Below are positions 1 through 64,000 of a stretch of DNA of 64,000 bases, piece after piece; position 1 is the stretch's first letter; every line of letters starts with the position of its first letter. Made by a program: the position numbers and the translations under genes. Source of the stretch: Deltaproteobacteria bacterium (GTDB taxonomy: Bacteria; Desulfobacterota; Syntrophia; Syntrophales; UBA8958). The DNA is taken from contig JAKQIZ010000078.1 of the NCBI GenBank assembly GCA_029561465.1, positions 6,638 to 70,637 on the forward strand. The letters are read 5' to 3'. The notes under the pieces were generated by a model. That model saw nothing but the letters and a program-made list of their open reading frames with translations. It was not told the DNA's origin and searched no databases.

Positions 1-1
1 G

Positions 2-874
2 GCGATCCTGCTGCAGAACGCCATCGAGGCTGTCATCATCGCCCGCCTCGCCGGAATCCCGATCCGGGCCGGATATAACACCGACGCCCGGAGCTGGCTT
101 TTGACCCATGCCGTCCGCCGGAGCCGGGCCATCCGCCGGGTCCATCAGATCTCTTACTATCTGGAGATGGTCAAGGCCCTGGGCTGCCTCGACCCCGGTG
201 ACGAATTACAGCTTGACCTCCAGGCCGAAACCGCGTCCCTGGCCGACAGCCTCCTCCCCGAACCGGCGGGGGGAAATGCCCTCTTTATCGGCATGGCCCC
301 GGGGGCCACCTACGGACCCGCCAAGCGCTGGCCGGTGGAACGCTTCACCTCCGTGGCCACGACATTGCACCGGCAATACCGGGAGGCGGTGTTTATCCTC
401 CTCGGCAGCGAACAGGATCGGGAGGTAACGGACACCATTGCGGCGGCCATGCCGGATCGGTGCATGAATCTCGCCGGCCGGACCTCGGTCCGGGAAGTCA
501 TGGCCCTCATCGCCCGCTGCCATGTCTTCCTCACCAACGATTCGGGATTGATGCACATCGCCGGTGCCCTGAACGTGCCGACAGTCGCCATATTCGGTTC
601 TACAAATCCTGCGACGACCTCTCCTCCCGGCCGCAGGAATGTCATCATTCGAAAGCCGGTGGATTGCAGCCCCTGTCTGAAAACCGTCTGTCCCACGGAT
701 TTCCGCTGCATGAATCTGATCGGCGGGGAGGAGGTAACCGCCGCGATCAACCGGATCATCACGGCTCAACATGTTTCCGGCCTCAGTGTCCCGGTGGGGG
801 AAGCCGCCGGTGCCGGGGGGAAGGACGCGTCTCTCATCGTCTTGCCGCCGGGAGAAGGAACCAGCGAAGCTTAA
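2..874 (+). CDS. ADP-heptose:LPS heptosyltransferase (GT9, WaaF-like), 5' end outside window
   Basis: Frame is open from the window edge (AILLQNAIEAVIIARLAGIPIRAGYNTDARSWLL...). GT9 C-terminal motifs FLTNDSGLMHIAGALNVPTVAIFGSTNP and CSPC are present. Confidence 0.85.
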   Translation, partial: AILLQNAIEAVIIARLAGIPIRAGYNTDARSWLLTHAVRRSRAIRRVHQISYYLEMVKALGCLDPGDELQLDLQAETASLADSLLPEPAGGNALFIGMAPGATYGPAKRWPVERFTSVATTLHRQYREAVFILLGSEQDREVTDTIAAAMPDRCMNLAGRTSVREVMALIARCHVFLTNDSGLMHIAGALNVPTVAIFGSTNPATTSPPGRRNVIIRKPVDCSPCLKTVCPTDFRCMNLIGGEEVTAAINRIITAQHVSGLSVPVGEAAGAGGKDASLIVLPPGEGTSEA

Positions 875-1034
875 TGTTCATAAAATGCCGGACCCATCCC
901 CATCTTGATCCTCCCCTTGAAGGGGAGGAAATTAATTGGTGAAGGAAGTCAAGCGCATAGGAACGCATTTTCAGATGAAATCCGAGGTGACAAGCGGCAT
1001 GAACAAGGGTCTTGATAAATCACCATAACCGGGT

Positions 1035-1616
1035 ATGCCGATGCCGAAGAAAACATCCGCCGCGGTCTTTCTGGATCGGGACGGCACGATCAATGAAGAG
1101 GTGGGCTATCTGGACCGCCTGGACAAGCTCCGCCTCCTCCCCGGAGCCGGCGAGGCCGTGCAGCTCATCAACCGCAGCGGGATGAAAGTCGTCGTCATAA
1201 CCAACCAGTCCGGCATCGGCCGGGGCTTGTTCGACGAAGTGTTCGTGGGAGCAGTGCATGCCGAGATGTCCCGGATGCTTGGAGAAGCTGGCGCGGTCAT
1301 CGACGGCTTCTATTTCTGCCCCCATCATCCGACGGAGGGCATTGGCGGATACCGCCGGTCCTGTTCCTGCCGGAAGCCGGCGCCGGGGCTGCTGCTGCGG
1401 GCCGCGTCAGAGCTGGCCATCGACCTGTCCCGTTCCTACATGATCGGCGATATGGCCAAAGACGTGGAGGCGGGACAGCGGGCGGGGGCGAAGGGCATCC
1501 TCGTCCGCACCGGCTACGGGAAAGACATGGAGGCGGGCTCTTCCGCCCCGGATCATATCGCATCGGACATTCTGGACGCCGTCCGCTGGATCCTCGGACA
1601 GGGCAAAACAAGATGA
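1035..1616 (+). CDS. gmhB: D-glycero-D-manno-heptose 1,7-bisphosphate phosphatase
   Basis: HAD motif I FLDRDGTIN, VVITNQSG, Zn-site pattern CPHHP...CSCRKP, MIGD. Length 193 aa is typical of GmhB. Confidence 0.9.
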   Translation: MPMPKKTSAAVFLDRDGTINEEVGYLDRLDKLRLLPGAGEAVQLINRSGMKVVVITNQSGIGRGLFDEVFVGAVHAEMSRMLGEAGAVIDGFYFCPHHPTEGIGGYRRSCSCRKPAPGLLLRAASELAIDLSRSYMIGDMAKDVEAGQRAGAKGILVRTGYGKDMEAGSSAPDHIASDILDAVRWILGQGKTR

Positions 1617-1785
1617 TTGTTATTTTTGTAACTACGGGCAGTTATGGTATTTGCGGAAAGAGATTTATAGGGGACTCGGAAAATACTCTCCGGGAGAAAG
1701 CGGACCAATCGGCTTCCCACCCGCGGGCATGGTGGCAAAAAAACAGCAATGGACACCCCCGCGGCAAATGTTCAGGGACAGGGCC

Positions 1786-2847
1786 ATGAACATCCTGATC
1801 GTCAAATTGAGCGCCATCGGGGATGTGGTTCACACCCTGCCTTCCCTGGCCGCCCTGCGGCGCCTCTATCCCCAGGCCCACATCACCTGGGTGATCGAAG
1901 CGGCCGCCGCAGATCTGATCACTGGACATCCCTGCCTGGACCTGGTCATCGTTTCCCATCGCAAGCGCTGGCAAAGGGAGGCGAAAAGTGGGCGTGTCAG
2001 GATAATTATGGAGGAAATAGTTTCTTTTATCAACGAGCTACGATCCAGGCCCTATGACCTGGTCATCGACTTTCACGGCCTTTTCAAGAGCGCCGTCCTG
2101 GTCGGATTGAGCGGCGGCATCCGGAAGCTGGGCTACGACAGCATGCAGGAGGGAAGCGGTCTGTTCTACAACGAGAAAATCCCGGAAGACATGAGCAAAC
2201 ACGCCGTGGATCGTTATCTGGACTTTCCGGCCTATCTGGCCGTAAAGGCAGGCAAGGCGCCGGTGGCTGGTCCGCACACCTTTCTCATCCCCTGGGATGA
2301 ACATAACGAGCAGAATGTCACCACCCTGCTGACGAAAAATCATCTTGACGAAGAGGCCGCCTTCGTGGCGATAAACCCCGTCGCCCTGTGGCCAACGAAG
2401 CTCTGGCGGGAGGATCTCTTCGCCGCCCTGGCCGACCGGATCTTGCGGGAGCTGGGAATCCCGGTGGTCTTCACCGGCAGCCGCGACGAGCAACTTTACA
2501 TTGACGCCATTGCGCAACATCTGCCGGCGGGACGTATCGTCAATCTTGCCGGTATGACGAGTCTGAAGGACCTGGCCTGCCTTTACCGCCGGGCCGCCCT
2601 AGTCGTGACCACCGATTCCGGACCGATGCATATCGCCGCCGCGGTGGGGACAGCCGTGGTCGCCCTGTTCGGCCCGACGGATCCACGGCGTACGGGCCCC
2701 TACGGTTTGCACCACACCGTCATCCGGAAGGAACTACCTTGCAGCCCCTGCTTCCGGAAAACATGTTCGACCCGGGAGTGTATGGAAGAAATAACGGTTG
2801 AAGAAGTTTGGGAAGGAGTAAAGGAAAAACTGGGGCGGGGAAAGTGA
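1786..2847 (+). CDS. LPS heptosyltransferase (GT9, WaaC-like)
   Basis: MNILIVKLSAIGDVVHTLP N-terminal GT9 signature. C-terminal TTDSGPMHIAAAVGTAVVALFGPTDP and CSPC. ATG 1786 is preferred to the ORF-track start 1651 because the homologous region begins there. Confidence 0.85.
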   Translation: MNILIVKLSAIGDVVHTLPSLAALRRLYPQAHITWVIEAAAADLITGHPCLDLVIVSHRKRWQREAKSGRVRIIMEEIVSFINELRSRPYDLVIDFHGLFKSAVLVGLSGGIRKLGYDSMQEGSGLFYNEKIPEDMSKHAVDRYLDFPAYLAVKAGKAPVAGPHTFLIPWDEHNEQNVTTLLTKNHLDEEAAFVAINPVALWPTKLWREDLFAALADRILRELGIPVVFTGSRDEQLYIDAIAQHLPAGRIVNLAGMTSLKDLACLYRRAALVVTTDSGPMHIAAAVGTAVVALFGPTDPRRTGPYGLHHTVIRKELPCSPCFRKTCSTRECMEEITVEEVWEGVKEKLGRGK

Positions 2848-2872
2848 TGTGGGACGGAAGGTTGTAACTCAT

Positions 2873-2908
2873 GGGGACCGAATAGACCGGCCCCGGAAGG
2901 TTTTTTTT
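2873..2908 (+). terminator. possible intrinsic terminator after the GT9 gene
   Basis: Imperfect GC stem (GGGGACC ... GGCCCC), then a 6-nt spacer and a T8 run at 2901..2908. The spacer between stem and T-run is atypical. Confidence 0.35.
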
Positions 2909-3007
2909 AGTAACCCCCATGCCCGTGTCGGGCACAACGAAAGACGAAAATATCCGGCCACTTGTGGATATTTTCACATAAATATACGGAAAAGGAGGAA
3001 AATTCTT

Positions 3008-3178
3008 ATGGCTATAGGTAAGGAACTGCTCGAGATTCTCGCCTGTCCCAAATGCAAGGGCGAGATCTCCCTCACGGAAGCTGGAGACGGTCTGATCTGT
3101 CAAACCTGCCGGCTTCTTTACGAAATCAGGGACGATATCCCCATCATGCTCATCGAAGAGGCAAAACCGCTTCCCTGA
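3008..3178 (+). CDS. Trm112/UPF0434-family small zinc-ribbon protein
   Basis: 56 aa, MAIGKELLEILACPKCKGEI...CQTCRLLYEIRDDIPIML. AAGGAGG Shine-Dalgarno about 9 nt upstream of the ATG. The longer ORF start at 2849 has no homology support. Confidence 0.8.
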   Translation: MAIGKELLEILACPKCKGEISLTEAGDGLICQTCRLLYEIRDDIPIMLIEEAKPLP

Positions 3179-3224
3179 TCGCCGCCTGTACCCCATACAT
3201 AAGGTGAGACAATCACACTCATGT

Positions 3225-4337
3225 TTATCGTGGCGGTAAAAACTTTTTTTTTATGGCTTCCCTTACCCTTTCGACCGGAATATTTTCGAGACAGCGGCTC
3301 CTCCCACTTCCCTCACATCCTTTCCGATGGCAGGGGGAGCAATCCATTTCCGATGTGACAACCTGGTGTTTATCACCCACGGGGGCCCAGTCCCGCCAGT
3401 CGGAAGGACCATAGATGGTGATCGTCGGCGTCCCCACGGCGGCGGCGATATGAGGGGCGGCGCTGTCCACACCTACGTGGAGGCGGCTTAAACTCAACAG
3501 GGCCGCCAGTTCCCCCAGCGTTGTCTCCCCCGCCAGATTGAACAACACTCCGGAAGTTGTCTTCACCAGTTCCTCCGCCCGGGCGCGCTCCCCCGCCGCA
3601 CCGACAAGGACGGAAATCAGTCCGTATTCCCGCCCCAGCCAGGCGGCGATTTCCGACCAGCGCTCCAGAGGCCACTCTTTATAAGCCCAGCGGGAAAAAG
3701 GGCTGATGGTGACGAATCCCCGGGGACCACCGTTTTTACCCTCGCCCTCCGCCAGTATATCCCGGGCGGCAAGGGCATCCTTCATGTGATCTACGGCCGT
3801 CGGGGAAAGAGCGAGCCGCGGCGTCGTCTCCGGGGTGGGGATGCCGAATTGCCTGACGATCCGGAGCGTTTGCTCACTGGCCCCCAGACGGACGCGGATG
3901 TTTTCATTGGTGGGATAGACCAGATGGGTAAACAAGCGGTTGCGATACCAGGGAGCGGTCGCGGCCCACAGCGACGCCCGGTACGGGGCGCCCGTCCACC
4001 GGGCCATAAAGGCCCCTCGTTCGTCGGAACGAAGATCGAAAACGAGCCCGAAGCGGACCTTGCGGATCCGGACGAGAAAAGGGATCTGCCTCATCAGGCG
4101 TTCCACAATATTTCCCGGGTATCTCTCGACCTCGAAAATCCCCGTAATGGCCGGATCGGCCTCCAAAAGAGACCCGATGCCTTTCCGGACTAAAAGAAAT
4201 ATTTCCGCCCGGGGCAGGGCGGCGCACACCGCCTGGAAGGCGGGAAGAGACCAGACGACGTCACCGATATCTCCCAACTGGATGACGAGGACATTACGGA
4301 GCTTGCCCGGAAGCGAAAAGCTTTCGCCGATGATCAT
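3225..4337 (-). CDS. glycosyltransferase family 9 (heptosyltransferase-like); last gene of the long minus-strand array
   Basis: VLVIQLGDIGDVVWSLPAF N-terminal motif. HVGVDSAAPHIAAAVGTPTITIYGPSD and CSPC near the C-terminus. ATGA overlap with the upstream gene at 4334..4337. Confidence 0.85.
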   Translation of the reverse strand: MIIGESFSLPGKLRNVLVIQLGDIGDVVWSLPAFQAVCAALPRAEIFLLVRKGIGSLLEADPAITGIFEVERYPGNIVERLMRQIPFLVRIRKVRFGLVFDLRSDERGAFMARWTGAPYRASLWAATAPWYRNRLFTHLVYPTNENIRVRLGASEQTLRIVRQFGIPTPETTPRLALSPTAVDHMKDALAARDILAEGEGKNGGPRGFVTISPFSRWAYKEWPLERWSEIAAWLGREYGLISVLVGAAGERARAEELVKTTSGVLFNLAGETTLGELAALLSLSRLHVGVDSAAPHIAAAVGTPTITIYGPSDWRDWAPVGDKHQVVTSEMDCSPCHRKGCEGSGRSRCLENIPVERVREAIKKKFLPPR

Positions 4338-6181
4338 TGCGGGGTGTACTCGGGGACGATGCCGCGGAGTTTCTCCTTGATGGCCCCGGCGTCATAGGTA
4401 TCGGCCACGGCGATCAGGGCGTCGATTTCGTCAGCGAGGAGCCGATAATCGCCCTGGTTCCCCTGGATCACCTTGATCTTTTCATGGGCGGTAGGCATTA
4501 TCCCTTCACCCACGGTGATCAGCTCCTCGAAAAGCTTCTCGCCGGGACGCAGGCCGATGTACTCGATAGGGATGTCCCGCTCCGGCTCCAAGCCGTGGAG
4601 ACGGATCACTTCCCGGGCCATAGCGGCGATCCTCACCGGTTTGCCCATATCAAGGATGAAGATCTCCCCGCCCTGTCCCATGGCCCCGGCCTGGAGAATC
4701 AACTGGGCCGCTTCGGGGATGCTCATGAAATAACGGGTCACCTCCGGGTGGGTAACCGTCACCGGCTTACCCTGACTGATCTGCTGCTGAAAAATCGGGA
4801 CGACGGAGCCGGAACTGCCCAGGACGTTGCCGAACCGTACCGAAACGAAACGGGTCGCCGAATGTCCCGTCAGCGTTGCCAAAAGCATCTCCGCCACCCG
4901 CTTTGCCGCCCCCATGACATTGGTGGGACGCACCGCCTTGTCCGTGGATACCAGGACAAAGCGTTCCGCCCCTGCCGCCATGGCCGCTGAGGCAAGATTG
5001 CGGGTGCCGGCGACGTTGTTGTAAATCGTCTCCCGGGGGTGCAGTTCCTGGAGAGGGACATGTTTGTACGCCGCCGCGTGAAAAACCACCTCGGGACGAA
5101 AGGACTCCATGGTTATCCGGACCGCCGCCGGATCGCGGATGTCCGTAAGATAGGTCTCGACGGGGATGTGGGGAAAATACTGGCGCTGCGTCATCTCGAT
5201 CTGGAAGAGGTTGAATTCGCTGAAATCCAGGAGACCGACCCCGGCCGGGTGAAACTGGCAGACCTGTCGGACCAGTTCGCTGCCGATGGATCCCCCGGCC
5301 CCGGTGATCAGGATGCGCTTACCCTCATAGGATACCCGCAGCAATTCTCTTTCGAGATGCACCTCCTCCCGGCCCAGGATATCCTCGATCCGGACCTCCC
5401 GCAGGGCCTTCACCGACACCTTACCGTCGATCAACTCGCCGATGCTGGGCATGGTCCGGAAACGCTTGCCCGTTCCTTCACAAAAGCGCACGATCCGGCG
5501 CATCTGCTCCCCCCGGGCCGAGGGAATGGCGATGAGGATCTCGTCGAAATCCTCCGGGAGGGTACCGATATCCTCCACCTTGCCTATCACCGCGACGCCA
5601 TGGATGGCCTTGCCCTGTTTGATGGGATCGTCATCGAGAAATCCCAGGGGATGCAATTTCAAACCGGGGTTTTCCAATATCTCCCGGACGGCCTTTTCCC
5701 CCGCGGCGCCGGCACCGATGATGAGGAGGCGTTTGTCTTGCTTCCCTTTTTTCGCCAAGAGCCAGAATGTACCGATATTGTTCGTCAACGCCAGCCGGAC
5801 GCCGATCCGGACGCCGCCGACAAAAAGGAGGGTCAGAAGCCAGTCGATGATGAAGGCGGCCCGGGAGTATCCCCGAAAATGATAGATGTACAGGACGGCC
5901 AAAACGAGGATCAGAGAGGAAACCACCGTGGCCTTGAGGACGTTTTTCATGTCTTCCAGGCTCGTGTAGCGCCACATCCCTCGGTAGAGGCCGAAAAGGG
6001 TGAAGCAGAGCAGCTTCATGGCCACGAGATAGGGCAGGATATGGATGATCCGCCGCCATTCGAAGTCCGGCAACTGCCCTTCGTACCGCAGGAGATAGGC
6101 ACAGATATAGGATGCCGCCACGAGGGCGGCATCGATGAGAAGCATGTAATAAAAATGCTTGTTTTGGATGAGCTTCTTCAT
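4334..6181 (-). CDS. membrane-anchored nucleotide-sugar 4,6-dehydratase (CapD/PglF/WbpM family)
   Basis: N-terminal hydrophobic helices, two Rossmann motifs (LLIIGAGAAGE and ILITGAGGSIGSEL), AAAYKHVP (YxxxK). The 615-aa architecture is typical of PglF/WbpM. Confidence 0.9.
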   Translation of the reverse strand: MKKLIQNKHFYYMLLIDAALVAASYICAYLLRYEGQLPDFEWRRIIHILPYLVAMKLLCFTLFGLYRGMWRYTSLEDMKNVLKATVVSSLILVLAVLYIYHFRGYSRAAFIIDWLLTLLFVGGVRIGVRLALTNNIGTFWLLAKKGKQDKRLLIIGAGAAGEKAVREILENPGLKLHPLGFLDDDPIKQGKAIHGVAVIGKVEDIGTLPEDFDEILIAIPSARGEQMRRIVRFCEGTGKRFRTMPSIGELIDGKVSVKALREVRIEDILGREEVHLERELLRVSYEGKRILITGAGGSIGSELVRQVCQFHPAGVGLLDFSEFNLFQIEMTQRQYFPHIPVETYLTDIRDPAAVRITMESFRPEVVFHAAAYKHVPLQELHPRETIYNNVAGTRNLASAAMAAGAERFVLVSTDKAVRPTNVMGAAKRVAEMLLATLTGHSATRFVSVRFGNVLGSSGSVVPIFQQQISQGKPVTVTHPEVTRYFMSIPEAAQLILQAGAMGQGGEIFILDMGKPVRIAAMAREVIRLHGLEPERDIPIEYIGLRPGEKLFEELITVGEGIMPTAHEKIKVIQGNQGDYRLLADEIDALIAVADTYDAGAIKEKLRGIVPEYTPQ

Positions 6182-7335
6182 TTCAAGGTCCGGAGCCGGG
6201 CCGCCGCTTCCGCGAGGACGGGGTCGTCTTTGGCGAAGCAGAAACGGGCCAGGTCCTCGCCGCCGCCTTCATGATAGAAGGCGCTGCCGGGAACGGCGGC
6301 CACGCCGGTCTCCCGCAGGAGATGCATGGCCCGTTCCTTGCTGTTTCCCCCGGGGAGCCGGGAAATATCCGCCAGGACATAGTAGGCCCCTTGCGGGACC
6401 AGGGGGGGCAGGCCGGCATCGGTCAGGGCCCGGCAGATCATATCCCGTTTATAGAGATACTGCCGGGCCAATCCTTCGTAATAATCTTCGCCCAGGGCGT
6501 TGAGACCCCGGGCCACCCCGATCTGCAGGGGCGCCGGCGCGCAGACATAAACCAGATCGTTGAAATGACCGATGGTCTGAAGCCAGCGGGCATCGCCCAG
6601 GGCATAGCCGACGCGCCAGCCGGTGATACTGAAGGTCTTCGACAGCCCGGAAATCGTGATGGTCCTTTCCCCCAGCCCCGGCAGGAGGGCCGGCGGCAGA
6701 TGGCGGCAGCCGTCGTAGAGAAAATGCTCGTAGATCTCGTCGGTAAAGACAAACAGATCGTGGTGGACGGCAAAGGCGGCGATCGTTTGCAGCTCCTCGG
6801 CGGTAAAGACCTTGCCGGAGGGGTTGGCGGGCGTATTGACGATGATGGCCCGGGTGCGGGAAGTCCATGCCCGCTCCAGGGATTCCCGCTGAAAGGACCA
6901 GTCCGGGGGGCACAGGGGGACATAGACCGGCGTCGCCCCCGTTGCCACCAGCGTGCTGATGTGATACCCGTAAAAGGGTTCGAATATGATGACCTCATCG
7001 CCGGGATTCAAAAGGGCCAGGCAGGTGCAGTACAGGGCCCCCGTCGCGCCGGCACTGACGACGATCTCCCCTTCGGGGTCCACCGCCATGCCGGTGAAAC
7101 GGCGCTGCTTGTCCGCGATGGCCTGGCGCAGCTCCACCAGGCCGTCGTACCGGGTATAGGTGTTAATCCCCTGATCCATCGCCTCCCGGGCGCCCTGGCG
7201 AACCACCGGAGGAACCTCCGTATCGCAGACCCCCTGGGAGAGGTTGATCCCGCCGACGCGATCGCATTCGATGGACATATTGCGGATCTCCGACTGGAGA
7301 ACCCAGGCGTGGCGTTCACTCAATCTTAAATTCAT
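6178..7335 (-). CDS. class I/II PLP-dependent (amino-acid type) aminotransferase
   Basis: NTPANPSGKVF and SGLSKTFSITGWRVGY (PLP-lysine motif). 385 aa. ATGA overlap with the downstream gene (6178..6181). Confidence 0.85.
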   Translation of the reverse strand: MNLRLSERHAWVLQSEIRNMSIECDRVGGINLSQGVCDTEVPPVVRQGAREAMDQGINTYTRYDGLVELRQAIADKQRRFTGMAVDPEGEIVVSAGATGALYCTCLALLNPGDEVIIFEPFYGYHISTLVATGATPVYVPLCPPDWSFQRESLERAWTSRTRAIIVNTPANPSGKVFTAEELQTIAAFAVHHDLFVFTDEIYEHFLYDGCRHLPPALLPGLGERTITISGLSKTFSITGWRVGYALGDARWLQTIGHFNDLVYVCAPAPLQIGVARGLNALGEDYYEGLARQYLYKRDMICRALTDAGLPPLVPQGAYYVLADISRLPGGNSKERAMHLLRETGVAAVPGSAFYHEGGGEDLARFCFAKDDPVLAEAAARLRTLK

Positions 7336-7356
7336 TCAACCTCGCTTATTGGCCTT

Positions 7357-8703
7357 TCAAGTCTTCCCGTAAAATGACCGGACCACCGTGATGACGTAAT
7401 CCACCTCGTCGTCGGCAATCTCCACGTTCATGGGCAGGGAGCAGACCTCCCGGCTCAAGGCCTCCGTTTCGGGAAAATCCCGATCCTCCAGCTTCAGGGC
7501 CTCGTGACGGTAATAAGGCTTGCGGAACTGGGTCAGCACCTCGACACCCCGGGACTTGAGGTACTCGGAAAAATCGTTCCCCTGCCGGGAGCGCACCGTA
7601 TAGTTCTGATAGACATGATCCCGGCGGGGATCGTCGTAATGGGGCAGGAGGAGATCGGAAAGATCGGACAGGGCGGCGCGGTACCTCGCGGCGATGGCCT
7701 GGCGCCGGATTATCCATTGGGGGAGATAGCGCAGCTTCACGTCGAGAAAGGCCGCCTGCAGGTTGTCCAGGAGGCAGGTAAAACCGTGGCCGTGGTATTC
7801 CCCGGTCTGCCGGTCTTCACCGTTGTAGCGCATCCGGGTGGCAAACAGGGCGATCTCGGGATTGTTGGTGGTGATGGCCCCGCCGTCGCCGTAACCGCCG
7901 AGGATCTTGAAGGGATAGAAACTCCAGCAGCCCGTCAGGCCCCAGGAACCCGCCCGGCCCCATCCGTCGCTGATTTTTTCCGGCGCCGGGGACACCGACC
8001 CAGTGACCGTCGCCTTCGGAGCTGCCGCACCGATCGCCACCGCACCTGTTGCTTCGCCAAAAAGGTCCCCGCTCTGTTTTGCCAATTTCTTCCTTCTCCG
8101 CCTCGCTTCGTGATGCGCCCCTGTTTCCTCCTGCCTGTCTCCTCCTGCCTGTTGTTGTCTGTGGACTGTATTCGTCCTTTCCATACCGGCCCCCAGGCTC
8201 TGGCAGGCGTCCTCGATGACCACGAGGCGGTATCGCTCCGCCAGTTCCATGACCCGCGCCATATCGGCCATGTAGCCGCTGAGATGGACGGGAATTATGG
8301 CCTTGATCCGTCCTTCGCCATCCCGGTCCGCCGTCGCCAGGAGTTCCTCCACCCGGTCGCAGTCGATGTTGAAATCCTTCCCCACATCCACCAGGACCGG
8401 CCGGGCGCCGACATTGACCACCGCCGAAGCCGTGGCCACAAAGGTATGGGCGGGAACGATCACCGCGTCGCCGGCGCCGATCCCCGCCGCCCGGAGGGAC
8501 ATGTGGAGGGCGTCATACCCGCTGTTCAGACCCACGGCGTACTTAGTCCCCACAAAGGCCGCGAGATTTTCCTCGAACCGTTTCAATTGCCCCCGGTCGA
8601 TCAGATCGCCCTTGCTCATGACTTCATAATAAGCGGCGTCCAGCTCTTCCTTGATCATCCCGTAGAGCTTCGCCGGCTCCACGAACTTCACTTGTCTATC
8701 CAT
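7357..8703 (-). CDS. DegT/DnrJ/EryC1/StrS-family sugar aminotransferase carrying a ~72-78-aa internal insertion
   Basis: Family blocks GLNSGYDALH, IIPVHLSG, VIEDACQSLGAG ... GSWGLTGCWSFYPFKILG (catalytic Lys). They are interrupted by a low-complexity stretch at aa ~173-250. Confidence 0.85.
   Translation of the reverse strand: MDRQVKFVEPAKLYGMIKEELDAAYYEVMSKGDLIDRGQLKRFEENLAAFVGTKYAVGLNSGYDALHMSLRAAGIGAGDAVIVPAHTFVATASAVVNVGARPVLVDVGKDFNIDCDRVEELLATADRDGEGRIKAIIPVHLSGYMADMARVMELAERYRLVVIEDACQSLGAGMERTNTVHRQQQAGGDRQEETGAHHEARRRRKKLAKQSGDLFGEATGAVAIGAAAPKATVTGSVSPAPEKISDGWGRAGSWGLTGCWSFYPFKILGGYGDGGAITTNNPEIALFATRMRYNGEDRQTGEYHGHGFTCLLDNLQAAFLDVKLRYLPQWIIRRQAIAARYRAALSDLSDLLLPHYDDPRRDHVYQNYTVRSRQGNDFSEYLKSRGVEVLTQFRKPYYRHEALKLEDRDFPETEALSREVCSLPMNVEIADDEVDYVITVVRSFYGKT
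8126..8152. repeat. tandem duplication TCCTCCTGCCTGT (13 nt, 14-nt period) inside the DegT insertion
   Basis: Identical 13-mers at 8126..8138 and 8140..8152, read directly from the sequence. Confidence 0.9.
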
Positions 8704-8825
8704 TCCATAACCTCATGCCTCTTGCCGTTTTTTATCGGTTGGGACCTTTACAGAATCTCCGACAAGAAGGAATAATGCAAAGATTCACAGCACTAATTGC
8801 TTCCCCGTCAGAAACGATGACGGTA

Positions 8826-9806
8826 TCAGAGGATACTCCGAACGGCCTGGATGATGTCCGTGCTGTTACGGTAATAGGCATTCTCCAGGGCGGTGCTGGC
8901 GGGGGCCGGACAATCGGGCAGGGTGACCCGTGCCACGGGTGCCCGCAGGGCCCCGAAGGCCCTCTCCGCCGCGAGGGCGGAAATTTCCGCCGCCACGCCA
9001 AAGGACCGCCAGCCGCCGTCGGCAACGACGAGCCGGCCGGTTTTCTTTACCGAGGCCAGCAGGGTTTCTCCATCCAGGGGCTTTATCGTCCGGAGATCGA
9101 TTATTTCCGCCGCGATCCCGGCCTCGGCCAACAGTTCCGATGCCTGGAGGGCCTCCTGAACCATAAACGACGAAGCCGCCACGGTTACATCCGTCCCCTC
9201 CCGGACAATTCTGGCCCGGCCGATCTCCACGGTATAGATCTCTTCCGGCACCGGTTCCTCAAGCCGATACAGCCAGCGGTCGTCGATGAAGACCACCGGA
9301 TTCGACTCCCGGATCGCCGCCACCATCAATCCCTTGGCGTCATAGGGGGTGGCGGGCATGACCACCTTCAACCCCGGCGCCTGGGCGAACATGCCGTGCA
9401 GGGCCTGGGAGTGCTGGGCCGCCTGTTCGCCGCCCCGGTTGAGAATCCCCCAGAAGACAACGGGTACGGGCAGGCTGCCGCCGCTCATGTAATACCAGTT
9501 CGCCGCTTCGTTGATGATGGGATCGAAGGCATAAAACATGAAATCCATACGGGGATGGACGACGACGGGCCGCATCCCCGCCAGGGCCGCCCCGACCGCG
9601 GCGCCGGTCATGGCGTTTTCGGATACCGGGGTGTCGATGACCCGTTCGTCGCCGAAGCGCTCCCGCAAGCCCTGAGCGGTGTTGCCCACATACCAGGGGC
9701 TTTTCACCCCCTGGCCGATGAGAAATACCGCGGGGTCCGCCGCCATCGTCTGATGGAGGGCTTCATTTATCGCCAGGCTGTAACTCAGGATTCTATGCGA
9801 AGACAT
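8826..9806 (-). CDS. TPP-dependent 2-oxoacid dehydrogenase E1 component, beta subunit (transketolase-like)
   Basis: LIGQGV, DTPVSENAMTGAAVGAALAGMRPVV and a transketolase C-terminal-like tail. ATG 9806 (MSSHRILSY) is chosen and overlaps the E1-alpha stop by 14 nt. Confidence 0.85.
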   Translation of the reverse strand: MSSHRILSYSLAINEALHQTMAADPAVFLIGQGVKSPWYVGNTAQGLRERFGDERVIDTPVSENAMTGAAVGAALAGMRPVVVHPRMDFMFYAFDPIINEAANWYYMSGGSLPVPVVFWGILNRGGEQAAQHSQALHGMFAQAPGLKVVMPATPYDAKGLMVAAIRESNPVVFIDDRWLYRLEEPVPEEIYTVEIGRARIVREGTDVTVAASSFMVQEALQASELLAEAGIAAEIIDLRTIKPLDGETLLASVKKTGRLVVADGGWRSFGVAAEISALAAERAFGALRAPVARVTLPDCPAPASTALENAYYRNSTDIIQAVRSIL

Positions 9807-10770
9807 ATCTTTCCAGCTCCTCTGTCTTGGGATGGGCGCCGGCTCTGGCAAAAGCGAACGCCTCTTCTACCTCCGCTTCAACTTCCGCCCTTATTCCGTC
9901 CAATTCCCCGGAAGAAAAAAGCCCCCCCGCCAGAAGATAATCGCGCAGCAGTATCAGCGGATCCTTTTTCATCCAGATGTCTATTTCCTCCGGGGGACGG
10001 ATATCGGTATGCTCCCCCTGGATATTGTCATCCGGGCCGACATGGCCTCGATAACGATAGGTCAAAAACTCCAGAAACACGGGACCTGCGCCACGACGGC
10101 ACTTTTCCGCCGCCGCGGTTGCCGCGTCGTAAACGGCCAGCACGTCGTTGCCTTCCACCTGCCGGCTTTCGATACCGAAGGGTGCCGCGATTTCAAAGAT
10201 ATCCCGATCCACTCGACATTCCCGGACCGGCATGTGGGTGGCATAGTAATTGTTTTCACAAACGAAAAGGATCGGCAGCTTCTTCAGGGCAGCAAAGTTC
10301 ATGCTTTCGTAAAGCACCCCCTCCCCCGTGGCCCCGTCACCGAAAAACGTCACGGCCACACGGCCGTCCCTCCTGATGACCGACGCCAGGGCCGCTCCCA
10401 GGGCCAGGGAGATCGTCCCCGCAACGATCGGCGCCGCCCCCAGCATGCCCACTTCCGGGGCGATGAGGTGCATGGATCCCCCGCGTCCCCGGGAACATCC
10501 CTCCTCCCGGCAGAAGATCTCCGCCGCCATCTTCTCCATGGAACCGCCCTTGGCCAGATAATGCCCGTGGGAGCGGTGGTTCCCGAAGACATAATCCCCA
10601 TCGGTCAGGGCCGCGCAGACACCCACGGCGACCCCTTCCTCTCCGCTGTACAGATGGCAGGGGCAGCGAATTTCGCCGCTGAGGATCGGCGCCACAAAGG
10701 TCTCCTCACAGAGGCGAATCCGCAGCATCCGACGGTAAAAATCTTTCAAGAGTTCACGCGAATATTTCAC
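9793..10770 (-). CDS. TPP-dependent 2-oxoacid dehydrogenase E1 component, alpha subunit
   Basis: TPP-binding motif GDGATGEGVLYESMNFAALKKLPILFVCENN. GTG start at 10770, preceded by GGAGG. Confidence 0.85.
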   Translation of the reverse strand: MKYSRELLKDFYRRMLRIRLCEETFVAPILSGEIRCPCHLYSGEEGVAVGVCAALTDGDYVFGNHRSHGHYLAKGGSMEKMAAEIFCREEGCSRGRGGSMHLIAPEVGMLGAAPIVAGTISLALGAALASVIRRDGRVAVTFFGDGATGEGVLYESMNFAALKKLPILFVCENNYYATHMPVRECRVDRDIFEIAAPFGIESRQVEGNDVLAVYDAATAAAEKCRRGAGPVFLEFLTYRYRGHVGPDDNIQGEHTDIRPPEEIDIWMKKDPLILLRDYLLAGGLFSSGELDGIRAEVEAEVEEAFAFARAGAHPKTEELERYVFA

Positions 10771-10798
10771 ATCTCCTCCGTAATACTTATTGAAATCG

Positions 10799-11431
10799 TC
10801 ATCTCAGGCCCCTTCTCATTTCCCGCACCGCCTGGCTTTCCGGTTGAACAACCGCCCGCAGGGTCAGGAAGATGATCTTCAGGTCCATCCAGAAAGATCG
10901 CTCCCTAACATATTTAATCTGTAATTTCAACTTTGTCGGTCTGATCAACTCCATATATGCCTGCTCCGGATCCGCGGCCCCGGCCAGGACCGCCCCCTCG
11001 TCGGCGTTCCAGATGGAGGCCCAATCGGTGATCCCGGGACGGATGGAAAGGATACCAAGCTCTTCCCCGGTAAACATATCCGTATAGTGTTTTACTTCCG
11101 GACGCGGTCCGACGATGCTCATTTCACCCCGAAAAACATTTATCAGTTGCGGCAGTTCATCGATCTTGTACTTGCGGATGAATCTGCCGGTGCGGGTTAT
11201 ACGGTGGTCGTCGGCGGCCGTCGAAGAGGCCCCGCGCTTCTCCGCATCCACCACCATGGTCCTAAATTTGTATATCCGGAACGGCCGGCCGTTTTTCCCC
11301 GTCCTCGCGCCCCGATAGAACACCGGCCCGCTATCTTCCCCCTTGATCATCACCGCGACCAGACACATCAAAGGGCTGAACACCACAAGGAGCAGGGAGG
11401 AGACGATAATGTCGAAGCCGCGTTTAATCAT
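10799..11431 (-). CDS. small monotopic initiating phosphoglycosyltransferase (bacterial sugar transferase, PglC-like)
   Basis: Single N-terminal hydrophobic helix followed by the KFRTM, DELPQL and SIVGPRPE motifs. 210 aa. Confidence 0.9.
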   Translation of the reverse strand: MIKRGFDIIVSSLLLVVFSPLMCLVAVMIKGEDSGPVFYRGARTGKNGRPFRIYKFRTMVVDAEKRGASSTAADDHRITRTGRFIRKYKIDELPQLINVFRGEMSIVGPRPEVKHYTDMFTGEELGILSIRPGITDWASIWNADEGAVLAGAADPEQAYMELIRPTKLKLQIKYVRERSFWMDLKIIFLTLRAVVQPESQAVREMRRGLR

Positions 11432-12243
11432 GTTCGTCCGTTGGTCGCCACGGCATAGATTATCTTGTGATCGCGATCAGGCCGGACAGCGGAAATGGCA
11501 ACCGGCGGTTCATAGTCGGTCATCCCCTCCTGCAGTTGCGCCGGCAATGCCCGGAGCGGTCCCAGAAAAAGACGCTTGAGATAGGTACGGGCGGCCAGAC
11601 TGCCGGGGATGAGATTCAGACGGACGGCGATCCGTTTTAACGCCGAGACAACCATTTGCAGGCGGCTTGGTTCGGGGATGGAAAATCCTCCATACAGAAC
11701 AACGGACGAAAAATCTCTCCTCAAAAGCTCGTAGAGCTCCGGAACGGAAAAATAGCGGTGTGTATAAGGCGAGGGGTGGAAATCCGCCCAGTCTTTATTG
11801 ACGGTACCGATAATCAACCGGCCGTTGCGGTTCAGCACCCGTTTTGCCTCCGTGACGAAAAGTTCCGGCTTGGCGAGATAATAGATTGCCTCGAATAAGA
11901 GCAGGAGGTCAAAGCTGCCGTCGGGAAATGTCAACTCATGGGCATCCAGCCAGATTATCTCCGGAGTCGCCGCAGATTCTTCACCCCTGGCCCAGTCACG
12001 ATAAATTCCTTTCGCAATCTCCAGATTTACCTCGTCGATGTCGCCCCCCACTACCCGCCTCGCGGAACACGCCAGGTAGCCCAACCCGATGCCGGCGCCG
12101 CAGGCCACCTCCAGGACGCTGGCCGCCCGGGCATAGTCAGCGGCAAAGCGATAGCGGTGATAGATACGTTCCAACTGTTCCCGGGTGGCCTTAAGGCCGG
12201 GTTTTTCCGTGACGGTGTGAAAAGATGAACCGGATGCCTTCAT
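11428..12243 (-). CDS. class I SAM-dependent methyltransferase
   Basis: Motif I LEVACGAGIGLGYLA. ATGA overlaps at both ends (11428..11431, 12240..12243). Confidence 0.8.
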   Translation of the reverse strand: MKASGSSFHTVTEKPGLKATREQLERIYHRYRFAADYARAASVLEVACGAGIGLGYLACSARRVVGGDIDEVNLEIAKGIYRDWARGEESAATPEIIWLDAHELTFPDGSFDLLLLFEAIYYLAKPELFVTEAKRVLNRNGRLIIGTVNKDWADFHPSPYTHRYFSVPELYELLRRDFSSVVLYGGFSIPEPSRLQMVVSALKRIAVRLNLIPGSLAARTYLKRLFLGPLRALPAQLQEGMTDYEPPVAISAVRPDRDHKIIYAVATNGRT

Positions 12244-13400
12244 ATTGCCCCGACATTATTTAGGATCGTTTTCACCACCCGGCGGTCATCAAACTCCCGC
12301 TCGATTTTTATCCGGGAATATTCCCCCATCCTCTCCCTTTTTCGATCATCATGGAATATCCGTAAAATAGCTTCCTTCAGCGCGCGCGTGTCCCGGGGGG
12401 GGATGAGATAGCCGTTGCGGCCGTGTTCCACCGGTCCCCGGCATTGGGGCAGATCGGTAGTGATTACCGGCTTGCCAAAGGCCATGGGTTCAAGGAGGGC
12501 CCGGGGATACCCCCCTTCGTTGTAGTAAGAGGGAAGCACGGCAAGATCGCTGAGGGCATAGATATTCTTGACGTCTTTCCGGAATCCCAGCCAGAAGAAA
12601 TTGTCAATTTTACCTTTTTCCTGAACAAACGCTGCCGGCACCTCGTCGGGATGCCCCCGCTCTTCCGGGGCAATCAAAACGAATTTGATGTCCGGTCGTT
12701 CGTCCACCAATGATGCCGCGGTTTCGATAAACTCCCGGATACCCTTCGACCAGATCAACCGGCCCACCATGACCACAAGCTTTTCATCCCCCCGCAGGGA
12801 CAGCTCCTGTCTGAGTCTGTCCAGTTCATCCCCGTCAATACAGTTTTGTGAATACTCGACAATATCGAGGGCATTGGTTGTCTTTACGACCTTTTCGTCT
12901 CCCACCAGCCCGGTCTTCAAGAAGAAATCCATATCCCCCTGATTGGTGAACCAGACGATGTCACTCATCCGGCAGGCCAAACGATACAGGCTTTTAACAA
13001 TTCCCTGCAGCAGGTGGCCCTTGAGGTCAGACTGCGGCAGGAAAGGTCCCCCCAGTCCCCTCACGGCACAGACGATCTTCTCCACCCCTGCCAGTCGGGC
13101 GGCAATCGCCCCCAAGACATTCGGCTTGGTGGTAAAATTTATCAAGACATCAAATTTCTCCCGGCGGCAAATATTATATACCGACCGGAAACAGTCCAAA
13201 TCCGACCAAGGATCGACATATCTGTTCAATCGCACGGGGTAGTGCCTGATGGCAAGCTTATCGAGCTGGTCGATGTAATTCATCAATACCGGACTGATCG
13301 TATATGCTTCGATATGATCCATGCCCGCGATGAACTTCAGGAAACTCTTGGCAAAAATTACGGTGGAAAGGTCGTCAGGACAAAAGAAGGCGATTTTCAT
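12240..13400 (-). CDS. glycosyltransferase family 4 (GT-B)
   Basis: C-terminal EGGYPRALLEPMAFGKPVITTD (EX7E-type motif). 386 aa. Confidence 0.8.
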   Translation of the reverse strand: MKIAFFCPDDLSTVIFAKSFLKFIAGMDHIEAYTISPVLMNYIDQLDKLAIRHYPVRLNRYVDPWSDLDCFRSVYNICRREKFDVLINFTTKPNVLGAIAARLAGVEKIVCAVRGLGGPFLPQSDLKGHLLQGIVKSLYRLACRMSDIVWFTNQGDMDFFLKTGLVGDEKVVKTTNALDIVEYSQNCIDGDELDRLRQELSLRGDEKLVVMVGRLIWSKGIREFIETAASLVDERPDIKFVLIAPEERGHPDEVPAAFVQEKGKIDNFFWLGFRKDVKNIYALSDLAVLPSYYNEGGYPRALLEPMAFGKPVITTDLPQCRGPVEHGRNGYLIPPRDTRALKEAILRIFHDDRKRERMGEYSRIKIEREFDDRRVVKTILNNVGAI

Positions 13401-15291
13401 TCATGTTTCCCCACATGGCCAGCATAAACAATATCCATACCCGCTTTGACCACCGGTCGGGATCAAGGGGCAATTTTTCGTCTAAAAGATCGTTTACATA
13501 CCGCCGGTCGAACAGATCCAGGACAATACCGTCTCTGGTAAGGCAGGCATCGTAAACCATATCCCGCAGATCTTCCCGCAGCCATTTGATCAGGGGGATT
13601 TCAAAGCCCCGCTTCGGGGCCAGGGAAATCTCCGCGGGCAAATACCTCTTTGCCAGCGATCTCAGGACCGGTTTGGTGCGGAGGTCGGCCAGCAGGATGT
13701 CCCTGGGCAGGCTGAATGCCCATTCGATCAGGCGGTGATCCAGGAAAGGATTTCGACCTTCCAGGCCGTGAGCCATCGTGGCGATATCCATCTTGACCAG
13801 CATGTCGTCATGCATGTTCAGAAAGAAATCCCAGGCCATGAACTGATCGAAGGGGGCGTCGGATGCATGATCGGCCGCTTTTGCCGCCAGCACCTGGGGG
13901 GAAGATTCCCGGATAAGGGGGCGGCACCGATAGAGGTCCCCTTTCTCCCGCTCATCGAAGCCATCCACGCACCAGGCAATGTAACGATCGTAAGGAGTTT
14001 TCCCCAAACCCCGCAGATAACGGTGGGCGAAGGCATATGCGGTGCGAAAATCCCCGGGCGGAGGGAGAATGCGGTTGGCCAAGGCAAAGATTGCCTCCGG
14101 AATCAACCGGAAGAGCGCACCGAATTGATCGTAAAACTTCATGGCCAGATGGCGGCGGTACCCGCAAAAGAGCTCATCTCCCCCTTCTCCGTTGATGACC
14201 ACCTTGACGTATTTTCTCGCCTCGGCGGCGATGCACAACGACGGCACGGCCGAGGCATCGGCAAATGGTTCATCATAAGCCTGGATCAGTTGCGGTAAGA
14301 GTTCCCGGATATCAGGTTTGATGGTGAGAACGTGATGTTCCGTTCCGTATTGTCTTGCCACCAGCGCCGCTCCCGGTCCCTCGTCGAACAGGCCGTCCTC
14401 GATGGCTACCGTGAAGGTCTGTAATTTCCTGTCCATTTGCAGGGCGGCGACGGCCGTCAGCAACCCGCTGTCCACGCCTCCCGAGAGGAAACATCCCACG
14501 GGCACGTCGGCCCGCAACCTGATCCTCACCGCCTCCTTCAGCAGCACCTCGGCCTCGTCGACGGCAGCGGCGAAAGAGATCCGTTCCCGTCTGTTTGATC
14601 GGGACAGGACCCAGTATGGCCGGGAGGCGGCGGACAAATCGCTGTTGAATACCACATAATGGCCGGCGGGAATTTCTTCTATACCCCGGTACACCGTTCC
14701 CGGCGCCGGCACATAACCGAACGTCAGATAATGATATATGGCTTCCGGGGCCACGGATAAATCGACGTTCTCAAGGACCTTGAAGGCCTTGATCTCCGAT
14801 GCAAAATACAAGGTCCGAGAGGCAATCATATAGTACAGGGGCTTTTTCCCCGCCCGGTCCCGGACCAGAGTCAGGCGGCGTTCACGGTCATCCCAAAGGG
14901 CAAAGGCAAACATTCCCGCCACTCGCGCCAGGGCCGCCTCCGTTCCCCAGTGGCTCAACGCCGCCAGCAGCACCTCCGTATCGGAATGGCCATGAAAGGC
15001 AAATCCCTCTTTACGGAGCTCATCTCGCAGCTCCAGGTAGTTGTATATCTCCCCGTTAAATACTATGACAAAACGTCCGCACGAAGAAACCATGGGCTGA
15101 TGCCCATCCCTGGTCAGATCGATGATGGACAGCCGGCGGTGTCCCAACGCCAGGGCGCCGGCGGCATCGGTCCAGCATCCCTCGTCGTCCGGTCCGCGAT
15201 GCTTGAGCGCCGCCGCCATTTTCCGCGCCGTGACCGCCAACGATTCCTTACTTTGAGAAAATGCTGAAAATATGCCGGCAATACCGCACAT
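13375..15291 (-). CDS. asparagine synthase (glutamine-hydrolysing)-family amidotransferase, copy 1
   Basis: MCGIAG N-terminal nucleophile Cys. PP-loop FLSGGVDS. 638 aa. Confidence 0.9.
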   Translation of the reverse strand: MCGIAGIFSAFSQSKESLAVTARKMAAALKHRGPDDEGCWTDAAGALALGHRRLSIIDLTRDGHQPMVSSCGRFVIVFNGEIYNYLELRDELRKEGFAFHGHSDTEVLLAALSHWGTEAALARVAGMFAFALWDDRERRLTLVRDRAGKKPLYYMIASRTLYFASEIKAFKVLENVDLSVAPEAIYHYLTFGYVPAPGTVYRGIEEIPAGHYVVFNSDLSAASRPYWVLSRSNRRERISFAAAVDEAEVLLKEAVRIRLRADVPVGCFLSGGVDSGLLTAVAALQMDRKLQTFTVAIEDGLFDEGPGAALVARQYGTEHHVLTIKPDIRELLPQLIQAYDEPFADASAVPSLCIAAEARKYVKVVINGEGGDELFCGYRRHLAMKFYDQFGALFRLIPEAIFALANRILPPPGDFRTAYAFAHRYLRGLGKTPYDRYIAWCVDGFDEREKGDLYRCRPLIRESSPQVLAAKAADHASDAPFDQFMAWDFFLNMHDDMLVKMDIATMAHGLEGRNPFLDHRLIEWAFSLPRDILLADLRTKPVLRSLAKRYLPAEISLAPKRGFEIPLIKWLREDLRDMVYDACLTRDGIVLDLFDRRYVNDLLDEKLPLDPDRWSKRVWILFMLAMWGNMNENRLLLS

Positions 15292-15305
15292 CGCTATCTC
15301 TTTAG

Positions 15306-15992
15306 TTAAGAAGGGATCTTTTCGAGCAGCAAGAGGACTTCCGATGACAGCATCGGAACGACCGGCATTATCTTCCTGATGGCCAATCCTTCCCTATGCA
15401 CCTCCCGCCGCAATTCTTCCCTCTTCAGCGGATAGGGCGCAAACCGATGGCATTGGTTGGCAAACCTCACCATCCGGCGCTTGAAACGCTGGGCGGGACT
15501 ATCCAGGCTGTAAGAAAGGATGAGGAATCTTTCGGTGAGGCGGCAAAGCGCCCGGAGCGACTCCGCCCTGATCAGGGGAGGGACACGATGCATGAAACCC
15601 AGCACGACGACGCATCCATAGGCATCGTTTTTGAAGGGCGGACAGGTAATGTCGGCCTGCACGAATCCTCGGCATTGTCCCTTTTTGTAAGCATAAACAG
15701 CGAGCCGCATCATCTCCCGGGATATATCGGCCGCCACGACCCGGAAGGGAAATTCAGCGAGCGTCTCAGCCAAAACACCCGTGCCGCAGGGAATATCGAG
15801 AATGATTTCTTGCGGCCCCAGGTCACATAACCTGAGCAGCGCCGCGACTCCGCGCTTCTCTCTCGCCGTGGCAAAACGGGCCCAAGTAAGTTGATCCGTA
15901 TGTTGCCGCCGGTATTCAGCCGCTTTGTAACGATCCCGGTAAGCCCGGCGCGTCTGCCGTTCATAATCGCTTTCCGGCACCGAGCCCTTCAA
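15306..15992 (-). CDS. class I SAM-dependent methyltransferase
   Basis: Motif I ILDIPCGTGVLAE. The start codon is TTG (15992) or GTG (15980). There is no nearby in-frame ATG. Confidence 0.75.
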   Translation of the reverse strand: MKGSVPESDYERQTRRAYRDRYKAAEYRRQHTDQLTWARFATAREKRGVAALLRLCDLGPQEIILDIPCGTGVLAETLAEFPFRVVAADISREMMRLAVYAYKKGQCRGFVQADITCPPFKNDAYGCVVVLGFMHRVPPLIRAESLRALCRLTERFLILSYSLDSPAQRFKRRMVRFANQCHRFAPYPLKREELRREVHREGLAIRKIMPVVPMLSSEVLLLLEKIPS

Positions 15993-17052
15993 CCTCCCTG
16001 CGCAATTGTTCCTTATAGAATGGATCGATGTACGTCTTTCGCAAAATCATCTTGATCAGACCGGGCCACGTTTTCAAATCCAGGGCGACATTCGCCAAAT
16101 ACCAGTGTTTAAGAAGCTCCTTGATGATTAGAAGCCCAAGAAGCCTGCTTTGGTGAGGAATCTCATCCCCATAGTAACCGTCAAGAAACCTCTTTTCGTA
16201 CTGATATCCCGGACTGAGACGCAGAAACAGCAAAGGGGTTCCCCAGAAGATGATCCGACAGGTCACAATGAATCGCGCCAGATCCGCCTCGGGAAAATCC
16301 ACCTTGCTTTTCCCGGGGTCAAGGATAAAACATCTGCCGTTGCCATCGGCAAGGATATTTCTGATATCCAACCCTTTGAGGGTTAAAGCGGCTCCGGCAC
16401 CTCCGGTGGGAGCTCCCATCGCTTTCAGGACGCGGTCCAATTGATCCAGAAATTTCCTTTCCCGACCGCGGGACTGGAGTCGGCACAAATATTTATCGAT
16501 CTTGTGAAAAGTCTCGTACGGCACCGTCGCCATTCTCTTTTCCGAGGCGCGATGGTAAAAACGAACCGTTTTCCCCAAGCGATCGAGGCAATCATCCATA
16601 AAATCCGCTTGACCTCGGGGATCGATCCGCTTGCGCAATGCGCAACGACGGAAAGATGCCAATATGGGCCTCCCGGCGACCCTTTCCGTTACAATGGCAT
16701 TATCGTCCGCCAGATAGGCAACCGGTTTGACAAAGGCCACCGCCAGGCTGTCGGGTAGATCGAGCTTCGCTAACGACGAAAGGCTGTCGTATTCATTTTT
16801 CCCGAGGGCCCTGTCCGCTTGAGACAAGGGGCAAATATTCCTTGCTTCCTTTTTATGCAGATCCATTTTGGGTATCTTGACGTAGTATCCTCTTCCCCTC
16901 TCGTCACCCCTTTTTTCCAGCCAGAAGCAGACGGAAAAATCATTGATTTCCAACGGCCCGACGCATATTCCGTTGTCGGGATCCGTATTCGGCCAGATCC
17001 GCCGGGCCACTCGCCTTGACAGCGAGGAACGGACTTCCGCATTGGTGAGCAT
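15961..17052 (-). CDS. hypothetical protein, possibly protein-kinase-like/LPS-kinase-like fold
   Basis: GRGYYVKIPK (Gly-rich loop plus Lys), LDIRNIL (catalytic-loop-like but with atypical D-N spacing), ILDPG (DFG-like). Coding is likely; the function is weakly supported. Confidence 0.5.
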   Translation of the reverse strand: MLTNAEVRSSLSRRVARRIWPNTDPDNGICVGPLEINDFSVCFWLEKRGDERGRGYYVKIPKMDLHKKEARNICPLSQADRALGKNEYDSLSSLAKLDLPDSLAVAFVKPVAYLADDNAIVTERVAGRPILASFRRCALRKRIDPRGQADFMDDCLDRLGKTVRFYHRASEKRMATVPYETFHKIDKYLCRLQSRGRERKFLDQLDRVLKAMGAPTGGAGAALTLKGLDIRNILADGNGRCFILDPGKSKVDFPEADLARFIVTCRIIFWGTPLLFLRLSPGYQYEKRFLDGYYGDEIPHQSRLLGLLIIKELLKHWYLANVALDLKTWPGLIKMILRKTYIDPFYKEQLRREVEGLGAGKRL

Positions 17053-17134
17053 AGCCCGTCTATCGCTTTAACCGACCGGACCGGCAAATTCGTGTCTGCA
17101 TCTCATGTACCGATCACGCCGAAGGATGAAATGA

Positions 17135-17677
17135 TCAGGAAGAGAACTCCTGCCACTTTTCATTGACAAAACCGTACAACGCCGCCGTCGACTGTTCGAT
17201 AGTCTCGATGCGGGAATCGATTGTCAGGTCGGGAGAATCCGGCGGCTCGTAAATATTGGAGGGAGAAAAACCGATGAGGTTGTTCAGCTTGTTTTCCCGG
17301 GCCAGTTTGTATAGCCCCTTGACGTCGCGCCGCATGACGGTGTCAAGATCGGCGGCGAAGAATATCTCATAAAAACGGTCGCCCAGAAGAGAACGGGCAT
17401 GCGCCCGAGATGATTGGTAAGGGGAGATGATGGGAACCAGGATGATATCGTAACCGCCGCTCGCTTCCAGACAAAGATCCGCGATCAGCCGGTTGTTTTC
17501 GATTATATCCGCCACTGAGAATCCGAGCTGGATGTGCAGCCGGTTCCGGACATCATCGCCGTCCAGGATGAGCACCGTCCTGCCGGCTGCCTCCAAACGG
17601 CTTTTGACGGCGGTGGCGACGGTGGTCTTTCCCGAACCGGAAAGGCCGGTGAACCAAAACACGAGCGCCGTTTTCAT
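17135..17677 (-). CDS. cysC: adenylyl-sulfate (APS) kinase
   Basis: P-loop FTGLSGSGKTT, LDGDDVR, 180 aa. ATG 17677 forms an ATGA overlap with the upstream stop. The longer ORF start at 17854 is rejected. Confidence 0.9.
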   Translation of the reverse strand: MKTALVFWFTGLSGSGKTTVATAVKSRLEAAGRTVLILDGDDVRNRLHIQLGFSVADIIENNRLIADLCLEASGGYDIILVPIISPYQSSRAHARSLLGDRFYEIFFAADLDTVMRRDVKGLYKLARENKLNNLIGFSPSNIYEPPDSPDLTIDSRIETIEQSTAALYGFVNEKWQEFSS

Positions 17678-19941
17678 GCCACGAACACTTCCTTCCCCTC
17701 CCGCGCCTCCCGGATGATGAGCTCCGAAATCTCCTTGCGCATGAACCACTCCGGAGGGCGCTTTCCCCTGGCAAGCATTTTTCGGCCGGCCGTACCGCTG
17801 ATGTTGAGTAGATGGTCGTCGCCATGCCGGCATTGTTCCACATATTCGTGGCATGCCTCACAGTAATGCTGGGTAGGGAAAAACAGCGGCACGATCCCGA
17901 GATCACCGACGCGTTCGAAAAGTCGCTCCACGTCCCCGGGTTGGTAATAGTCCCCCACCCCGGTATGATCCCTGCCGACAATGAAATGACTGCAACCAAA
18001 ATTCTTTCGACACAGGGCCGTAAAAACAGCCTCGCGGGGGCCGGCGTAGCGGGAATAATTCTGAAACGCCCCGATCATGACCTTTCCGGGCGGATAGTAT
18101 TTTTGGATCATGAGCTCATAGCCTCTGATGATGACGTCGAAGTTGTAATCCCCCTTTTTCTTGGGACCGGCGACGGGGTGGGCGAAGAGGCCGTCGCAAT
18201 GGGTCCGCTCCAGGGCCAGCCTTTGGATATGCTCGTGGGCGCAATGGATTACGTTACGGGTATGGAAGCCGACCACCTTGCTCCAACCCCGGTGCGCGAA
18301 GATCGTCCGTACCTGCCGGGGCGTGAGTTCGTAATGTTTGTATGGGGAAGGCAATCTCCGGACCAGTTGCACCGGTCCCCCTAAGAACCATTCGCCCCGT
18401 TGGTACAAAAGCGCCACCCCGGGGTGATTGCGGTCCGTGACCCCAAAGGTATCCCTGGCCGTCTGTTCCAGGTCCGGTTTGAAGATCTGTTGGATGTCCA
18501 TGGTGGCATAGATTTCCTTGGTGCCTTTGAGCCGCAGGGCGACCTTATCCCCGGCACGAAGCTTCCCGGCCATTTTCCCGGGTACCTGCAATACTATTGG
18601 TAAAGGCCATATCACCCCGCTGGGAAGGCGATATTCCCTCAATACCGTCTCCATTTCCTCCTTGGTCATAAATCCCGTCAAGGGGGAAAAGGTGCCCAGG
18701 GCAATTTGCTCGGCGCTCATCAGGACCGATACATCGACATCCAGCGGGATTAATCCGGCCATTTCTTCCGGCGCCGGGTTTTCCTGCCAGGCATTCACCA
18801 GTCTGCCGCCGTGCGGTTCGATCAGCAGCAAGGAGCCCTTGCCGTCTAGATCCGGAAGGAAGGTATTGTTCAGGTGCTCATCATACTGTTGGATCATCTT
18901 GCGGACCATCATGGCACAATGCACCGGATAGGACCCGATGGCCGTTTCCGCGGCCAGAACCAAGCCATCCGCCCCGTCGCACAGGGTATTGAAAATGTCG
19001 TTTACTTCGGCCCGGGTGGGGTTTGATGATTTGACCATGGACTCCAAGAGGTTGGTGGCCACGTAAACCTTAACCCCCACCTTTTTTGCCCTGCTGATAA
19101 TCAGTTTTTGCATCCGCGGGATCATGTCGATGGGCACCTGCCGGGACAGATCGCCCCGATCTATGAGGAGGGCATCCGATTTTTCAGCAATCTCTTTCAG
19201 GTTACGAAAGCCTGCCGTCGATTCGATTTTCGAGATGACACGGGTGTCCTCACCCACATGGCGGCGAATCACATCCACATCCGCACCGCGATTGGCGAAC
19301 GACAGCGCCGCGTGCCTGAGGCCGTATCGCTGTCCTATCTCCAGGGCCTGCCGGTCCTTCTCCGTCAGAACCGGCAACAGGACGTCGCGATTCAGGATCG
19401 TGACGGCCTTGTTCGGACCGACCCGGCCGCCGATCAGTATCTTCAGCCGGAGGCCCGGAGCGGAATTCTCGACGATCTGGGCCAGAACGGAGTTGAAATC
19501 GATGCTGACCAGGTCTCCCTCCACAAAGAAGGAGGCTATATCGGGAGGATAGAAGCTGAGCTGCGGGGCATCGCTTCTTCCCCCGCCGCCGGGGATCAAG
19601 AGCATCTCGTTCTCCGGCAGGTGCAGGGTCTCCCCCGCCATGTCGCCGGTCCTTATCTGCGCCCCTTCGGTATCCAGGCAGATGGGCAAAGATGTCCGCT
19701 CCTGAATGAAACCGATGATTCCCGGTAAATCATCAATCTTGGTGTGGGACAGGTTGATCCGCAGCAGATCCACACCGAGTTCGGCAAGCCGCGCCAGGGT
19801 GTAATCATTCAGGGAAGCCGGTCCCAAGGTGCAGAGAATCTCTTTTTTGTCTTTATGGTCTTTATGGTCTTTATGGTCTTTCTTCAAATCTTCCTTCCTT
19901 TCAAAGGTCAGACGGCCTCGTGACGCCCACTGCCCCGACAA
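17674..19941 (-). CDS. fusion protein: pyruvate-kinase-like barrel domain (aa ~34-352) plus ATP sulfurylase / sulfate adenylyltransferase (aa ~371-755)
   Basis: PK motifs ILCTLGPAS, LRINLSH, ISKIES, LIDRGDL, NPTRAEVND, VLAAETA. Sulfurylase motifs LIEPHGG, HTRNVIHCAHE, HPVAGPKKKGD, GRDHTGVG. The start is TTG 19941. An alternative TTG at 19887 is preceded by AGGAAGGAAG. Confidence 0.85.
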   Translation of the reverse strand: MSGQWASRGRLTFERKEDLKKDHKDHKDHKDKKEILCTLGPASLNDYTLARLAELGVDLLRINLSHTKIDDLPGIIGFIQERTSLPICLDTEGAQIRTGDMAGETLHLPENEMLLIPGGGGRSDAPQLSFYPPDIASFFVEGDLVSIDFNSVLAQIVENSAPGLRLKILIGGRVGPNKAVTILNRDVLLPVLTEKDRQALEIGQRYGLRHAALSFANRGADVDVIRRHVGEDTRVISKIESTAGFRNLKEIAEKSDALLIDRGDLSRQVPIDMIPRMQKLIISRAKKVGVKVYVATNLLESMVKSSNPTRAEVNDIFNTLCDGADGLVLAAETAIGSYPVHCAMMVRKMIQQYDEHLNNTFLPDLDGKGSLLLIEPHGGRLVNAWQENPAPEEMAGLIPLDVDVSVLMSAEQIALGTFSPLTGFMTKEEMETVLREYRLPSGVIWPLPIVLQVPGKMAGKLRAGDKVALRLKGTKEIYATMDIQQIFKPDLEQTARDTFGVTDRNHPGVALLYQRGEWFLGGPVQLVRRLPSPYKHYELTPRQVRTIFAHRGWSKVVGFHTRNVIHCAHEHIQRLALERTHCDGLFAHPVAGPKKKGDYNFDVIIRGYELMIQKYYPPGKVMIGAFQNYSRYAGPREAVFTALCRKNFGCSHFIVGRDHTGVGDYYQPGDVERLFERVGDLGIVPLFFPTQHYCEACHEYVEQCRHGDDHLLNISGTAGRKMLARGKRPPEWFMRKEISELIIREAREGKEVFVA
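19851..19877 (-). repeat. 3 x 9-bp perfect tandem repeat (CTTTATGGT) encoding (KDH)3 in the N-terminal tail of the fusion protein
   Basis: Read directly from the sequence. The protein track shows KDHKDHKDHKDKK. Confidence 0.95.
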
Positions 19942-19993
19942 GTATGCCCCCGGCGGGACGGCCGCGATTACGAAACCGATCGGCGCGCGGCCC

Positions 19994-20809
19994 CTAATTG
20001 TCCCGGCGCTTCACCTCAACTACATAATAGTCTTCGCAGCGACCGTAGGTTTGGTAGGTCTGCCGCATAAAAAGGATCAATAACAGGAGATAGAATACGA
20101 GATAGCCACAGAGGGCGATCTCGAGCCATCCCAAGACGGCCGCCAAAAGAAAAATGAGGGCCTGAAGTCCGCCGGTGGTTTCCAGATTCCGCACCAGGAG
20201 GTTGACGAGTTCCTTGATCGACATCCTTTGGTTACGGTCCTTCTCGTCCCACTGGGAAAAGGAGTCTCCGAATCTGATAAACAGCACCCGGTTCACCAGC
20301 CGCATGAGGAGCGAAATAACGGCGATGCCGGCGCCGGCGGCGAGGGAAAGGACCGCCGGAACGGAAACGGCAATTCCCATCGAGCCGAGGAATGCATCGA
20401 GGCTCCCTTCCGGCCAGAGGAAGACTCCCATGCCGAGCGCGAAAGGCAGAAAGGCGATGAGAACGACGCCGGCGGCATAGTCGAGGAAACCGCCAAAGTT
20501 GTCCCGCTTGCGCAGCGCCCTCGCCATGCTGCCATCCGTCACATCGACGGCCTCCCAAAACAGGACCATGACCAAGGCGGCAACCGCTCCCCCGGGACCA
20601 CCGAATGCTGCGGTAAAAACGATAACCCAGGAAAACAAAAAAGAGGCGAAGGTCACCTGCCGGGGCGTCAATCCCAGTTTCAGCGCCAGCCACGCCAGAT
20701 ACACCCCCGCGGGACGTACCATCATCATCAGTATATAACCGCGGAGGGCCGCACCGGAACCGACATTCCGCTTTCTGATCAGCTCGAGACCGATGTTGTC
20801 AGTTGACAT
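19994..20809 (-). CDS. integral membrane protein, CDP-alcohol phosphatidyltransferase-like
   Basis: Multiple hydrophobic segments. Motif DVTDGSMAR-x8-G-x3-D at aa 89-110 matches D-x2-DG-x2-AR-x8-G-x3-D. The final conserved Asp position is Gly. Confidence 0.65.
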   Translation of the reverse strand: MSTDNIGLELIRKRNVGSGAALRGYILMMMVRPAGVYLAWLALKLGLTPRQVTFASFLFSWVIVFTAAFGGPGGAVAALVMVLFWEAVDVTDGSMARALRKRDNFGGFLDYAAGVVLIAFLPFALGMGVFLWPEGSLDAFLGSMGIAVSVPAVLSLAAGAGIAVISLLMRLVNRVLFIRFGDSFSQWDEKDRNQRMSIKELVNLLVRNLETTGGLQALIFLLAAVLGWLEIALCGYLVFYLLLLILFMRQTYQTYGRCEDYYVVEVKRRDN

Positions 20810-22736
20810 ACCACTTCTCCGCCCACATTTGAAAATTCATCATCATCCAGATCTTTTCCGCGCGGCCGCCGTGATGCCGATAGAACCCGCTCACTTCCCG
20901 TTGCACCTTTTTCTCGTCCAGGATCCCCACCTTCCTGATTTTTTCCGGAGACAGATATTCCCTCACGAACGGTTCCCAGACCCCGCGCAGCCAATAATAC
21001 AGGGGGATCATAAAACCACGCTTCGGAGCGGAGATAATGTCTTCGCCGACCCACTTCCGGAGAATCTTCTTCAAGATGCGCTTATGCTCCCCATCGCCGT
21101 ACAGATAAGCCACCGGCAGGCTGAAGGCAAACTCGGCAATCCGATGGTCCAGAAACGGGTCCCGGCATTCCAGGGAGACGGCCATGGACGCCCGGTCCAC
21201 CTTGACCAGAATGTCGTCCCGCAGAAAGGCCTGATAATCCGTGCGCATCATGGCGTCCACAGTTTCCGCGCGGTAACTGTGGAGATAGTCTCGATCCAGA
21301 ACCGTATCCGCGAAAAGATCGCCCGACGCCCCGGGGAGAAAGCCGGGGAGCGATGCTTCGGACCAGGCCTTTTCATTCATGAGTCGCAACAGGTCCCCCT
21401 CGCTGCGGACTTTCAGCAGGCGCAGCATTTTTTCGTAGCGGGCCGCATGCTGGGGGAAAAAAGACTCCGCCCGGGATATGGCGCCCGGCAGCGATAAGAG
21501 CAAGCGATACGGCAACCCGTGCGCCAGGGTTTGGGAAACAATCCGGCGCAAGGCGAGAGGCCATCTTCCCAGCCACCGGTAACGGTCGGCATAAGCCCGG
21601 TAGTCTTCATAACCGCAGAACTGCTCGTCGCCGCCGTCCGCCGACAGGGCGACCTTGACGTGCCTTCGGGCCAGCCGGCAGAGAATGTAGGTGGGAATCC
21701 CCGAGGTATCCCCGTATGGTTCATCGTAAATATCGCAGAATCTATCCAGCGAGTCCTGCACTTCCTGCTCAGAGACATAATGGACGATCTGTTTTAGATC
21801 CAGCGCTTCCGAAACCTTTCTGGCCTTGGCCGCTTCGTCATAGGCTTTCTCCTGAAAACCGATGGTTATATTGAGGATATCGGCATTTGCCTTTTTCCGG
21901 AGGATAGCTGAAACCAGAGAAGAATCGATCCCCCCGGAAAGGAACATGCCGACGGGCACGTCGGAGACCAGGCGATAGCGGAAGGCATCCAGAAGCAGCG
22001 ACTCCAGTTGTTCCGCCGCTGCGGAGAAACTGCCCTGATAGGAGTCCCGGACTATGTCGGCAAGACGCCAGTAGGCCTTCATCGTCATCCGGCCAAAACG
22101 GTCTATGACCAGATAATGGCCGGGCAGAAGTTTGTACACATCTTTGAAGATACTGCGGGGGGCGAGGATGTATCCGTTGATGAAATGCTGGCCCAAGGCC
22201 GTCCGGTCCAGTTCCTTTACCAGGGTGGGATGGGCGCATAAGGACTTCAACTCCGACCCGAACAGCAGGCGGCTGCTGTCGCAAGAGTAATAGAGGGGCT
22301 TGATGCCCGCCCGGTCGCGGCACAGGATCAGTTCCCGCTCGCTTTCGTTCCACAAGGCAAAGGCGAACATGCCGATAAAACGCTTCAAGGCTCTGTCCAT
22401 ACCCCAGCACTGGATGGCATGGATAACGACTTCCGTATCGGAGGCCCCGCTGAACCGGCAGCCTTGCTTAATCAGCTCCCCTCTGATTTCCCGGTAATTG
22501 TAAACCTCGCCGTTGAAGACGATGCAGAAGCGCCGGTCCGCGGACCACAGCGGCTGATTGCCCCCGGGCGACAGATCGATTATCGCCAGCCGGGTATGCC
22601 CCAAACCAATCTCACCCTGGCAATAAATCCCCCGGGCATCGGGACCGCGGTGCTGCAAGCTGTCGACCATCGCCTCAACATGCGCCTGCTCCACCGTTGC
22701 GCCGGTAAAACTGTATTCGCCGCAAATGCCGCACAT
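20799..22736 (-). CDS. asparagine synthase (glutamine-hydrolysing)-family amidotransferase, copy 2
   Basis: MCGICGE N-terminal Cys. PP-loop FLSGGIDS. 645 aa. Confidence 0.9.
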   Translation of the reverse strand: MCGICGEYSFTGATVEQAHVEAMVDSLQHRGPDARGIYCQGEIGLGHTRLAIIDLSPGGNQPLWSADRRFCIVFNGEVYNYREIRGELIKQGCRFSGASDTEVVIHAIQCWGMDRALKRFIGMFAFALWNESERELILCRDRAGIKPLYYSCDSSRLLFGSELKSLCAHPTLVKELDRTALGQHFINGYILAPRSIFKDVYKLLPGHYLVIDRFGRMTMKAYWRLADIVRDSYQGSFSAAAEQLESLLLDAFRYRLVSDVPVGMFLSGGIDSSLVSAILRKKANADILNITIGFQEKAYDEAAKARKVSEALDLKQIVHYVSEQEVQDSLDRFCDIYDEPYGDTSGIPTYILCRLARRHVKVALSADGGDEQFCGYEDYRAYADRYRWLGRWPLALRRIVSQTLAHGLPYRLLLSLPGAISRAESFFPQHAARYEKMLRLLKVRSEGDLLRLMNEKAWSEASLPGFLPGASGDLFADTVLDRDYLHSYRAETVDAMMRTDYQAFLRDDILVKVDRASMAVSLECRDPFLDHRIAEFAFSLPVAYLYGDGEHKRILKKILRKWVGEDIISAPKRGFMIPLYYWLRGVWEPFVREYLSPEKIRKVGILDEKKVQREVSGFYRHHGGRAEKIWMMMNFQMWAEKWYVN

Positions 22737-22804
22737 GATCTATTTACCGAACTGCCAAATGGACGCACCCGTAACGATCGACAGAGAAGACACCGACGCA
22801 GGCA

Positions 22805-23995
22805 TCATTTCCGTAAGGTCATCCCGGACCATATATCCTCAAGCTCCCGGACCCTGCCGGTTATCTCGTAATCGGAAAAGACGCGCCGCCGCGCTTCTTC
22901 CCCCATATCTTCCCGGAACGACCGGTCCGCGAGCAAGCGGCGAAGCCCTGCGGCGATCATGGACGGATTTCCCGGCTCCACCAGCAGCCCGTTTACATCG
23001 TCTTCAATCAGTTCCCGCAATCCTCCCACCCGGGAGGCAATGACCGCCTTGCCCAAAGCCATGCCTTCCAGGACCGCCCGGCCAAAACCTTCGCTCAGGG
23101 ATGGGTGCACGAGGATATCCATGAGTGAAACTATGGCCAGGGCATCAGGACGCCAGCCCGTGAAGAAAACCATTTCCCGCAAACCCCGCCTCTCGATGAG
23201 ACCGGTCAGTTCTTCCCGATAATCCTTGTAGGCGTCGATTATGTGGTCTCCCAAGATATAGAGCCGCGTCCGGGGAAATTCATCCTTGACCATGGACAGG
23301 GCCTCGATCAGGAAGTGCACCCCCTTGGGAGGATATAGCTGCCCCACATACACGCAATTGACATAACTGCCGTCCAGATCCAATTCCCGGGACAAGGAGG
23401 TCTTGTCCCCGCGCTCGATCTCCCGGATCTCCTCCAGATCGATTCCTATCCTCAGGATGCCGATCTTCCCGGCAAATAACGCGACCAGCAGCGGATATTT
23501 ATCGTCCCGGTTGGCCGCGCAAAAGAAACATATCCGGCTGGCAAGGATGAACCCCAGCGGATCGAGAAGTGGGTTCTGCAGTTCTCCCTTGACATACAAA
23601 AAAACGGGGACTCCGGCGAACCGGGCCGCCAGCCCGACGGTAAGAATGCTCCGGATGGAGTTGCAGTAAACCAGATCGATTTTCTTCTGTTTCAATATCT
23701 TGCTCAAGTTCCAATTGTAACGGATTAGATCAAAGGCGCTGAGCGTCTTTTCCCAAAAGCCGTCTCGCAGACATTCACCGCCGTAACGGTTCAACCGGCG
23801 TGAGGGCGGAACGATCAATGTTTCGACACCCCATCCCGCGCTTCGCCGGGTAAATTCCGTTTCGAAAGAACTCAGCAGCGACAACTGGAAGCGCTTTTGG
23901 TCCGTCAACCTGATTATGTAACTTTGGGTCCGCAGGTTGCCCGCGATCTTGCCGAACGGATATGGTTCGTGGATTAGGACCCGGATGGGAGTCAT
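22805..23995 (-). CDS. glycosyltransferase family 4 (GT-B)
   Basis: EGFGRAVLEGMALGKAVIASRVGG motif. ATG 23995 (MTPIRVLIHEPYPF) is preferred to ORF start 24178, which would overlap the upstream gene. Confidence 0.8.
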   Translation of the reverse strand: MTPIRVLIHEPYPFGKIAGNLRTQSYIIRLTDQKRFQLSLLSSFETEFTRRSAGWGVETLIVPPSRRLNRYGGECLRDGFWEKTLSAFDLIRYNWNLSKILKQKKIDLVYCNSIRSILTVGLAARFAGVPVFLYVKGELQNPLLDPLGFILASRICFFCAANRDDKYPLLVALFAGKIGILRIGIDLEEIREIERGDKTSLSRELDLDGSYVNCVYVGQLYPPKGVHFLIEALSMVKDEFPRTRLYILGDHIIDAYKDYREELTGLIERRGLREMVFFTGWRPDALAIVSLMDILVHPSLSEGFGRAVLEGMALGKAVIASRVGGLRELIEDDVNGLLVEPGNPSMIAAGLRRLLADRSFREDMGEEARRRVFSDYEITGRVRELEDIWSGMTLRK

Positions 23996-24032
23996 GGGAT
24001 GCGTCTGCAATGATGTCCGTCGCGGGGGGACA

Positions 24033-25046
24033 TTAAAAACCGATGGTCTTTTGAAGCCGGGAAAGTAACTGCGCCGCCGCCAGTTCATGTCCGGCCGGAC
24101 TGAGATGGTTGTCCCAGGGATACAGATATAATTTGTCGGTCTCTTCGCGGTTCCAGAAGCCCTCGGCCAGATCGACAAACTCTATGCCGTTTGTTGCACA
24201 GAATTTCTCCAGGTGCGCCATGTATTTGACCGAACCGCGCGGAAACCAGAAATAATTGATCGCCGGGATGGAGGCCAGGATGCACTTGATGCCCCTTGCA
24301 TCACATATGCTTTTAATCTCCGTCAGATACTCGTAGGTCACCTTGACGCTTTCGTCATTGTCCAGGTCGATTTGATTTTTCAGCAAGCGGCTGCCGAAAT
24401 CGTTTCCCCCTTCCCAGACCACCGCGATGCGATCCCGCAGATAGGTGATCAAAGCGGAACGTTTGATGAGAAAAATATACCTGTAGGGCAGCCATTGAAG
24501 CCACGACGGTCTGGCATCCCACCGGCCTTCATTGGTCAGGTTTTGGGAAGCATCGCAACGCACGGTAAAGTCATTCATGTAGAAACCGATGATCACCGCA
24601 TCGGGCTCGTATTTCAGCCCTTCGGCCTTAAGAAAATCGAGTTCGATAAAGGTCGCCCAGCCGCCGACCGCCGCGGAGATAACCTCATAGTTGGCATTCA
24701 GGTCTTTCAGTTTCCGTTCCAGGACCTTGGGATAGGTCTCTTCTCCCCGCACGGCGTTCCCGAACGTAAGGGAGTCGCCAAGGCACATGATCCGGTATGT
24801 CCCCCGCTGCTTCGGCACGGGCCATTCATAATCCCGAAAACCATAGGAGTTAGAGCTGACCGGCTTATCGAGGGTATAGGTTCCCTGCTGATTCGGTTTC
24901 AATTTGTAACCATAACTCGTCGGGACGTGCATGACCTGAGGATAGATAAAAACGGGTTGATTGCCATAGACGATCCGCAGCAGCGCCTCGAGAACAAGGC
25001 AGGTCGCCAAAACTGAGGCCATGAAAAGGACGATGTTCTTCTTCAT
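24033..25046 (-). CDS. SGNH/GDSL-family hydrolase or acyl-esterase with N-terminal membrane anchor/signal
   Basis: MKKNIVLFMASVLATCLVL hydrophobic N-terminus. Block I CLGDSLTFGN. ATGA overlap at 25043..25046. Confidence 0.75.
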   Translation of the reverse strand: MKKNIVLFMASVLATCLVLEALLRIVYGNQPVFIYPQVMHVPTSYGYKLKPNQQGTYTLDKPVSSNSYGFRDYEWPVPKQRGTYRIMCLGDSLTFGNAVRGEETYPKVLERKLKDLNANYEVISAAVGGWATFIELDFLKAEGLKYEPDAVIIGFYMNDFTVRCDASQNLTNEGRWDARPSWLQWLPYRYIFLIKRSALITYLRDRIAVVWEGGNDFGSRLLKNQIDLDNDESVKVTYEYLTEIKSICDARGIKCILASIPAINYFWFPRGSVKYMAHLEKFCATNGIEFVDLAEGFWNREETDKLYLYPWDNHLSPAGHELAAAQLLSRLQKTIGF

Positions 25047-26095
25047 CCAGCAAATCCAATGACGTCCTTGACCCGGTTGAACCACGTGTGTTCCCGCATG
25101 ACCCGCTGATGACCTTTCGCGACGATCGCCTCCCGTTCCTCGTCATGCGCCAGATAATAGGTGACCAAACTCTTCAGTTCTTCTTCACTTTTATAACAGA
25201 CAATTTCTTTCCCGACCGCGAATAAATCTTCGAGGCCATGGACATGATTGACGATTTCGAATGCTCCACAACAGGGGATTTCAAAGGTTCTCGCGTTGAC
25301 GCCATGCCGCGATTGGGGATGATTGATGTTCAGGACTATTTTGGACGCACCGTAAATCTTCCGCACCGTCTCACCTGAAGCCTTGCCGCGATAATAGTCT
25401 CCCACCATTTTATCTCGATATCTTTCCCAGTAATCTCCAAACACCCCCAAATGGAATCCGCTCAAGGCATTCAGGATCTCGATCCTGTTGTCGTAAGGCA
25501 TCCCGACAAAACAGACATCGAAGGACCATTTCGCCCGCTCATCTTCAGACATATCAAGGTGTTGAAACAGTTCGTCATCCGCGGCCAGGGGCAGATAACT
25601 CACTTTTTTGCCGCCTTTTTCGCGCAACTCCTCCGTATAATGATCGTCGAAAATAAAGATGTGATCGTAATCGTTCAGGCTGTTGCGGAAATTGACGTCG
25701 CGGTAATCGTTGCCACCGGCGGTGCCGATATAAGTGGGAAAGGGGTTGTCCCACTGATATGAAAGGCAGGGGATGCCGAGCTCACCCCTTAAATATCTTA
25801 GGGTTTCGGGGAAAACGGCATCGCCTTTGACGATGAAGGCAAAGGCGGGGGAATGTATCCTGGCCTTGGAAATATATTGCCTGTTTTCTTTTTGCAGGGC
25901 GGCCCGAATAAAAGGGTTGCAGATTCTTTTTGTCTTCGGAAACACCCTGCTGAACTTACTAAGCAACCGCTCCAGCGAATCCATCCGCGCATTGATGAAT
26001 ACCGGCTCAAAACCGTTTCTGGCGAAAGCCCGGGCAATGGATCTTTCAATACCGTAATAATCGGTAGAGATCATCAACATCTTTTTATTTTTCAT
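25043..26095 (-). CDS. CgeB/DUF3880-like glycosyltransferase-family protein
   Basis: The C-terminal region TFEIPCCGAFEIV...YKSEEELKSLVTYYLAHDEEREAIVAKG resembles the CgeB-type glycosyltransferase tail. Assigned by eye only. Confidence 0.6.
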   Translation of the reverse strand: MKNKKMLMISTDYYGIERSIARAFARNGFEPVFINARMDSLERLLSKFSRVFPKTKRICNPFIRAALQKENRQYISKARIHSPAFAFIVKGDAVFPETLRYLRGELGIPCLSYQWDNPFPTYIGTAGGNDYRDVNFRNSLNDYDHIFIFDDHYTEELREKGGKKVSYLPLAADDELFQHLDMSEDERAKWSFDVCFVGMPYDNRIEILNALSGFHLGVFGDYWERYRDKMVGDYYRGKASGETVRKIYGASKIVLNINHPQSRHGVNARTFEIPCCGAFEIVNHVHGLEDLFAVGKEIVCYKSEEELKSLVTYYLAHDEEREAIVAKGHQRVMREHTWFNRVKDVIGFAG

Positions 26096-27023
26096 CGTCC
26101 GGCGGCCGCCTGCTCTTCATGTACGCAAGGCCTTCCTTCACTCCCTGCGGTTTCAGCCCCAACTCCGTTTCCATCTTGGTCGTATCGAAAGAGGTATCCC
26201 GGGGACGGGGAGCGATCTCCGGGAAATAGGAATCCGGCACCGGCTCGATGAGGCGGGGATTCAAATCGAAAACCTCCGCCGTCACGAGGGCAAATTCATA
26301 AAGAGAGATATGGTCGCGCCCCGCGATGTGGTAAATGCCGGCGGCGCTGCGCCGGACGATCGTCCAGACCGCCTCCGCACATGACCATACGGACAGGGGC
26401 TTGCTGAAGACATTGTCCACCACCTTGATCCCCTTGCCGCTCTCCAGCGACCGGACCCACCAAACCACCGGGTTGTCCCGTTCCCCCGGATAAGGCCAGC
26501 CGTACATCAGGATGGGCCGGACGATGGCCCAGGGGACGCCGCTGTTACGGATGACGTCTTCCGCATCGACCTTCAAGCGACCATAGCGGTTTATGGGATT
26601 GACGGGATCCGTTTCGGCGTACAGAGGATTTTCGCCGTCAAAGACCGCGTTAGAGGAAATATAAACGACGGCGGCCTGAAAAATCCGGCAGAGCTCGGCC
26701 ACCACCTTCGTTCCCCCCACGTTGACCATGGCGGTTTCATCGCCATGGGATTGAGCATAATCCACGCTGCCGATGGCCGCCGTATGAATGACCAAATCCG
26801 GCCTGGCCCACGCGAATATCGATCTCATTTGTTCGGGGTTTGATACGTCGGCGGCGCGCATGGGGAAAGGCAGCGGCAGCGGCAGGGGACGTTCCGGGTA
26901 ATAGACGGAAAAACAAGCGATATCCCCGGGGGCAAAATACTGGAGAGCCGCCCCCAGCAACCCCGTGCCGCCGGTGATCAGGATTCTTACCGCTTTATCT
27001 TTGTGACCGTATCCCTGCTTCAT
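26085..27023 (-). CDS. NAD(P)-dependent sugar reductase/epimerase (RmlD-like SDR)
   Basis: Rossmann motif ILITGGTGLLGAAL. ATG at 27023 (the ORF-track start at 27029 is TTG). Confidence 0.75.
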   Translation of the reverse strand: MKQGYGHKDKAVRILITGGTGLLGAALQYFAPGDIACFSVYYPERPLPLPLPFPMRAADVSNPEQMRSIFAWARPDLVIHTAAIGSVDYAQSHGDETAMVNVGGTKVVAELCRIFQAAVVYISSNAVFDGENPLYAETDPVNPINRYGRLKVDAEDVIRNSGVPWAIVRPILMYGWPYPGERDNPVVWWVRSLESGKGIKVVDNVFSKPLSVWSCAEAVWTIVRRSAAGIYHIAGRDHISLYEFALVTAEVFDLNPRLIEPVPDSYFPEIAPRPRDTSFDTTKMETELGLKPQGVKEGLAYMKSRRPPDDEK

Positions 27024-27078
27024 ATCCAAACAACCGTTGACCTTTCCATGTGAAGATTTCCGCTGTCCGCAGCGGTCA

Positions 27079-28821
27079 TCAGCGGCGCAACAATTTTAAC
27101 ACCGCGGTTCTCGTAACGGGACTAAAGTATCTATCCCTTATCTGGCCGCCTATTTCGGCAAACCGTTTTTGGTCCTTTCCGGCCGACGTCATGAAATGAT
27201 CGAGGGACAGGAGGAGCTCTTCCTTTGTATATGCCAGGCGCCAGATATCCCCGGACAACGATTCCGGCAGGGGATTGGTGGTAATGCCGCGGCGGCTGCC
27301 GATGACGATGACGGGAATACCCATGGCCGCGGCTTCGAGCAGGGCGCTCGACGTGTTGCCCATGATCAAATCCGTCTGATTCCAGTATGCGGAGATATTT
27401 CCGCCGACAACCTTCAGCAGCGAAGTCAGATGAGCGACATCTCCGTATATCGACTCCAGGCGCATGGCCGGATGGGGTTTCAAAAAAAAGCGGACTCTTT
27501 CTCCCGGCCCCGCTTCGATCGCTTCCAGGAGCAAGCGGAGAATCTCCATGGCACTTTGCGCCTCCAGAGGGAGAATGATCAAGACCCGGAAGAAAGGCGC
27601 TTCAGTTTTTCTCGTTTCCCCTCTCCACACATTCATGTAACGGAAAGCCGGCGCGGTTTCCACCGGCAGATCGCGGCAGAACTGTCGGCGCTCCTCCATA
27701 AGGGCGGGACCGCAGACGGCCAGGCTATGGGGCAAAACGCCGCTGCGGCGCTCCACCTCCGTGGGATAGGCGCACAAGAAATACTTCTGGGTGTCGAACC
27801 CCTGATAGCCCACAACCGCCGTCTCGGGGAAGTAGCGGCGCAAGGCCATATTAAATGCCTTATCCATATCCTGGTTCTCAAACCAGTCGATGACGAGCCG
27901 CAGGGTCGCGCCAGACTTCTTGAGCCTCTTGACGAGACCGAACTTTAGGATGGCCTCCAGGGAACGGCTGGAGAAGAGATGTTTCAACCAGGCGCGGCGC
28001 AACAGGGGGGTCACGTCGATCCCGGAGAGGAGCGCCCGCCGCGGAAACAGGGGCCAACAGCGCAGGGGATACGACCAGGCATGGACAAAGTCGCTGGTCT
28101 GCAGAATTTCTTCCTGGATCAGGAAGCGTTTCGTCGCCGCTCGCAGGCGCTCCACCGTCCCGGCAAGATTCTTGAACCTTACCGCCAGGTTTGCCAAATA
28201 TACATGGTCCTTCTCCTCCTCCTGGCGCAGGCAACCGCCGAAATTCTCATAATAACGGTCCTGGAAATCGCCCGCAGCGAAACTTCCGTCCAGGACGAAA
28301 AGCTCGACGAGCGTGCAGTTTGCCGGCAGAGGTCCTTTCCGGGAAGGGAACCTGATCCGGCAGAGCCAAAAACGGTAGATTTGCCGGGCCATGTCTCTCC
28401 CGCAATCCCAGGCGCTTTTCCACAGTATCTTTAGGGGTTCGAAAAAACTCTCTTTCGCGACGACCCTCACCGCCGCACCCTGGGCCCGGCAAACGGAACG
28501 GATGGTCTTGGCGAGGGGCCTGGATGCCGTTACAATCTCCGCGATGTCCTGGTCCGCCAGCAGGTCCCGGATCAAAACAACGTGGCAGCATTCGACGAAA
28601 AGGGAACAGACATAGGTATTGCGGCCGGCGATCCCCGAAACCCACCAGTCGAGATCGTCCTCCTTGCCGATCGCCATTCGGGAGATCATATCATTGTAGT
28701 GAACGCGCGTGCGATCCGCCACCTCATTGAGCCGTTTCGCCTGCTCGGGGGTCAAAAGGCCGTCCCTGGAAAGATCAATACGCAAGAAGAAAAACCCCCG
28801 GTCGATTATAGGGCGACACAA
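27079..28821 (-). CDS. large hypothetical protein (580 aa), possible GT-B-type transferase
   Basis: The C-terminal pattern FLKPHPAM ... LIMGNTSSALLEAAAMGIPVIVIG resembles a GT-B nucleotide-sugar-binding half. No family recognised. TTG start, uncertain. Confidence 0.5.
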   Translation of the reverse strand: MCRPIIDRGFFFLRIDLSRDGLLTPEQAKRLNEVADRTRVHYNDMISRMAIGKEDDLDWWVSGIAGRNTYVCSLFVECCHVVLIRDLLADQDIAEIVTASRPLAKTIRSVCRAQGAAVRVVAKESFFEPLKILWKSAWDCGRDMARQIYRFWLCRIRFPSRKGPLPANCTLVELFVLDGSFAAGDFQDRYYENFGGCLRQEEEKDHVYLANLAVRFKNLAGTVERLRAATKRFLIQEEILQTSDFVHAWSYPLRCWPLFPRRALLSGIDVTPLLRRAWLKHLFSSRSLEAILKFGLVKRLKKSGATLRLVIDWFENQDMDKAFNMALRRYFPETAVVGYQGFDTQKYFLCAYPTEVERRSGVLPHSLAVCGPALMEERRQFCRDLPVETAPAFRYMNVWRGETRKTEAPFFRVLIILPLEAQSAMEILRLLLEAIEAGPGERVRFFLKPHPAMRLESIYGDVAHLTSLLKVVGGNISAYWNQTDLIMGNTSSALLEAAAMGIPVIVIGSRRGITTNPLPESLSGDIWRLAYTKEELLLSLDHFMTSAGKDQKRFAEIGGQIRDRYFSPVTRTAVLKLLRR

Positions 28822-29447
28822 TAATCATGCAGTCCGGTAAGATCGGGAAGAACCGTCACCTCGGGCGGGAAAAAAGAGACCGAACCTGATTTGCGTCCCA
28901 CAAAGAGGATCCCCGCCTTCCGTGCGCCTTCATAATCCGTCTGGGAATCACCGACCATGAGAACGCAATCGCGGTCATAGCGATGATCGAGACAGATGTC
29001 CGTGATTATTTCTGCTTTCGACGCCGGCGAGCCGTGAACGGAAACAAAAAAATGTTCCACCTCCCGGCGCTTGACGATCGCGATCATTTCCGGCTCGGGA
29101 GTCCCCGACGCCACATAGAGGTCCTGCGTGCGATAATGGGCGGACAAGAAATCATACGCCCCGGGCACCCAGGGGGCATGGACCACGGCCTCCACGACCA
29201 GCGCGGAAAACATCTCCCCCAATCGTTTCTCCTCCCCGGGGCCGATATGGTGTCCCAGGAGGATCTTTTCATAGTAGCGGAATTTTTCGTATCGCGACAT
29301 GCCGCCGTGCCGCAGGTGATAATCGACGACCTGAGCGACGGTCTCGGGCCCGTATTTTTCATACATACGGGCAAAGGCAGCCGTTTTGACGTCCAGAGAT
29401 TCCACGAGCACGCCGTCGAAATCAAAAATGATCGCTTCGATCGGCAA
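28806..29447 (-). CDS. HAD-superfamily phosphatase
   Basis: Motif I IIFDFDGVLVES. Motif IV MVGDSQTDYEGA. TTG start preceded by GGAGGGG. Confidence 0.8.
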   Translation of the reverse strand: MPIEAIIFDFDGVLVESLDVKTAAFARMYEKYGPETVAQVVDYHLRHGGMSRYEKFRYYEKILLGHHIGPGEEKRLGEMFSALVVEAVVHAPWVPGAYDFLSAHYRTQDLYVASGTPEPEMIAIVKRREVEHFFVSVHGSPASKAEIITDICLDHRYDRDCVLMVGDSQTDYEGARKAGILFVGRKSGSVSFFPPEVTVLPDLTGLHDYCVAL

Positions 29448-29450
29448 GCG

Positions 29451-30113
29451 CTACCCCTCCACCCAACCAAGTACGGAACATGGCGCCCCGTCTCCCCCCT
29501 GGAAGCGCAACGGCAGGGCGATAATCTTCGTGAGCCGTTCTTTAGGTTGGAGATTCCCCAGCGCCAGGTCTTCGAAGATCAGGATTTCTCTTTCCAGGAG
29601 GGCGCGATGCGCCTCCCTCCCCTCCTCCCTTCTCGCCAGGCTGGAAACAGACAGGAAATCCACACCCACCGCCCGGAGACCGGAAATGCCGTTTTTTAAA
29701 TACTCCCCAAGAGCAGGGGAAAGCCCGGGCCCCTGCCGCCAGTAGATCTCCTCCTGTCGCCGCAGGGAAAAACCCGTCTTCACGAGGAGAATATCAATGG
29801 GTTGATCCAGGGGCAATTTCGGGGTGACATCTTCCGGCCTTATCAACTCGCCCGGCGGCACCGAGATTTCGATCAATAGCGGCGAGTGGAACAGCCATGT
29901 CTCGGGCGGGTAGTGTTCAACGGCGCCACCCGCCGGGAGAAAATGCCGGGGAACATCCACATGGGTGCCCGCATGGCTCGATAGGCCGAGCAGAGTGGTA
30001 TTGCAGGAGTCGCCCCGGGCCATCGATCTGGGGTGCGTAAAACCGATCTTGTCCCCGCCGCCGTAGAGGGGGGTATCAGGGGCCAGGACATGGGACAGCC
30101 AGACGACCTTCAT
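29451..30113 (-). CDS. cyclase-family protein (kynurenine-formamidase-like metallohydrolase)
   Basis: HAGTHVDVPRH matches the HxGTHxDxPxH motif. 220 aa. Confidence 0.8.
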   Translation of the reverse strand: MKVVWLSHVLAPDTPLYGGGDKIGFTHPRSMARGDSCNTTLLGLSSHAGTHVDVPRHFLPAGGAVEHYPPETWLFHSPLLIEISVPPGELIRPEDVTPKLPLDQPIDILLVKTGFSLRRQEEIYWRQGPGLSPALGEYLKNGISGLRAVGVDFLSVSSLARREEGREAHRALLEREILIFEDLALGNLQPKERLTKIIALPLRFQGGDGAPCSVLGWVEG

Positions 30114-30123
30114 TTAGAGTCCC

Positions 30124-31023
30124 TCATTGCCGGCCCGAACCGATTTCCCGATAAACCTCCTCGATAAGTTCGAGGATGCCCTGGCCGATGTCGATAAACA
30201 CATTCGATACCATTTTTTTCCCCTCCCGGGGCGTGAAGCGGTAGGGGGTAATGTCGTAATGGACGGGATCTCTCCCTTCTTTCTTGAACTCTATCCGGAC
30301 ATGTTCATTCATTATCTCCTGAATCATTCTCAGCAATTCCCGGGAGTTCAACGCATGGGTCCCCGTGAGAATCAAGCGCTGATTGATGAATTCAGCGGCC
30401 AGGGCGGCAATGCTCAATTGCGCCGCGTCTTTGACATGAATATACTCCCGCCTTTCCTCACCCGTCCCGGGATAGACGATTACCCCGTCCCGCACCGCCT
30501 GGGTTATATAACGTTTCATCCCGTTCCATTCCTGGGAGCGAGGACCGTAGAGAGATCCGTAGCGCAGAATCGTGTATTTCAGCGCGTACTGTTCGTAGTA
30601 TGCCTCGAGCATATGCTCCACCGTCTGTTTGCTTACCCGGTAAAACGAGCCGTGCTGGCTGTAAACATAAATCGTGGAGGCATACATGAGCCGCTCGATG
30701 CCCGCCTGGACGCAGGCATCAAAGACATTCGCGCTGCCGATGATATTCTTCTCGAGGGTTTCCCGGGGCGATTCCACGGACTTGCCGATATCGGCGATGC
30801 CGGCCAGATGATAGACGTAATGAGCCCCCGCCAGCGCTTTCCGCACCTCCCCCTCGTCCAGGACATTGCCGACGATCATCTCCTGTTCGGGCCGCAGCCA
30901 CGGCGAAGGACGCACATCGAATACCGTTACGCGGTATCCCCGATCGGTCAAGGCATCGGCGAGATGACTTCCGAGAAAGCCGGACCCACCGATAACGACG
31001 ACGTTCTTTTTACTCATAAGCAT
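30124..31023 (-). CDS. NAD-dependent epimerase/dehydratase family protein
   Basis: VVVIGGSGFLGSHLADAL Rossmann motif and YRVSK (YxxxK). An alternative ATG at 31017 forms an ATGA overlap with the upstream stop. Confidence 0.8.
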   Translation of the reverse strand: MLMSKKNVVVIGGSGFLGSHLADALTDRGYRVTVFDVRPSPWLRPEQEMIVGNVLDEGEVRKALAGAHYVYHLAGIADIGKSVESPRETLEKNIIGSANVFDACVQAGIERLMYASTIYVYSQHGSFYRVSKQTVEHMLEAYYEQYALKYTILRYGSLYGPRSQEWNGMKRYITQAVRDGVIVYPGTGEERREYIHVKDAAQLSIAALAAEFINQRLILTGTHALNSRELLRMIQEIMNEHVRIEFKKEGRDPVHYDITPYRFTPREGKKMVSNVFIDIGQGILELIEEVYREIGSGRQ

Positions 31024-31940
31024 CCGGTCTCCTTCAAACCACGATAAAGGTTGGCCAGGGCCCGCGACTCCATTTCCGCCCTGGCTTCCCGGGCATAGGA
31101 ACCGATATGGGGCGTCAATAAAACATTGTCGAACGCCAGCAGGGGCCCCGCATACGGTTCCTGCTCAAAAACATCCAGACAGGCGAAACCGACCTGACCG
31201 GAGGCTAAATGCCGCACCAGTGCCCTTTCATCAACCAACGTCCCCCGGGCCGTATTGATCAGGATGACCCCCCGGCGGCATGACTTCAGTTCCCCATCCC
31301 CCATGATCACCTCCCGGCCGCCGGCATGGAGCGAGATGATCTCGGCCCTTTCCATAAGTTCCGCCCGGGATACCGGACCGGCCCAGGTCACCGCGGCTTG
31401 GGGGCATGGATCGTAATAAATCACCTCCGCGCCGAAGGTCCTGGCCAACGTCCCCACCCGTTGACCGATGGCACCGAAACCGATGATCCCCAGCAGCTTC
31501 CCGGCCAGCAAAGAGCCCATCTGCTTTTGCCAGCGCGCCTCCCGGAGCCGGCGGTCATGACCGGCGAGATTGCGCAAGGCCGAAAGGATCATGCCCAAGG
31601 TCAATTCCGCCACGGCCTGGGTAAGGACGTGCTCCGTGCGGTAAACCCTGATGCCCAAGGCGGCGGCGGCGGCGAGATCCACATTGTCCCAGCCCACGCC
31701 GACCCTGGAAATCACCCGCAGATGATCCTTGGCGGCGCCCAGAACGGCGCCATCGATCCTCTCCGTGCCCGCCAGGATGCCCACGGGCCGGTGTCGATCA
31801 AGGAGTCCGACCAGTTCATCCCCCGTGAGCACCCGCCCGTAAGGATTCAAAACGTACGGAAATCCCCGGTCTTTCAAGTCGTCCAGGAGTTCCGGGGTCC
31901 CGGCGGCAAACGACGAGGTCGTGATCAGTATCGTTCCCAT
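31014..31940 (-). CDS. D-isomer-specific 2-hydroxyacid dehydrogenase (phosphoglycerate-dehydrogenase-like)
   Basis: GIIGFGAIGQRVG NAD motif. INTARG and TPHIGSY catalytic-region motifs. Confidence 0.85.
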   Translation of the reverse strand: MGTILITTSSFAAGTPELLDDLKDRGFPYVLNPYGRVLTGDELVGLLDRHRPVGILAGTERIDGAVLGAAKDHLRVISRVGVGWDNVDLAAAAALGIRVYRTEHVLTQAVAELTLGMILSALRNLAGHDRRLREARWQKQMGSLLAGKLLGIIGFGAIGQRVGTLARTFGAEVIYYDPCPQAAVTWAGPVSRAELMERAEIISLHAGGREVIMGDGELKSCRRGVILINTARGTLVDERALVRHLASGQVGFACLDVFEQEPYAGPLLAFDNVLLTPHIGSYAREARAEMESRALANLYRGLKETGCL

Positions 31941-31956
31941 TTCCCCCCTGATCGCT

Positions 31957-32853
31957 TCATGACCAGCTTCGGTACTGGGCGGCCTTTTCCGGACGCCGGG
32001 TCAATATCACCCCCAGGAAACCGTCGAAGTCTTTCCTTCGCCATAGATATTTAGTGAGCTTCAATAATCCGGCCGACGGATACTGGGTATAACAATCCTG
32101 GCAAACGATCTCCCAGCCCGCAAAGTTGAAAATCAATCCCCAATCTTCCGGGCATAACTCAAATATGTGGGTGTTTTCGGCATATACAGGATCCGGAGAT
32201 CTTCGTCGCAGATGATGCAAACCGACCCGGCTTCGCCGCACGTAGGGAACCGTGATCACGAAATAGGAGCAGGAAGAATGGATAGCGATGTCGTGGAGGA
32301 AACCGATGGGGTCAAAGAGGTGTTCCAGCGTTTCATAGGAAATGAAAATGTCGGCGGATAAGCCGTCTTTGAGCAGGTGTAATTTCTCCGCCCGACACTG
32401 CCGGGCCGCCATCCCCTGCGCCTGGATCTTTTTTACCGCCTCGGGATCGAGGTTCACGGACATGGACCGAATGGCGATGCCCTTCTCCTTCACTAATTCA
32501 TTTAGATAACGGAGATGCGCACCGGAAGAATCGCCCACGTCGACCACATGGACAATCTCCCTCTTTGCGTCTTGGACATAAATGTCCATGGCCTTCAAGA
32601 GCAGCTCCATCTGAAAGGCATGCTGATTTCTCAATTTTTCCTGTAAAAAGACGTCCTGGGGGTTTACCTGAAGAAACGAATACTGATTCGATATGTCGGG
32701 GATAATCTCCTCGAGCCTTTGCTTCAATTCCCCGTACCCCCGTTGCGCGCCGCTCGCCCGCAATGACCTGACCAACAATTTGCCGACCAGCCGGCGGATC
32801 TGTGTCTGGAGTGGGGATGGTGTTTCCATGGCCGGCTGCAATAGAACGGTCAA
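31957..32853 (-). CDS. probable class I methyltransferase-fold protein
   Basis: VVDVGDSSGAH (motif I-like) and ETLEHLFDP (motif post-II-like). Start is TTG 32853 (TTGA overlap) or ATG 32829. Confidence 0.55.
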   Translation of the reverse strand: MTVLLQPAMETPSPLQTQIRRLVGKLLVRSLRASGAQRGYGELKQRLEEIIPDISNQYSFLQVNPQDVFLQEKLRNQHAFQMELLLKAMDIYVQDAKREIVHVVDVGDSSGAHLRYLNELVKEKGIAIRSMSVNLDPEAVKKIQAQGMAARQCRAEKLHLLKDGLSADIFISYETLEHLFDPIGFLHDIAIHSSCSYFVITVPYVRRSRVGLHHLRRRSPDPVYAENTHIFELCPEDWGLIFNFAGWEIVCQDCYTQYPSAGLLKLTKYLWRRKDFDGFLGVILTRRPEKAAQYRSWS

Positions 32854-33602
32854 TCGCCTCCGGCGACGGTAATGATCTCGCCCGTGATGAAATCCGCGTC
32901 ATCGGACATAAGATATTCAAAAGCGGCGGCGATTTCATTGGTCTTGCCCGCCCGTCCCAGGGGGATTTTGGCGATTCGTTCCTCCTGCTCCTCCTCGGTG
33001 CGACCCGTCCGCTGCTGGGGAGTCATGACAAAACCCGCCCGCACCCCGTTGATGCGGACGCCGGTCCTCGCTACTTCTCGCGCCAGACCGCGCATGGCAA
33101 TCTCCAAGGCCCCCTTGGCGGCGGCATAATGAATGGATCGGGAAGAACCGGCATACTTAGGGGCAATGGAACTCAAATAGACGATCCTGCCGAAGCCGGC
33201 GGCGATCATAGACGGGAGGGCGTGTGTCGCCAGGGTGTAAGCGGCCAGGCAATGTTGTCGGAAGATGGTTTCCCAATCCGCCCACTCCAGATCACGCCAC
33301 CCCTTCCAGCCTACGTCGCCGTGGCAGATGGCCAGGAGGTCCAGGGAGCCAAGCGCTTGGCGACATTCCGCCACCAGCCCGGAACAGGCCTTTTCGCTCC
33401 CCAGGTCGGCCTGAAAAATATGGCCCCGGTTGGCATCGATCCCCAGGTCCCGGCAGAGGCTCGCGACGGAACCGGGATTTTTAAAGCAATGCAATCCCAT
33501 GGTCGTTTCTTTCCGGGCCAGACGGCGGACCACCGCGGACCCGATGGCGCCGGAAGCGCCCACAACGAGACATGACCTTTGCCGCCCGTGCTCATTCTCC
33601 AT
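32850..33602 (-). CDS. short-chain dehydrogenase/reductase (SDR)
   Basis: CLVVGASGAIGSAV (TGxxxGxG-like) and YAAAKGA (YxxxK). 250 aa. Confidence 0.8.
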   Translation of the reverse strand: MENEHGRQRSCLVVGASGAIGSAVVRRLARKETTMGLHCFKNPGSVASLCRDLGIDANRGHIFQADLGSEKACSGLVAECRQALGSLDLLAICHGDVGWKGWRDLEWADWETIFRQHCLAAYTLATHALPSMIAAGFGRIVYLSSIAPKYAGSSRSIHYAAAKGALEIAMRGLAREVARTGVRINGVRAGFVMTPQQRTGRTEEEQEERIAKIPLGRAGKTNEIAAAFEYLMSDDADFITGEIITVAGGD

Positions 33603-34581
33603 TTTTCTTTACCTGCGTCGCCCGCCAGGGACATCCCCGGCATGCATCGAGAAGATGAGACTCTCCGCGCCTATGCATTTCCCTCGCTCGTTGCACCAGG
33701 GGATCATGCCAACATGAATATATATCCCGGTTCCGTACATTTCCCGGGGACAGAAGACGAAAATCATCGTTGTTACAGGGAATTATCGCCCCGTTCCATT
33801 CCACGGTCATCCGTTGCCAAAGCTGGGGGCAGGCCCATCCCGGATCGATCAGATTTTCATCCCGCTGCACGGCGTCCTTGTAGTCGATGGCGGCGGCCTC
33901 ATCACAGCGGTAGCGCCAATAATCACGGTACTCATCGAGATCTACATAGGGCAGACAGACCGTCTGGACCCTGACTTTGGGATGAGAACAGTTCCTTCTG
34001 ACCTTGAGATCCATCAATGTCTCTATATTCCTCGCAATACGATCATATTTGGCGCCTACCCGCTCCTTTTCAAAACGAACCGGGTCCACACCTTCCACGG
34101 AGATGGAAATGCGATCCAGGCCCGCCGCGATCAGTTTATCCGCCATATTCTCGGTAAGCAGCATGCCGTTGGAATTGAAATAGATGTCCACGATTCCCCT
34201 TTTCTTCGCATAGGCCACCATCTCCGCAATGCGGGGATTGAGCAGCGGCTCGCCGCGATAACTGAGTTTCACGCTCCATAACTGCCTTTCCTCCCCTTCA
34301 TCGATAATCTTCCGATATAGATCGAAGTCCATATCCCCCAACTGATCCCGGGAAAGCAGGGGCAGTTTGTCGCAAAAGGTGCAGCGAAGGTTGCAGCGGC
34401 TCGAGGCTTCGAGATCCAGGTGCACGGGAAATTCCCGGACCTGGAAGCGGGACGGATATGCCATCCAGCAATGCCGGTATTCGTCATAACGGGCCGTTCT
34501 GTCCTCCGGGTCCGACGAGCCCCAGAGGGAATAAAAATTGGCGTTGGCTTGCGCTTGAACTCTTTTTTCCATCCTGGTCAT
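33592..34581 (-). CDS. radical SAM protein with SPASM/twitch-type C-terminal Cys-rich domain
   Basis: CNLRCTFC (CX3CX2C). C-terminal cysteines in CPQLW...IPCNND...CRGCPW. Paralogous by eye to 40211..41227. Confidence 0.85.
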   Translation of the reverse strand: MTRMEKRVQAQANANFYSLWGSSDPEDRTARYDEYRHCWMAYPSRFQVREFPVHLDLEASSRCNLRCTFCDKLPLLSRDQLGDMDFDLYRKIIDEGEERQLWSVKLSYRGEPLLNPRIAEMVAYAKKRGIVDIYFNSNGMLLTENMADKLIAAGLDRISISVEGVDPVRFEKERVGAKYDRIARNIETLMDLKVRRNCSHPKVRVQTVCLPYVDLDEYRDYWRYRCDEAAAIDYKDAVQRDENLIDPGWACPQLWQRMTVEWNGAIIPCNNDDFRLLSPGNVRNRDIYSCWHDPLVQRAREMHRRGESHLLDACRGCPWRATQVKKNGE

Positions 34582-35342
34582 CTCATTTCATAGGGGGTGG
34601 CAGCCGCGGAAAACCCCTGCTGCGCCAGCCAGTATTCCACGCCGGCAAGCTGCCATTCGAAGTCCACGTCACACCCACCCCATTGCTGGAGGGGAAAGAT
34701 CTTCCTCCCCATCCATTTCTGGGGCAGCAGTCCCTCCTCCAGATTATCCAGGCACCGGGGCCGAACGATGGATACCCCCATATCGGCAAACCAGACATCG
34801 CCTTGCGAATCGCGGTCACAGTTCAGAGTCGCCGGATCGCCGAAGGTTTCGAAAGGAACGAAGGGATGCAACAGTCCGTCCGCGCCGATTTTCCTCGCCC
34901 GCAGCGGGCTCCACATATTGTAGCAGGAAACGGTCACCGCGGAATCGTACTCCTCATTTTTCCTGAGGATTTCTATTCCCGCGTCGATGGTCGCCGCCAG
35001 GATCGTCGCCGCGTTGCAAAACAGCAGCACGATCAATTCGATTTCTTTTCCCTCCTTGCCCAAGCTCTCCTTTATGACGCGGTAACCGTGGACGTACGCG
35101 TGTTCCCCCAGGGCGGCCCGGGAGGCAAGTTCGGGAGGGCGGACAATGATCCGGGCGCCGTGTTTTTCCCCGAGCGCCATAATCCGTTCATCATCCGTCG
35201 ATACATAGACCTGGTCCACATTCCGGGCGTATTTCGCCGCCAGGAGGGGATATTCCATCAAGGGTCTGCCCAACACGGGATAAAGGTTCTTGCCGGGAAA
35301 ACCGACACTCCCCTTTCTTCCCAACAAAAGCGCTACGATCAT
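34578..35342 (-). CDS. acylneuraminate-cytidylyltransferase-family (CMP-sugar synthetase-like) protein
   Basis: N-terminal LLLGRKGSVGFPGKNL (GSxxxPxKN-type motif). 254 aa. ATGA overlap at 34578..34581. Confidence 0.8.
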   Translation of the reverse strand: MIVALLLGRKGSVGFPGKNLYPVLGRPLMEYPLLAAKYARNVDQVYVSTDDERIMALGEKHGARIIVRPPELASRAALGEHAYVHGYRVIKESLGKEGKEIELIVLLFCNAATILAATIDAGIEILRKNEEYDSAVTVSCYNMWSPLRARKIGADGLLHPFVPFETFGDPATLNCDRDSQGDVWFADMGVSIVRPRCLDNLEEGLLPQKWMGRKIFPLQQWGGCDVDFEWQLAGVEYWLAQQGFSAAATPYEMR

Positions 35343-35366
35343 TTTCCCACCTCCCCGTTATGCGTT

Positions 35367-36887
35367 CTATGTCTTCCATCTTGCCATGCGTTCCCTGATG
35401 CCCGCGGTGACGATGTTCCTTGTCTCGCGGTAGCGCCTGGAAATCCTGCTCAGGAGATAATCCAGCGTCAATGCATACAAAAGAACCACCGAAAGTTTCA
35501 ACAAGAATAAATATGCCGCGGACAAAGCGACGGCGTCCAAGGAATAGACCAGGGCGAGCACCGCCAAGAGGGGCCACAGGTTGCGGATCAATCCGTAATC
35601 CGTCCGGTGGAGCCGCTGCGATATGTACAAGGTGATGAAAAATAGGATCACTTCGGATAATGTCTTGGCCAGGGCGGCGCCATAGACGAAAAAAATCGGG
35701 ATCAGCGTGTAATTAAAGTAAACGTTGAGGAGGGCGGAAAAAAACAGGGTCACGGGAAACCAGATCGTCTGATTCCGGAAGACAAACTTCAATTGAAAAA
35801 TGCCGGTGGCCTCAGAAAGGATAATGCTCAATAAAAAAATCGGCACGATCCGATAGCATTCATGAAAGCGGGCATTCATCAATAACTGCACGACTTCCTT
35901 GCTGAAAAGAGATATGACAAGGTAGAGGAACAGGGAAAACTGCACGAAGATGAGAAAAGCGTCCTTGATGTCGGACTGGATTTCCCGGTCTTGGGCATCG
36001 AGGCGTTTCGATATCTCCGGTTTGATGGCGGTCATCACCGGCCGGGACAAAAATGAATACTGGGTGGCGATATTCACCCCGGCCGTGTAGATGCCCACCG
36101 AATTAAGGGAAATCATATTGTTCAAGTAAACCTTATCAATCCGGTCCTGAACCCAGGAAAGGAAATTCAACGGCACCATGGGGAGGGAATAACGCATCGC
36201 CTCTTTAAAGATCGAAAGCTTATGCCAGGAAAAAGACAGCCACTCCCGAATCAGCCAGAGCCCATAGACCGTTATGGCCACCTGCACCGCCGCCTGGAGG
36301 ACGATGACATCCCACACATCGAAGCCCCAGTAACACAGGCCGACGATCTGCAAGGGCATAAAGAGGACAAACTGCACGATTTCCAGGTAGAAGATCTTCT
36401 TGTTTATCTGCAAGCTCAAGATGTTATCACTGATGAAACCGTAGATTGCCAAAAGCATCGCCATCAGTACCGGGATATACAGGTAAATCCGGTGGGGAAA
36501 GATTATGTCCTTGATAAAGAAATTTACCAACCGATCGATAAACAGGGAAGAAACAACCACGCCCACCGTGGAAAACATCAAGATATAAAAGAGGACCACG
36601 CCCAGACATTCCCGGCATTCCCGCCGGTCGCTTCTTTCATAACGATAGATGATCCGGCTGGAGTAAGAAACGAGTCCCATGCTGAAAATCCCGCTCAGAA
36701 AGGCCTGGACGACGCTGACCATGGCGATGACGCCGAAGTCCTGGGGGGAAAGATAGTAGGTAATGATCGGCAAGGTCAGCAGGGCGGCGACCTTGGTAAA
36801 GATGCGCACCGCGCTCAGCCAGAAGATATTGCCGAGGATGAACTTGTAGCCGTTCAAAGGGATCTTTTGCTCCGGACGGCGTCCCAC
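35367..36887 (-). CDS. wzx: oligosaccharide flippase (Wzx / MOP superfamily)
   Basis: About 12 hydrophobic segments across 506 aa, with locally lower GC. Start is GTG 36887, or TTG 36857 (TTGA overlap with the upstream stop). Confidence 0.8.
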   Translation of the reverse strand: MGRRPEQKIPLNGYKFILGNIFWLSAVRIFTKVAALLTLPIITYYLSPQDFGVIAMVSVVQAFLSGIFSMGLVSYSSRIIYRYERSDRRECRECLGVVLFYILMFSTVGVVVSSLFIDRLVNFFIKDIIFPHRIYLYIPVLMAMLLAIYGFISDNILSLQINKKIFYLEIVQFVLFMPLQIVGLCYWGFDVWDVIVLQAAVQVAITVYGLWLIREWLSFSWHKLSIFKEAMRYSLPMVPLNFLSWVQDRIDKVYLNNMISLNSVGIYTAGVNIATQYSFLSRPVMTAIKPEISKRLDAQDREIQSDIKDAFLIFVQFSLFLYLVISLFSKEVVQLLMNARFHECYRIVPIFLLSIILSEATGIFQLKFVFRNQTIWFPVTLFFSALLNVYFNYTLIPIFFVYGAALAKTLSEVILFFITLYISQRLHRTDYGLIRNLWPLLAVLALVYSLDAVALSAAYLFLLKLSVVLLYALTLDYLLSRISRRYRETRNIVTAGIRERMARWKT

Positions 36888-38701
36888 AGGATGGCGTTGA
36901 TTTTACTGATATCCTTTTCCGGACGGGAGTAGCGGCGGAGGAAGTCCCGATTCTTCGTCATGGGGTTGCCGTTTTGGACATCCGCCTGCAAGGCCGCCAG
37001 CGTCATGGGGAAATCCGCGACGTCGAAAGCGATCCGGATCCTTCGCCGCAGCAGCTCCAGCGCCGCGGCCTCGAGGCGGACCTGGTTTCCGTCCAAAAGG
37101 AGGGCGATGGGCTTGTCGGTCAGCAGACACTCCTGGAGAACGGTGGAGGGATAGTCGAGGATGAAGGCGGCGGCGCCGCCAAGAACCTCCTCCAGGGGCC
37201 TTGTCTCCATCCGGAGACGATCGCCGGCGCCGATATGGGAAGCATAGAGATTTTCCCGGCCGCGGACGGTTTTCAGTATGAATCGGCCTGAACCCGTATC
37301 CCCCACGGCCCGGAGAATCCTTTCCTGATGCCGATATGCCTGAAAAAAGGCGCCGCCGTTGAAGGGATAATGCTGCCAAGTACCGGTCTTGATATTGTCG
37401 AGAACGATATAGATTCCCTGGGCCCGTGTATCGCGCTTTGCGGTTGACAGCCGCTGCTCCACTTCCGCAAGATACGGGGAGCCGACGGGAATGATTCCGG
37501 CCGGACGGCCGTCGAAAAAAGGGCTTGCCGCCACGCCCTCGCCATAGACGAAAAAATAATCGGCAAGTTCCGCATCGAGATTGAACAGGGGCCAATCGAG
37601 ATAACCGGCACCGCCCCCCTCCTGGTAGGTCGCCACGGGCACCCCCAGGGACTTCGCCACGCCCATGATCAAGGCGTCTTTCAGATCCATGCGGCAGGCC
37701 GCCGTGCAGAGGAGAAGAGGCGATTCATCGGCCAGGAGCTTCCTGACCGCCGTCCCCAACCCGGTGATATTTTTCCCCAGGGAGAAGCGGAGGTATCCTT
37801 CCAGGCAGGCGAAGGCAAAACGGCACAGGGAGGCATGGCCGCGAAAAATTCGGTGCCCCGCCAGTTCCTTCTCCGCCGCCCGAAACGCCGCGGCGATGTC
37901 CCGATCATCCCCGTCGCCCCCGACGATGCCCGCCGTCCGCACGCGTCTTGAATGCAGGGATTTCAGGGCCACCAGCCTCGGCAGGAAAAATAGTTTGTAA
38001 AACTCCCGCTCCCCGCGGCAGTAGTCGGCCCAGACCTTGACGTCATACCGGTCATCGAGAAGGATCACTCCGCCCTGCTTGCCCGCCTTGCCCGCCCCCC
38101 GCGGCCAGCTCCGCCAACAGCTCTTCAGCAGCCCCGCCCACTCCCGATAGTCATCCTTCCTGTCCGGCCACGCCTTATTCCTTCCGACCCGGCGGACGGA
38201 AACGCCCTCGTGAACCGGCATAAAGACCTTTTCGGCGAGCGCGGGCACGAGGGGGTGTTCCCCGCCGATAATCCGTCCGAGGGCATATTCAGCGGCGATT
38301 ACCGTCGTACGACCGCCCGCCGCGTGGTTCAGCAACGCCGCGAAAATCAAATAGGAGGTAATGAGGCTGTCGAAAAAAATCTTGACCGGGAAAAAGGCAT
38401 GCCGGAAAAGATCGATGCCGTGGGCGCGGAAAAAGGCAAGGCGCGCCCGCAGTTCATCGTCGATGACGGCACAGATCTCGTTTGCCAAGGCCATGTTTTC
38501 CATCCCGATGGCATTCAGATCCGGCACCTCGACGAGGTCGTCGGGAAACAGACAGCTTATATGGTCTCTTTCCAGGGCCAGCTTTGCCCCCACGGAAAAA
38601 GAGACCACAGTGTCATCGGCTTGGCCGGGCCTCATTCCGGCCATGGGGAGCGCCGGTTCGGGAGCGGCGACGACAATCAGATTTCGCTTCTTGTTAGGCA
38701 T
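36854..38701 (-). CDS. large hypothetical protein (615 aa)
   Basis: Long ORF in operon context starting with ATG. No recognised motifs except a GT-B-like tail (AAFILDYPSTVLQECLLTDKPIALL). Confidence 0.5.
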   Translation of the reverse strand: MPNKKRNLIVVAAPEPALPMAGMRPGQADDTVVSFSVGAKLALERDHISCLFPDDLVEVPDLNAIGMENMALANEICAVIDDELRARLAFFRAHGIDLFRHAFFPVKIFFDSLITSYLIFAALLNHAAGGRTTVIAAEYALGRIIGGEHPLVPALAEKVFMPVHEGVSVRRVGRNKAWPDRKDDYREWAGLLKSCWRSWPRGAGKAGKQGGVILLDDRYDVKVWADYCRGEREFYKLFFLPRLVALKSLHSRRVRTAGIVGGDGDDRDIAAAFRAAEKELAGHRIFRGHASLCRFAFACLEGYLRFSLGKNITGLGTAVRKLLADESPLLLCTAACRMDLKDALIMGVAKSLGVPVATYQEGGGAGYLDWPLFNLDAELADYFFVYGEGVAASPFFDGRPAGIIPVGSPYLAEVEQRLSTAKRDTRAQGIYIVLDNIKTGTWQHYPFNGGAFFQAYRHQERILRAVGDTGSGRFILKTVRGRENLYASHIGAGDRLRMETRPLEEVLGGAAAFILDYPSTVLQECLLTDKPIALLLDGNQVRLEAAALELLRRRIRIAFDVADFPMTLAALQADVQNGNPMTKNRDFLRRYSRPEKDISKINAILWDAVRSKRSL

Positions 38702-38728
38702 CGGCCCGAGAAATCGTCCCGAAAGGAT

Positions 38729-40195
38729 CTACACGCCGCGGCGATGGTAAACGGTCCGTAAACCCGCAAAGACGGATTCGGGAAGTATTTGCCGGAGATT
38801 TACGGCGAACAGCCGGACCAGGAGCGTCTTCAGATACAGCCGGTAATGGCCGCGGCGCCTCAGCCAGATCAGGTAGGGATCGTAGTGCACCTTCGCCACC
38901 AGACTGAGGAGCTCCCGGTCGGAAAAACCGGTAAGGTTGATAAACACCCCCCGCCGGTAGCCGAGCACGAATTCTTCCTTGTCCTTGATCAACCCGCGCT
39001 TTACGGCGTAGTCCCAAAGGGGCGTCTCGGGAAAGGGGATGGGGGTGTTGATGGAAAAAGACCACGTATCCAACCGTTTGAGAAAATCGATGGTTTCCTC
39101 CACGGTGGCCCGCGTTTCCGACGGAAAGCCGACGATGATCTCCGGGATGTTGATGATGCCCGCCTTCTTGGTCAGCAATCCCGTCTCCAGGGCCTTCTCC
39201 CGGGTGACCCCTTTCCTGATTTCCTTCAGGATGTCATTGGCCCCGCTTTCATAACCGTAATTGATCATGATGCAATTGACTTCCTTCAGCAACGAAAGGA
39301 TTTCAGCATCCACGTTATCGACCCGGGCGCTCAGGACAATCAGGGCGATGGGAAGCCCCTCCTTTTTCAGGGCGGCGCAGAACGCACGGATCCACGCTTT
39401 GCTGCCCGTGGTCAATTCATCGTTTATCTGAAAGACGTCCACGCCGTAAGTTTCGTGGAGATGCCTGATCATGGCGATCACATATCCGACGCTGTGCTGC
39501 CGCAGCCCCCGGTGATGACGATAGCAGAAGATGCACTTATGGGTGCAGCCCCGGGCCGTAATGATGGGAAACATGTACCGCTTCCCGGCCAGAACCTTCC
39601 GGACCGACTTGTTGACGTCGTCTTCGATCCGCAGATAGTGGGCAATCCATTTGTCCAGTGTTTCCAGATAATTTTCCATCTTCAGCAGGCCGTAGTGGGG
39701 CATGGGGATAGCGTCGAGATCCCTGATCTGCTCCTGATGCGCCGTCCGCCGGAGCTGTCCGTCCCGGAGGAAAGAAATCCCCGCCACCAAAGCGACATCG
39801 GCCTGGGCCTCCAGGGCCTGGATGAGATTGGGAAAGGAAATCTCCCCCTCGCCGTGGACCACGTAATCGACGCCGGCCCGGGTGAGGAGGAGATCGGCCA
39901 CGGAAGCGATCACCCCTCCGGCCACGATGGGAACGGCGGGAAAATCCTTTTTGATCAGGGCCACGAGTTCCTTGCACCGGCCGTAACTGGAGGTGATGCC
40001 CCCCATGCCGATCACCCCGGGGGCGAAATCCCTGATCATCCGGAGCAATTCATCATCCCGGAGGTCTTCCTTGACGAGATCGACGATCCGCACCTCGTGC
40101 CCCCGCCGGTGCGCGCTGCTCGCCGCATAGAGTAGCCCGAAGGGCACGGAACCGTCCCGTTCCCGGGTCGGCACTTCCATCATGAGAACTTTCAT
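38729..40195 (-). CDS. B12-binding-domain radical SAM enzyme (class B)
   Basis: N-terminal Rossmann-like B12-binding region (VRIVDL...VIGMGGITSS...VAGG). CTHKCIFC (CX3CX2C). Confidence 0.85.
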   Translation of the reverse strand: MKVLMMEVPTRERDGSVPFGLLYAASSAHRRGHEVRIVDLVKEDLRDDELLRMIRDFAPGVIGMGGITSSYGRCKELVALIKKDFPAVPIVAGGVIASVADLLLTRAGVDYVVHGEGEISFPNLIQALEAQADVALVAGISFLRDGQLRRTAHQEQIRDLDAIPMPHYGLLKMENYLETLDKWIAHYLRIEDDVNKSVRKVLAGKRYMFPIITARGCTHKCIFCYRHHRGLRQHSVGYVIAMIRHLHETYGVDVFQINDELTTGSKAWIRAFCAALKKEGLPIALIVLSARVDNVDAEILSLLKEVNCIMINYGYESGANDILKEIRKGVTREKALETGLLTKKAGIINIPEIIVGFPSETRATVEETIDFLKRLDTWSFSINTPIPFPETPLWDYAVKRGLIKDKEEFVLGYRRGVFINLTGFSDRELLSLVAKVHYDPYLIWLRRRGHYRLYLKTLLVRLFAVNLRQILPESVFAGLRTVYHRRGV

Positions 40196-40210
40196 GGCGT
40201 CATCAGCTAG

Positions 40211-41227
40211 CTATAGGAAGTTCAAGGCGCATTGTTTACAGATCTTGTTCCGGAAGTATTCGCCCTCCCGGTGCATCCGCCGCAACGCCTTCATTTTCTT
40301 GGCATTCCAGAGTTGATAAACGGACTCTTCCCCGGCATTGCCCATGGCCATCTGCAAGGAATAACCCAGGAGGCAACAGGGGAGGACCCGGCCATCGGTG
40401 AGGACCACGACGCGAAACCACGGCTGGGTGCACCGGAAATCGGGATTCTTGATCCTCTTCTCGCCCGGGGCGGGATTCAGTTCCCCCGCGTCGGGAAAGG
40501 CGCGGTTGTACTCCTGGATGGCGATGGCATCGACGCGCTCCGTCCAAAAGGCGGTAAAGTCATCCATTTCGTGTTCGTTTTCCTTCATCTTCACGAAACT
40601 CACCCGGGTGATGGGGAGTACCTTGCCCAGCTCTTGCTTACGTTTGCAGAAATACAGGATATTCTCCATTACCCGGGAAAAATTGGAACCGATCCGGATC
40701 TTGTCGTAGGTTGCTTCCGTAATCGCGTCGAGAGAGAAGTGTATCCGCGTCAACCCCGAATGGAGCAGCGCCTCCGTCTTCTCCCGATCGAGGAGGGTGG
40801 CGTTGGTGTTGATCATGATATCGAGGATGCCTTTTTGCTTTGCATAGGCGATGTAATCGAGAAGATTGCCGACCAGCAGGGGCTCCCCTTCCTGGTCCAG
40901 GCCGATGGAAGACAAGCCGTACTGAACGCCTTCCTCGATAACCCCCTTGAACAGATTGATATCCATGAGCCGCTGCCGCTGGGGATACCGGTCCTTGTGG
41001 GCATGGGTGCACATGATGCACCGGAGGTTGCACCCGAAGATCGTTTCGAAATCGATATGGATGGGATACTCCGGTTCGACGGCGAAGGCCGCCGCCGCCT
41101 CGAACCGCTCCCGATACCGGCGGAAATCTTCTCCGAGCTCCTCGCTGAGGATATCGTTGACATTGACGCGGTAACTGAACTGTTCCGTTTGTTTGGAGCT
41201 GTCCTGACGTGAGAATTTTTTTTCCAT
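40211..41227 (-). CDS. radical SAM protein with SPASM-type C-terminal domain
   Basis: CNLRCIMC (CX3CX2C). C-terminal CTQPW...LPCC...CKQC. Confidence 0.85.
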   Translation of the reverse strand: MEKKFSRQDSSKQTEQFSYRVNVNDILSEELGEDFRRYRERFEAAAAFAVEPEYPIHIDFETIFGCNLRCIMCTHAHKDRYPQRQRLMDINLFKGVIEEGVQYGLSSIGLDQEGEPLLVGNLLDYIAYAKQKGILDIMINTNATLLDREKTEALLHSGLTRIHFSLDAITEATYDKIRIGSNFSRVMENILYFCKRKQELGKVLPITRVSFVKMKENEHEMDDFTAFWTERVDAIAIQEYNRAFPDAGELNPAPGEKRIKNPDFRCTQPWFRVVVLTDGRVLPCCLLGYSLQMAMGNAGEESVYQLWNAKKMKALRRMHREGEYFRNKICKQCALNFL

Positions 41228-41239
41228 TCCTATAGGTCC

Positions 41240-42052
41240 CTACAAATCCTTTTTTGCATAGACGATCATCATGTTACCGAAAAAGGCGGGCGTTTCCCGA
41301 TCCTGGAAAATACATTTCACCAGCTCGATAATATCGCGGGCCAAAGCGGCATAGGGCGTTTCGAGATAGGGATAATTAATGCTCGTAATGCTGAAACCAG
41401 CCTTCTTCAGCATGGCCCCGATCGTCTCCGGCGAGAAATAATAGAGATGCTCGCCGGGCTTGACCTGATTGAACTTGGTCCGGAAGAGCACCGCGCTGAT
41501 GCTGCCGATATTGGGAAGCTGACTTATCCTCAGGACGCCCTCATCCTTCAGCGCCCGGCGCATGCTGAGGAGATCCTCGTAGGGATTCTGGGAATGTTCC
41601 AGGACCCCCCGCATCTGGACAATATCGAAATATTTTTCCGGTAGTTCGATGTTGCGCACCTGGCCGGTGATGATGTTCAACCCGAATTTCTCCCTCCCGA
41701 TCCGGGCGGCGGCGGCGGAAAATTCCGTTCCCCACTTCTCGAAGGTATCCGGCAGGGTCAGCAGGAACTTGCCCACGGCACAGCCGACGTCGAGAAAGCG
41801 TCCCCGGCGGGCGACATTGGCCAGGATCTCCTCGATCTCGATCTCGTACATCCGCTGCCGCAGCTCATCGCCGGCATAGTGTCCGTCGTCGAAATAGTCT
41901 GCGGAGTAAAAGGCCTGCAACTCCTCGTTGTCCGGACGGGGATTGCAGTATATCAGTCCGCACTTACGGCACTTGACGATATCGATGCCCGCCTTTTTTC
42001 CCCAAAATTCGGTTTCACTGCTTCCGCAGAGATTGCAGTTTACATTTTCCAT
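41240..42052 (-). CDS. class I SAM-dependent methyltransferase with N-terminal Cys4 zinc ribbon
   Basis: CNLCGS...CRKCG then FLDVGCAVGKF. ATG 42052 has a GGGAGA SD. The longer ATG at 42091 abuts its SD and overlaps the upstream gene. Confidence 0.8.
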   Translation of the reverse strand: MENVNCNLCGSSETEFWGKKAGIDIVKCRKCGLIYCNPRPDNEELQAFYSADYFDDGHYAGDELRQRMYEIEIEEILANVARRGRFLDVGCAVGKFLLTLPDTFEKWGTEFSAAAARIGREKFGLNIITGQVRNIELPEKYFDIVQMRGVLEHSQNPYEDLLSMRRALKDEGVLRISQLPNIGSISAVLFRTKFNQVKPGEHLYYFSPETIGAMLKKAGFSITSINYPYLETPYAALARDIIELVKCIFQDRETPAFFGNMMIVYAKKDL

Positions 42053-42074
42053 GTTGTCTCCCTGTTCACAGGCC

Positions 42075-42839
42075 TCACTTGGATCCGACATCCTCCCCCC
42101 GGGCCTGCTCCCAGGTCCGCTTGACCTGGCGGTTCAGCTCCAGCCACTCGGGGTGTTCCTTGAGGAGACCGATGATATCCATGGTGGTAAAGGCGGGATT
42201 CTTGGGGTAGAGATGCTCGTAGATCGCCTTGATCAATTCATAGTCGGCATACTCGTCCAGTTCGAGGTGCCAGTCGGGATAATGGAGCTCCGGCGGGGCA
42301 TAGACGTTATGCATCTTGAAAAGCTCCGGATTCTTGAGGATATAGAGGGTGACATGCTCCCGGAACTTCGCCTCCTTCGCCGCGCGATGCATCCGCTCCA
42401 AAGCGGCGAAAGCGAAAATCTGCACATCGATCCCGGGAGGATAGGACTGTTCAATGAAATTGCTCAGGTAATCGTAATCGGCCTTCAGAAACACGTCGAT
42501 GCAGGCGTCGATGAGCCAGGGGTCCAGGAGGGGGCAATCGCCCGTAACCTCCACGATCACGTCGGTCCGATGTTCCCGGGCGGCATGATAGACCCGGGCC
42601 AGGACGTCCTCCGAAGAGCCGCGAAAGCACTTCACGCCGTAATCGAGGCAGAACGCGGCGATGACGTCGTCCTCGGCGTTCACCGTCGTGGCCATGACGA
42701 TGTCCGTAATCCTCCGCGCCCGCCGCAATCTTTCCATCAGCAGCTCGATGGAGGGTTTCCCCAGGATCTCCATCATAGTTTTACCCGGCAGGCGGGAAGA
42801 ACCCATCCGCGCCTCGATAATGGCATTTACCCTTTTCAT
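42075..42839 (-). CDS. cytidylyltransferase, SpsF/PseF-like (acylneuraminate cytidylyltransferase family)
   Basis: AIIEARMGSSRLPGKTM N-terminal motif. 254 aa. Confidence 0.8.
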   Translation of the reverse strand: MKRVNAIIEARMGSSRLPGKTMMEILGKPSIELLMERLRRARRITDIVMATTVNAEDDVIAAFCLDYGVKCFRGSSEDVLARVYHAAREHRTDVIVEVTGDCPLLDPWLIDACIDVFLKADYDYLSNFIEQSYPPGIDVQIFAFAALERMHRAAKEAKFREHVTLYILKNPELFKMHNVYAPPELHYPDWHLELDEYADYELIKAIYEHLYPKNPAFTTMDIIGLLKEHPEWLELNRQVKRTWEQARGEDVGSK

Positions 42840-42842
42840 GCT

Positions 42843-44144
42843 CTACATCCCTTCCGTCGCCGCGTATTTCAGTAGTTGATCTTTCTCCGCCAGCACCTTC
42901 TCCACCCCCCGGGCGATTTCCTCCATATCGGCAAAGGTCTGGGGCGGCCGGACGATTTCCGTGGAGATCACCATCTTTTCCAGCTCCTCCGCCTGGGGAC
43001 AGATCCCCCGCTCATAGCTCACCTCCCCCCGGTAAAAGGGGCAGGAAAACGGGCAGCCCTTGTCGCCGTAGCCGATCCGCCGCTGGTAGAGGGGCTGGAG
43101 ATAGAGGGGTTTCATATAGCTCACATAAAAGTCCAGGCCTTCGGCGTTCAGGGCCTTGACGAACAGGGGCGCATCGATGGGGATGACCTCCCGGTCTATC
43201 TTCAGGGCATAGCGGTAATAAACATGGGTGGAATCGGGCCGCGCTCCGGGCAACCCCAGGCCGGGGATGCCCCGCAGCCTTTCGTTGAGGTAGGATACCA
43301 GCTCCCGCCGCCTTTGGGTGAGGTCGTCCAGTTTCCGCAATTGTTCCCTGGCGATCGCCGCCTCGATCTCCGTCATGCGGTAATTGCCGCCGATCATGTT
43401 GACCAGGCTCCCCACGGCCATGCCCGCCGCAATCACCGCCTCGCCGTGGTTGCGGATCAGACGGAGCCGCTGGGCCAGATCGTCATCGTCCGTCACGGCG
43501 ATTCCCCCTTCGCCGCATTGAATGACCTTGTTGCAGTTGAGACTGTAAACGCCGATAGCTCCGATCGTCCCGGAGAGCTTGCCGTTGTACAACGCCCCGG
43601 GCGACTGGGCGGCGTCTTCGATGACCCGCAGGCCGTGCTTTTTGGCCAGATCCATGATGGGACCCATCGCCGCCGGGTGGCCGAAGATATGGGTGACGAA
43701 GATCGCCCGGCTCCGGGCGGTGATCCTCTCCTCCAACCCGGCGGGATCGAGATTGTAATGGTCCAATTCCACGTCGGCAAAAACGGGAATGCCGTTGAAG
43801 GCCAGAATCGCCGTCGCCGTGGCGCTCATGGTGAAAGGCGTGATCAACACCTCGTCTCCCGGCCCCACCGCGCAGGCGCCGACAGCGGCAAACAGGGCCG
43901 ACGTGGCGGAGTTGAAGCTCACGGCATACCGGACGCCGAACTTCTCCGCCCACTCTCCTTCCAGGGCCTTTACCTGCTCACCCCCCAGGAAGTATTGATT
44001 GTTCGTCCCCTCGAACTCGGAAAGGATCGCCCTTTCCAAGACGGCCAGGACCGCCTTCTTTTCCTCTTCCCCCGTCGTGGCATGGACGGGATAGCCTTTC
44101 GTCCGCAGCGGTTTACCCCCCAGCAGGGCTAATTGTGCGTGCAC
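42843..44144 (-). CDS. DegT-family aminotransferase, long (~430-aa) subtype
   Basis: LALLGGKP start, VIEDAAQSPGA, NCNKVIQCGEGG (Lys). GTG start at 44144. Confidence 0.85.
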   Translation of the reverse strand: MHAQLALLGGKPLRTKGYPVHATTGEEEKKAVLAVLERAILSEFEGTNNQYFLGGEQVKALEGEWAEKFGVRYAVSFNSATSALFAAVGACAVGPGDEVLITPFTMSATATAILAFNGIPVFADVELDHYNLDPAGLEERITARSRAIFVTHIFGHPAAMGPIMDLAKKHGLRVIEDAAQSPGALYNGKLSGTIGAIGVYSLNCNKVIQCGEGGIAVTDDDDLAQRLRLIRNHGEAVIAAGMAVGSLVNMIGGNYRMTEIEAAIAREQLRKLDDLTQRRRELVSYLNERLRGIPGLGLPGARPDSTHVYYRYALKIDREVIPIDAPLFVKALNAEGLDFYVSYMKPLYLQPLYQRRIGYGDKGCPFSCPFYRGEVSYERGICPQAEELEKMVISTEIVRPPQTFADMEEIARGVEKVLAEKDQLLKYAATEGM

Positions 44145-45127
44145 TTCCCCGGACCTCCCTGTCTTTCTATTTCTTCGATTACCCTTTGAATATCCAGATA
44201 CCTTTGGGGAGATACGACCGGGATGAGTTCGGGCGCGCCGGCCAGACGCACCAGCTGCGCCACGGCTCCGCCCAGGGCATAACCGATGGTGCTCCTGATC
44301 CCCCGCCGGACCCGCCGCAGCTCCCTGGCCCCCGTCTCCGCCCGGTTTTCCCCCGCTTCCCAGACGACGATCTTCAGTCCCTCGTCCAATATCTGTATTC
44401 TCCCCTCCGTACAGACGAAATCCATCTCGAAGAGACGGAATTTGTCAAAATCGCAGCTCTGAATGAGGCAAGGGATATCCCCCGGAAACACCAGATAGAC
44501 ATCGTAGGAATATTCCCTGGCAGCGGGGGAGTAACGCCGGTCGAGGACGGTTATCCGCTCCGGCGCCCCCAGGGTATGAATGAGGTAGCCCAGCAGATGG
44601 GTCCCCATATTCCGGAGTCCCTTGCCGATATAGCAGTTCACCCGCTGGATGGCCCCGTATTCACCCCGCTGCAGGAGGGATCGGACCTGGAGGTGGGACT
44701 TGTCGTACTCCCGATAGAGGTTGATCGTGATCTTCGCGTCGTCCTGTTCCGTCCAGCGGGCGACCGCCTCGATCTCCGCCGTTCCCCGGGTAAAGGGTTT
44801 TTCGCAGAAGATCACGGGAACGGATTTCCTGGCCGCCTGGAGAATCTCCAAATGGGTTTCCGGGTGGGTGCAGACGCTCAGGATGTCCAGGGGGTTTTCC
44901 GCCAGCATTTGCCGGTAGTCGGAATATAATTTCGCCACGCCCCACTGCGCGCCGAACCGCCGCCGCCGCTCCGCGTCGATATCGGCCCCGCAAACCATCT
45001 CCACCGCCGGATGGCGGGCGTAGGACCCGGCATGGGTCAGGCACGGATAAAAGACCTTCGCCCGGGCGTCCTCCTCGTAGAGGGAGGCGATGCGGCCCAG
45101 GCCGACAATCCCCGCCTTGATCTTCAT
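44129..45127 (-). CDS. Gfo/Idh/MocA-family NAD(P) oxidoreductase
   Basis: MKIKAGIVGLGRIA Rossmann motif and FCEKP. 332 aa. Confidence 0.85.
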   Translation of the reverse strand: MKIKAGIVGLGRIASLYEEDARAKVFYPCLTHAGSYARHPAVEMVCGADIDAERRRRFGAQWGVAKLYSDYRQMLAENPLDILSVCTHPETHLEILQAARKSVPVIFCEKPFTRGTAEIEAVARWTEQDDAKITINLYREYDKSHLQVRSLLQRGEYGAIQRVNCYIGKGLRNMGTHLLGYLIHTLGAPERITVLDRRYSPAAREYSYDVYLVFPGDIPCLIQSCDFDKFRLFEMDFVCTEGRIQILDEGLKIVVWEAGENRAETGARELRRVRRGIRSTIGYALGGAVAQLVRLAGAPELIPVVSPQRYLDIQRVIEEIERQGGPGKCTHN

Positions 45128-45398
45128 TTTTCTTCTCTTAGGCTTTTTGAAAACATTATCGATGATTGTGAATTATGTAAGCTTATCCATTCAATAATAA
45201 CGACATCGTAAAAGGTCAAAAAATGTTCCATTTGGGACGGCATCGTAAAAAGATCCGCAGGCGAGGCGCGCGAATCCTGAGGAATGAGGCGTACTTGTGC
45301 GTACGTCGCAGTGACGAGGGATGAAGCGCAACGAAGCATCCGGACTTTTTACGATGCCGTCAATAATACTAAAATGCTTTTTACATTTAGCAACTAAA
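45128..45398 (-). promoter_or_regulatory. AT-rich 271-nt intergenic region splitting the array; probable terminator/promoter/operator zone
   Basis: Largest non-coding gap in the window and visibly AT-rich. Contains three copies of a ~17-nt motif (CG[A/G]CATCGTAAAA[G/A]) at 45201..45217, 45238..45255 and, inverted, 45342..45359. Confidence 0.55.
45236..45361. repeat. long-range inverted repeat (21 bp with one bulge) enclosing an ~83-nt GC-rich core
   Basis: GACGGCATCGTAAAAAG(A)TCCG at 45236..45257 is the reverse complement of CGGACTTTTTACGATGCCGTC at 45341..45361. Confidence 0.85.
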
Positions 45399-47420
45399 TC
45401 AAATGAAACGTCGAACCATTTTATCTTCTCTTCCTTTTTCTATCTCCAGATTAAAGAAGGCCTCGACGACCTCGATGGGGATCTTCCAGAAATCGATGAG
45501 GCGGATGTCGAGATGGCTCCCCGTGAACCGCCGCTGCCGCCATTCTTCGTAGGAGATGCCCGCCGGCGTGTTCGGATAGGGATTGTAGAGGCTTACGGTA
45601 TAGCCGTCGGCACGGAGGGCTTTTGTGTTCGCGAACATCTCCTCGTACTGGGCGCGATTGAACCATTTACCCCCCAGCATGAGGTAGATGACGCAGTTGA
45701 TCCCCACCTCCTGAATGACCTTGATCCATTCCGCCGCCCCGGCGAGGCTCACCCGCTTGGTCTTGACCTGGTGCCTTTCGCTGAGGGCGTTTTCCAAGCC
45801 CAGTTTGAGATGGGTGCATCCCGCGGCCTTCATCGACCGCAGGAGCTCCACATCCAGGGTATCGTAGCGGCTCTCCACCCGCCAGGTGATGCCGGGGAAT
45901 TTTTCCGTAACCTCCCGGCAGAACTCCAGGGCCATGGCTTTGTCGGCGGTGAAGTTGGCGTCGATGATATAGAAGTTACGGATGCCATAGTTCTCGTACC
46001 GAATCCGGATGTCTTCCATAACCGCCGCCCGGGGGCGGCAGCGGATTTTACCTTTGTTGATCTCCGCCACCCGGCAGAAATCGCAGGTCCCGGCGCATCC
46101 CCGGCGCCAGAGGATCGTATCCAGGGAGGGGGGAGAGATTTCCGTAGCCATCGTCTCAAACCGGAAGGGCGGCAGACTTTTCAACCCGTGCTCGGAGAGG
46201 AGCCCGCCGTTGATCCGGCCCCGTTGATGGTTTTCCAGGATGGCCGGCAGGAGGCTTTCCACCTCGCCATGAACGATCAGGTCGAAATCCTCGGAGGCCA
46301 ACCCCACCTCGGGGCCGACGGCGACGATATAGGCCCGGGGATTCACTTTCCGGACGATCTTGGCGATTTTCTGGGAGGAATCCCAATTCCCGCTGTCAAA
46401 AGAGGGGTTCAGGATATCCCCGCAGGTAACGAACACCGTATCTGAGCCATGGGCGCGGAAATATTCCTCGAACGCCGGGAAGGCCTCGCTTCCGGCCAGG
46501 TGGTCATAGAATTCGACGGAATTGAAGACCATCTGGTAGCGGGTCACATAGTTTTCATGGGGTTCGGAATCGCAGTGGTAGGTCCGGTTGGGGATGTGCA
46601 GGGAATCCAGACGGGAGGAGATGAAGGCCGCCCCCATGTTGAGGCGGTTGTTATGGCTCCCCAGAAGCTTGTAGAACGGGGGTATCACCAGGAGGACATC
46701 CCGCCGGCCCCCTTGGGCAACAAAACTCCTCCTGGCAATGGGGGCGGCGACGCCGTCCAGTTCCTCCTCGATCATCCGCGTGATCTTTTCCGGAAAGATC
46801 ATGTTGTTTTCATAGGTGATCCGGATCGCGCTGATATCGGCGTTGACGGCGGGGACGATATCGTACTCGTAGGAACGTCCCACATAAACCATGTCCCGGG
46901 TATCCGCGGAAAGGATTTCGCCCAGTTGCCGAAGGATATCGTTTTTGTCCATACCCAGGTCGCAGGAAAAGAGACAGCGGTCGAAACAATCGCCCACGGC
47001 GAGCTTGTGGGAGAGGAATTCCTTCTGATAGGCCCAGAGATTGGAAACCACCACGAGGGTGTATTTCTTCTTCAGCGCCGCGAGCAGTTCCATGGCCCCG
47101 GGAACCCAGCGTATCTCCCGGGCGTCGTTGTCCATGAGGGCACGGAACTTCTGGATGATTTTCTCTTTCAAAGGCGACCGGGGATTCTTCAGGCTCAGCA
47201 GCATGGACGACGTCTGCGACGGGGTGACATTTTCAAAGAATCTTTCCAGAAAGCGGGCCGGCTCCGTCTCGGCAATCAACAGGCACCGTTTCTGCTGTTC
47301 CGGGGAGATCTCCTCGCCCGTAATATCCTGGTAAAATATGGAGATAGCCGAATCCTCCGTACCGAAGATCAGGGTTTCCCACAAGTCAAAAACTACAATT
47401 TTCTTTTTTTTATCAACCAT
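45399..47420 (-). CDS. fusion protein: degenerate HAD-like domain (N-terminal ~215 aa) plus B12-binding radical SAM domain
   Basis: VVFDLWETLIF (HAD motif I with the second Asp replaced), VVSNLW, YVGRSYEYD (degenerate motif IV). This is followed by a Rossmann-like region and CAGTCDFC (CX3CX2C). Confidence 0.8.
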   Translation of the reverse strand: MVDKKKKIVVFDLWETLIFGTEDSAISIFYQDITGEEISPEQQKRCLLIAETEPARFLERFFENVTPSQTSSMLLSLKNPRSPLKEKIIQKFRALMDNDAREIRWVPGAMELLAALKKKYTLVVVSNLWAYQKEFLSHKLAVGDCFDRCLFSCDLGMDKNDILRQLGEILSADTRDMVYVGRSYEYDIVPAVNADISAIRITYENNMIFPEKITRMIEEELDGVAAPIARRSFVAQGGRRDVLLVIPPFYKLLGSHNNRLNMGAAFISSRLDSLHIPNRTYHCDSEPHENYVTRYQMVFNSVEFYDHLAGSEAFPAFEEYFRAHGSDTVFVTCGDILNPSFDSGNWDSSQKIAKIVRKVNPRAYIVAVGPEVGLASEDFDLIVHGEVESLLPAILENHQRGRINGGLLSEHGLKSLPPFRFETMATEISPPSLDTILWRRGCAGTCDFCRVAEINKGKIRCRPRAAVMEDIRIRYENYGIRNFYIIDANFTADKAMALEFCREVTEKFPGITWRVESRYDTLDVELLRSMKAAGCTHLKLGLENALSERHQVKTKRVSLAGAAEWIKVIQEVGINCVIYLMLGGKWFNRAQYEEMFANTKALRADGYTVSLYNPYPNTPAGISYEEWRQRRFTGSHLDIRLIDFWKIPIEVVEAFFNLEIEKGREDKMVRRFI

Positions 47421-47440
47421 TTATCAACCTCTTCACCGGC

Positions 47441-48238
47441 TTATTGCCGGCCACTGAATCTGTTCCTCAGGAACTCCTGGTTTTGCCGCTCCGCGTCGGT
47501 CATGGTCTTTTCGTCCGTTCCCAGCATGGAAACGATCATCCGCTTGTATTCCACCAGCATCTTCAGCTCCAGGGGATCGGCGGAAAGGATATGATCCGTG
47601 CCGAAATAGGTCTTCGAAAGGGTAATGTGCTTCTCGATGACCGCCGCCCCCCGGGCCACCGCCACCAGGGGCGCCACGATGCCCAAGGTATGATCGGAGT
47701 AACCAACCTGGCACCGGTAACGCTCCCGGAGGTAGTCCATGGTCCGCATGTTGACCCGTTCATCCGGGAGGGGATATTCCGATACACAATGGAGGAGATA
47801 GAGGTCCACTTTTTTTAGCATTGCCACCGCCGCGTCGATCTCCGCCACGGAGGACATCCCGGTGGACAGGAAGACCTTGTCCGCCCGGTCGTTGACCAGT
47901 TTGAGGAGATCATGATCGGTGATATGAAAGGAGGCGATCTTCATGTCCCGCACCCCCAAAGAAAAGAGGTCCGCCGCCTTGGCGGCGTCCCAGGGGGTGC
48001 AGAGAAAGGCGATGCCCCGCTGGCGGGCTATCCCGTAGAGATAGCGCAACTGGTCCATGTCGAGCTGCACCTTCCGGAACCATTCCTTTTCCGGATCGCT
48101 GTCGGCACAGGCCTCGGCGTCATAGTACTGGAACTTCACATAGTCGGCTCCCGCCTCCCGGGAGACATCGATCATCTTCCGGGCGAGATCCATGTCCCCC
48201 AGGTGATTTTCCCCCGCTTCCGCAATGATGATGCACAT
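47441..48238 (-). CDS. NeuB/SpsE-family PEP-dependent sugar synthase homologue lacking the C-terminal SAF domain
   Basis: MCIIIAEAGENHLGDMDLARKMIDVSREAGADYVKFQ and GYSDHTLG motifs. Only 265 aa from ATG 48238. Confidence 0.8.
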   Translation of the reverse strand: MCIIIAEAGENHLGDMDLARKMIDVSREAGADYVKFQYYDAEACADSDPEKEWFRKVQLDMDQLRYLYGIARQRGIAFLCTPWDAAKAADLFSLGVRDMKIASFHITDHDLLKLVNDRADKVFLSTGMSSVAEIDAAVAMLKKVDLYLLHCVSEYPLPDERVNMRTMDYLRERYRCQVGYSDHTLGIVAPLVAVARGAAVIEKHITLSKTYFGTDHILSADPLELKMLVEYKRMIVSMLGTDEKTMTDAERQNQEFLRNRFSGRQ

Positions 48239-48254
48239 TTTCCTATCTACCCCC

Positions 48255-49226
48255 TCAGCCGAAGATTTTTCGCAACCGGACGACGGCCTCGTATTGGGAG
48301 ACATTATGCCCATGATCGCCGTTTTCCGGATCGATTTCCATGATCAGGGTCTCATCGCCCCGCACCTTTCCCAGCAGTTCCGCAAAATCCACATTGCCCC
48401 GACCGATGGGGAGACCCTCCGTGTAGAGATATTTGTCCATTTCGTCAAGGCCATCATCCGGCCGCCAGCGGCAGGCGTCGGAAACGTGAAAATATTCGAT
48501 GAAACCATTAACGAAGTCCGCCGCCGTCAGATACTCCGCCTGGGCAAGGTCTTCGGCGTAGATGTTGCCGAAGCGTACATCGCCGGCCAAATGCCCGTGG
48601 CGTTGCCGCATGTTGAACATGTTGGCCGACAGGACGGCATGGGCCGTATCGAGGAGAAAGCCCACCGATCCCAATCCCAGCTTCCCGACCGCTTCCGCCA
48701 GTATGGCCATATCCCAGGGAAAACAGTGATCCAGGGGGCTTACCGCATATTCCGCCCCCAATCCCGGCGGCAGCCACACGAATCCGTAGTTTTCCAGGAG
48801 GATCCTCACTCCCTTTGGCGCGGCGAGATCGTTCCACCGGGCCACCCGCTCGATGAATCCCCGCCGGGCCTCTTGCTTGGGGATATCGCGGTTAAATCCG
48901 TAACAGCAGTGCATGACCAGTTCGGCGGCGCCGATCCCCTCCGTAAAGGCCAAAACCTTCGTAAGTTTATCCGGATCATCGTCGATGGCGTCAAAGAGGT
49001 AACCTGTCTCGACATCCATGATGGGGAAATGGACGATAAACCGGCAGGCCTCGCCAAGCCGCCGCACCCCGGACATAAAAGCCGCCGCTTCCGGATGGAA
49101 GACATCCCTGGCGCCGAACAGATGGAGTTCGATGACCGGCGGGAGTCCCAGACGCCGAAAGCTCTCCCGGCGGTCCTGCAACTGGGAGGGAAAGACCGCC
49201 GCCTTCATACCGTATTTAAAAGCCAA
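48255..49226 (-). CDS. xylose-isomerase-like TIM-barrel protein (sugar phosphate isomerase/epimerase family)
   Basis: The overall pattern (LLDTAH, LLENYG, HVSD) resembles the AP-endonuclease-2/xylose-isomerase-like TIM family. Start is TTG 49226 or ATG 49208. Confidence 0.7.
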   Translation of the reverse strand: MAFKYGMKAAVFPSQLQDRRESFRRLGLPPVIELHLFGARDVFHPEAAAFMSGVRRLGEACRFIVHFPIMDVETGYLFDAIDDDPDKLTKVLAFTEGIGAAELVMHCCYGFNRDIPKQEARRGFIERVARWNDLAAPKGVRILLENYGFVWLPPGLGAEYAVSPLDHCFPWDMAILAEAVGKLGLGSVGFLLDTAHAVLSANMFNMRQRHGHLAGDVRFGNIYAEDLAQAEYLTAADFVNGFIEYFHVSDACRWRPDDGLDEMDKYLYTEGLPIGRGNVDFAELLGKVRGDETLIMEIDPENGDHGHNVSQYEAVVRLRKIFG

Positions 49227-49241
49227 GCCGGCCTCGCGGGG

Positions 49242-50306
49242 TTATTCTGACAAAACTCTTTCAAACTGTTCCATAATTGTTTTAACCGGGTCGCCTGACG
49301 ACGGAAGGGAATGACCGGGGGCATCCCCGCCCCGGCCTGCAAAAACGGCGTCGAGGCGTTCATATAGTTCGGCGGCCGTCGTTACGAGGCGGTCGGCGAT
49401 CAGGCGGTTGTGGGCATGAGGCGCCTTCCCCGGGCCGACGGGTTGAAAACTGATCACGGGGAGGCCGAGCAGGTGGGCCTCCGTGAGGATCGTGGAGGTC
49501 ATGCCAATGACGACGTCCGCCGCCTGGAGGAAACGGCATGCGGCGTCCCCTTCTTCAAAGGCCCAGTCGCTGCCGCCTCCCGGAGGGGCGAAAAAATCTA
49601 CGTAAAGCGCCCGGTCATCGCGGGGGTGGAGCCTGATCCGGAGGGAAAAGCCACCCCGGCCCCGCGCTGCGATGTAGGCGGAGAGGATATTCAGGATGTG
49701 GAGTTCGTCATAGCCGTACTTCTCCGTCTCCCCGGCGGCGGCGATGTATTCCGTACAGAAGGTGATCAGCCGTTTGCCGCCTAACCGCAACTCCTCCCGG
49801 AGCAGCTCTCTCTCCCCGGCGGCAAGTCGGCGTGCGGCTACCGCCGCGAGATAGGGCGAACCGGCAACGCTGATCCGCTCCCGGGGGACGCCGAGACGGG
49901 CCACGTCCGCCGCCGCCGCCTCGTCCGCCACGATGATCAGGTCGGGGAAGACCAGCTCGCCGTTCTTTTCAAATCGCTCCCGGCAGTGTTTCACCATGTC
50001 GAGAAGGCAGACGCTCTTCTTTCCCCACCCCCGGGCCGCGCGCCACAGGCGGTGCTCCACGTCCGACGTAGGCGCAGTGCCCGTCACGATCAGGTCGAAA
50101 TCCTTCCCCAAGCCATCGTCGAGCACCGCCTCCTCGTCGATCACCCGCCGGCAGAGATAATCTCCCGGTTCGATCTCCCGGGGCCCCAGGCAGCCCACGG
50201 CGTAACGTTCCCGGCAGGCGCGGAGGACCGGATGGATCATGTTGAAGGAACCGTGCTGGGTCGCCGCGAACAGGATGCGCTTCTTATCCCGCATCTCCGT
50301 CCGCAT
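49242..50306 (-). CDS. hypothetical GT-B-like protein (PseG/epimerase/transferase-like?)
   Basis: IRLHPRDD and VVIGMTSTILTEAHLLGLPVISF resemble a GT-B C-terminal half. Family not recognised. Confidence 0.45.
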   Translation of the reverse strand: MRTEMRDKKRILFAATQHGSFNMIHPVLRACRERYAVGCLGPREIEPGDYLCRRVIDEEAVLDDGLGKDFDLIVTGTAPTSDVEHRLWRAARGWGKKSVCLLDMVKHCRERFEKNGELVFPDLIIVADEAAAADVARLGVPRERISVAGSPYLAAVAARRLAAGERELLREELRLGGKRLITFCTEYIAAAGETEKYGYDELHILNILSAYIAARGRGGFSLRIRLHPRDDRALYVDFFAPPGGGSDWAFEEGDAACRFLQAADVVIGMTSTILTEAHLLGLPVISFQPVGPGKAPHAHNRLIADRLVTTAAELYERLDAVFAGRGGDAPGHSLPSSGDPVKTIMEQFERVLSE

Positions 50307-51270
50307 TGCCTTTGTAGTACAGCGGGGGGCACCAGTGATGGCCCGCCACCCAATCGGTGTTGGGAAAATCGCCGCCCTTCTTCATGATCCGGTGGCAGGG
50401 GGTATCGTAAACCTTTCCCGTCGATCTCTCCACGGGATCGAAGACGATGTACTTGTAATAACCCGACTCCATCCCGGCGGGAAAGAGGACCCGGTTCGGG
50501 AAGCGGGGATCGAGATGCCGCTCGGCGTACGCCCGTTTCCAGGCGACGATCTCGGCCAGCCGGTCCGTCTGGACGCAGCCCAAGGCGGCGGCAAACTCGC
50601 TCATCCGGTAGTTGAAACCCGCTACGCCGTAATCGGGTTTCCCGTAATTCCGGTATTGCCGGGCAAATTCGGCAAGGCCTTTGTCGGCCGTTACCAGCAT
50701 GCCTCCCTCGCCGGTGGAAATCGTCTTGGTGGCATAGAAGGAGTAAACGCCGGCCTCACCCCAGGAACCGGGGCGCTTCCCCCGCCAGGAGGCGCCGTGG
50801 GCGTGGGCGCAATCCTCGATCAGGACGATCCCCTTCTTTTTGCACAGGGCGGCGATCGCCTCGATCTCGAAGGCCACGTGGCCGCCGATATGGACCACCC
50901 ACACCGCGGCGGGCCGATGGGCCTCGATCTTCGCCTGCAAATCCGCGTATGACATGCACAGGTCATGGCGGTTGCAGTCCACGAACTCCACCGCGGCCCC
51001 GGCCTTGATCACACTCAGGGGCGTCGCCATGAAGGTGTTGGACGGGCAGAGGACCGTTTTCCCCGCCAATTGGAAATATTCCAGGGCCGCCAGGGCCGCC
51101 CCCGCCCAACTGGAAAAGGAAACGGACTCCAGACCGTTGTATTCCGACCATTTTTCCTCGAAGGTCCGGGTGAACCTCCCCTCCGTCCACTGATGGGTGG
51201 CGACGATGCTGTCCCAGTACTCATGGAGGGTCTTCAGGTCCTCCGTTTCGAAACCGATGGTAAATTTCAT
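50284..51270 (-). CDS. DegT-family aminotransferase (short, 328 aa)
   Basis: LIEDCAHAHGA and GVYSFYATKTISTGEGG (catalytic Lys). Confidence 0.85.
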   Translation of the reverse strand: MKFTIGFETEDLKTLHEYWDSIVATHQWTEGRFTRTFEEKWSEYNGLESVSFSSWAGAALAALEYFQLAGKTVLCPSNTFMATPLSVIKAGAAVEFVDCNRHDLCMSYADLQAKIEAHRPAAVWVVHIGGHVAFEIEAIAALCKKKGIVLIEDCAHAHGASWRGKRPGSWGEAGVYSFYATKTISTGEGGMLVTADKGLAEFARQYRNYGKPDYGVAGFNYRMSEFAAALGCVQTDRLAEIVAWKRAYAERHLDPRFPNRVLFPAGMESGYYKYIVFDPVERSTGKVYDTPCHRIMKKGGDFPNTDWVAGHHWCPPLYYKGNADGDAG

Positions 51271-51274
51271 GATC

Positions 51275-53218
51275 TCATGCTCCTCGTAATTCAGCGACTA
51301 CGGCCTTGACGGCATCGGCGCCGGCAAAAGGGGCGCCGATGTTGTTTTCCCGGAGATACCTTTCCGCCGCGCGATCCAGGGACGGGGGCATGGCGCCGGA
51401 AGCTTCCCGATCACGCAGAAAATCATTCATGAATCTCCCCACCCGGCGTGAGGCGTCGAAATCACCGAAATAATTATAACTTTCTTTCCATCGAGAAAAG
51501 TCCCCCACCGTTTTATCCCCATCCGCCGCCCGGATGATTGCCGCTTCCAGATCTTGCCGGCGCCGGAAGATAAACCGCTGTTCACCGTCGCGATAAAACG
51601 GATGCCGATACCATCGGGAGCAATCCCAATGCACCACTTTGTGCCCATGGACGGCGCAGACAATACCGGCGGAATTCAGACCGTAACACACGGAAAGATG
51701 GGCCCGGGCCGCCGCGGCCAAAGGAGAGGCGGTGGGGGCGAGCGCCTTCAGGCGCCGATCGGCAAGCAGCCGGTGGATATTATCCTGCCCCTCCGCGCCG
51801 GTGATGAAGGACGCCATGTCATCCAAGCGCCAGTTTTTGCTTTTGACGATGAGCCCCCAGGAGGGCCGCCGGACGGCGAGGGAGAGGAGCCAACGGTAAA
51901 ACGCCGCCAGCGTCGCTTCGGTCTGATGGATGTTGTAAGACGCCGACGAATCGAAAACGGCCAACACGAAATCCACCTCCGGCGGGAAAGGCGCCGGGTC
52001 TTCGTTTTCGTCCGTCCCGGAGGCGCCCAGCCACATCCCCGCGGGAAGGAGATAACGGCTCGTGTGACCCGTCTGGCGGACAAAATCATATATCGCCTGC
52101 CCCCAGACAAAGAAGACGTGAAAGGGAAAGAGGTGGTTTTGGGTCATGACGGTAGGATAATTCGACCAGTGCAGGCCCATGAGGATGCCTCCGGCCGCTT
52201 CCACCGCCCGTGCCCACATCTCCTGCCGCCACGATGTGTCGTGATGCTGGATGAGGATGCGGACTTGAAACTTGCGAAACAGCGACGCATAAATTGCATA
52301 GTTCAGATTATAGAGAAAAAACAGATAGCCGATGAGGAGCGGATAACGTCGGAGGGCCGTCCACCCCGTGGCGAAAATCCTCGCCAGCCCCCGGAAGGTC
52401 ATCCCGCTCATCCGCACCGCCGCAAGGAAGTGGGCGTCCACCCATTTGCATCCTTGCCGGTTCAGCAGGCGGATCGTCGCCTCATCGGCCGGGGTGTCGC
52501 CGCGAAAGAGGAAATAAACGAGATCGTAATGATGCAGATCGACGTGCTCCCGCCAAAAGGTGAAATCAAGGCCGCTGCTGTGTTCAAATTCCACCCAGAT
52601 AGCCGGCTTGTCCCCGGTGATGTTGGCACGGACCTTCCCGCCGGTCGACATTCCATATATCAGCAGGGGGATGTAAAGCAGCAACCTCAGCAATATTCCC
52701 GGCTTCTCGTTCTTTAACCCGCCGTTTTTGATGATCAGACCGGTCTGCTCGTAGAGGCGGGCGATGAAAATATTCAAGGAGTGATTTTTCAGGTAGATTT
52801 CATCGACCAGGGCTTCTTTTTCCGCCCGGCCGCGGATCTTTTCCCGCACCATCTCGATGAAGGCGATCCGCTTGTAGAGGCTGTCGAAAAGAAAACTCCT
52901 CACCATGTTCATCTGGGCGGGATGCTCCGGCCAGGCCAGTTCCCGGCCCAGGGTCGCCAGGCATTGTTCGATCTTGTCCCGGACCTCATAGGCCAGCCCC
53001 TCCCCCTCCTCATCGCGGCGATCCAGGCAGAGGGACGCCGCCCGTGCGACCAGGGGCAAACCGATCTTTTCCATCAGCCCGATAACAAATATCGGCCCCG
53101 GGGAAGCCTGGTGCTCATCGTAATGGACGATCAGGCGGTTTCCGAGGGACCGGAGGAGGATGGTCAAGAGGGCGCCGGGGCCTAATTTCTGGATCCAGAG
53201 CGCGCGCGTGGGTTTCAT
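51275..53218 (-). CDS. large hypothetical protein (~647 aa)
   Basis: Long ORF in operon context. ATG 53218 (MKPTRALWIQKLG) is preferred over TTG 53347 and ATG 53329, whose extra residues look non-coding. No family recognised. Confidence 0.5.
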   Translation of the reverse strand: MKPTRALWIQKLGPGALLTILLRSLGNRLIVHYDEHQASPGPIFVIGLMEKIGLPLVARAASLCLDRRDEEGEGLAYEVRDKIEQCLATLGRELAWPEHPAQMNMVRSFLFDSLYKRIAFIEMVREKIRGRAEKEALVDEIYLKNHSLNIFIARLYEQTGLIIKNGGLKNEKPGILLRLLLYIPLLIYGMSTGGKVRANITGDKPAIWVEFEHSSGLDFTFWREHVDLHHYDLVYFLFRGDTPADEATIRLLNRQGCKWVDAHFLAAVRMSGMTFRGLARIFATGWTALRRYPLLIGYLFFLYNLNYAIYASLFRKFQVRILIQHHDTSWRQEMWARAVEAAGGILMGLHWSNYPTVMTQNHLFPFHVFFVWGQAIYDFVRQTGHTSRYLLPAGMWLGASGTDENEDPAPFPPEVDFVLAVFDSSASYNIHQTEATLAAFYRWLLSLAVRRPSWGLIVKSKNWRLDDMASFITGAEGQDNIHRLLADRRLKALAPTASPLAAAARAHLSVCYGLNSAGIVCAVHGHKVVHWDCSRWYRHPFYRDGEQRFIFRRRQDLEAAIIRAADGDKTVGDFSRWKESYNYFGDFDASRRVGRFMNDFLRDREASGAMPPSLDRAAERYLRENNIGAPFAGADAVKAVVAELRGA

Positions 53219-53411
53219 TGCCGGAAGGCTTTGCGTAACCGGGGTCCTTGCCTGACGCCGCCCCCAGGGACCGAACGATGGTGGAGATGCCGGTTTCCCC
53301 GCGCAAAAGGCAGGGAAAGACCCGGACATGACGCGAGACCTTTGCAAAACTCTGTTCCCGCCTCCATATTGTCATTCCTGCAAAAGCGGTAATCCAGTAT
53401 TATCAAGGAGT

Positions 53412-54905
53412 TCATGGATTCCGGGTCGAGCAGCTCTCCCGCTGCCGCTCGTAGGCGTCTATCCGCCGCAGATCCAGATTCACCATGAGCTCCCGCAGGC
53501 CCAGGAGTTCCACCGCGTTGAACCGGCTGGAAATGACCGCCGTGATCTTCGTCGCGTCGCCCAAATCGAGGAGAAAATCTTCGAGCCGGTGGTCATACTG
53601 GGCCAGGATCTTCTCCTTGAAGAGGGAATACCATTCCGAACCGGGATAAGGGGTGGCGAAAAAGGGATAGGCCCGAATCCCCAGTTTCTTCCAGGCGACG
53701 ACATTGCCCCGGATACTGTCAAAGGACTCCTCGGGAAAACCGATGATCTGGTTCGGGATAGGCCTGATCCCCGCCTTCATCGTCTCGATCACGGCCTGGG
53801 CATTGAGCTTGGCCGTACTCCCCTTGTCGATGGAGGTCAGGATGGCGTCGGAAAAAGATTCCAGGCCGTAGTCGAGATGGGCGCAGCCCAGTTCCTTGAA
53901 TCCGCGCAGCAACTCCGGGGTTACCACCGCCGGATGGGCCGTTGTACCCCAGTGAATGCCCCCGCAGGTCTCCGGATCATGATCCCGGCGCTCCGTGATG
54001 CAGCGGGGCCGCAGCCCCGCCCGGACCCAGAGGGCGCGGAAGGTGTCGAACCATTTTTTCCTCTTGGCCAGGACGGCGAAATTTTCATCCAGAAAGGAAA
54101 CGAAATCGATGCCGAATCTCTTCTTGGCCTCCGCGACCATCGCCACGACGTACTCCGGCGAATGGGCCCGCACCTTCCGCTTGGAGGTGAGACACAGCCG
54201 CCGTCCCGCCGGTCCTTCCACAATCTCGATCTCCCCGCTCAAGCCGAGATGGAAACAGTACTTGCACCGGTAGGGACAGCCGTAGCTGGCGATCACGCCG
54301 AGATGGCGCTTCGCCAGCATGGCCTCCTCGCTCAGCAACAAGCCGCTGTTGCGGAAGTAGATGTCCAGGGGAAACAGGTCCCAGGCGGGAAAGGGCAGCG
54401 TGTCCACCTCCTCCAGGAGGGGCCGGCCGGCCGTCAACTGGCAAACGCCGTCCCGGTCTCTATAAATGAGGCCGGGAATCTCATGCCAGTCTTCCTCGGC
54501 GGCATCGACCCGGGCCAACACGTCCGGCAAGGTGACATATCCCTCCCCGATCACCCCCAGATCGATTTCGGGAAGCAAGGCCATCACCTCATGCGGGATC
54601 GGGGTGAGGAAACCGCCGCCGGCGACCGTCAGGGCCTGGGGACAGGCCTTTTTCACGTACCGCAACACCTTCTTGACGAAGCCGTAGGTGGTGACGAGGC
54701 CGCCGATGGCAACCACCCGCCATTCATCCGCCTTCAGTACCGCGAGGATTTCGTCGTCCGTCGGACGCCAGGCATTGGCATCGAATACCTGCACCTGATG
54801 CCCCGCCCGGACGCAAATGGCAACCAGTTGCGCCATCCCGAAAGGGACATGGGCGGGTTTTTCGTTTTCCCGAATCACGGGATTGATAAAGAGAATCTTC
54901 GCCAT
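53412..54905 (-). CDS. B12-binding-domain radical SAM enzyme (class B)
   Basis: N-terminal Rossmann-like region (VQVFDANA...VVAIGGLVTT...VAGG). CPYRCKYC (CX3CX2C). Confidence 0.85.
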   Translation of the reverse strand: MAKILFINPVIRENEKPAHVPFGMAQLVAICVRAGHQVQVFDANAWRPTDDEILAVLKADEWRVVAIGGLVTTYGFVKKVLRYVKKACPQALTVAGGGFLTPIPHEVMALLPEIDLGVIGEGYVTLPDVLARVDAAEEDWHEIPGLIYRDRDGVCQLTAGRPLLEEVDTLPFPAWDLFPLDIYFRNSGLLLSEEAMLAKRHLGVIASYGCPYRCKYCFHLGLSGEIEIVEGPAGRRLCLTSKRKVRAHSPEYVVAMVAEAKKRFGIDFVSFLDENFAVLAKRKKWFDTFRALWVRAGLRPRCITERRDHDPETCGGIHWGTTAHPAVVTPELLRGFKELGCAHLDYGLESFSDAILTSIDKGSTAKLNAQAVIETMKAGIRPIPNQIIGFPEESFDSIRGNVVAWKKLGIRAYPFFATPYPGSEWYSLFKEKILAQYDHRLEDFLLDLGDATKITAVISSRFNAVELLGLRELMVNLDLRRIDAYERQRESCSTRNP

Positions 54906-54907
54906 GA

Positions 54908-55954
54908 TTATGTGGTCCTGGTTGCTGCGGAGTAGTCCCGACCGTCGTGAAAAAGCGACAGGATCTCGACCAGAGGCCGGAATTCTATCCCCGGGCCGAA
55001 CAGTATCCCCCCTTCCGTACAGTTGAACGTCGGGGCCGGCGCCATCTGGACCAGCTTGAGAAAGATCTGGGCGTACCAGTAATAGCCCGGATCCGTAAGC
55101 CAGGTTTCCCGGAGGTGGGGATTGTAGATATTGACCAGCCCCCGGGCGGGGTCATCGGGGAAAATTTCCTTTAAATGCTCATAGTACTGGGTGTTTTCCG
55201 GTTTCGTCCCCGGCGGATAGGAACAGTCCATCCCCACGACGGCCACCGCGGCGCTCCGGAGGATGGATTGCGCGAAGACCCAGGCGGAAGTGCCGACGTT
55301 TCCCCCCGTCACCATGCAGGAAACCTTGTTCAGGCGGAAAACCGTCCGGGAAACGCTGTCCGGTCGGTCATAATCGTCATAGAGAGGATTCCACCAATAA
55401 AGTTCCATCCCGGCGGCACGGCATCGTTGCGCGATCTCGGGAGAGGAGCTGGTGGCGATGATCAGCTTTATCCGGGACGCGTAACGGTTCACCAGGGCGA
55501 TCATTTCCTCGTTTTTCCGTTCTTCGTCCTTATGGAGGGCGGGATCGAGGTCCTGACGGCGAAAATAATCGTCGGCGGGGCGTTCCGTCAAGCGGGGATC
55601 GCCGAACCAGCGAATGATCCGATGCGGGTCGGGATCGACGGTGAGGACATACTCGGGGATCAGCCCGTTACGGAGACAATGCCCCAAGGCCCCGTCGGCG
55701 CATACGATGGGTCCTTCAAAACCGCGGTCCTTGATCTTCCCGATCGAATTCCGTTTGTGGAGGCTGGGGCCCGCCGAGATGACCAGGGCGGGCCGGCGGG
55801 GCGCCGGCGCCAATTCCGCCTGCAAGTCCCGGATGGTCTTTTGCAGATAGGGAAGGTTCGCCCGGGCATGCTCCAGACCCCGGGCCGCCGTCTTCCTCAG
55901 GGTGGCCTCGGAAAGGAGACGGAACTGTTCTTCACTTAACGTCATCGTCGCCAT
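54908..55954 (-). CDS. DUF115 / Maf (motility-accessory-factor)-like protein, putative nonulosonic-acid transferase
   Basis: PALVISAGPSLHK ... IVCADGALGHCLRNGLIPEYVLTVDPD matches the DUF115 core. Start is uncertain (ATG 55954 or 55945; the ORF-track start 55984 is TTG). Confidence 0.7.
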   Translation of the reverse strand: MATMTLSEEQFRLLSEATLRKTAARGLEHARANLPYLQKTIRDLQAELAPAPRRPALVISAGPSLHKRNSIGKIKDRGFEGPIVCADGALGHCLRNGLIPEYVLTVDPDPHRIIRWFGDPRLTERPADDYFRRQDLDPALHKDEERKNEEMIALVNRYASRIKLIIATSSSPEIAQRCRAAGMELYWWNPLYDDYDRPDSVSRTVFRLNKVSCMVTGGNVGTSAWVFAQSILRSAAVAVVGMDCSYPPGTKPENTQYYEHLKEIFPDDPARGLVNIYNPHLRETWLTDPGYYWYAQIFLKLVQMAPAPTFNCTEGGILFGPGIEFRPLVEILSLFHDGRDYSAATRTT

Positions 55955-56117
55955 CCCAGACGAATTGATCCGCCTTGACCACAAAGGCGATGCTGCCGCC
56001 CAGTTTTTCCAGGGCCTTGCTTTCGAACACCTTGGTAAAATCGTTGTTCGCCGCCGCGGCGGTTTCGTTGTCTTCCTTGCGGTCTATTTCATAATTTCCC
56101 TTCAGCAGCTTACTCAT
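55932..56117 (-). CDS. small acidic hypothetical protein (61 aa)
   Basis: ATG preceded by AAGGAG with a 6-nt spacer. Overlaps the upstream stop by 8 nt and the downstream start. The composition does not look like a GC-rich shadow ORF. Confidence 0.55.
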   Translation of the reverse strand: MSKLLKGNYEIDRKEDNETAAAANNDFTKVFESKALEKLGGSIAFVVKADQFVWDGDDDVK

Positions 56118-56829
56118 GGATCACTCCTTTGGTGAGCAAAAACTCGGCAAATAAAAAGTCTATCGGTTCGTCGATGTCCACGGACCGTTCCGCCGGCATG
56201 ACACTCACCCCGGTCTTGTCGGCAATAATGACCCCCTCGTCAAAAAGGGTATCCCGCCGGGTGGCATAGACGGCGCCGTTGGGAATGACGAGTTCCGACA
56301 AGGATTGAAAGATCCCCCGCTCCCCCTTCATGGCCCCCGCCAGAAGCAGTTCCGCCCGCTGGTTTTCCCGCCGGCGGAACATCCATTCCGGTCGTTCGGT
56401 AACCGTTTTTGCGGTGAAGGACGATTTCAGTTCCTTGTCCGCCAAAAGAACCTCGATACAGGCGTCGATATCCGCGCCGGTACAAAACGGCGTGGTGGGC
56501 TGCATGGTGACGGCGATATCGACCGGCCGGCCTTCCTGGGACTCGATAAATTCCACGGCATGCCGGCTGACCCATTCCGACGGGCAGTCCTCCGCCAGGT
56601 GGGCCGGCCGGGTAAAGGGGACCTCCGCGCCGTAGCGCCGGGAAATGCTCCGGATCTCGTCGTGATCGGTGGAAACGATGACCCGGCGCAGATGCCGACT
56701 GGCCAGGGCGGCCTTGATCAGGTAGGCGATCAAAGGTTCCTCCCCCAGTAATTTTATGTTTTTCAAGGGGATGCGCTTCGACCCCCCCCGGGCGTGGATG
56801 ATACCGACAATATTTAAATCGTTTTCCAT
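56110..56829 (-). CDS. neuA: CMP-nonulosonic acid synthetase (acylneuraminate cytidylyltransferase, NeuA/LegF-like)
   Basis: VGIIHARGGSKRIPLKNI N-terminal motif. 239 aa. Confidence 0.85.
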   Translation of the reverse strand: MENDLNIVGIIHARGGSKRIPLKNIKLLGEEPLIAYLIKAALASRHLRRVIVSTDHDEIRSISRRYGAEVPFTRPAHLAEDCPSEWVSRHAVEFIESQEGRPVDIAVTMQPTTPFCTGADIDACIEVLLADKELKSSFTAKTVTERPEWMFRRRENQRAELLLAGAMKGERGIFQSLSELVIPNGAVYATRRDTLFDEGVIIADKTGVSVMPAERSVDIDEPIDFLFAEFLLTKGVIHE

Positions 56830-56833
56830 AGCT

Positions 56834-58204
56834 TCACCATTTGTACGGGATCGTAAAGTCCCCTGTTGCCGCCCGTAAGTCCTCCAGATTCATAAAAACC
56901 TTGCGGAAGGCGACGGCCACCTCCTCCATATCCGCGGCCGTATTGGGGCGGTGGATATGATAAAACCAGAGGAAGCGCCGGCGCAGCAACGCTTCGCCCA
57001 CGGGGCACTGCCCGGGAAGGTAGCGGCGCTCCCGGCCGTAGAGATGGCAGGACCAGGGGCAGCCGTGCTTGCCGTAGGCGATCTTCCTCAGGAAAAGGGG
57101 ATTTTCATACATGAGCCGGAGATAACCCGAGCCCACCGGGATGCCTTCCGCCCGCAACGCCGCCAGGACCTTCTGCCGGGGAACGCCCGTGGCCGCTTCG
57201 TCATAAAGCATGGGAAAGACGTGGGGCACCGTCCCCGGCGGGATATCCGGCCTGGTCAGTCCGGGCAGGTCCGGGAGGCGATCCCGGAGCAAGAGGGCGT
57301 TTTCCGTCCGGATTCGGTTGTTCTCCGCAAGCTTGGCGAGTTGCGCCCGCCCCAGGGCCGCCGTCAGTTCCGTCATCCGGAAGTTGAGGCCCACAAGATT
57401 GGTCAGGGATTCGTCATCCCAGGTCTCGTCGGGGATACCTTCCCCGTGATTCCGGATCAACCGGGCCTTTTTGGCCAGCGCCGGATCATTGGTCACGATC
57501 ATCCCGCCCTCACCGGTCATCATGTTTTTCGTCTCCTGAAAGCTGAAGACGCCCATATCGCCCAGGGTGCCCACCCAGCGGCGCCGGTAGGTCGTTCCCG
57601 GCGCCTGGGCGGCGTCTTCCACGACCTTCAGGCCATGCCTCCCGGCTATGGCCAGCAGGGCATCCATATCCGCGGCGTTGCCCAGGAGATGGACCACCAG
57701 GATCGCCTTCGTCCGGGGGGTGATCGCCCGCTCCACCGCCTCGGGGTCCAGACAAAACGTCCGTGCATCCACATCGACAAACACCGGCACGGCATTGAAC
57801 AGCAGGATGCTCATCGCCGTGGCGTTGAAGGACATGCACGTCGTGATCACCTCGTCACCCGGACCGATCCCCGCCGCTCCCAGGGCGGCGGCCAGCCCCG
57901 AGGTGGCGGCGTTGACGGAAATTGCGTAGGTCACGCCGAATCGAGCGGCGAATTCCGCCTCGAAGCGCCGGACCGTCCTCCCCCCGAGAAAACTGAAATA
58001 CTGCCCTTCCAGGTCGGCTGCCGCCGCCGAGGGCATCACGAGGAGCTTGTCGATATCCGGCGTGGGGCTGCCCATGAAACGGGAAAACTCCTCCCTTTTG
58101 AGGACGTTCCGCAGCTCTTCCCATTCCCGGTCGTCGATGACCACGGAACTGCGAAAGGGGGTGCGACGCACCGGCGTTCCCCCTAATAATGCCAATTCAC
58201 TCAT
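56834..58204 (-). CDS. DegT-family aminotransferase, long (~456-aa) subtype
   Basis: LALLGGTPVRR start, VVEDAAQAPG, FSFQETKNMMTGEGG (Lys). Paralogous by eye to 42843..44144. Confidence 0.85.
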   Translation of the reverse strand: MSELALLGGTPVRRTPFRSSVVIDDREWEELRNVLKREEFSRFMGSPTPDIDKLLVMPSAAAADLEGQYFSFLGGRTVRRFEAEFAARFGVTYAISVNAATSGLAAALGAAGIGPGDEVITTCMSFNATAMSILLFNAVPVFVDVDARTFCLDPEAVERAITPRTKAILVVHLLGNAADMDALLAIAGRHGLKVVEDAAQAPGTTYRRRWVGTLGDMGVFSFQETKNMMTGEGGMIVTNDPALAKKARLIRNHGEGIPDETWDDESLTNLVGLNFRMTELTAALGRAQLAKLAENNRIRTENALLLRDRLPDLPGLTRPDIPPGTVPHVFPMLYDEAATGVPRQKVLAALRAEGIPVGSGYLRLMYENPLFLRKIAYGKHGCPWSCHLYGRERRYLPGQCPVGEALLRRRFLWFYHIHRPNTAADMEEVAVAFRKVFMNLEDLRAATGDFTIPYKW

Positions 58205-58266
58205 AATTCCCCTTTCTATACCTTTGAAAACAGGCTTCGCCGCGGCTCAGAAATCTTTTTCCTTTC

Positions 58267-59274
58267 CTATCCTTCGACGGCGACCGGCCGGCCGTGGCGC
58301 CGCGCCGAGGCTGCCAGGGCTGCCGCGAGACGGAGGGCCACCAGACCGTCGGCGCCGGTGCAGTTCACCTTGTCCTTCCGGCCGCCGATGACCATCGCCA
58401 TGTCCGTCACCGCCTCCACCAGTCTATCCCGCTCCGGGGGCGCGGGCAATTCCCGCCGCCGCAGCACCTCGTAGCCGTCATATTGGTCGCTGTGGACAAA
58501 GGCGGCGCCCTCCAGGGACTCCCCGTTGTCCGAGATCCTGACCCGGCCGCGCGCACCGATAAAATCCAGTTCAAAGACGAGGAGCTCCCGCCGGCCCAGG
58601 GCGTTTATCGTGCAAACCGTGCCGTCATCGAGGCGCAACCAGCCGCTGAGATGGGGGTCGTCGCCCCCGCCGGGCAACGCCACCCCGGACACGCACACCG
58701 GCGCCCGACCGGTGATCATGCAGACCACATCCATCAGATGGGTGCCGATATTGAACACCTGCCCGGGGTAAACGGCATGCACAGCCCGGATCGCCCCCAG
58801 TTCTCCCCGACGCACCAGCTCCTGGACGCGGAGGAATCCGGGGTCCCACCGGCGGGTGTGATTGACGGCCAGGACGATCCCGTGCGCCGCGGCGGCGCGG
58901 ACCATTTCCAGCCCCTCCGCCGCGTTTGCCGCCAGGGGTTTCTCACAGAAAACCCCCCGCAGCGGGTAGACCAGCAATTCCTTCAGCAGGGGATAATGGC
59001 TCTCCGTGGGGGTGCAGATGGAAACGATCTCGGGCCGGCATGCGGTCATCAAACGGCCGATATCATCATATACCGGCACGGCCGGGTAATGTTTCCGAAA
59101 GAGATCGGCCTTGTTGCCATCCAGTTCCACAGCGCCCACCAGCTCCGTCTCCGGGCTGCGGGTGTAGGCCGCCGCGTGGCTCCAGGTTCCCCGCCGCCGG
59201 CTCTGGAGGTCGAAGCGGAAACCGATGTTGCCCAAACCGATGATGGCCGCCCGCCGGGGTTGTTCACAGGTCAT
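58267..59274 (-). CDS. Gfo/Idh/MocA-family NAD(P) oxidoreductase
   Basis: AAIIGLGNIG Rossmann motif and FCEKP. Paralogous by eye to 44129..45127. Confidence 0.85.
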   Translation of the reverse strand: MTCEQPRRAAIIGLGNIGFRFDLQSRRRGTWSHAAAYTRSPETELVGAVELDGNKADLFRKHYPAVPVYDDIGRLMTACRPEIVSICTPTESHYPLLKELLVYPLRGVFCEKPLAANAAEGLEMVRAAAAHGIVLAVNHTRRWDPGFLRVQELVRRGELGAIRAVHAVYPGQVFNIGTHLMDVVCMITGRAPVCVSGVALPGGGDDPHLSGWLRLDDGTVCTINALGRRELLVFELDFIGARGRVRISDNGESLEGAAFVHSDQYDGYEVLRRRELPAPPERDRLVEAVTDMAMVIGGRKDKVNCTGADGLVALRLAAALAASARRHGRPVAVEG

Positions 59275-60334
59275 AGTCGCGGATCGCCTTTTTGTACTGA
59301 TCCCACTGGCCGATGTCCAGCCAGCCGGAATGGATGGGATATACCGACACCTTTTCCCCGGCGGCGATCATCTTCCCGATCAGGCCGTCCATATGCACCT
59401 CTTCACCAGCGGGGATATAATCGATCGCCCGGGGCTCCAGGACGTAGATACCGGTATTGATTATCGTATCGTGGCTCGGCTTCTCCAGGATCCTCCGCAG
59501 CCGCCCCTCCCCCAACTCCAGAACGCCGAAGTGTATCTTCACCTCGTGGTAGCAGCCGATCACCGTCATGATCGCCCCCTGGTCACGATGCCAGGCCAGC
59601 ACCTCGGCGACATCCAGGTCCAGGAGGGAATCGCAATTGGCGACGACAAAGGTATCCCCCAGGTGATCCTTGAGGAGGGACAAGCTCCCTGCCGTACCGA
59701 GAAACTCCGGCTCATCGATCCAGTCTACCCCGTAGGGCAGTTCCGCCTCCTGGAGAAAGACCTTTATATACTCCTTTTTGTAGTTGAGGGTCAGGATGAA
59801 ATGCTGAAAGCCCCAGCGGTGGAACTGGTCCATGATCATCTCGACCACGGTCTTCTTGCCGATGGGAATCAACGGTTTGGGGAAAATCCTCGTAAACGGG
59901 TCCATGCGGGTGCCCTTGCCCCCCGCCATAATGACCACGCGGTTCTCATGGCGGGAAACCGGGACGTCGGCGCCTTTCTTCTCCAGGATGTCGGTCCACA
60001 GGATCACGTCCCGGACCGCCCCGTCCTCGTCAAGCACCGGCAATTGCTCGATCTCCCGGGCGATCATCAGTTCTTTCGCCGCGGCGAGCAGGGCGGGCGC
60101 ACCCCGGGTAAGGAAGGCGAATTTGCGGTACATGATCTTCGCCACCGGATCGGAAAAACCGTTGCCGCCGATGATCGCCCGCCGGATATCGCCATCGGTC
60201 ACCGTGCCCACCAGCCGCTGCCGTCCGTCGATGACAAAGAGGATCTTCTGTGCCGATTCGTTGAGTTTCTGCATCGCCTCCTTGATCGTCAGCTCGGGAG
60301 GCACGAGGAGTGATTGCAATTTATTCTGTTCCAT
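59264..60334 (-). CDS. CBS-domain sugar-phosphate nucleotidyltransferase (PtmE-like)
   Basis: Tandem CBS-like N-terminus, then VIMAGGKGTRMDPFTRIFPKPLIPIG (G-x-G-T-R nucleotidyltransferase motif). Confidence 0.85.
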   Translation of the reverse strand: MEQNKLQSLLVPPELTIKEAMQKLNESAQKILFVIDGRQRLVGTVTDGDIRRAIIGGNGFSDPVAKIMYRKFAFLTRGAPALLAAAKELMIAREIEQLPVLDEDGAVRDVILWTDILEKKGADVPVSRHENRVVIMAGGKGTRMDPFTRIFPKPLIPIGKKTVVEMIMDQFHRWGFQHFILTLNYKKEYIKVFLQEAELPYGVDWIDEPEFLGTAGSLSLLKDHLGDTFVVANCDSLLDLDVAEVLAWHRDQGAIMTVIGCYHEVKIHFGVLELGEGRLRRILEKPSHDTIINTGIYVLEPRAIDYIPAGEEVHMDGLIGKMIAAGEKVSVYPIHSGWLDIGQWDQYKKAIRDYDL

Positions 60335-61499
60335 CCGCCCCTTCGTAAAACCTCTTCTTCAACAATTGTTTGTCCAGGGGAACCGTCTTGAGGGCCTCCT
60401 TGATCTTCCCGCTCGCATCGCCATGACCGTAGGGGTTTTCCATCGTCTCGATACTCGCTGCGAAAGCCGCCGATCTGGCACTGCCGATCCCCGCCGCTAT
60501 CGCGGCGACGGTGCAGCGGGGTACGTCAATGACGTTGGCGGCCCGCTCTCTCCCCTCCTGCCGGGCGCCGATATTCACCACCGGCAGCCGGAAGGAGGGC
60601 GCTTCAATAAGGCCGCTCGATGAATTGCCCACCATTACCAGGGAATTTTTCAATAGGGAGAGATAGTACAACTGCCCCAAAGAGGCAAAGAGGGTGCCGA
60701 CCTCCGGCCGCCGCTCCAGGTACTCCCTGATCATCCCGCCCAGTTCCCGGCCCCCTTGGTCGGCATTGGGAAGGGTAAATAGCCAATATATGTCATCAAA
60801 ACCACTTACAGCCGTCAAGACGGCGTTTATTTGCTCCGCTGCCGGTTCCACGCCCCGGGTCTCGGGGTGATAGGTCACCACGCCTAAATTCCGCCTGGCC
60901 GTGGTCAATCCCAGCTCCTCCCGTAAGGCGGCGGCCGTAAGGAGGGGCAGTCTCCCGATGTTGTCCAGTCCCGGCGCCCCATAACAGAAGACCCGGTCCG
61001 GCGCCTCGCCCATCTGGATTATCCGCCGCCGGTACCGGGGCGTCGCGGCAAAGTGGAGAAAACTCAGTTTCGTGATGGCATGGCGGAAATACTCATCGAT
61101 GGCCCCTTCCGTCGCCTCCCCGCCGTGGATATGCGCCACCGGAATCGCCAGGGGCAGGGCGGCCGCCGCCGCGGCAAAGATCTCGAAGCGGTCGCCGAGG
61201 AGGACGATCAGCTCCGGCTGGAGCCTTTGGTATGCCTTGGCCAAGCCGATCAGGCCCAAACCCATGGAAATGGCCACGGCCGCGTCGGAATCGGCGGACA
61301 GCAGCATCTCCACTCTTTCGGCGATGGGAAAGCCATCCCTTTCGATCACCTTTACGGTCATCCCGAATTCCGGCGCCAGATGCATCCCGGTGACGATCAA
61401 TTGCAGCTCCAGGTCGACATCTTCCTGGATCTCCTTCATGAGCCAGTACAACAGGCCGTATTCCGCCCGTGATCCGGTCACGACCGCTATTCTACGCAT
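60321..61499 (-). CDS. neuC: hydrolysing UDP/GDP-N-acetylhexosamine 2-epimerase (NeuC/LegG-like)
   Basis: MRRIAVVTGSRAEYGLLYWLM start and HIHGGE. 392 aa. Confidence 0.9.
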   Translation of the reverse strand: MRRIAVVTGSRAEYGLLYWLMKEIQEDVDLELQLIVTGMHLAPEFGMTVKVIERDGFPIAERVEMLLSADSDAAVAISMGLGLIGLAKAYQRLQPELIVLLGDRFEIFAAAAAALPLAIPVAHIHGGEATEGAIDEYFRHAITKLSFLHFAATPRYRRRIIQMGEAPDRVFCYGAPGLDNIGRLPLLTAAALREELGLTTARRNLGVVTYHPETRGVEPAAEQINAVLTAVSGFDDIYWLFTLPNADQGGRELGGMIREYLERRPEVGTLFASLGQLYYLSLLKNSLVMVGNSSSGLIEAPSFRLPVVNIGARQEGRERAANVIDVPRCTVAAIAAGIGSARSAAFAASIETMENPYGHGDASGKIKEALKTVPLDKQLLKKRFYEGADGTE

Positions 61500-62550
61500 T
61501 TTTCAGATCCTCCCAGGACAGGTGCGCATCCTTCTGCAGATCCCGGACGGCCCGCATGCCGAGGACAATCGCACGGAATTCACCGGCAATGCCCTTTCCA
61601 GGCCGCTTGAGGGACAGATCCGGAAGGGCGATCTTTTCGCCCGCCCGGATATCCCTGGTCAACACCAGGCTCCTCCGGACGATGTCCCGGTAGGGGAGTT
61701 CCGACGGCGCCGGTTTTTTGATCCCGTCCCCCAGCCCCGCCTCGACGTTTCTGACCGCCCGGACCAGGGCGGCGAACTCGGCGGGCTCCAGGGAGGCCCG
61801 GTGATCCGGACCCGCCATCTCCCGGCTCAAGGTGAGGTGCTTCTCGATAACCACGGCGCCCAAGGCGACGGCCGCCACGGCCATCTCCATCCCCGGCGTG
61901 TGGTCGGAGTAGCCGACCGGCAGGTGGAAGGCCTCCTTCATGGTCTGCATGGCGCGGAGGTTGACCGCCGCTGGCGCGGCGGGATAGTTGGTCACGCAGT
62001 GCAGCAGGACCAGGGGATAGGGGAACGTCCGGCGGGACGGACCGGGGGGGTCCTTTGCCGCCGCCCGTGCCTCTTCCAGCCACTGGACGGCCCGGGCGAC
62101 CTCATAGAGATAAGACATCCCCGTGGAGACAACCATCGGCCTCCCCTTCCGGGCGATATGCTCGAGGAGGGGCCGGTTGGTCAGTTCCCCGGATCCGATC
62201 TTGAATATCTCCATCCCCAGCTCCGCGAGCAGGTCGGCGCTTTCCTCGTCAAAGGGGGTGGACATGAAGATGATATCTTTTTCTTGGGCATACCTCCAGA
62301 GGGCCCGATGATCATCCCGGGACAACTCCAGCTTCCTCAACATCTCGAATTGCGATTCATCGCCGCCGGTATTCTCGAGCTGGTACGCCGCCTTCGCCGC
62401 GGCGGCGGTCACGAGCTTTTCCGCCTGGAAAGTCTGAAACTTCACGGCGTCCGCCCCCGCAGCCACCGCCGCATCGATGATTTCCCGGGCCGTAGCGAGG
62501 ACGCCGTTGTGGTTGACGCCCGCTTCGGCGATAATGAAGGTACGGTTCAT
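61492..62550 (-). CDS. neuB: nonulosonic acid synthase (NeuB/LegI-like) with C-terminal SAF domain
   Basis: FIIAEAGVNHNG, ADAVKFQTF, GYSDHTPG and a SAF-like tail (RDIRAGEKI...LKRPGKGI). ATG 62550 forms an ATGA overlap. Confidence 0.9.
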   Translation of the reverse strand: MNRTFIIAEAGVNHNGVLATAREIIDAAVAAGADAVKFQTFQAEKLVTAAAAKAAYQLENTGGDESQFEMLRKLELSRDDHRALWRYAQEKDIIFMSTPFDEESADLLAELGMEIFKIGSGELTNRPLLEHIARKGRPMVVSTGMSYLYEVARAVQWLEEARAAAKDPPGPSRRTFPYPLVLLHCVTNYPAAPAAVNLRAMQTMKEAFHLPVGYSDHTPGMEMAVAAVALGAVVIEKHLTLSREMAGPDHRASLEPAEFAALVRAVRNVEAGLGDGIKKPAPSELPYRDIVRRSLVLTRDIRAGEKIALPDLSLKRPGKGIAGEFRAIVLGMRAVRDLQKDAHLSWEDLKNA

Positions 62551-63137
62551 CGTTTTTCCGGATAGATGCCGCCGGCCTTGATGAAACTTCCGGGCGGTAT
62601 GGTCGTGTATTCTTTCGATACGGCACAACTTCCGTAAAATGTGCCGCTGCCCATCGTTACGCCCCCGTTGACCACCGCCCCGGTGGCGATATGGCAATGA
62701 TCGTCGATAACCGCGTCATGTTCGATCAGGGCCCGGGTGTTGACGATGCAATTTTTTCCCACCCGCGCCCCGGCATTGACCAGGGCGTGATGCATGACGA
62801 TCGTCCCCGCCCCCACCCGGGCATGGGGAGAGACATAGGCCAGGGGGGACCGGATGACCGGGAAATCCGCCCCCATGTCCTCCAGCTCCCCAAACAGTTC
62901 CATTCTCCGCCGCGGAGAACGGATATGACCCAGCGTAATCAGCACCTGGGGATACAGTTTGATCAATGCGGGCAGATCCCCATCGGAACCGATCACCGGG
63001 TAACCGAGAACGGTTTGATTCCTTTTTTCCAATACATCCACAATCCCGGCCACGACAAAGCGGTCTTCCCGTTCGATCACATCGATGCAGGACCGGCAGT
63101 GGCCGCCGCCGCCGATGAGGAGGATTTGTTTCTTCAT
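62547..63137 (-). CDS. neuD: hexapeptide-repeat sugar N-acetyltransferase (NeuD/PglD/LegH-like)
   Basis: ILLIGGGGHCRSCIDVI N-terminal Rossmann-like motif plus left-handed beta-helix repeats. ATG 63137 forms an ATGA overlap. Confidence 0.85.
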   Translation of the reverse strand: MKKQILLIGGGGHCRSCIDVIEREDRFVVAGIVDVLEKRNQTVLGYPVIGSDGDLPALIKLYPQVLITLGHIRSPRRRMELFGELEDMGADFPVIRSPLAYVSPHARVGAGTIVMHHALVNAGARVGKNCIVNTRALIEHDAVIDDHCHIATGAVVNGGVTMGSGTFYGSCAVSKEYTTIPPGSFIKAGGIYPEKR

Positions 63138-64000
63138 ATCCGCACGCTGCTGGGGATGTTTGCCAGCCGCCCTTCCAGACGGCGGGCGGTTTCCAGGCCA
63201 TCGCGGCGGCAATGGCGATACATGGGCAGATCGGAGACCAGCGACCAGACAGGCCGGGTCTGGATACCCTTTCCCCGGGAAAAGGCGAGAAAGGCATCCC
63301 GCTCCTCCCGGTCCTTCAGGACCAAGGCATTGAGCCAGTAATTGGATTGGGCGTGGGCGGGTTCCACAACGAATTCCATGCCGGACGCCGCGAAAAACCG
63401 CCGGTACAACTCCGCGGTGACGCGCTTGTTCTCCCGGACGCCGGCAAAGCGTTCCATCTGGGCGCAGCCCACGGCGGCGTTGATGTTCGGCAGACGATAG
63501 TTGTAACCCACCTCATCGTGGAAGAATTCCCAGGTATGCTGCCGCTTCGCCGTGGTGGTGAGGTGTTTCGCCCTGGCCGCCAGGGTGTCGCTGCCGGTGA
63601 TGATCATGCCGCCGCCGCCGGTCGTCACGGGCTTGTTGCCGTTGAAGCTCAGGATGCCCACCTCCCCGAACGTTCCGGCATGACGCCCCCGGTAAAAACT
63701 GCCCAAGGCCTCGGCGGCGTCCTCGACGACGGGAAGCCCATAGTGTCCGCAGATCTCCAGGATGCGGTCGATCCGCGCCGGATGCCCGAAGGTATGCACG
63801 GGGACGCAGGCGGCTATCCTCCCCCCCGTCGTCCGGTCGCGGCAGCCGCCGTGGGGATCCGGGCGGGCGTGGGCAGCCAGGAAATCCGCCAATTTGTCGG
63901 GATCGAGACCCAGCGTCGTCTGCTCCACATCGACGAACACCGGCCGGGCGCCGCAGTAGGCAATGGCATTGGCGGTGGCCACAAAGGTCAGCGGCTGGGT
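63134..64000 (-). CDS. DegT-family aminotransferase (LegC/PglE-like), 5' end outside window
   Basis: VVEDAAEALGS, ILSFNGNKPVTTGGGG (Lys), GYNYRLPNINAA. The frame stays open to the window edge. Confidence 0.85.
   Translation of the reverse strand, partial: TQPLTFVATANAIAYCGARPVFVDVEQTTLGLDPDKLADFLAAHARPDPHGGCRDRTTGGRIAACVPVHTFGHPARIDRILEICGHYGLPVVEDAAEALGSFYRGRHAGTFGEVGILSFNGNKPVTTGGGGMIITGSDTLAARAKHLTTTAKRQHTWEFFHDEVGYNYRLPNINAAVGCAQMERFAGVRENKRVTAELYRRFFAASGMEFVVEPAHAQSNYWLNALVLKDREERDAFLAFSRGKGIQTRPVWSLVSDLPMYRHCRRDGLETARRLEGRLANIPSSVRI

Follow-up and report, generated by a model that had tools for sequence, protein, structure and literature searches.

In many microbes, surface glycans, flagella and S-layers are capped by nonulosonic acids (NulOs), sugars that shape recognition by phages and by the immune system. 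To our knowledge, no natural NulO has more than two nitrogens on its backbone, located at C5 and C7, and we know of no description of extra amination of nine-carbon sugars by enzymes of the Gfo/Idh/MocA (Gfo) and DegT type. Such enzyme pairs are familiar on other substrates: WbpB/WbpE, GnnA/GnnB and NtdC/NtdA act on NDP-sugars or sugar phosphates, and in gentamicin biosynthesis the Gfo dehydrogenase GenD2 precedes the DegT aminotransferase GenS2, accompanied by GenN and GenD1. On an ulosonic acid, Gattis et al. reportedly described in 2013 how KdnB and KdnA of Shewanella oneidensis, together with KdsB, convert Kdo into 8-oxo-Kdo and then Kdo8N before CMP activation.

In NulO biosynthesis, ElaA (Gfo), ElaB (CMP-synthetase) and ElaC (SDR), known from Acinetobacter baumannii KL49 and Vibrio vulnificus, have been proposed to form a C8 epimerase of CMP-legionaminic acid, operating via an 8-keto intermediate (PMC13656337). 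The PtmF-LegF-PtmA genes of Campylobacter and Plesiomonas have the same layout. DADH biosynthesis in Streptomyces ficellus involves Fic25 (PDB 8gyh, 8gyi and 8gyj), which is described as “sugar aminotransferase-like” and converts the C6 ketone of an acyclic 5,7-dihydroxy-6-oxo acid into an amine (PMC11726168).

The window, a stretch of 64,000 nucleotides analysed as a whole, holds two cassettes, both within a large operon concerned with surface sugars that resemble sialic acids. The original prediction saw in them one three-gene cassette present twice, and six open reading frames are indeed found, all on the minus strand, with identical order and orientation in both cassettes. Type 1 consists of the Gfo dehydrogenase Gfo1 (44129..45127, 332 aa), the long DegT, PLP-dependent aminotransferase DegT1 (42843..44144, 433 aa) and CTP1 (42075..42839, 254 aa), an SpsF/KdsB-like cytidylyltransferase of the CTP_transf_3 family. 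Type 2 consists of Gfo2 (58267..59274, 335 aa), an NAD(P)-dependent Gfo sugar dehydrogenase, DegT2 (56834..58204, 456 aa), a long DegT/DnrJ/EryC1 PLP aminotransferase, and CTP2 (56110..56829, 239 aa), which resembles the NeuA/PseF/LegF CMP-nonulosonate synthetases. Gfo1, preceded by a gap of 271 nt, overlaps DegT1 by 16 nt, and 3 nt separate DegT1 from CTP1. In the second cassette, gaps of 62 nt and 4 nt lie between Gfo2 and DegT2 and between DegT2 and CTP2, and Gfo2 overlaps the upstream PtmE-like gene by 11 nt.

The families had been named correctly (GFO_IDH_MocA, DegT_DnrJ_EryC1 and CTP_transf_3, all above Pfam gathering cut-offs), and the catalytic motifs of the cassette enzymes are intact. 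Gfo1 and Gfo2 score 55.2 and 66.3 bits with PF01408 (cut-off 24) and carry the catalytic FCEKP motif, E111-K112-P113 being invariant in the Gfo family alignment. Among the other blocks that they were said to share, GE.GAI and GTHL are present in both, but SHA.AY is exact in Gfo2 only (Gfo1 has THAGSY), and CTP..H is exact in neither (CTHPETH / CTPTESH). The AlphaFold model of Gfo2 (pLDDT 95) has the canonical two-domain Gfo fold, with a TM of 0.8 to family members, and its Foldseek neighbours are generic sugar dehydrogenases at 16–23% identity, which do not discriminate the substrate. DegT1 and DegT2 score 294 and 336 bits with PF01041 (cut-off 19.8) and, as predicted, are of the long type with the LALLGG.P start. 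Lys226, the Schiff-base residue of DegT2, and D197 are invariant in the long-DegT family alignment, and the lysine of DegT1 aligns with Lys226; both proteins are thus of the aminotransferase type, with Schiff-base lysine, rather than of the dehydratase type. PseC and LegC equivalogs were considered and rejected, for DegT1 (216 against a cut-off of 423.5, and 185.5 against 420) as for DegT2 (226 and 194.5, same cut-offs). CTP1 and CTP2 score 112 and 82 bits with PF02348, both above cut-off; profile matches establish their membership of the CTP_transf_3 family, their substrates being predictions. CTP2 matches the PseF model TIGR03584 with 133 bits, below the cut-off of 205.7, and CTP1 falls below the cut-offs of all KdsB models and aligns with the spiro-SPASM model TIGR04321 over the N-terminal half of the latter.

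The PtmE-like gene directly upstream of Gfo2 (59264..60334, minus strand) encodes CBS and NTP_transferase domains and stands where PtmE stands in canonical legionaminic acid (Leg) clusters (PMC4481668 Table 5), giving the order PtmE, Gfo2, DegT2, CTP2. On the same strand lie genes for a NeuC/LegG-type hydrolysing 2-epimerase (60321-61499; TIGR03568, 445.9 against a cut-off of 235.9), a NeuB/LegI-type synthase with a SAF domain (61492-62697; TIGR03569, 453.8 against 399.65), a NeuD/PglB-type N-acetyltransferase (62547-63212; TIGR03570, 162.9 against 160.8) and the LegC aminotransferase (63134 to past the window end at 64000; TIGR04181, 523.1 against 420). LegB follows LegC on the contig, beyond the window (TIGR04180, 507.8 against 475). 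All five exceed their NCBIfam cut-offs, and the Leg core is complete without the Gfo–DegT pair. Since these genes are already in the cassette 2 operon, 5,7-diamino chemistry has no need of the pair. On the other hand, no extra acyltransferase for a third amine was found in this operon, which speaks against an additional amine there. The block of cassette 1 includes a second, SAF-less NeuB-type synthase (47441..48313, minus strand; PF03102, 226 bits) and, downstream, methyltransferase and B12-radical SAM enzymes; synteny with two related loci (L001/L002) extends over the entire block. The window thus holds three CTP_transf_3 genes and two NeuB genes. Neither an SDR nor an Fe-dependent alcohol dehydrogenase was found in either cassette: the third place is taken by the long DegT, and the sole nearby SDR (32850-33602) is part of the unit of the third cytidylyltransferase, CTP3.

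Given the identical gene order and orientation, and given that the Gfo and DegT pairs are mutual best paralogues in the whole genome (90 bits for Gfo, against 26–28 for the next; 311 bits for DegT, against 136–164), the cassettes could be taken for two redundant copies arisen by recent tandem or segmental duplication. Such an origin is extremely improbable. Pairwise BLASTP identities are only 27% over 249 aa for the Gfo proteins (E 4e-29), 39% over 444 aa for the DegT proteins (E 8e-92) and 28% over 141 aa for the cytidylyltransferases (E 2e-6), whereas each copy has far closer orthologues in other phyla: more than 120 relatives for each DegT at 54–89% identity, with 54–89% for DegT1 orthologues and 58–81% for those of DegT2, nearly all exactly 456 aa long. 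Other lineages, too, carry both cassettes, arranged in the same order. The trees of Gfo and DegT split congruently by cassette type into two old clades, with two to three label changes against a shuffled mean of 22–25. The similarity does not extend to the cytidylyltransferases, which belong to different subfamilies: CTP1 and CTP2 do not match each other at E 1e-5 in a whole-genome paralogue search, and their nearest paralogues in the genome are a KdsB-like gene and CTP3, respectively. The word “duplicated” of the original prediction is therefore refuted as regards a recent event in this genome, and holds for a deep origin, since the congruent trees support an ancient common ancestry of the Gfo and long DegT genes. 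On this phylogenetic evidence, we read the cassettes as anciently diverged versions of one Gfo–long DegT pair, each with its own cytidylyltransferase subfamily, and each apparently inherited along with its surrounding block.

The mirroring of the cassettes is far beyond chance. Our survey of the triad took in some 85 loci, spread over more than 10 phyla, with 87 cases of a long DegT (26 of type 1, 61 of type 2). In 63 of these 87 cases (21/26 for type 1 and 42/61 for type 2), the DegT had both a Gfo and a CTP_transf_3 gene on its own strand at a distance of 3 kb or less. Carriers include Nitrospirota, Planctomycetota, Omnitrophota, Elusimicrobia, Dehalococcoidales, Rhodospirillales, Methanolobus and Methanoperedens, and among 401 randomly sampled Pseudomonadota genomes, eight out of nine full-length Gfo2-like genes were in such modules. 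CTP2 directly adjoins DegT2 in 35 of the 61 type-2 loci, while PtmE is found in 25 of these 61 and in two of the 26 type-1 loci, the pair being linked more tightly to the cytidylyltransferase than to PtmE. A CTP1-type cytidylyltransferase accompanies the type-1 DegT in other genomes as well. Type-1 modules often contain a GT-B-like protein (unk354 family) with faint Epimerase_2 matches. One locus (L098) has a single NeuB and two CTP_transf_3 genes, the second of which is in a unit composed of CTP, Gfo, long DegT, a 352-aa protein and GNAT; this gene content would fit amination followed by N-acetylation, with a separate activation.

We propose that the cassettes each serve to tailor a NulO. Once the nine-carbon sugar is complete, whether free or CMP-linked, the Gfo enzyme would convert one of its secondary hydroxyls into a ketone, which the long DegT would transaminate with PLP; the adjacent cytidylyltransferase would be the CMP-activating enzyme matched to that sugar. 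As in ElaABC, a Gfo dehydrogenase lies beside a CMP-Leg synthetase in a Leg cluster, directly after a PtmE-type nucleotidyltransferase (PMC13656337; PMC4481668 Table 5), and the proposed ElaABC chemistry likewise opens with oxidation of the NulO C8 hydroxyl to a ketone. The nearest PDB structure of ElaA, 3EZY (PMC13656337), is also the top PDB match of Gfo1. The order here is Gfo-DegT-CTP, however, as against Gfo-CTP-SDR, and the third enzyme is a PLP aminotransferase of 433–456 aa instead of an SDR ketoreductase, so that amination would take the place of re-reduction at the ketone. Because the layout matches ElaABC with a transaminase in the place of the reductase, the product predicted for cassette 2 is an 8-amino-8-deoxy (5,7,8-triamino) legionaminic-type acid; cassette 1 would install an analogous extra amine on a second, heavily tailored ulosonic acid. 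Azospirillum thermophilum has PtmE followed by the canonical Gfo-like, CTP and SDR genes (L125), and in a Leg cluster of Sulfitobacter, PtmE and CTP occur without Gfo or SDR (L126); the oxidoreductase is therefore an optional add-on. The Azospirillum protein in the PtmF/ElaA position, the sole one compared, gave an E of 0.13 with Gfo2 and no hit with Gfo1 in BLASTP, and a probability of 33% in hhalign, with the EKP and His motifs aligned. Since no orthology to this protein was detected, the analogy with ElaA is one of family, position and logic only.

For the aminotransferase step, the best solved relative of both DegT1 and DegT2 is Fic25 (35% identity, E 3e-61 to 3e-67, TM 0.78–0.85), which matches both over their full length, C-terminal extension included. 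Its substrate is an acyclic carboxylic acid in which the ketone to be aminated has hydroxylated carbons on either side (PMC11726168). Fic25 differs in that its substrate, in antibiotic biosynthesis, is held on an amino-group carrier protein, a gene for which is absent here, and in lacking the CP[FW]xC motif carried by most DegT members of triads. Further PDB relatives of the long DegTs are WbpE, NtdA and KdnA, and GDP-perosamine synthase is among the top matches of DegT2. KdnA, whose structure we take to be PDB 5k8b, scores 152–176 bits and ranks 41st by Foldseek. In its pathway too, a DegT-family enzyme transaminates an ulosonic acid that has first been oxidised, and the genes are clustered with a cytidylyltransferase, but KdnB is an Fe-dependent alcohol dehydrogenase acting on the primary alcohol of an eight-carbon sugar, whereas here a Gfo enzyme presumably targets a nine-carbon sugar at a secondary alcohol. 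A separate, true KdnA/KdnB/KdsB-like trio (DegT, Fe-ADH, CTP_transf_3) was seen in the Magnetobacterium island (L006). GenD2/GenS2, WbpB/WbpE, GnnA/GnnB and NtdC/NtdA share the two-enzyme logic by which a secondary alcohol of a sugar becomes an amine; GenD2 ranks 19th among the Foldseek neighbours of Gfo2, and the methyltransferase and B12-radical SAM genes after the cassette 1 pair recall GenN and GenD1. These systems, however, use pseudo-oligosaccharides, NDP-hexoses or hexose phosphates, are not in NulO clusters, and have identities of 16–30%.

From these parallels we infer the substrate, the aminated position and the order relative to CMP activation. That the pair oxidises and then transaminates a nonulosonic acid, probably at C8, is our tentative reading, held at slightly less than an even chance. 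Alternatively, Gfo and DegT could act on a hexose phosphate or an NDP-hexose at a stage preceding the NeuB condensation, and no third amine would result. In one version, reported for PtmF/PtmA, they would supply the hexosamine precursor of a PtmE (GDP-sugar) route; in the other, they would introduce the 4-amino group with no 4,6-dehydratase involved, yielding a 5,7-diamino NulO with its 9-hydroxyl retained. Schoenhofen et al. are said to have assigned Campylobacter PtmF and PtmA, in 2009, to the first segment of the pathway, in GDP-GlcNAc supply, and an early role is therefore possible. PtmA is also placed in the first step in PMC4481668. The overlap of Gfo2 with the PtmE-like gene, and the position of Gfo2 after PtmE in 25 of the 61 type-2 loci, favour such a role; yet no PtmE is nearby in 36/61 type-2 and 24/26 type-1 loci, and the Sulfitobacter cluster, judged from gene content, works with PtmE but no Gfo or SDR. 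Known pairs on NDP-sugars or sugar phosphates, with WbpE, NtdA and GDP-perosamine synthase among the matches, also suggest an early step, whereas the best full-length DegT relatives (Fic25, RbmB and BtrR, C-terminal extension included) use nucleotide-free substrates. A clear LegB orthologue is missing from several type-1 loci, and the type-1 GT-B-like protein could be an NDP-sugar hydrolase, in which case the module would be a self-contained early pathway; in the cassette 2 operon, however, LegB and LegC already provide for the 4-amino group. As linkage is tightest to the cytidylyltransferase, and each type of pair keeps its own CTP subfamily, we hold the early step to be rather unlikely.

Distinctly less probable still is another target altogether, be it an N-acyl side chain, an aminocyclitol such as scyllo-inosamine, or another glycan amino sugar, which the type-1 cytidylyltransferase would activate. 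For both Gfo proteins the best-scoring model is inositol 2-dehydrogenase, but with scores far below the cut-off. The original prediction had placed the long DegTs in a scyllo-inosose aminotransferase subtype, and the inosose aminotransferases RbmB and BtrR are among the top structural matches; Fic25 is closer, however, and no inositol-phosphate synthase or other inositol-pathway gene was seen in the annotated neighbourhoods of the window or of the related loci. CTP1 is nearer to KdsB/SpsF and the spiro-SPASM N-terminal domain than to NeuA, and CTP_transf_3 genes outnumber NeuB genes in the window as in L098 (two to one). Against this, the pair is nearly always among NeuB, NeuC and CTP genes, and CTP2, as the sole cytidylyltransferase in type-2 clusters, must serve the NulO.

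The extra amino group of the original prediction is thus the best-supported reading, given a pair surplus to the Leg core, the ElaABC layout and the Fic25 relationship, though a tentative one that competes with the early precursor role. Exchanging reductase for transaminase in the proposed C8-epimerase cassette would be a simple, testable route to a third amine, which would alter the charge and acylation capacity of the sugar. The triad also bears on a conflict in the literature, where PtmF/PtmA are placed early and ElaA/ElaC late. It is widespread among uncultured anaerobes, and at least one cultured methanogen has it as well; for enzymologists it offers a defined three-protein assay, and for surveys by mass spectrometry a genetic marker of three-nitrogen ulosonic acids. 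It is doubtful, though conceivable, that the triads specifically make CMP-activated triamino NulOs such as 5,7,8-triamino-3,5,7,8,9-pentadeoxy-non-2-ulosonic acids; these would be an undescribed class of sialic-acid-like sugar, made by two anciently diverged enzyme sets in more than 10 bacterial phyla and in methanogenic archaea. Unassigned three-nitrogen CMP-ulosonic acids with sugar formulas C15-17H25-29N3O8 have reportedly been published from Magnetospirillum gryphiswaldense, and could belong to the triamino class; C15H25N3O8 is the formula of a triacetamido derivative of legionaminic acid.

All six genes of the two cassettes are real open reading frames on the minus strand, and their products belong to the families originally predicted for them, each scoring above the Pfam gathering score. 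Cassette 1 encodes a Gfo/Idh/MocA oxidoreductase (Gfo1, 44129-45127), a long DegT aminotransferase (DegT1, 42843-44144, 433 aa) and a CTP_transf_3 cytidylyltransferase (CTP1, 42075-42839). The corresponding proteins of cassette 2 are Gfo2 (58267-59274), DegT2 (56834-58204, 456 aa) and CTP2 (56110-56829). None of the six proteins reached the cut-off of an NCBIfam equivalog model. Gene packing is tight at the cassette junctions, where neighbouring genes either overlap by 11-17 nt or lie 3-62 nt apart. As for the shared motifs of the original prediction, FCEKP, GE.GAI, GTHL and LALLGG.P were found, as was SHA.AY in Gfo2, but SHA.AY is not exact in Gfo1 and CTP..H is exact in neither oxidoreductase. 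The sole large gap of the array, 271 nt of non-coding DNA (45128-45398), lies directly upstream of Gfo1; the matching junction is only 38 nt long in the syntenic locus L001. A consensus scan of the coding (minus) strand of this gap detected no convincing promoter or terminator.

Cassette 2 comes after a complete legionaminic acid (Leg) core and a PtmE-like CBS-nucleotidyltransferase. The core is made of LegB (TIGR04180, score 507.8 for a cut-off of 475), LegC (TIGR04181, 523.1 for 420), a NeuD-type acetyltransferase (TIGR03570, 162.9 for 160.8), NeuB (TIGR03569, 453.8 for 399.65) and NeuC (TIGR03568, 445.9 for 235.9), with LegB and most of LegC situated just past the window end. Because this core is complete, the Gfo/DegT pair next to it exceeds what the known 5,7-diamino chemistry requires. 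Cassette 1, downstream of a second, SAF-less NeuB, opens after the 271-nt gap a run consisting of Gfo1, DegT1, CTP1, a methyltransferase, a radical SAM protein with SPASM domain (rSAM-SPASM), a B12-rSAM protein, a 615-aa protein and a Wzx flippase. No flagellin gene was found in the genome, and the nonulosonic acid (NulO) sugars therefore go to another surface structure.

Two details of gene calling concern the cassette 2 operon. The NeuB2 ORF as listed (61492-62697, 401 aa) begins about 50 codons ahead of the family match and overlaps the ORF of the NeuD-type acetyltransferase (62547-63212), so that its true start is probably near 62545. An alternative acetyltransferase ORF, 62716-63297, was rejected as an artefact, since it is in the wrong frame and its product is rich in Pro, Arg and Gly. 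On the other side of the cassette, CTP2 is followed by a trio (53412-56117) consisting of a small ORF (about 61 aa), a short protein resembling MptE/Maf and a B12-radical SAM enzyme. This trio is conserved after the type-2 triad across many phyla (loci L005, L006 and L008-L016); in L008 it directly follows DegT2, and the cytidylyltransferase is elsewhere.

The two cassettes had been described as duplicated. In pairwise BLASTP comparisons, Gfo1 and Gfo2 were 27% identical over 249 residues, DegT1 and DegT2 39% over 444 residues, and CTP1 and CTP2 28% over 141 residues (E 2e-6). When paralogues were searched in the whole 2.62-Mb genome, the two oxidoreductases were mutual nearest relatives (90 bits versus 26-28 for the next protein), as were the two aminotransferases (311 bits versus 136-164). 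The pairing did not extend to the cytidylyltransferases: CTP1 and CTP2 failed to retrieve each other in this search, and their nearest genomic relatives were a KdsB-like gene and the third cytidylyltransferase of the window (CTP3), respectively.

A recent duplication inside this genome can be rejected as the origin of the two cassettes. More than 120 relatives from other phyla were found for the type-1 DegT, at 54-89% identity, and more than 120 for the type-2 DegT, at 58-81% identity, almost all of them exactly 456 aa long. Each DegT is thus far nearer to proteins of other phyla (54-89%) than to its counterpart in the window (39%), and both cassettes are found together in other genomes. Indeed, a MAG contig labelled Prolixibacteraceae (L001/L002) shows synteny with the whole 36-54 kb block surrounding cassette 1, and in a related contig, L005, the cassette 2 operon immediately precedes the opening genes of the cassette 1 block, which shows that the cassettes travel together elsewhere.

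Trees of the DegT, Gfo and CTP proteins, in which each tip carried the DegT type of its triad as label, were compared with shuffled labels. Labels changed 2-4 times, versus 21-25 times in the shuffles. Among the Gfo proteins, type 1 makes up one side of a branch with SH-aLRT 90, and it is set apart from the other Gfo proteins of this genome (SH-aLRT 99). The Gfo and long-DegT pair therefore split once, long ago, into two types. Each type keeps to a cytidylyltransferase subfamily of its own, SpsF/KdsB-like with type 1 and NeuA/PseF-like with type 2. What stands of the duplication is hence two ancient, co-inherited versions of the Gfo and long-DegT pair, joined to cytidylyltransferases of different subfamilies.

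To survey the long DegT proteins, one genome per species was scanned with the DegT456 alignment as query, and neighbouring genes were labelled by their best BLASTP match to window proteins. The scan returned 80 loci, in Nitrospirota, Planctomycetota, Omnitrophota, Elusimicrobia, Dehalococcoidales, Rhodospirillales (including Magnetospirillum MAGs), Verrucomicrobia, Methanolobus psychrotolerans, Methanoperedens and others. Methanolobus psychrotolerans YSF-03, a cultured organism, carries a type-1 triad (L060). The long DegT was accompanied, on its own strand and at most 3 kb away, by both a Gfo and a CTP_transf_3 gene in 21 of 26 type-1 and 42 of 61 type-2 cases. In the recurrent type-2 architecture, Gfo, DegT2 and CTP2 succeed each other in this order, between LegB, LegC, NeuB, NeuC and PtmE on one side and a small ORF, a Maf-like and a B12-rSAM gene on the other. 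The recurrent type-1 architecture runs from NeuB through CTP1, Gfo and DegT1 to a GT-B-like protein some 350 aa long. Nine full-length matches to Gfo2 were obtained in 401 randomly sampled Pseudomonadota genomes, eight within triad modules and the ninth at a contig edge. Among plasmids, tblastn with Gfo2 yielded only unrelated Gfo genes outside any NulO context (e.g. E. coli pECOED), and tblastn with DegT2 no match. The mirrored cassettes are thus real and strongly non-random, and the triad is widespread and uncharacterised.

In a Chthoniobacter sp. MAG (L037, JAYWEB010000247.1), both triad types stand back to back, in the order CTP1, Gfo, DegT1, unk354 (the GT-B-like family of type-1 modules), Gfo, DegT2, CTP2, NeuB, NeuC and PtmE. 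Another set of 12 loci (L030, L044, L052, L056, L067, L068, L074-L076, L082, L084 and L086), mainly from Thermoanaerobaculia and Planctomycetota, has a "lonely" long DegT, in that neither Gfo nor CTP nor NeuB genes lie on its strand within 3 kb. These proteins are mostly DegT2-like at 44-49% identity (56% for L030), and 11 of the 12 lack a CP[FW]xC motif, which is present in L076, labelled type 1. They probably have a different function.

The closest parallel to the triads comes from legionaminic acid clusters, whose canonical gene order is PtmE, PtmF (an oxidoreductase), LegF and PtmA (PMC4481668, Table 5). The same order was found on an Azospirillum thermophilum plasmid (L125), with PtmE, a weak Gfo-family protein (311 aa, VEKP motif), then a cytidylyltransferase and an SDR. 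In a Sulfitobacter Leg cluster (L126), the cytidylyltransferase directly follows PtmE, without oxidoreductase or SDR, which suggests that the oxidoreductase is an optional tailoring add-on rather than a required partner of PtmE. An equivalent cassette encodes ElaA (Gfo/Idh/MocA), ElaB (CMP-Leg synthetase) and ElaC (SDR). A 2026 study of it combined crystal structures, docking and knock-outs, and proposed that ElaA oxidises CMP-Leg5,7Ac2 at its C8 hydroxyl, the resulting ketone being reduced again by ElaC to give the 8-epimer (PMC13656337). The window triads have the layout of ElaABC, but a PLP aminotransferase occupies the position of the reductase. By analogy, the suggested extra amination would have a precise known counterpart, ElaABC with its reductase swapped for a transaminase. 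The Azospirillum protein at the PtmF position is too distant for a decision on orthology: it matched Gfo2 with an E value of 0.13 and Gfo1 not at all, and a profile comparison gave a probability of 33%, with the EKP and His motifs aligned. The Ela comparison therefore rests on family, position and logic.

Fic25, from Streptomyces ficellus, is the best solved relative of both DegT1 and DegT2 over their full length, with E values of 3e-61 and 3e-67. It was also the top match of the DegT2 AlphaFold model (pLDDT 84), at 35% identity and TM 0.78-0.85, and was followed by RbmB, SerTA, ArnB, GDP-perosamine synthase and BtrR, with KdnA at rank 41. Fic25 transaminates the C6 ketone of carrier-linked 2-amino-5,7-dihydroxy-6-oxoheptanoate (PMC11726168). 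Such a ketone, between hydroxylated carbons of an acyclic carboxylic acid, is nearer to the exocyclic chain of a NulO than to an NDP-hexose. There is also a precedent for ulosonic acid amination, as KdnA is reportedly the transaminase making 8-amino-Kdo prior to CMP activation. The Gfo2 model (pLDDT 95) has the canonical family fold, and its Foldseek neighbours, GenD2 and 3EZY among them, were generic sugar dehydrogenases sharing 16-23% identity with it, which do not discriminate the substrate. A Cys-rich motif, CP[FW]SC-x12-13-G.CP, occurs in the C-terminal extension of DegT1 (residues 364-383) and DegT2 (residues 382-401), a region for which the AlphaFold model of DegT2 has low confidence. 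Relatives have it in 20 of 26 cases for type 1 and 15 of 51 for type 2, and Fic25 lacks it; a required metal site was rejected, as conservation is not universal and the third Cys is often missing.

We tentatively consider each triad a NulO tailoring unit, in which the finished sugar would be oxidised and then aminated. The Gfo protein would convert a secondary hydroxyl of the NulO, free or CMP-linked, into a ketone, most likely at C8 by analogy with ElaA, as a 4-keto CMP-sugar should be prone to elimination. The long DegT would aminate this ketone, and the matched cytidylyltransferase would supply or accept the CMP-sugar. In L098, a second unit, made of CTP1, Gfo, the long DegT, a protein of 352 aa and an acetyltransferase of the GNAT family, comes after a Pse-like operon that is complete and has a cytidylyltransferase of its own; one NeuB for two activating enzymes, together with an acetyltransferase for a new amine, supports tailoring. 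Of the readings considered, putative extra amination has the best support. A literature search found nothing on triamino nonulosonic acids, nor on PDB 8GYH.

Rather than tailoring a finished sugar, Gfo and DegT could act early, on a hexose phosphate or NDP-hexose, either for precursor supply or for a dehydratase-independent 4-amination that keeps the 9-hydroxyl. We regard this as rather unlikely. PtmF and PtmA are said to have been assigned to precursor supply in Campylobacter, and an early role is also favoured by the overlapping PtmE gene and by the GT-B-like protein found in type-1 modules; yet PtmE is absent nearby in most triads, LegB and LegC are already at this locus, and the best DegT relatives act on nucleotide-free substrates. 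The excess of cytidylyltransferases and the resemblance of CTP1 to KdsB/SpsF would fit a pair acting outside the NulO backbone altogether, an improbable role in our estimation.

Sugars of the composition expected from tailoring by extra amination may already have been seen. A 2026 preprint lists unassigned CMP-linked ulosonic acids of Magnetospirillum gryphiswaldense, at m/z 679.1983, 693.2139 and 707.2296. Formula fits gave C15H25N3O8, C16H27N3O8 and C17H29N3O8, with three nitrogens in each; the first corresponds to legionaminic acid as a triacetamido derivative, with which an acetyl/acetimidoyl/O-acetyl form is isobaric. Magnetospirillum MAGs L079 and L085 carry type-1 triads. The homology search returned no match named M. 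gryphiswaldense, and in the family of this species the gene is carried by only 18 of 83 genomes of unnamed species.

Other cytidylyltransferase arrangements were observed. A third unit of the window (31014-35342, minus strand) contains CTP3 (34578-35342), an rSAM-SPASM protein (33592-34581), an SDR (32850-33602), a methyltransferase (31957-32853) and a D-2-hydroxyacid dehydrogenase (31014-31940). Its CTP and SDR pair, also present in L001, has no Gfo partner and is reminiscent of ElaB/ElaC. Between 40211 and 42839 (minus strand), CTP1 resembles the N-terminal half of the NCBIfam "spiro-SPASM protein" TIGR04321 (25.7 bits), and the rSAM-SPASM protein two genes downstream its C-terminal half (81.2 bits); the two look like a split version of this fusion, with the methyltransferase in between. 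In L004 (12092-14737), an 881-aa fusion joins a CTP_transf_3 domain to a LIC12162-family domain. The 615-aa protein of the window (36854-38701), whose syntenic counterpart in L001/L002 is assigned to the LIC12162 family, is separate from the cytidylyltransferases. The fusion may be a sign that such large orphan proteins in the window cooperate directly with a cytidylyltransferase. Finally, Candidatus Magnetobacterium bavaricum (L006, LACI01002732.1) has a DegT (398 aa), Fe-ADH (385 aa) and CTP_transf_3 trio (18396-21371) that resembles the KdnA/KdnB/KdsB arrangement of the Kdo8N pathway, in the same glycan island as a type-2 Gfo-DegT456-CTP triad and a few genes downstream of it.

Follow-up and report, generated by a model that had tools for sequence, protein, structure and literature searches.

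The 271-nt non-coding gap at 45128–45398 of the 64,000-nucleotide stretch of deltaproteobacterial DNA analyzed here (the window) very probably reflects the recent insertion of a non-autonomous MITE into a long nonulosonic-acid/glycan operon. The gap is flanked by two minus-strand genes (Table 1) and is surrounded by a long co-directional cluster that includes NeuB, DegT, cytidylyltransferase, methyltransferase, and more radical-SAM genes. The inserted element has no coding capacity, containing only spurious overlapping ORFs, and it is identified as a MITE by its size, its terminal repeats, its target-site duplication, its dispersed copies, and its insertion polymorphism. It is present once in the window; elsewhere in the window, the stretch 2848–3224 (377 nt) holds short ORFs only.

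Anatomy of the element

What distinguishes this gap from the rest of the window? The window has a GC content of 58%, and GC content measured over 150 nt falls below 40% at this gap alone. The core enclosed by the inverted repeat reaches 60% GC, compared with 23–27% for the sequence on either side of the element. Three copies of the motif CGRCATCGTAAAAR are present, at 45201 and 45238 on the plus strand and at 45346 on the minus strand, and none elsewhere in the 64 kb with up to one mismatch; 0.08 occurrences are expected by chance, and three were reached in none of 100 shuffles. The segments 45236–45252 and 45345–45361 form an inverted repeat that is complementary at 17 of 17 positions, with 92 nt between the arms, and that reaches ~21 bp with a one-base bulge. 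These results agree with the first-pass annotation of this DNA, which had described the gap as the only AT-rich segment of the window, with a triple 17-nt motif, a 21-bp inverted repeat around a GC-rich core, and a repeat of TCAATAATA. The last is indeed present at 45191 and 45360, because the AATAAT target is duplicated. The annotation had also listed a MITE/REP-like insertion among its explanations, with a 126-nt inverted repeat as the element. The insertion is borne out by the duplication, the empty site, the depth excess, and the 44 copies described below, and the 126-nt repeat is real, in that the inner left site pairs with the right end; however, it is not the mobile unit, which measures 163 bp and includes the outer motif too.

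Table 1. Features of the gap and of its two flanking genes (positions in the window).
Feature	Position	Strand	Basis or remark
GFO/IDH/MocA oxidoreductase, 332 aa	44129..45127	minus	downstream of gap
AT-rich spacer	45128..45192	.	27% GC including left duplication; pre-dates insertion
Left target-site duplication AATAAT	45193..45198	.	same hexamer at 45362-45367
MITE, 163 bp, 52% GC	45199..45361	+	family profile nhmmer match, E = 1.3e-42
Site 1, outer left terminal repeat AACGACATCGTAAAAGGTC	45199..45217	+	family alignments
AT-rich spacer between sites 1 and 2	45218..45235	+	family alignment
Site 2, inner left repeat GACGGCATCGTAAAAAGAT, direct relative to site 1	45236..45254	+	
GC-rich rod-like core, imperfect palindrome	45255..45342	+	RNAalifold consensus
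Site 3, right terminal inverted repeat, minus strand reads GACGGCATCGTAAAAAGTC	45343..45361	-	
Right target-site duplication AATAAT	45362..45367	.	matches left copy
AT-rich spacer	45368..45398	.	23% GC; from element to radical SAM/HAD stop codon
HAD/radical-SAM fusion, 673 aa	45399..47420	minus	upstream of gap

The terminal inverted repeats are sites 1 and 3; in the family, either end has the consensus GAYGNNNTCGTAAAAAG. The duplication adjoins site 1, not site 2, which forms the left arm of the perfect 17-bp inverted repeat. Site 1 of the window is a degenerate version of the family consensus GATGAACTCGTAAAAAGTC, and the outer left repeat of this copy is 83% complementary over 23 nt. Taking the flanking T and A as part of the element (TG...CA termini) would shift the bounds to 45198–45362 and shorten the duplication to 4 bp. 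Within the core, GGCGTAC (45288–45294) pairs with GTACGTC (45301–45307) to form an apical hairpin.

The AT-rich spacer on the left of the element carries the 5' untranslated and ribosome-binding region of the oxidoreductase gene, and the spacer on the right holds a weak, partial fourth motif, CTTTTTAC, at 45377–45384. The idea that the 101-nt spacer is a decayed older copy of the element was considered and rejected, as this partial motif and GATGATTG at 45162 are weak resemblances only.

Evidence for a recent insertion

To compare filled and empty sites, we used contigs that encode the upstream protein or close variants of it. One strain (L114) has an empty site, a 101-nt gap in which the element is absent and a single copy of the target, ATTGTT in gene orientation, is present. 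Its flanking genes are 97–99% identical to those of the window, with 22 differences over 2022 nt in the upstream radical SAM/HAD gene and 28 over 999 nt in the oxidoreductase gene; the left spacer is nearly unchanged, and the right spacer is kept with few differences. The L114 gap thus equals the flanks of the window joined through one target copy, where the window reads ATTATT-element-ATTATT in gene orientation, and the segment missing in L114 is exactly the element plus one copy of the duplication. The 271-nt allele of the window was found in L105 and L110–L112, and the contigs of L113 and L115 break within the element. Since L115 has a filled site and encodes an upstream protein identical to that of the empty-site strain, the presence of the insertion varies within a single species-level population. 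Gene order is the same in relatives at 86% and 78% protein identity, where the two genes meet in an ATGA overlap (0 nt) and across 26 nt, respectively. These junctions indicate that the 101-nt AT-rich spacer is itself lineage-specific and that the MITE landed in it later.

The direct repetition of AATAAT on both sides of the element is matched across the family. With the element set as GAYG...CRTC, an exact 6-bp duplication was found in 26 of the 44 full copies and a 7-bp duplication in 5 of 44, compared with 1.3% when left flanks were paired with right flanks of other copies. The targets follow the pattern A(A/T)NN(T/A)T. The length of the duplication is ambiguous: GA...TC ends imply 6–7 bp and TG...CA ends 4–5 bp. 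The outer bases deviate in two copies (L065 and L032b), which weakly favor 6 bp.

Furthermore, sequencing depth sets the element apart from its surroundings. We mapped assembled contigs from a wastewater, a digester, and an activated-sludge DNA metagenome, together with those of one metatranscriptome (X2), on 43500–47500. The word depth of the element (45236–45362; bins covering 45242–45375) and of its flanks was 700 versus 6, 7012 versus 29, and 1921 versus 10 in the three DNA metagenomes, an excess of 100–250x that may include in part the copies of other community members. In the metatranscriptome, the element reached a depth of 5000 and the flanking genes 16–19; the excess in RNA, 300–400x, is of the same order. 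The two spacers have single-copy depth in the metagenomes (pieces 44872–45229 and pieces starting from 45335/45337), and unitigs break at 45200/45202, 45236/45239, and 45362–45366 into many different flanks. The same pattern of depth and breaks was repeated in X25, X26, and X37, which are RNA or RNA-labelled libraries; X27 barely has the locus.

Two sets of variants were observed along the way. At 45299, in the apical loop of the element, roughly half the depth summed within each metagenome comes from G>A; this polymorphism belongs to the family and does not reflect variation at the locus. In addition, the contigs of all four mapped metagenomes differ from the window at 44189, 44192, 44193, and 44217 (A>G, A>G, T>A, and A>G), close to where the oxidoreductase gene ends and overlaps the start of the downstream DegT gene; this cluster stems either from a difference between strains or from local variation in the assembly.

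A family of related elements in other genomes

Is the element dispersed or unique to this locus, a question posed by the first-pass annotation? In species-representative genomes, the exact 17-mer GACGGCATCGTAAAAAG matched at least 104 loci, at least 32 of which come from one MAG (JBBIWB01); the family, hairpin-forming and large, is dispersed over the genomes of many sulfate-reducing and syntrophic bacteria. Among the matches listed, BLAST and a profile search yielded 44 full-length copies that are 73–92% identical to the window copy. The MAGs that bear them are labelled Desulfobacteraceae, Desulfosarcina, Desulfosalsimonadaceae, Desulfobacterales, Smithella/Smithellaceae, Syntrophus, Syntrophaceae, and "Deltaproteobacteria". 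An interrupted copy is present in Desulfosarcina widdelii PP31 (NZ_AP021875.1), at about 4.133 Mb. The closest copies among the matches listed, at 90–92% identity, are those of two unclassified Deltaproteobacteria MAGs and of Syntrophus, Smithella, and Smithellaceae MAGs.

The copies are 148–186 bp long, mostly 150–165 bp, and all 44 have two direct sites on the left, a GC-rich rod, and one inverted site on the right. The order in the family is an outer site GATGAACTCGTAAAAAGTC, a spacer of 8–25 nt, an inner site GACGGCWTYGTAAAAAG, a GC-rich core of ~90 nt with the apical hairpin GGCGTAC-N5-GTACGCC, and the inverted site CTTTTTACGATGCCGTC. The invariance of the right end in the alignment is partly an artefact, as the scan required the exact 17-mer. 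The long form of the spacer is found in Smithella, Smithellaceae, one Syntrophus MAG, and two unclassified Deltaproteobacteria MAGs.

All copies are intergenic. Where the neighboring genes are co-directional, the element lies opposite to transcription in 15 copies and in the same orientation in 10, giving no orientation bias in 25 co-directional contexts; a further 8 copies lie between divergent genes and 2 between convergent genes. The lack of a strand bias argues against a cis-acting function in mRNA as the reason for which the family exists. In 8 of the ~35 copies with callable neighbors, the adjacent gene takes its stop codon from the TCA at the right end, read as TGA on the opposite strand (L009:5157, L029:5792, L058:6342, L041:1696, L096:2741, L050:2706, L049:1623, and L032:5449), which indicates that insertions often occur at the 3' ends of genes and supply or replace the stop.

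Real copies are also present on ~5 IMG/VR viral contigs, which are a possible route of horizontal spread; the viral scan used a degenerate terminal-repeat pattern, and its 71 matches are close to a roughly estimated chance expectation. One viral contig (L147:7465–7617) carries a full MITE with the duplication AAGCA/AAGCAT. In two related viral contigs with the same flanking genes (L178:887–904 and L121:1611–1628), all that is present at this spot is a solo terminal repeat of 18 nt, TGACGACTTCGTAAAAAG, which looks like a deletion footprint left after loss of the element. At L079:168–230, the right terminal repeat runs directly into site 1 and the spacer in reverse complement (GACGGCATCGTAAAAAGGCCGTCCGAATATTGACTTTTTACGAGTTCATCA), a rearranged mini-version that looks like the product of an internal deletion or of an inversion between repeated sites.

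The same terminal repeat, TTGACGGCATCGTAAAAAGTC, also opens at least three further families of short repeats in MAGs of Desulfobacteraceae, Desulfonema, and others; their cores are unrelated, and one of them runs ttcaccacgaag...cacgaagagcacgaag (L006:1397, L018:6299, L031:3873, L076:1307, and L100:2962; also L003:83, L036:669, L038:6, L061:1365, and L086:5740; L062:925). A common terminal repeat joined to different cores suggests recognition of ~20 bp by one transposase and a MITE superfamily served by that transposase. The MAGs of L038 and L086 are labelled Anaerolineales and Bacteroidales, and their proteins are 94–98% identical over several kb at the terminal-repeat match; at least one of these bins is probably contaminated or mislabelled.

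Structure of the core

The consensus fold predicted by RNAalifold is a rod that extends from site 2 to site 3. In the alignment, 94.4% of the cells form standard pairs, compared with 32–47% when the partners were slid by 1–3 columns. Both sides have changed in 19 of the 35 pairs, compared with 6–10 for slid partners and 8.9 ± 1.7 for shuffled alignments, none of 500 of which reached 19, and the covariation score was 0.231, compared with 0.03–0.06 for slid partners. Part of this covariation is expected because one transposase must match both ends. The covariation runs, however, through the core and the apical hairpin, where CGTAC/GTACG becomes CATAC/GTATG and CACGC/GCGTG; covariation of the whole rod exceeds what a passive MITE needs, and the core may have a function beyond that explained by a MITE.

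The plus strand folds slightly better than its complement in 29 of 39 copies (Wilcoxon p = 0.001) and in 14 of 18 when counted per genome. Cells with G-U pairs outnumber those with A-C, 80 versus 22, on the strand on which the structure had been predicted. For the window copy, we folded the RNA of the minus strand, as the first-pass annotation had suggested, and obtained −56.4 kcal/mol (z = −4.76) in the mRNA sense, compared with −68.8 kcal/mol (z = −6.65) for the plus strand; the mRNA of the window therefore carries the weaker-folding strand. In both orientations, A5 precedes the rod and U5 follows it, a layout like that of a bidirectional terminator and far longer than canonical terminators, and a terminator scan did not call it as an intrinsic terminator. 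A search of the whole window against Rfam 15 gave no match at gathering thresholds, and permissive E-values on the gap returned chance-level eukaryotic lncRNA or viral models (E > 1).

Effect on the operon

Metatranscriptome contigs link each of the two genes, via its unique spacer, to the adjacent end of the element. The depth of RNA contigs, which record neither strand nor ends and may derive partly from DNA, was 12.5–16 downstream versus 19.3 upstream, 10 versus 12.9, and 5.2 versus 7.3; for DNA contigs, the corresponding values were 6.2 versus 6.7, 28.6 versus 33.8, and 10.3 versus 10.5. The similar RNA depth on both sides fits read-through without strong termination. A scan for sigma-70-like promoters found no site on the gene strand in the gap. 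The transcript probably reads through the element and would carry a long hairpin (about −56 kcal/mol). For the operon, a near-neutral insertion is most likely, and it is possible that the hairpin modestly alters transcript stability or read-through.

Weighing the alternatives

Could the structure belong to the operon itself rather than to a mobile element? It might be a locally evolved cis-regulatory RNA (a terminator, an RNase processing site, or a stabilizer) that divides the operon, with the similarity among copies reflecting a shared RNA family; a long RNA stem-loop was one of the options of the first-pass annotation. The very stable mRNA-sense hairpin, the A5-stem-U5 layout reminiscent of a bidirectional intrinsic terminator, the covariation in the rod, and the abundance of the family in metatranscriptome contigs would all suit such an RNA. 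However, the duplication and the empty site show that the structure originated by insertion, and it is present or absent between strains. Moreover, the copies between co-directional genes point either way relative to transcription without bias, the strand that folds better is not the one transcribed here, Rfam gave no match, RNA depth is alike on both sides of the element, and the RNA excess is of the same order as the DNA excess. We therefore regard a local origin as a regulatory RNA as extremely unlikely. The chance that the three motifs form an operator array, in which a transcription factor controls the downstream genes from 45127 to 3225, is close to negligible. This option, also raised earlier, would draw on the clustering of two direct copies and one inverted copy of the 17-nt motif in a gap that is the sole AT-rich one of the operon, but it was not sustained, as all of the sites came with the mobile unit and are absent both from the empty-site strain, which keeps the operon, and from the relatives with the same operon at 86% and 78% protein identity. 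The three-site arrangement recurs, besides, in 44 unrelated gene contexts in many genomes, and no sigma-70-like promoter was predicted on the gene strand.

A mobile element of another kind would be a palindrome of the REP/REPIN type, moved as single-stranded DNA by a RAYT (HUH, Y1) transposase. REPINs consist of two short REP palindromes and have no target-site duplication, and insertion of the HUH/IS200-IS605 type likewise produces none. The element resembles REPINs as a high-copy intergenic palindrome with compensatory changes in its rod-like stem and rapid gain and loss between strains; the somewhat better folding of one strand (with its excess of G-U over A-C cells) and the lack of a partner IS among ~190 loci, which are biased towards MITE copies, could also be read in this way. 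Nevertheless, 6–7-bp duplications occur in 31 of the 44 copies, the empty site has a single target, and the ends are terminal inverted repeats of 17–19 bp, not short self-palindromic REP units; no RAYT gene was noticed among the loci either. Movement by a RAYT transposase appears very unlikely.

Mobilization and a putative partner

A DDE-type MITE remains our preferred reading. The MITE very probably entered an AT-rich spacer of ~101 nt that already lay between the two co-transcribed genes, and duplicated the AATAAT target. It would be moved by a DDE-type transposase supplied in trans by an insertion sequence, with transposition by cut-and-paste or copy-in and a preference for targets of the family pattern. 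The three 17-nt motifs, two direct on the left and one inverted on the right, are most likely transposase-binding sites, given their position at the ends and by analogy with the multi-site ends of insertion sequences. The ends of the IS21 family, Mu, Tn7, and Tn552-type elements have several transposase-binding repeats, in unequal number per end, and the element is like them in having several motif copies that are unevenly divided between its ends. IS21/IS3-like elements have TG...CA termini and a 4–5-bp duplication, as the present family may. The ISDol1 group (ISNCY) was first reported from a Desulfococcus and has duplications in the range of 6–7 bp, as may the copies studied here, which lie largely in Desulfobacterales MAGs. 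By this analogy, a partner of the ISDol1 type is a lead for the MITE family.

We searched for the partner in ~190 loci, using 8-kb pieces centered on MITE copies; this sample is strongly biased towards MITEs, and the negative result is accordingly weak. None of the pairs of terminal repeats 0.2–6 kb apart in the 104 genome and 71 viral loci encloses a transposase-like ORF, an all-versus-all blastp comparison revealed no multi-copy ORFs among the loci, the ORFs beside matches to the terminal repeat alone include no transposase, and neither do the short high-coverage contigs of the MITE-rich MAG.

Does the core do more than separate the two ends? One tentative and rather unlikely scenario is that the ~90-nt covarying core is a functional module of single-stranded DNA or RNA and that the family is mobilized by a transposase group new to MITEs, perhaps an ISDol1-like one. 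Such a core might be needed in cis for transposition via a hairpin or single-stranded intermediate. Alternatively, it might be used by the host as a portable bidirectional terminator, stabilizer, or RNase target, which would partition long operons such as the roughly 60-gene glycan cluster. A functional core would explain why it is kept with compensatory changes across Desulfobacterales, Syntrophales, and viral contigs, while the spacer and flanks vary.

Comparison with known MITEs

Known bacterial MITEs include Correia/NEMIS in Neisseria, ERIC in Enterobacteriaceae (about 127 bp), RUP in S. pneumoniae (107 bp), and Nezha in cyanobacteria (PMC3184786). The element is like them in being small (about 100–250 bp) and non-coding, with terminal inverted repeats and target-site duplications; in its many copies scattered between genes, at sites that are filled in some strains and empty in others; and in its long hairpins when transcribed and the overlap of some copies with gene ends. 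No sequence similarity to them was detected, and there was no match in Rfam or, by blastn, in a plasmid collection. Unlike these MITEs, the element has asymmetric ends, with two direct sites on the left and one on the right. Its core is a covarying GC-rich rod kept across Desulfobacterota orders; the host range is wider and the conservation stronger than in the usual MITE families.

The nearest published analogue in lifestyle is Chunjie of Geobacter uraniireducens Rf4, an A+T-rich MITE of 178–235 bp with 9-bp direct repeats (PMC3184786). It has terminal repeats of about 21 bp, a very stable predicted RNA fold, and some gene overlap (PMC3184786, PMC10969869). Compared by description, both are MITEs in an operon of a "deltaproteobacterial" anaerobe, and neither obviously breaks the operon. 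They differ in that the present family measures 148–186 bp and has a GC-rich core and 6–7-bp (or 4–5-bp) duplications. In the literature searchable here, we found no paper linking MITEs to Desulfobacter-type bacteria and none that matches the family, which appears to be undescribed and missing from Rfam and the searchable literature.

Significance

A MITE of this kind is an ordinary explanation of the gap; the breadth of the family and its covarying core are of modest interest. For the operon, it means that the break in the gene array is a recent insertion scar and not a regulatory design, and that no operator, promoter, or operon boundary should be annotated from the element. For the family, it means that a MITE is abundant in the bacteria of anaerobic sludge and sediment, where contigs end at its terminal repeats and metagenome assemblies are broken, and that some of its copies give neighboring genes their stop codons. 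Furthermore, filled and empty alleles of one operon co-exist in public metagenomes, which provides a natural experiment on the effect of a hairpin in a polycistronic transcript.

Follow-up and report, generated by a model that had tools for sequence, protein, structure and literature searches.

Among enzymes of solved structure, AprD4 (6fd2) is the nearest relative by sequence, and the second nearest by fold, of the radical SAM core of the protein described here. It acts on an amino sugar with a separate oxidoreductase partner, AprD3, in the pathway of an aminoglycoside (apramycin, 1,2-diol dehydratase). AprD4 and the reductase AprD3 deoxygenate the sugar (PMC5461906). AprD4 is classed with the B12 radical SAM enzymes, and both AprD4 and ArsL have a class B-type fold without cobalamin binding (PMC12931638). 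Four other structures, MgmA/QCMT (9ccb), TsrM (6wtf), TokK (7kdx) and OxsB (5ul3), share the two-domain fold of our protein (Foldseek E from 1e-17 to 1e-10).

On the side of the HAD superfamily, NANP/HDHD4 (2w4m, 4knv) and the YjjG nucleotidases share with our protein the HAD-IA fold with a C1 cap (Foldseek ~1e-7). They have canonical DxDxT and GDxxxD motifs, and the substrate of NANP is a 9-phosphorylated sugar. Another relative is 2om6 from P. horikoshii, a structural genomics entry annotated as 'probable phosphoserine phosphatase', which a profile search against the PDB showed to carry 'DVWNTL' at motif I. As for pathways, the legionaminic and pseudaminic acid routes (LegC/LegG/LegI/LegF and PseC/PseG/PseI/PseF) rely on an aminotransferase, a 2-epimerase-like enzyme, a NeuB-type synthase and a CMP-transferase. 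In the literature searched, including papers on pseudaminic and legionaminic acids, we found no radical SAM enzyme linked to nonulosonic acids.

In the window, by which we mean the whole 64,000-nucleotide stretch of DNA that was analysed, one gene joins a HAD domain to a radical SAM enzyme. No characterised fusion of this kind was found in the literature searched, as the original prediction had supposed. Like AprD4, the protein has a Rossmann domain N-terminal to a CxxxCxxC barrel; unlike AprD4, MgmA, TsrM, TokK and OxsB, it carries a HAD domain at its N-terminus, and its alignment to AprD4 spans the barrel only (433-617). AprD4 also serves a different type of pathway, since that of the fusion is of the nonulosonic-acid type. 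NANP has a thematic link to the fusion through the adjoining NeuB-type synthase, but the fusion lacks the canonical motifs of NANP and YjjG, and nothing in its operon would supply a 9-phosphorylated sugar.

A conserved fusion of a HAD domain and a radical SAM enzyme

The gene and its parts are as follows.

45399-47420, minus strand: whole HAD::Rossmann::radical SAM reading frame, 673 aa plus stop
46746-47420, minus strand: N-terminal HAD-IA domain with helical C1 cap, residues 1-225 (Pfam, NCBIfam, PDB profile, Foldseek, dN/dS)
47370-47390, minus strand: HAD motif I, FDLWETL; nucleophile D12 kept, Asp+2 replaced by W14
47037-47045, minus strand: HAD motif II, S126-N127-L128
46860-46880, minus strand: HAD motif IV, GRSYEYD; Mg-binding first Asp replaced by R182, D187 kept
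46698-46745, minus strand: unconserved linker, residues 226-241 (pLDDT below 50 at 232-238; dN/dS 0.44)
46146-46697, minus strand: divergent B12-binding-like Rossmann domain, residues 242-425 (hhalign, Pfam, Foldseek)
45402-46145, minus strand: radical SAM partial TIM barrel with C-terminal helices, residues 426-673 (Pfam, family profile)
46074-46097, minus strand: CxxxCxxC [4Fe-4S]/SAM motif, C442-C446-C449, within CAGTCDFC

The single 673-codon frame described originally is present without interruption, and the three strings quoted with it (FDLWETL, GRSYEYD and CAGTCDFC) are exact. The strand as presented has to be corrected, because a plus-strand reading of 45399-47420 meets stops throughout and the gene lies on the minus strand. 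It starts with ATG at 47420, behind a ribosome-binding site GAAGAGG, 20 nt past the stop of the upstream NeuB-like gene.

A missed stop or frameshift between the two domains, which was raised at the outset, is not seen: about 30 independent homologues have equal length and architecture. They are full-length, 43-100% identical and 656-684 aa long, and they are found in MAGs named Syntrophales, Dissulfurispiraceae/Nitrospirota and Elusimicrobiota. That two genes only look like one, through an overlooked stop, an error of frame or a chimera in the assembly, can practically be dismissed. Assemblies from JGI, ENA, NCBI and Logan yield about 30 clusters with the same layout and length, the named MAGs represent at least three phyla with the linker in frame in all, more than 54 contigs carry the 90% cluster of the fusion protein alone, and nothing among the homologues speaks for an artefact. 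The HAD :: radical SAM fusion is a real, conserved two-part protein. At 50% identity the family forms just 4-5 clusters in a set of 1.84 billion representatives, every homologue comes from a metagenome or a MAG, and a scan of genome representatives with two peptide patterns found the fusion in two MAGs only.

Pfam, an AF2 model (pLDDT 89.6, pTM 0.89) and Foldseek agree that the HAD :: Rossmann :: radical SAM arrangement is genuine, with a C1-capped HAD-IA domain, a divergent B12-binding-like Rossmann domain and a radical SAM barrel. Of the Pfam matches on the protein itself, Radical_SAM is strong (residues 440-595, E=2.8e-13; PF04055 50.8 bits against a cut-off of 29.5), 'Hydrolase' (HAD) falls slightly under its gathering score (residues 7-194, E=3e-5), and B12-binding (PF02310) reaches only E=0.12 (residues 315-394). 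On the homologues, PF13419 and PF00702 match the N-terminal part, and the profile finds HADs in the PDB with E down to 1.6e-9. Together with the AF2 model and Foldseek, these profile searches bear out the HAD fold that had been proposed for this region. Foldseek matches for the HAD half include HDHD3, YfnB, NANP, the MtlD phosphatase domain and dehalogenases.

The HAD half is under purifying selection. In comparison with an 86%-identical relative, dN/dS is 0.14 for the HAD domain, 0.09 for the Rossmann domain and 0.08 for the radical SAM domain, as against 0.44 for the linker.

The C-terminal part belongs to the radical SAM superfamily by its Pfam score, its fold and its cluster cysteines, which are invariant in all 30 members. 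The family profile finds AprD4 (6fd2) in the PDB with E=1.7e-29 and MgmA (9ccb) with E=3e-18, and Foldseek returns MgmA, AprD4, TsrM, TokK and OxsB. Membership in the AprD4 family itself (NF033070) was rejected at 53.4 bits against a cut-off of 500; the NCBIfam models for ApyD, HpnJ, AprD4 and the ladderane enzyme all match far under their cut-offs, and these matches do not separate AprD4-like from methylase-like chemistry.

The original label of a B12-binding radical SAM enzyme holds for the radical SAM assignment and for homology to the B12-type fold. Cobalamin binding is another matter, as the AprD4 relative binds none. The Rossmann domain aligns with the canonical B12 domains of neighbouring radical SAM enzymes (hhalign probability 91.8%, E=7.5e-7), but after the aligned strand the fusion family has GPE where canonical B12 domains have GGG. 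A conserved, family-specific insertion of about 24 residues lies near residues 285-310, and a precomputed PF02310 match is found in none of the 30 family members.

Relatives of the radical SAM half also exist as stand-alone proteins. These are 28-33% identical and located in NDP-sugar clusters, and no HAD gene neighbours them at the two loci concerned (P0036, P0038). More distant radical SAM relatives (glycan-associated class B) carry a fused GT2, GT4 or methyltransferase domain. Since the stand-alone relatives work without a HAD, the HAD half could serve an independent second reaction.

The motifs of the HAD half

Asp+2 as the general acid/base is established for the HAD superfamily. Its side chain touches the substrate phosphate in HAD phosphatases (PMC10541634). 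In the fusion, the nucleophile Asp and motifs II and III of the phosphatase core are present, while Asp+2 and GDxxxD are not.

The original prediction stated correctly that Asp+2 of motif I is replaced: both D12 and W14 are found in 29 of the 30 members (the single gap is a miscalled start), and W14 is also seen in the divergent members P0030, P0033 and P0034. Motif I is thus DLWxTL throughout the family, with Trp at the acid/base position. Stand-alone HADs of 206-212 aa, one of them named Woesearchaeota, have 'DLWGTL' together with an intact GDSxxxD. These proteins and 2om6 resemble the fusion in the Trp at Asp+2 and align over the full length of the C1-capped domain; they differ from it in having no partner domain and in retaining GDxxxD. 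Being invariant in the family and present in stand-alone HADs, the Trp is an inherited subfamily signature rather than decay. Two stand-alone DxWGT HADs (P0205, P0209) adjoin HIT-family genes and not radical SAM or sugar genes at these two loci. The neighbourhoods of the stand-alone HADs and of the stand-alone radical SAM relatives supplied no direct functional link between the halves.

In motif II, Ser is found in 27 of 30 members (Thr in one more) and Asn in all 30; in motif III, K159 is found in 28, with Arg in the other two. Two cap residues are near-invariant, R104 (30/30) and W105 (29/30). Motif IV is altered as had been described, its first Asp being R182 in the window protein. Across the 30 members, position 182 is Arg in 15, Lys in 12, and Glu, Ser and Asp in one each; D187 is kept in 27. 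The divergent members P0030, P0033 and P0034 retain the GD of motif IV, and the loss of the Mg-binding Asp is limited to the subclade of the window protein. To describe the motifs as degenerate is misleading in the case of motif I, whose DLWxTL is inherited.

The placement of the HAD half in the DxYGT dehalogenase subgroup did not survive closer comparison. There is no Tyr, motif IV reads RSYEYD, and TIGR01428 matches with E=0.0076 (cut-off 125 bits). The best NCBIfam HAD matches are TIGR02253 (CTE7), with 44.2 bits against a cut-off of 169.75 (E=1.9e-11), and YjjG (E=2.5e-11). Membership in N-acylneuraminate-9-phosphatase/TIGR02253 was rejected too, given a score under the cut-off and a motif I of DLWET in place of DxDxT.

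The operon

All genes of the operon listed here, with the fusion gene among them, are on the minus strand, and they are given in the order of transcription.

50284-51270, minus strand: short DegT-family aminotransferase, conserved in the homologous loci
49242-50306, minus strand: 354-aa GT-B protein, NDP-sugar 2-epimerase-like (AF2 and Foldseek)
48255-49226, minus strand: xylose-isomerase-like TIM-barrel protein (AP_endonuc_2), conserved in the homologous loci
47441-48313, minus strand: short NeuB-type synthase without a SAF domain match (Pfam NeuB E=4e-67), upstream of the fusion
45236-45361, no strand: 126-bp multicopy inverted-repeat (MITE/REP-like) element between the fusion and GFO genes
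44129-45127, minus strand: GFO/IDH/MocA oxidoreductase, downstream; overlaps or abuts the fusion gene in relatives
42843-44144, minus strand: DegT-family aminotransferase, 433 aa
42075-42839, minus strand: CMP-sugar-type cytidylyltransferase (CTP_transf_3)

The SAF-less synthase scores 249 bits against a cut-off of 400. The 354-aa protein has no sequence-level match in Pfam, NCBIfam or the PDB; its AF2 model (pLDDT 84.7) leads Foldseek to UDP-GlcNAc 2-epimerases, NeuC included. A PDB sequence search with the TIM-barrel neighbour likewise returned nothing.

The module is conserved. The short aminotransferase, the 2-epimerase-like protein, the TIM-barrel protein, the SAF-less synthase, the fusion and the GFO oxidoreductase are kept together in L001/L002, L003, L005 and L010, and L004 has the same gene set with no short aminotransferase called. 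The divergent locus L006 has the short aminotransferase, the fusion, the SAF-less synthase and the cytidylyltransferase in an altered order, with no recognised GFO or TIM-barrel gene. The synthase adjoins the fusion in the window and in all these loci except L006, where the two are one gene apart. In four homologous loci the GFO gene is followed by a second DegT aminotransferase and CTP_transf_3. In L005, a short Elusimicrobia contig, it is followed by a B12 radical SAM gene, and the contig ends soon after, before any cytidylyltransferase.

A NeuB-type synthase, a 2-epimerase-type protein, an aminotransferase and a CMP-transferase are thus encoded together, and the operon probably specifies a nonulosonic-acid-type (sialic-acid-like) surface sugar pathway with CMP activation. 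These are the functions that it has in common with the legionaminic and pseudaminic acid pathways. It differs from them in that its NeuB lacks SAF and its core lacks a 4,6-dehydratase and an N-acetyltransferase; on the other hand, it has extra genes for the TIM-barrel protein, the GFO oxidoreductase, the HAD::radical SAM fusion, a SPASM radical SAM protein and a methyltransferase. The conserved module of the homologous loci contains no kinase or phosphomutase, and for lack of a kinase one would not expect a NANP-like phosphatase to find a sugar-9-phosphate to act on.

A classical Leg-like gene set lies next door, at 56110-62697.

The fusion had been called the first gene after an AT-rich break. 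In the direction of transcription it is instead the last gene before a gap of 271 nt (45128-45398) that separates it from the GFO gene. The gap is an insertion that is absent from the closest relative, and the inverted-repeat element is absent in L010; an Rfam scan of the gap gave no match. The insertion of the 126-bp element explains the AT-rich break, and the element is no part of the enzyme system.

A possible reaction and its alternatives

The reading that we favour, and to which we give an even chance, is that the fusion uses its radical SAM part to modify a sugar and its HAD-derived module to hold a phosphate or nucleotide group, within a CMP-sugar nonulosonic-acid-type operon. We infer its substrate, its type of reaction and the role of its HAD half as follows. 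The C-terminal two-thirds, a class-B-like, AprD4-like radical SAM enzyme, would most likely cleave SAM reductively to give a 5'-deoxyadenosyl radical. The radical would take a hydrogen from an intermediate of the pathway, either a sugar or a nucleotide sugar. The outcome might be deoxygenation, by an AprD4-like diol dehydration, or, if cobalamin is bound, C-methylation or rearrangement, and the keto or hydroxyl position so formed would be handled next by the GFO oxidoreductase and the DegT aminotransferase, whose genes are tightly coupled to the fusion. The HAD half would recognise the substrate's phosphate or nucleotide and hold it or deliver it to the radical SAM half. The HAD half is presumably not a classic Mg-dependent phosphatase, since Asp+2 is absent everywhere and the Mg-binding Asp has become Arg or Lys in the subclade; some other role, as was suggested originally, is most likely. 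Nevertheless, the nucleophile Asp, the Lys and the Ser are strictly conserved, which catalysis would explain no less well than binding alone.

Whatever the reaction is, the conserved operon has the fusion family as its constant core, and its product in these uncultured anaerobes is probably a new surface sugar with extensive modifications. The family also gives access to the 'DxWxT' HADs, a branch without the general acid/base residue of which little is known. Solving the reaction would add a new architecture to the class-B/AprD4-like group of radical SAM enzymes and would show what a HAD fold does without Asp+2 and the Mg site. It might also bring to light a new way of making deoxy, amino or C-methyl nonulosonic acids and bear on glycan diversity.

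Several other suggestions can be made. The fusion may be a bifunctional enzyme whose HAD half works as a phosphatase or phosphotransferase in a separate step, either NANP-like and acting on a nonulosonate-9-phosphate or a nucleotidase. We consider this unlikely, at perhaps half the chance that we give to a holding module. The position of the gene directly after the NeuB-type synthase would suit a NANP-like step. The family has conserved the nucleophile Asp, the Ser of motif II, the Lys of motif III and D187. The best NCBIfam matches (TIGR02253/CTE7, YjjG nucleotidase) are of such enzymes, and N-acylneuraminate-9-phosphatase is among the Foldseek and profile matches, even if the family scores are all far under their cut-offs (44 bits against 170). 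Because the GD of motif IV persists in the divergent members and in the stand-alone DxWGT HADs, the ancestral fused HAD may have been an active phosphotransferase. However, Trp stands at Asp+2 in the whole family, the metal ligand is lost in the subclade, and a kinase or phosphomutase that could make a phosphorylated sugar is absent from the conserved module; the 2-epimerase-like protein, if it is of the hydrolysing kind, could yield free sugar instead. If the enzyme were bifunctional, another residue or a group of the substrate would replace the Asp+2 acid/base.

Alternatively, the HAD half could be a dead structural or oligomerisation domain that binds no ligand and serves in folding or in docking of a partner such as the NeuB-type synthase. 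Two catalytic residues are indeed gone in the subclade, stand-alone radical SAM relatives need no HAD, and identity to six compared relatives is lower in the HAD half (30-81%) than in the radical SAM barrel (46-88%). A dead domain is improbable all the same, because the residues that are conserved are exactly those of the active site (D12, S126, N127, K159, D187) together with R104 and W105 of the cap, and because a dN/dS of 0.14 speaks against it.

A more daring suggestion, for which we see only a slim chance, is that of a radical phospho-lyase. The DxWxT site of the HAD half, with Arg or Lys where Mg2+ would be, would grip a phosphate or nucleotide ester of the sugar, and the radical SAM half would create a carbon radical next to it, so that a radical beta-elimination expels the phosphate or nucleotide; or else Asp12 would covalently trap a radical-derived electrophile. 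If true, deoxy or amino-deoxy nonulosonic acids could be made in this way, and a HAD fold that holds the leaving group for radical chemistry would be a new use of the fold.

Dehalogenase-type chemistry, with the Asp attacking a carbon centre without metal to form an ester intermediate, has been considered by analogy with L-2-haloacid dehalogenase and azetidine-2-carboxylate hydrolase. L-2-haloacid dehalogenases (L-DEX YL) have Tyr at Asp+2 and a motif IV of Ser-x-Asn-x-x-Asp. An aromatic residue at Asp+2, as in DxYGT, the absence of the Mg ligand in the subclade, and weak dehalogenase-type matches (3smv and 8yvw by profile, E=2e-5 and core only; 2no5 by Foldseek) recall these enzymes. But the residue is Trp and not Tyr, motif IV is G-R-S-Y-E-Y-D, the metal site is intact in the closer relatives, which are DxWxT HADs, and the pathway offers no obvious electrophilic carbon substrate, which leaves such chemistry very unlikely. 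Hardly credible, finally, is the FkbH-like loading of glyceryl groups onto a carrier protein that had come to mind originally: beyond the general idea that HAD domains can serve in more than simple hydrolysis nothing recommends it, the Cys-bearing C-terminal domain of the FkbH type is missing (residues 242-673 are Rossmann domain and radical SAM barrel), and in five homologous loci the genes called to a distance of about 10 kb include neither a phosphopantetheine carrier nor an acyltransferase.

The same island also encodes a canonical stand-alone HAD, which retains DFDGV and GDSQTD.

A conserved fusion protein

The HAD-radical SAM fusion is real. Its 673-codon ORF lies exactly at 45399-47420 on the minus strand; the plus-strand reading of this interval is stop-ridden. 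A GAAGAGG ribosome-binding site precedes the ATG at 47420, and the NeuB-like gene upstream ends 20 nt before this start. The strings quoted in the original prediction are exact (FDLWETL at 47370-47390, GRSYEYD at 46860-46880, CAGTCDFC at 46074-46097). The missed stop or frameshift between the domains, for which it had advised a check, is countered by about 30 homologues with the full architecture (656-684 aa, 43-100% identity), found among 5.8 billion proteins. All of them have HAD and Radical_SAM Pfam matches, and their fullest annotation is 'radical SAM protein'. When 1.84 billion 50%-identity representatives were searched exhaustively with HMMER, the full architecture turned up in only 4-5 clusters (P0002, P0030, P0033, P0034 and fragments), together with many stand-alone relatives of residues 242-672 (420-460 aa, 27-33% identity). 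At 90% identity the window protein clusters with entries named Syntrophales bacterium, on 54 contigs; further members come from Dissulfurispiraceae/Nitrospirota and Elusimicrobiota MAGs. One Elusimicrobia member, seemingly N-terminally truncated, has a miscalled start, with METKKRIVVFDLWETL in frame upstream. Compared with an 86%-identical relative, dN/dS (Nei-Gojobori) is 0.14 in the HAD part, 0.44 in the linker, 0.09 in the Rossmann domain and 0.08 in the radical SAM domain; the HAD part is therefore kept by selection.

The AF2 model of the fusion (input of 32 sequences) is confident, with pLDDT 89.6, pTM 0.89 and disorder only in linker residues 232-238. Foldseek comparison with the PDB matches the C-terminal two-thirds to MgmA (9ccb), AprD4 (6fd2), TsrM, MiaB, TokK, OxsB and CysS, and the N-terminal third to the MtlD phosphatase domain, the soluble epoxide hydrolase N-terminal domain, HDHD3, YfnB, HDHD4/NANP and a dehalogenase. 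The family profile matches AprD4 (E=1.7e-29, barrel only), MgmA (3e-18), TsrM (2e-7) and TokK (2e-6). The protein belongs to the radical SAM superfamily and the HAD fold, resembles both class B and AprD4-like enzymes, and scores below the curated threshold in all the named families tested (ApyD, ladderane rSAM, HpnJ, AprD4, TIGR02253, YjjG). The literature searched describes no characterised HAD-radical SAM fusion, as had been supposed, and contains no paper tying radical SAM enzymes to nonulosonic acids. We rate the protein as a carbohydrate-modifying, class-B-like radical SAM enzyme with an unusual HAD-derived N-terminal module.

The gene had been described as the first after an AT-rich break; by direction of transcription it is the last before a 271-nt gap. 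In the closest relative (locus L010) the GFO gene overlaps the fusion-gene stop, and in relatives generally it overlaps or abuts the fusion gene, whereas in the window the gap separates the two. The gap contains the following.

45128-45398: the gap itself
45236-45361: 126-bp element with perfect 17-bp terminal inverted repeats, GACGGCATCGTAAAAAG / CTTTTTACGATGCCGTC
45195-45217: third, partial repeat arm

The element folds as a long hairpin (z = -3.9) and has no match in Rfam. Exact arms at this spacing are present in 66 stretches of metagenome sequence, where a contig often has several copies and both orientations occur; the internal sequence is conserved among copies. The element resembles a multicopy insertion of the MITE/REP kind, not an anciently formed operon boundary.

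The operon around the fusion

A core of six genes recurs in homologous loci: short DegT, a protein of about 350 aa, an AP_endonuc_2 TIM-barrel, a short SAF-less NeuB, the fusion and GFO. It is complete in locus L001/L002 (Dissulfurispiraceae), L003, L005 (Elusimicrobia) and L010; L004 has all of it but the short DegT, which is not called there. A second DegT, CTP_transf_3, methyltransferase and SPASM radical SAM genes and a LIC12162-family gene then follow in L001, L003, L004 and L010. L005 is a 9.5-kb contig with a B12-rSAM gene after GFO and its end soon after. The most divergent locus, L006, has another gene order, in which the fusion still keeps company with short DegT, an uncharacterised 338-aa protein, SAF-less NeuB, a cytidylyltransferase and a LIC12162-family gene; neither GFO nor a TIM-barrel gene is recognised there.

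47441-48313, minus strand: short NeuB-type synthase beside the fusion
49242-50306, minus strand: conserved 354-aa protein
50284-51270, minus strand: core DegT
61492-62697: second NeuB, full-length with SAF

The short NeuB scores 249 bits against a 400-bit cut-off, and SAF is absent from it in the window and in L001, L003, L004, L005, L006 and L010 (253-290 aa). The 354-aa protein has no sequence match in Pfam, NCBIfam or PDB; its AF2 model (pLDDT 84.7) resembles UDP-GlcNAc 2-epimerases of the GT-B fold, NeuC included, and the protein is on this model apparently an epimerase-type enzyme that has diverged very far. The core DegT, here and in homologous loci, has only 300-338 aa. Of the 360 positions in the Pfam model its alignment covers 9-250, and it therefore seems to be without the usual C-terminal part.

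The module thus holds four generic nonulosonic-acid functions: an aminotransferase, a 2-epimerase-type enzyme, a NeuB-type synthase and a CMP-transferase. To these it adds GFO and DegT, a pair that elsewhere converts a hydroxyl to an amine.

Possible roles of the two halves

Architecture, motif states, selection and synteny are shown by the data above and below; the roles of both halves we infer. The term 'B12-binding' holds for the radical SAM half as fold homology only. The middle domain (242-425) shares homology with the canonical B12-binding domains found in neighbouring class B enzymes (hhalign probability 91.8%, E=7.5e-7), but has GPE for the canonical GGG and carries a highly conserved, family-specific insertion of about 24 residues (E289, Y291, R294, Y295, Q296, N300, S301, F304, Y305). 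Pfam B12-binding reaches just E=0.12, and according to a 2026 review AprD4 and ArsL, which have the same fold and lie inside the B12-rSAM similarity network, bind no cobalamin (PMC12931638).

Stand-alone relatives of the radical SAM half sit in NDP-sugar clusters, and in remoter ones it is joined to a GT2, GT4 or methyltransferase domain, which links the clade to carbohydrates. The half most likely abstracts hydrogen from one of this pathway's sugars or nucleotide-sugars. The result would be dehydration or deoxygenation of the type seen in AprD4, its nearest solved relative, which is partnered by the reductase AprD3 (PMC5461906). If cobalamin is bound, it would instead be C-methylation or rearrangement. 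In two relatives of this half, P0048 and P0051, inteins (Intein_splicing with HNH, or LAGLIDADG) separate the B12-binding domain from the radical SAM core.

Residues at HAD motif positions in 30 fusion proteins
Position 12 (nucleophile): D 29
Position 14 (Asp+2): W 29
Position 126 (motif II): S 27
Position 127: N 30
Position 159 (motif III): K 28, R 2
Position 181: G 30
Position 182 (motif IV first Asp): R 15, K 12, E 1, S 1, D 1
Position 187 (motif IV second Asp): D 27, N 3

Asp+2 is the general acid/base in the HAD superfamily. In canonical enzymes its side chain touches the phosphate of the substrate, and its backbone carbonyl is a Mg2+ ligand (PMC10541634). The fused HAD departs from two motifs that define HAD phosphatases: Asp+2 and the first Asp of motif IV are replaced. 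The first replacement is not decay specific to the fusion. The HAD profile matches 2om6, a P. horikoshii structural-genomics HAD with DVWNTL as motif I, over its full length, and finds stand-alone HADs of 206-212 aa, one of them named Woesearchaeota, that carry FFDLWGTLVE together with GDSxxxD. Trp at Asp+2 is thus a signature that the subfamily inherited. Among the fusions, the three most divergent have both DLW and GD (GDSYEDD, GDRYDND, GDSYEDD), and the Mg-binding Asp was, by this comparison, lost later, within the window's subclade. Cap residues R104 and W105 are nearly invariant.

The HAD half is without Asp+2, and the window's subclade also without the Mg-binding Asp, yet it retains D12, S126, N127, K159 and D187. 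Its most likely role is to recognise a phosphate or nucleotide group and hold the substrate for the radical SAM half, a reading to which we give about even odds. We consider it unlikely, though it is the main rival, that this half is a genuinely active phosphatase or phosphotransferase: the nucleophile is conserved and the metal site is intact in divergent members, but Trp occupies Asp+2, Arg or Lys stands at position 182, and the module contains no kinase. A purely structural role is less probable still, and dehalogenase-type chemistry less again; below these comes the FkbH-like loading first proposed. An assembly artefact is the least likely explanation.

In the two loci of stand-alone DLWGTL HADs that were examined (L011, 1840-2920; L012, 6001-7019) a HIT-family gene follows directly; HAD and HIT may form a conserved pair, which would hint at nucleotide substrates.

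The glycan island

The entire window forms one island of surface-glycan genes. At 56110-62697 lies a classical legionaminic-acid-like set, made up of NeuB with SAF, NeuC-type epimerase, CBS-nucleotidyltransferase, GFO, DegT and cytidylyltransferase. The island also has a Maf/MptE-like gene, three cytidylyltransferases, three B12-rSAM-like and two SPASM radical SAM genes, putative transferases of the LIC12162 and TIGR04326 families, a Wzx-like flippase, glycosyltransferases and asparagine synthases. Other genes deserve mention.

28806-29447, minus strand: stand-alone 213-aa HAD
29451-30113: adjoining 'Cyclase' family gene
36854-38701, 51275-53347 and 27079-28821, minus strand: three large proteins (580-690 aa)
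17674-19941, minus strand: 755-aa protein with pyruvate-kinase barrel, PUA_2 and ATP-sulfurylase domains
17135-17854, minus strand: APS kinase, following it

The stand-alone HAD has canonical FDFDGVL and VGDSQTD, in contrast to the fused DLW and GRS. The three large proteins are members of 'surface carbohydrate' families about which little is known (LIC12162 family transferase, PFTS_polysacc in homologous loci, TIGR04326/LIC13510); each is near a cytidylyltransferase, and they are candidate nonulosonic-acid transferases. The unusual pyruvate kinase-sulfurylase fusion and the APS kinase presumably supply PAPS for glycan sulfation.
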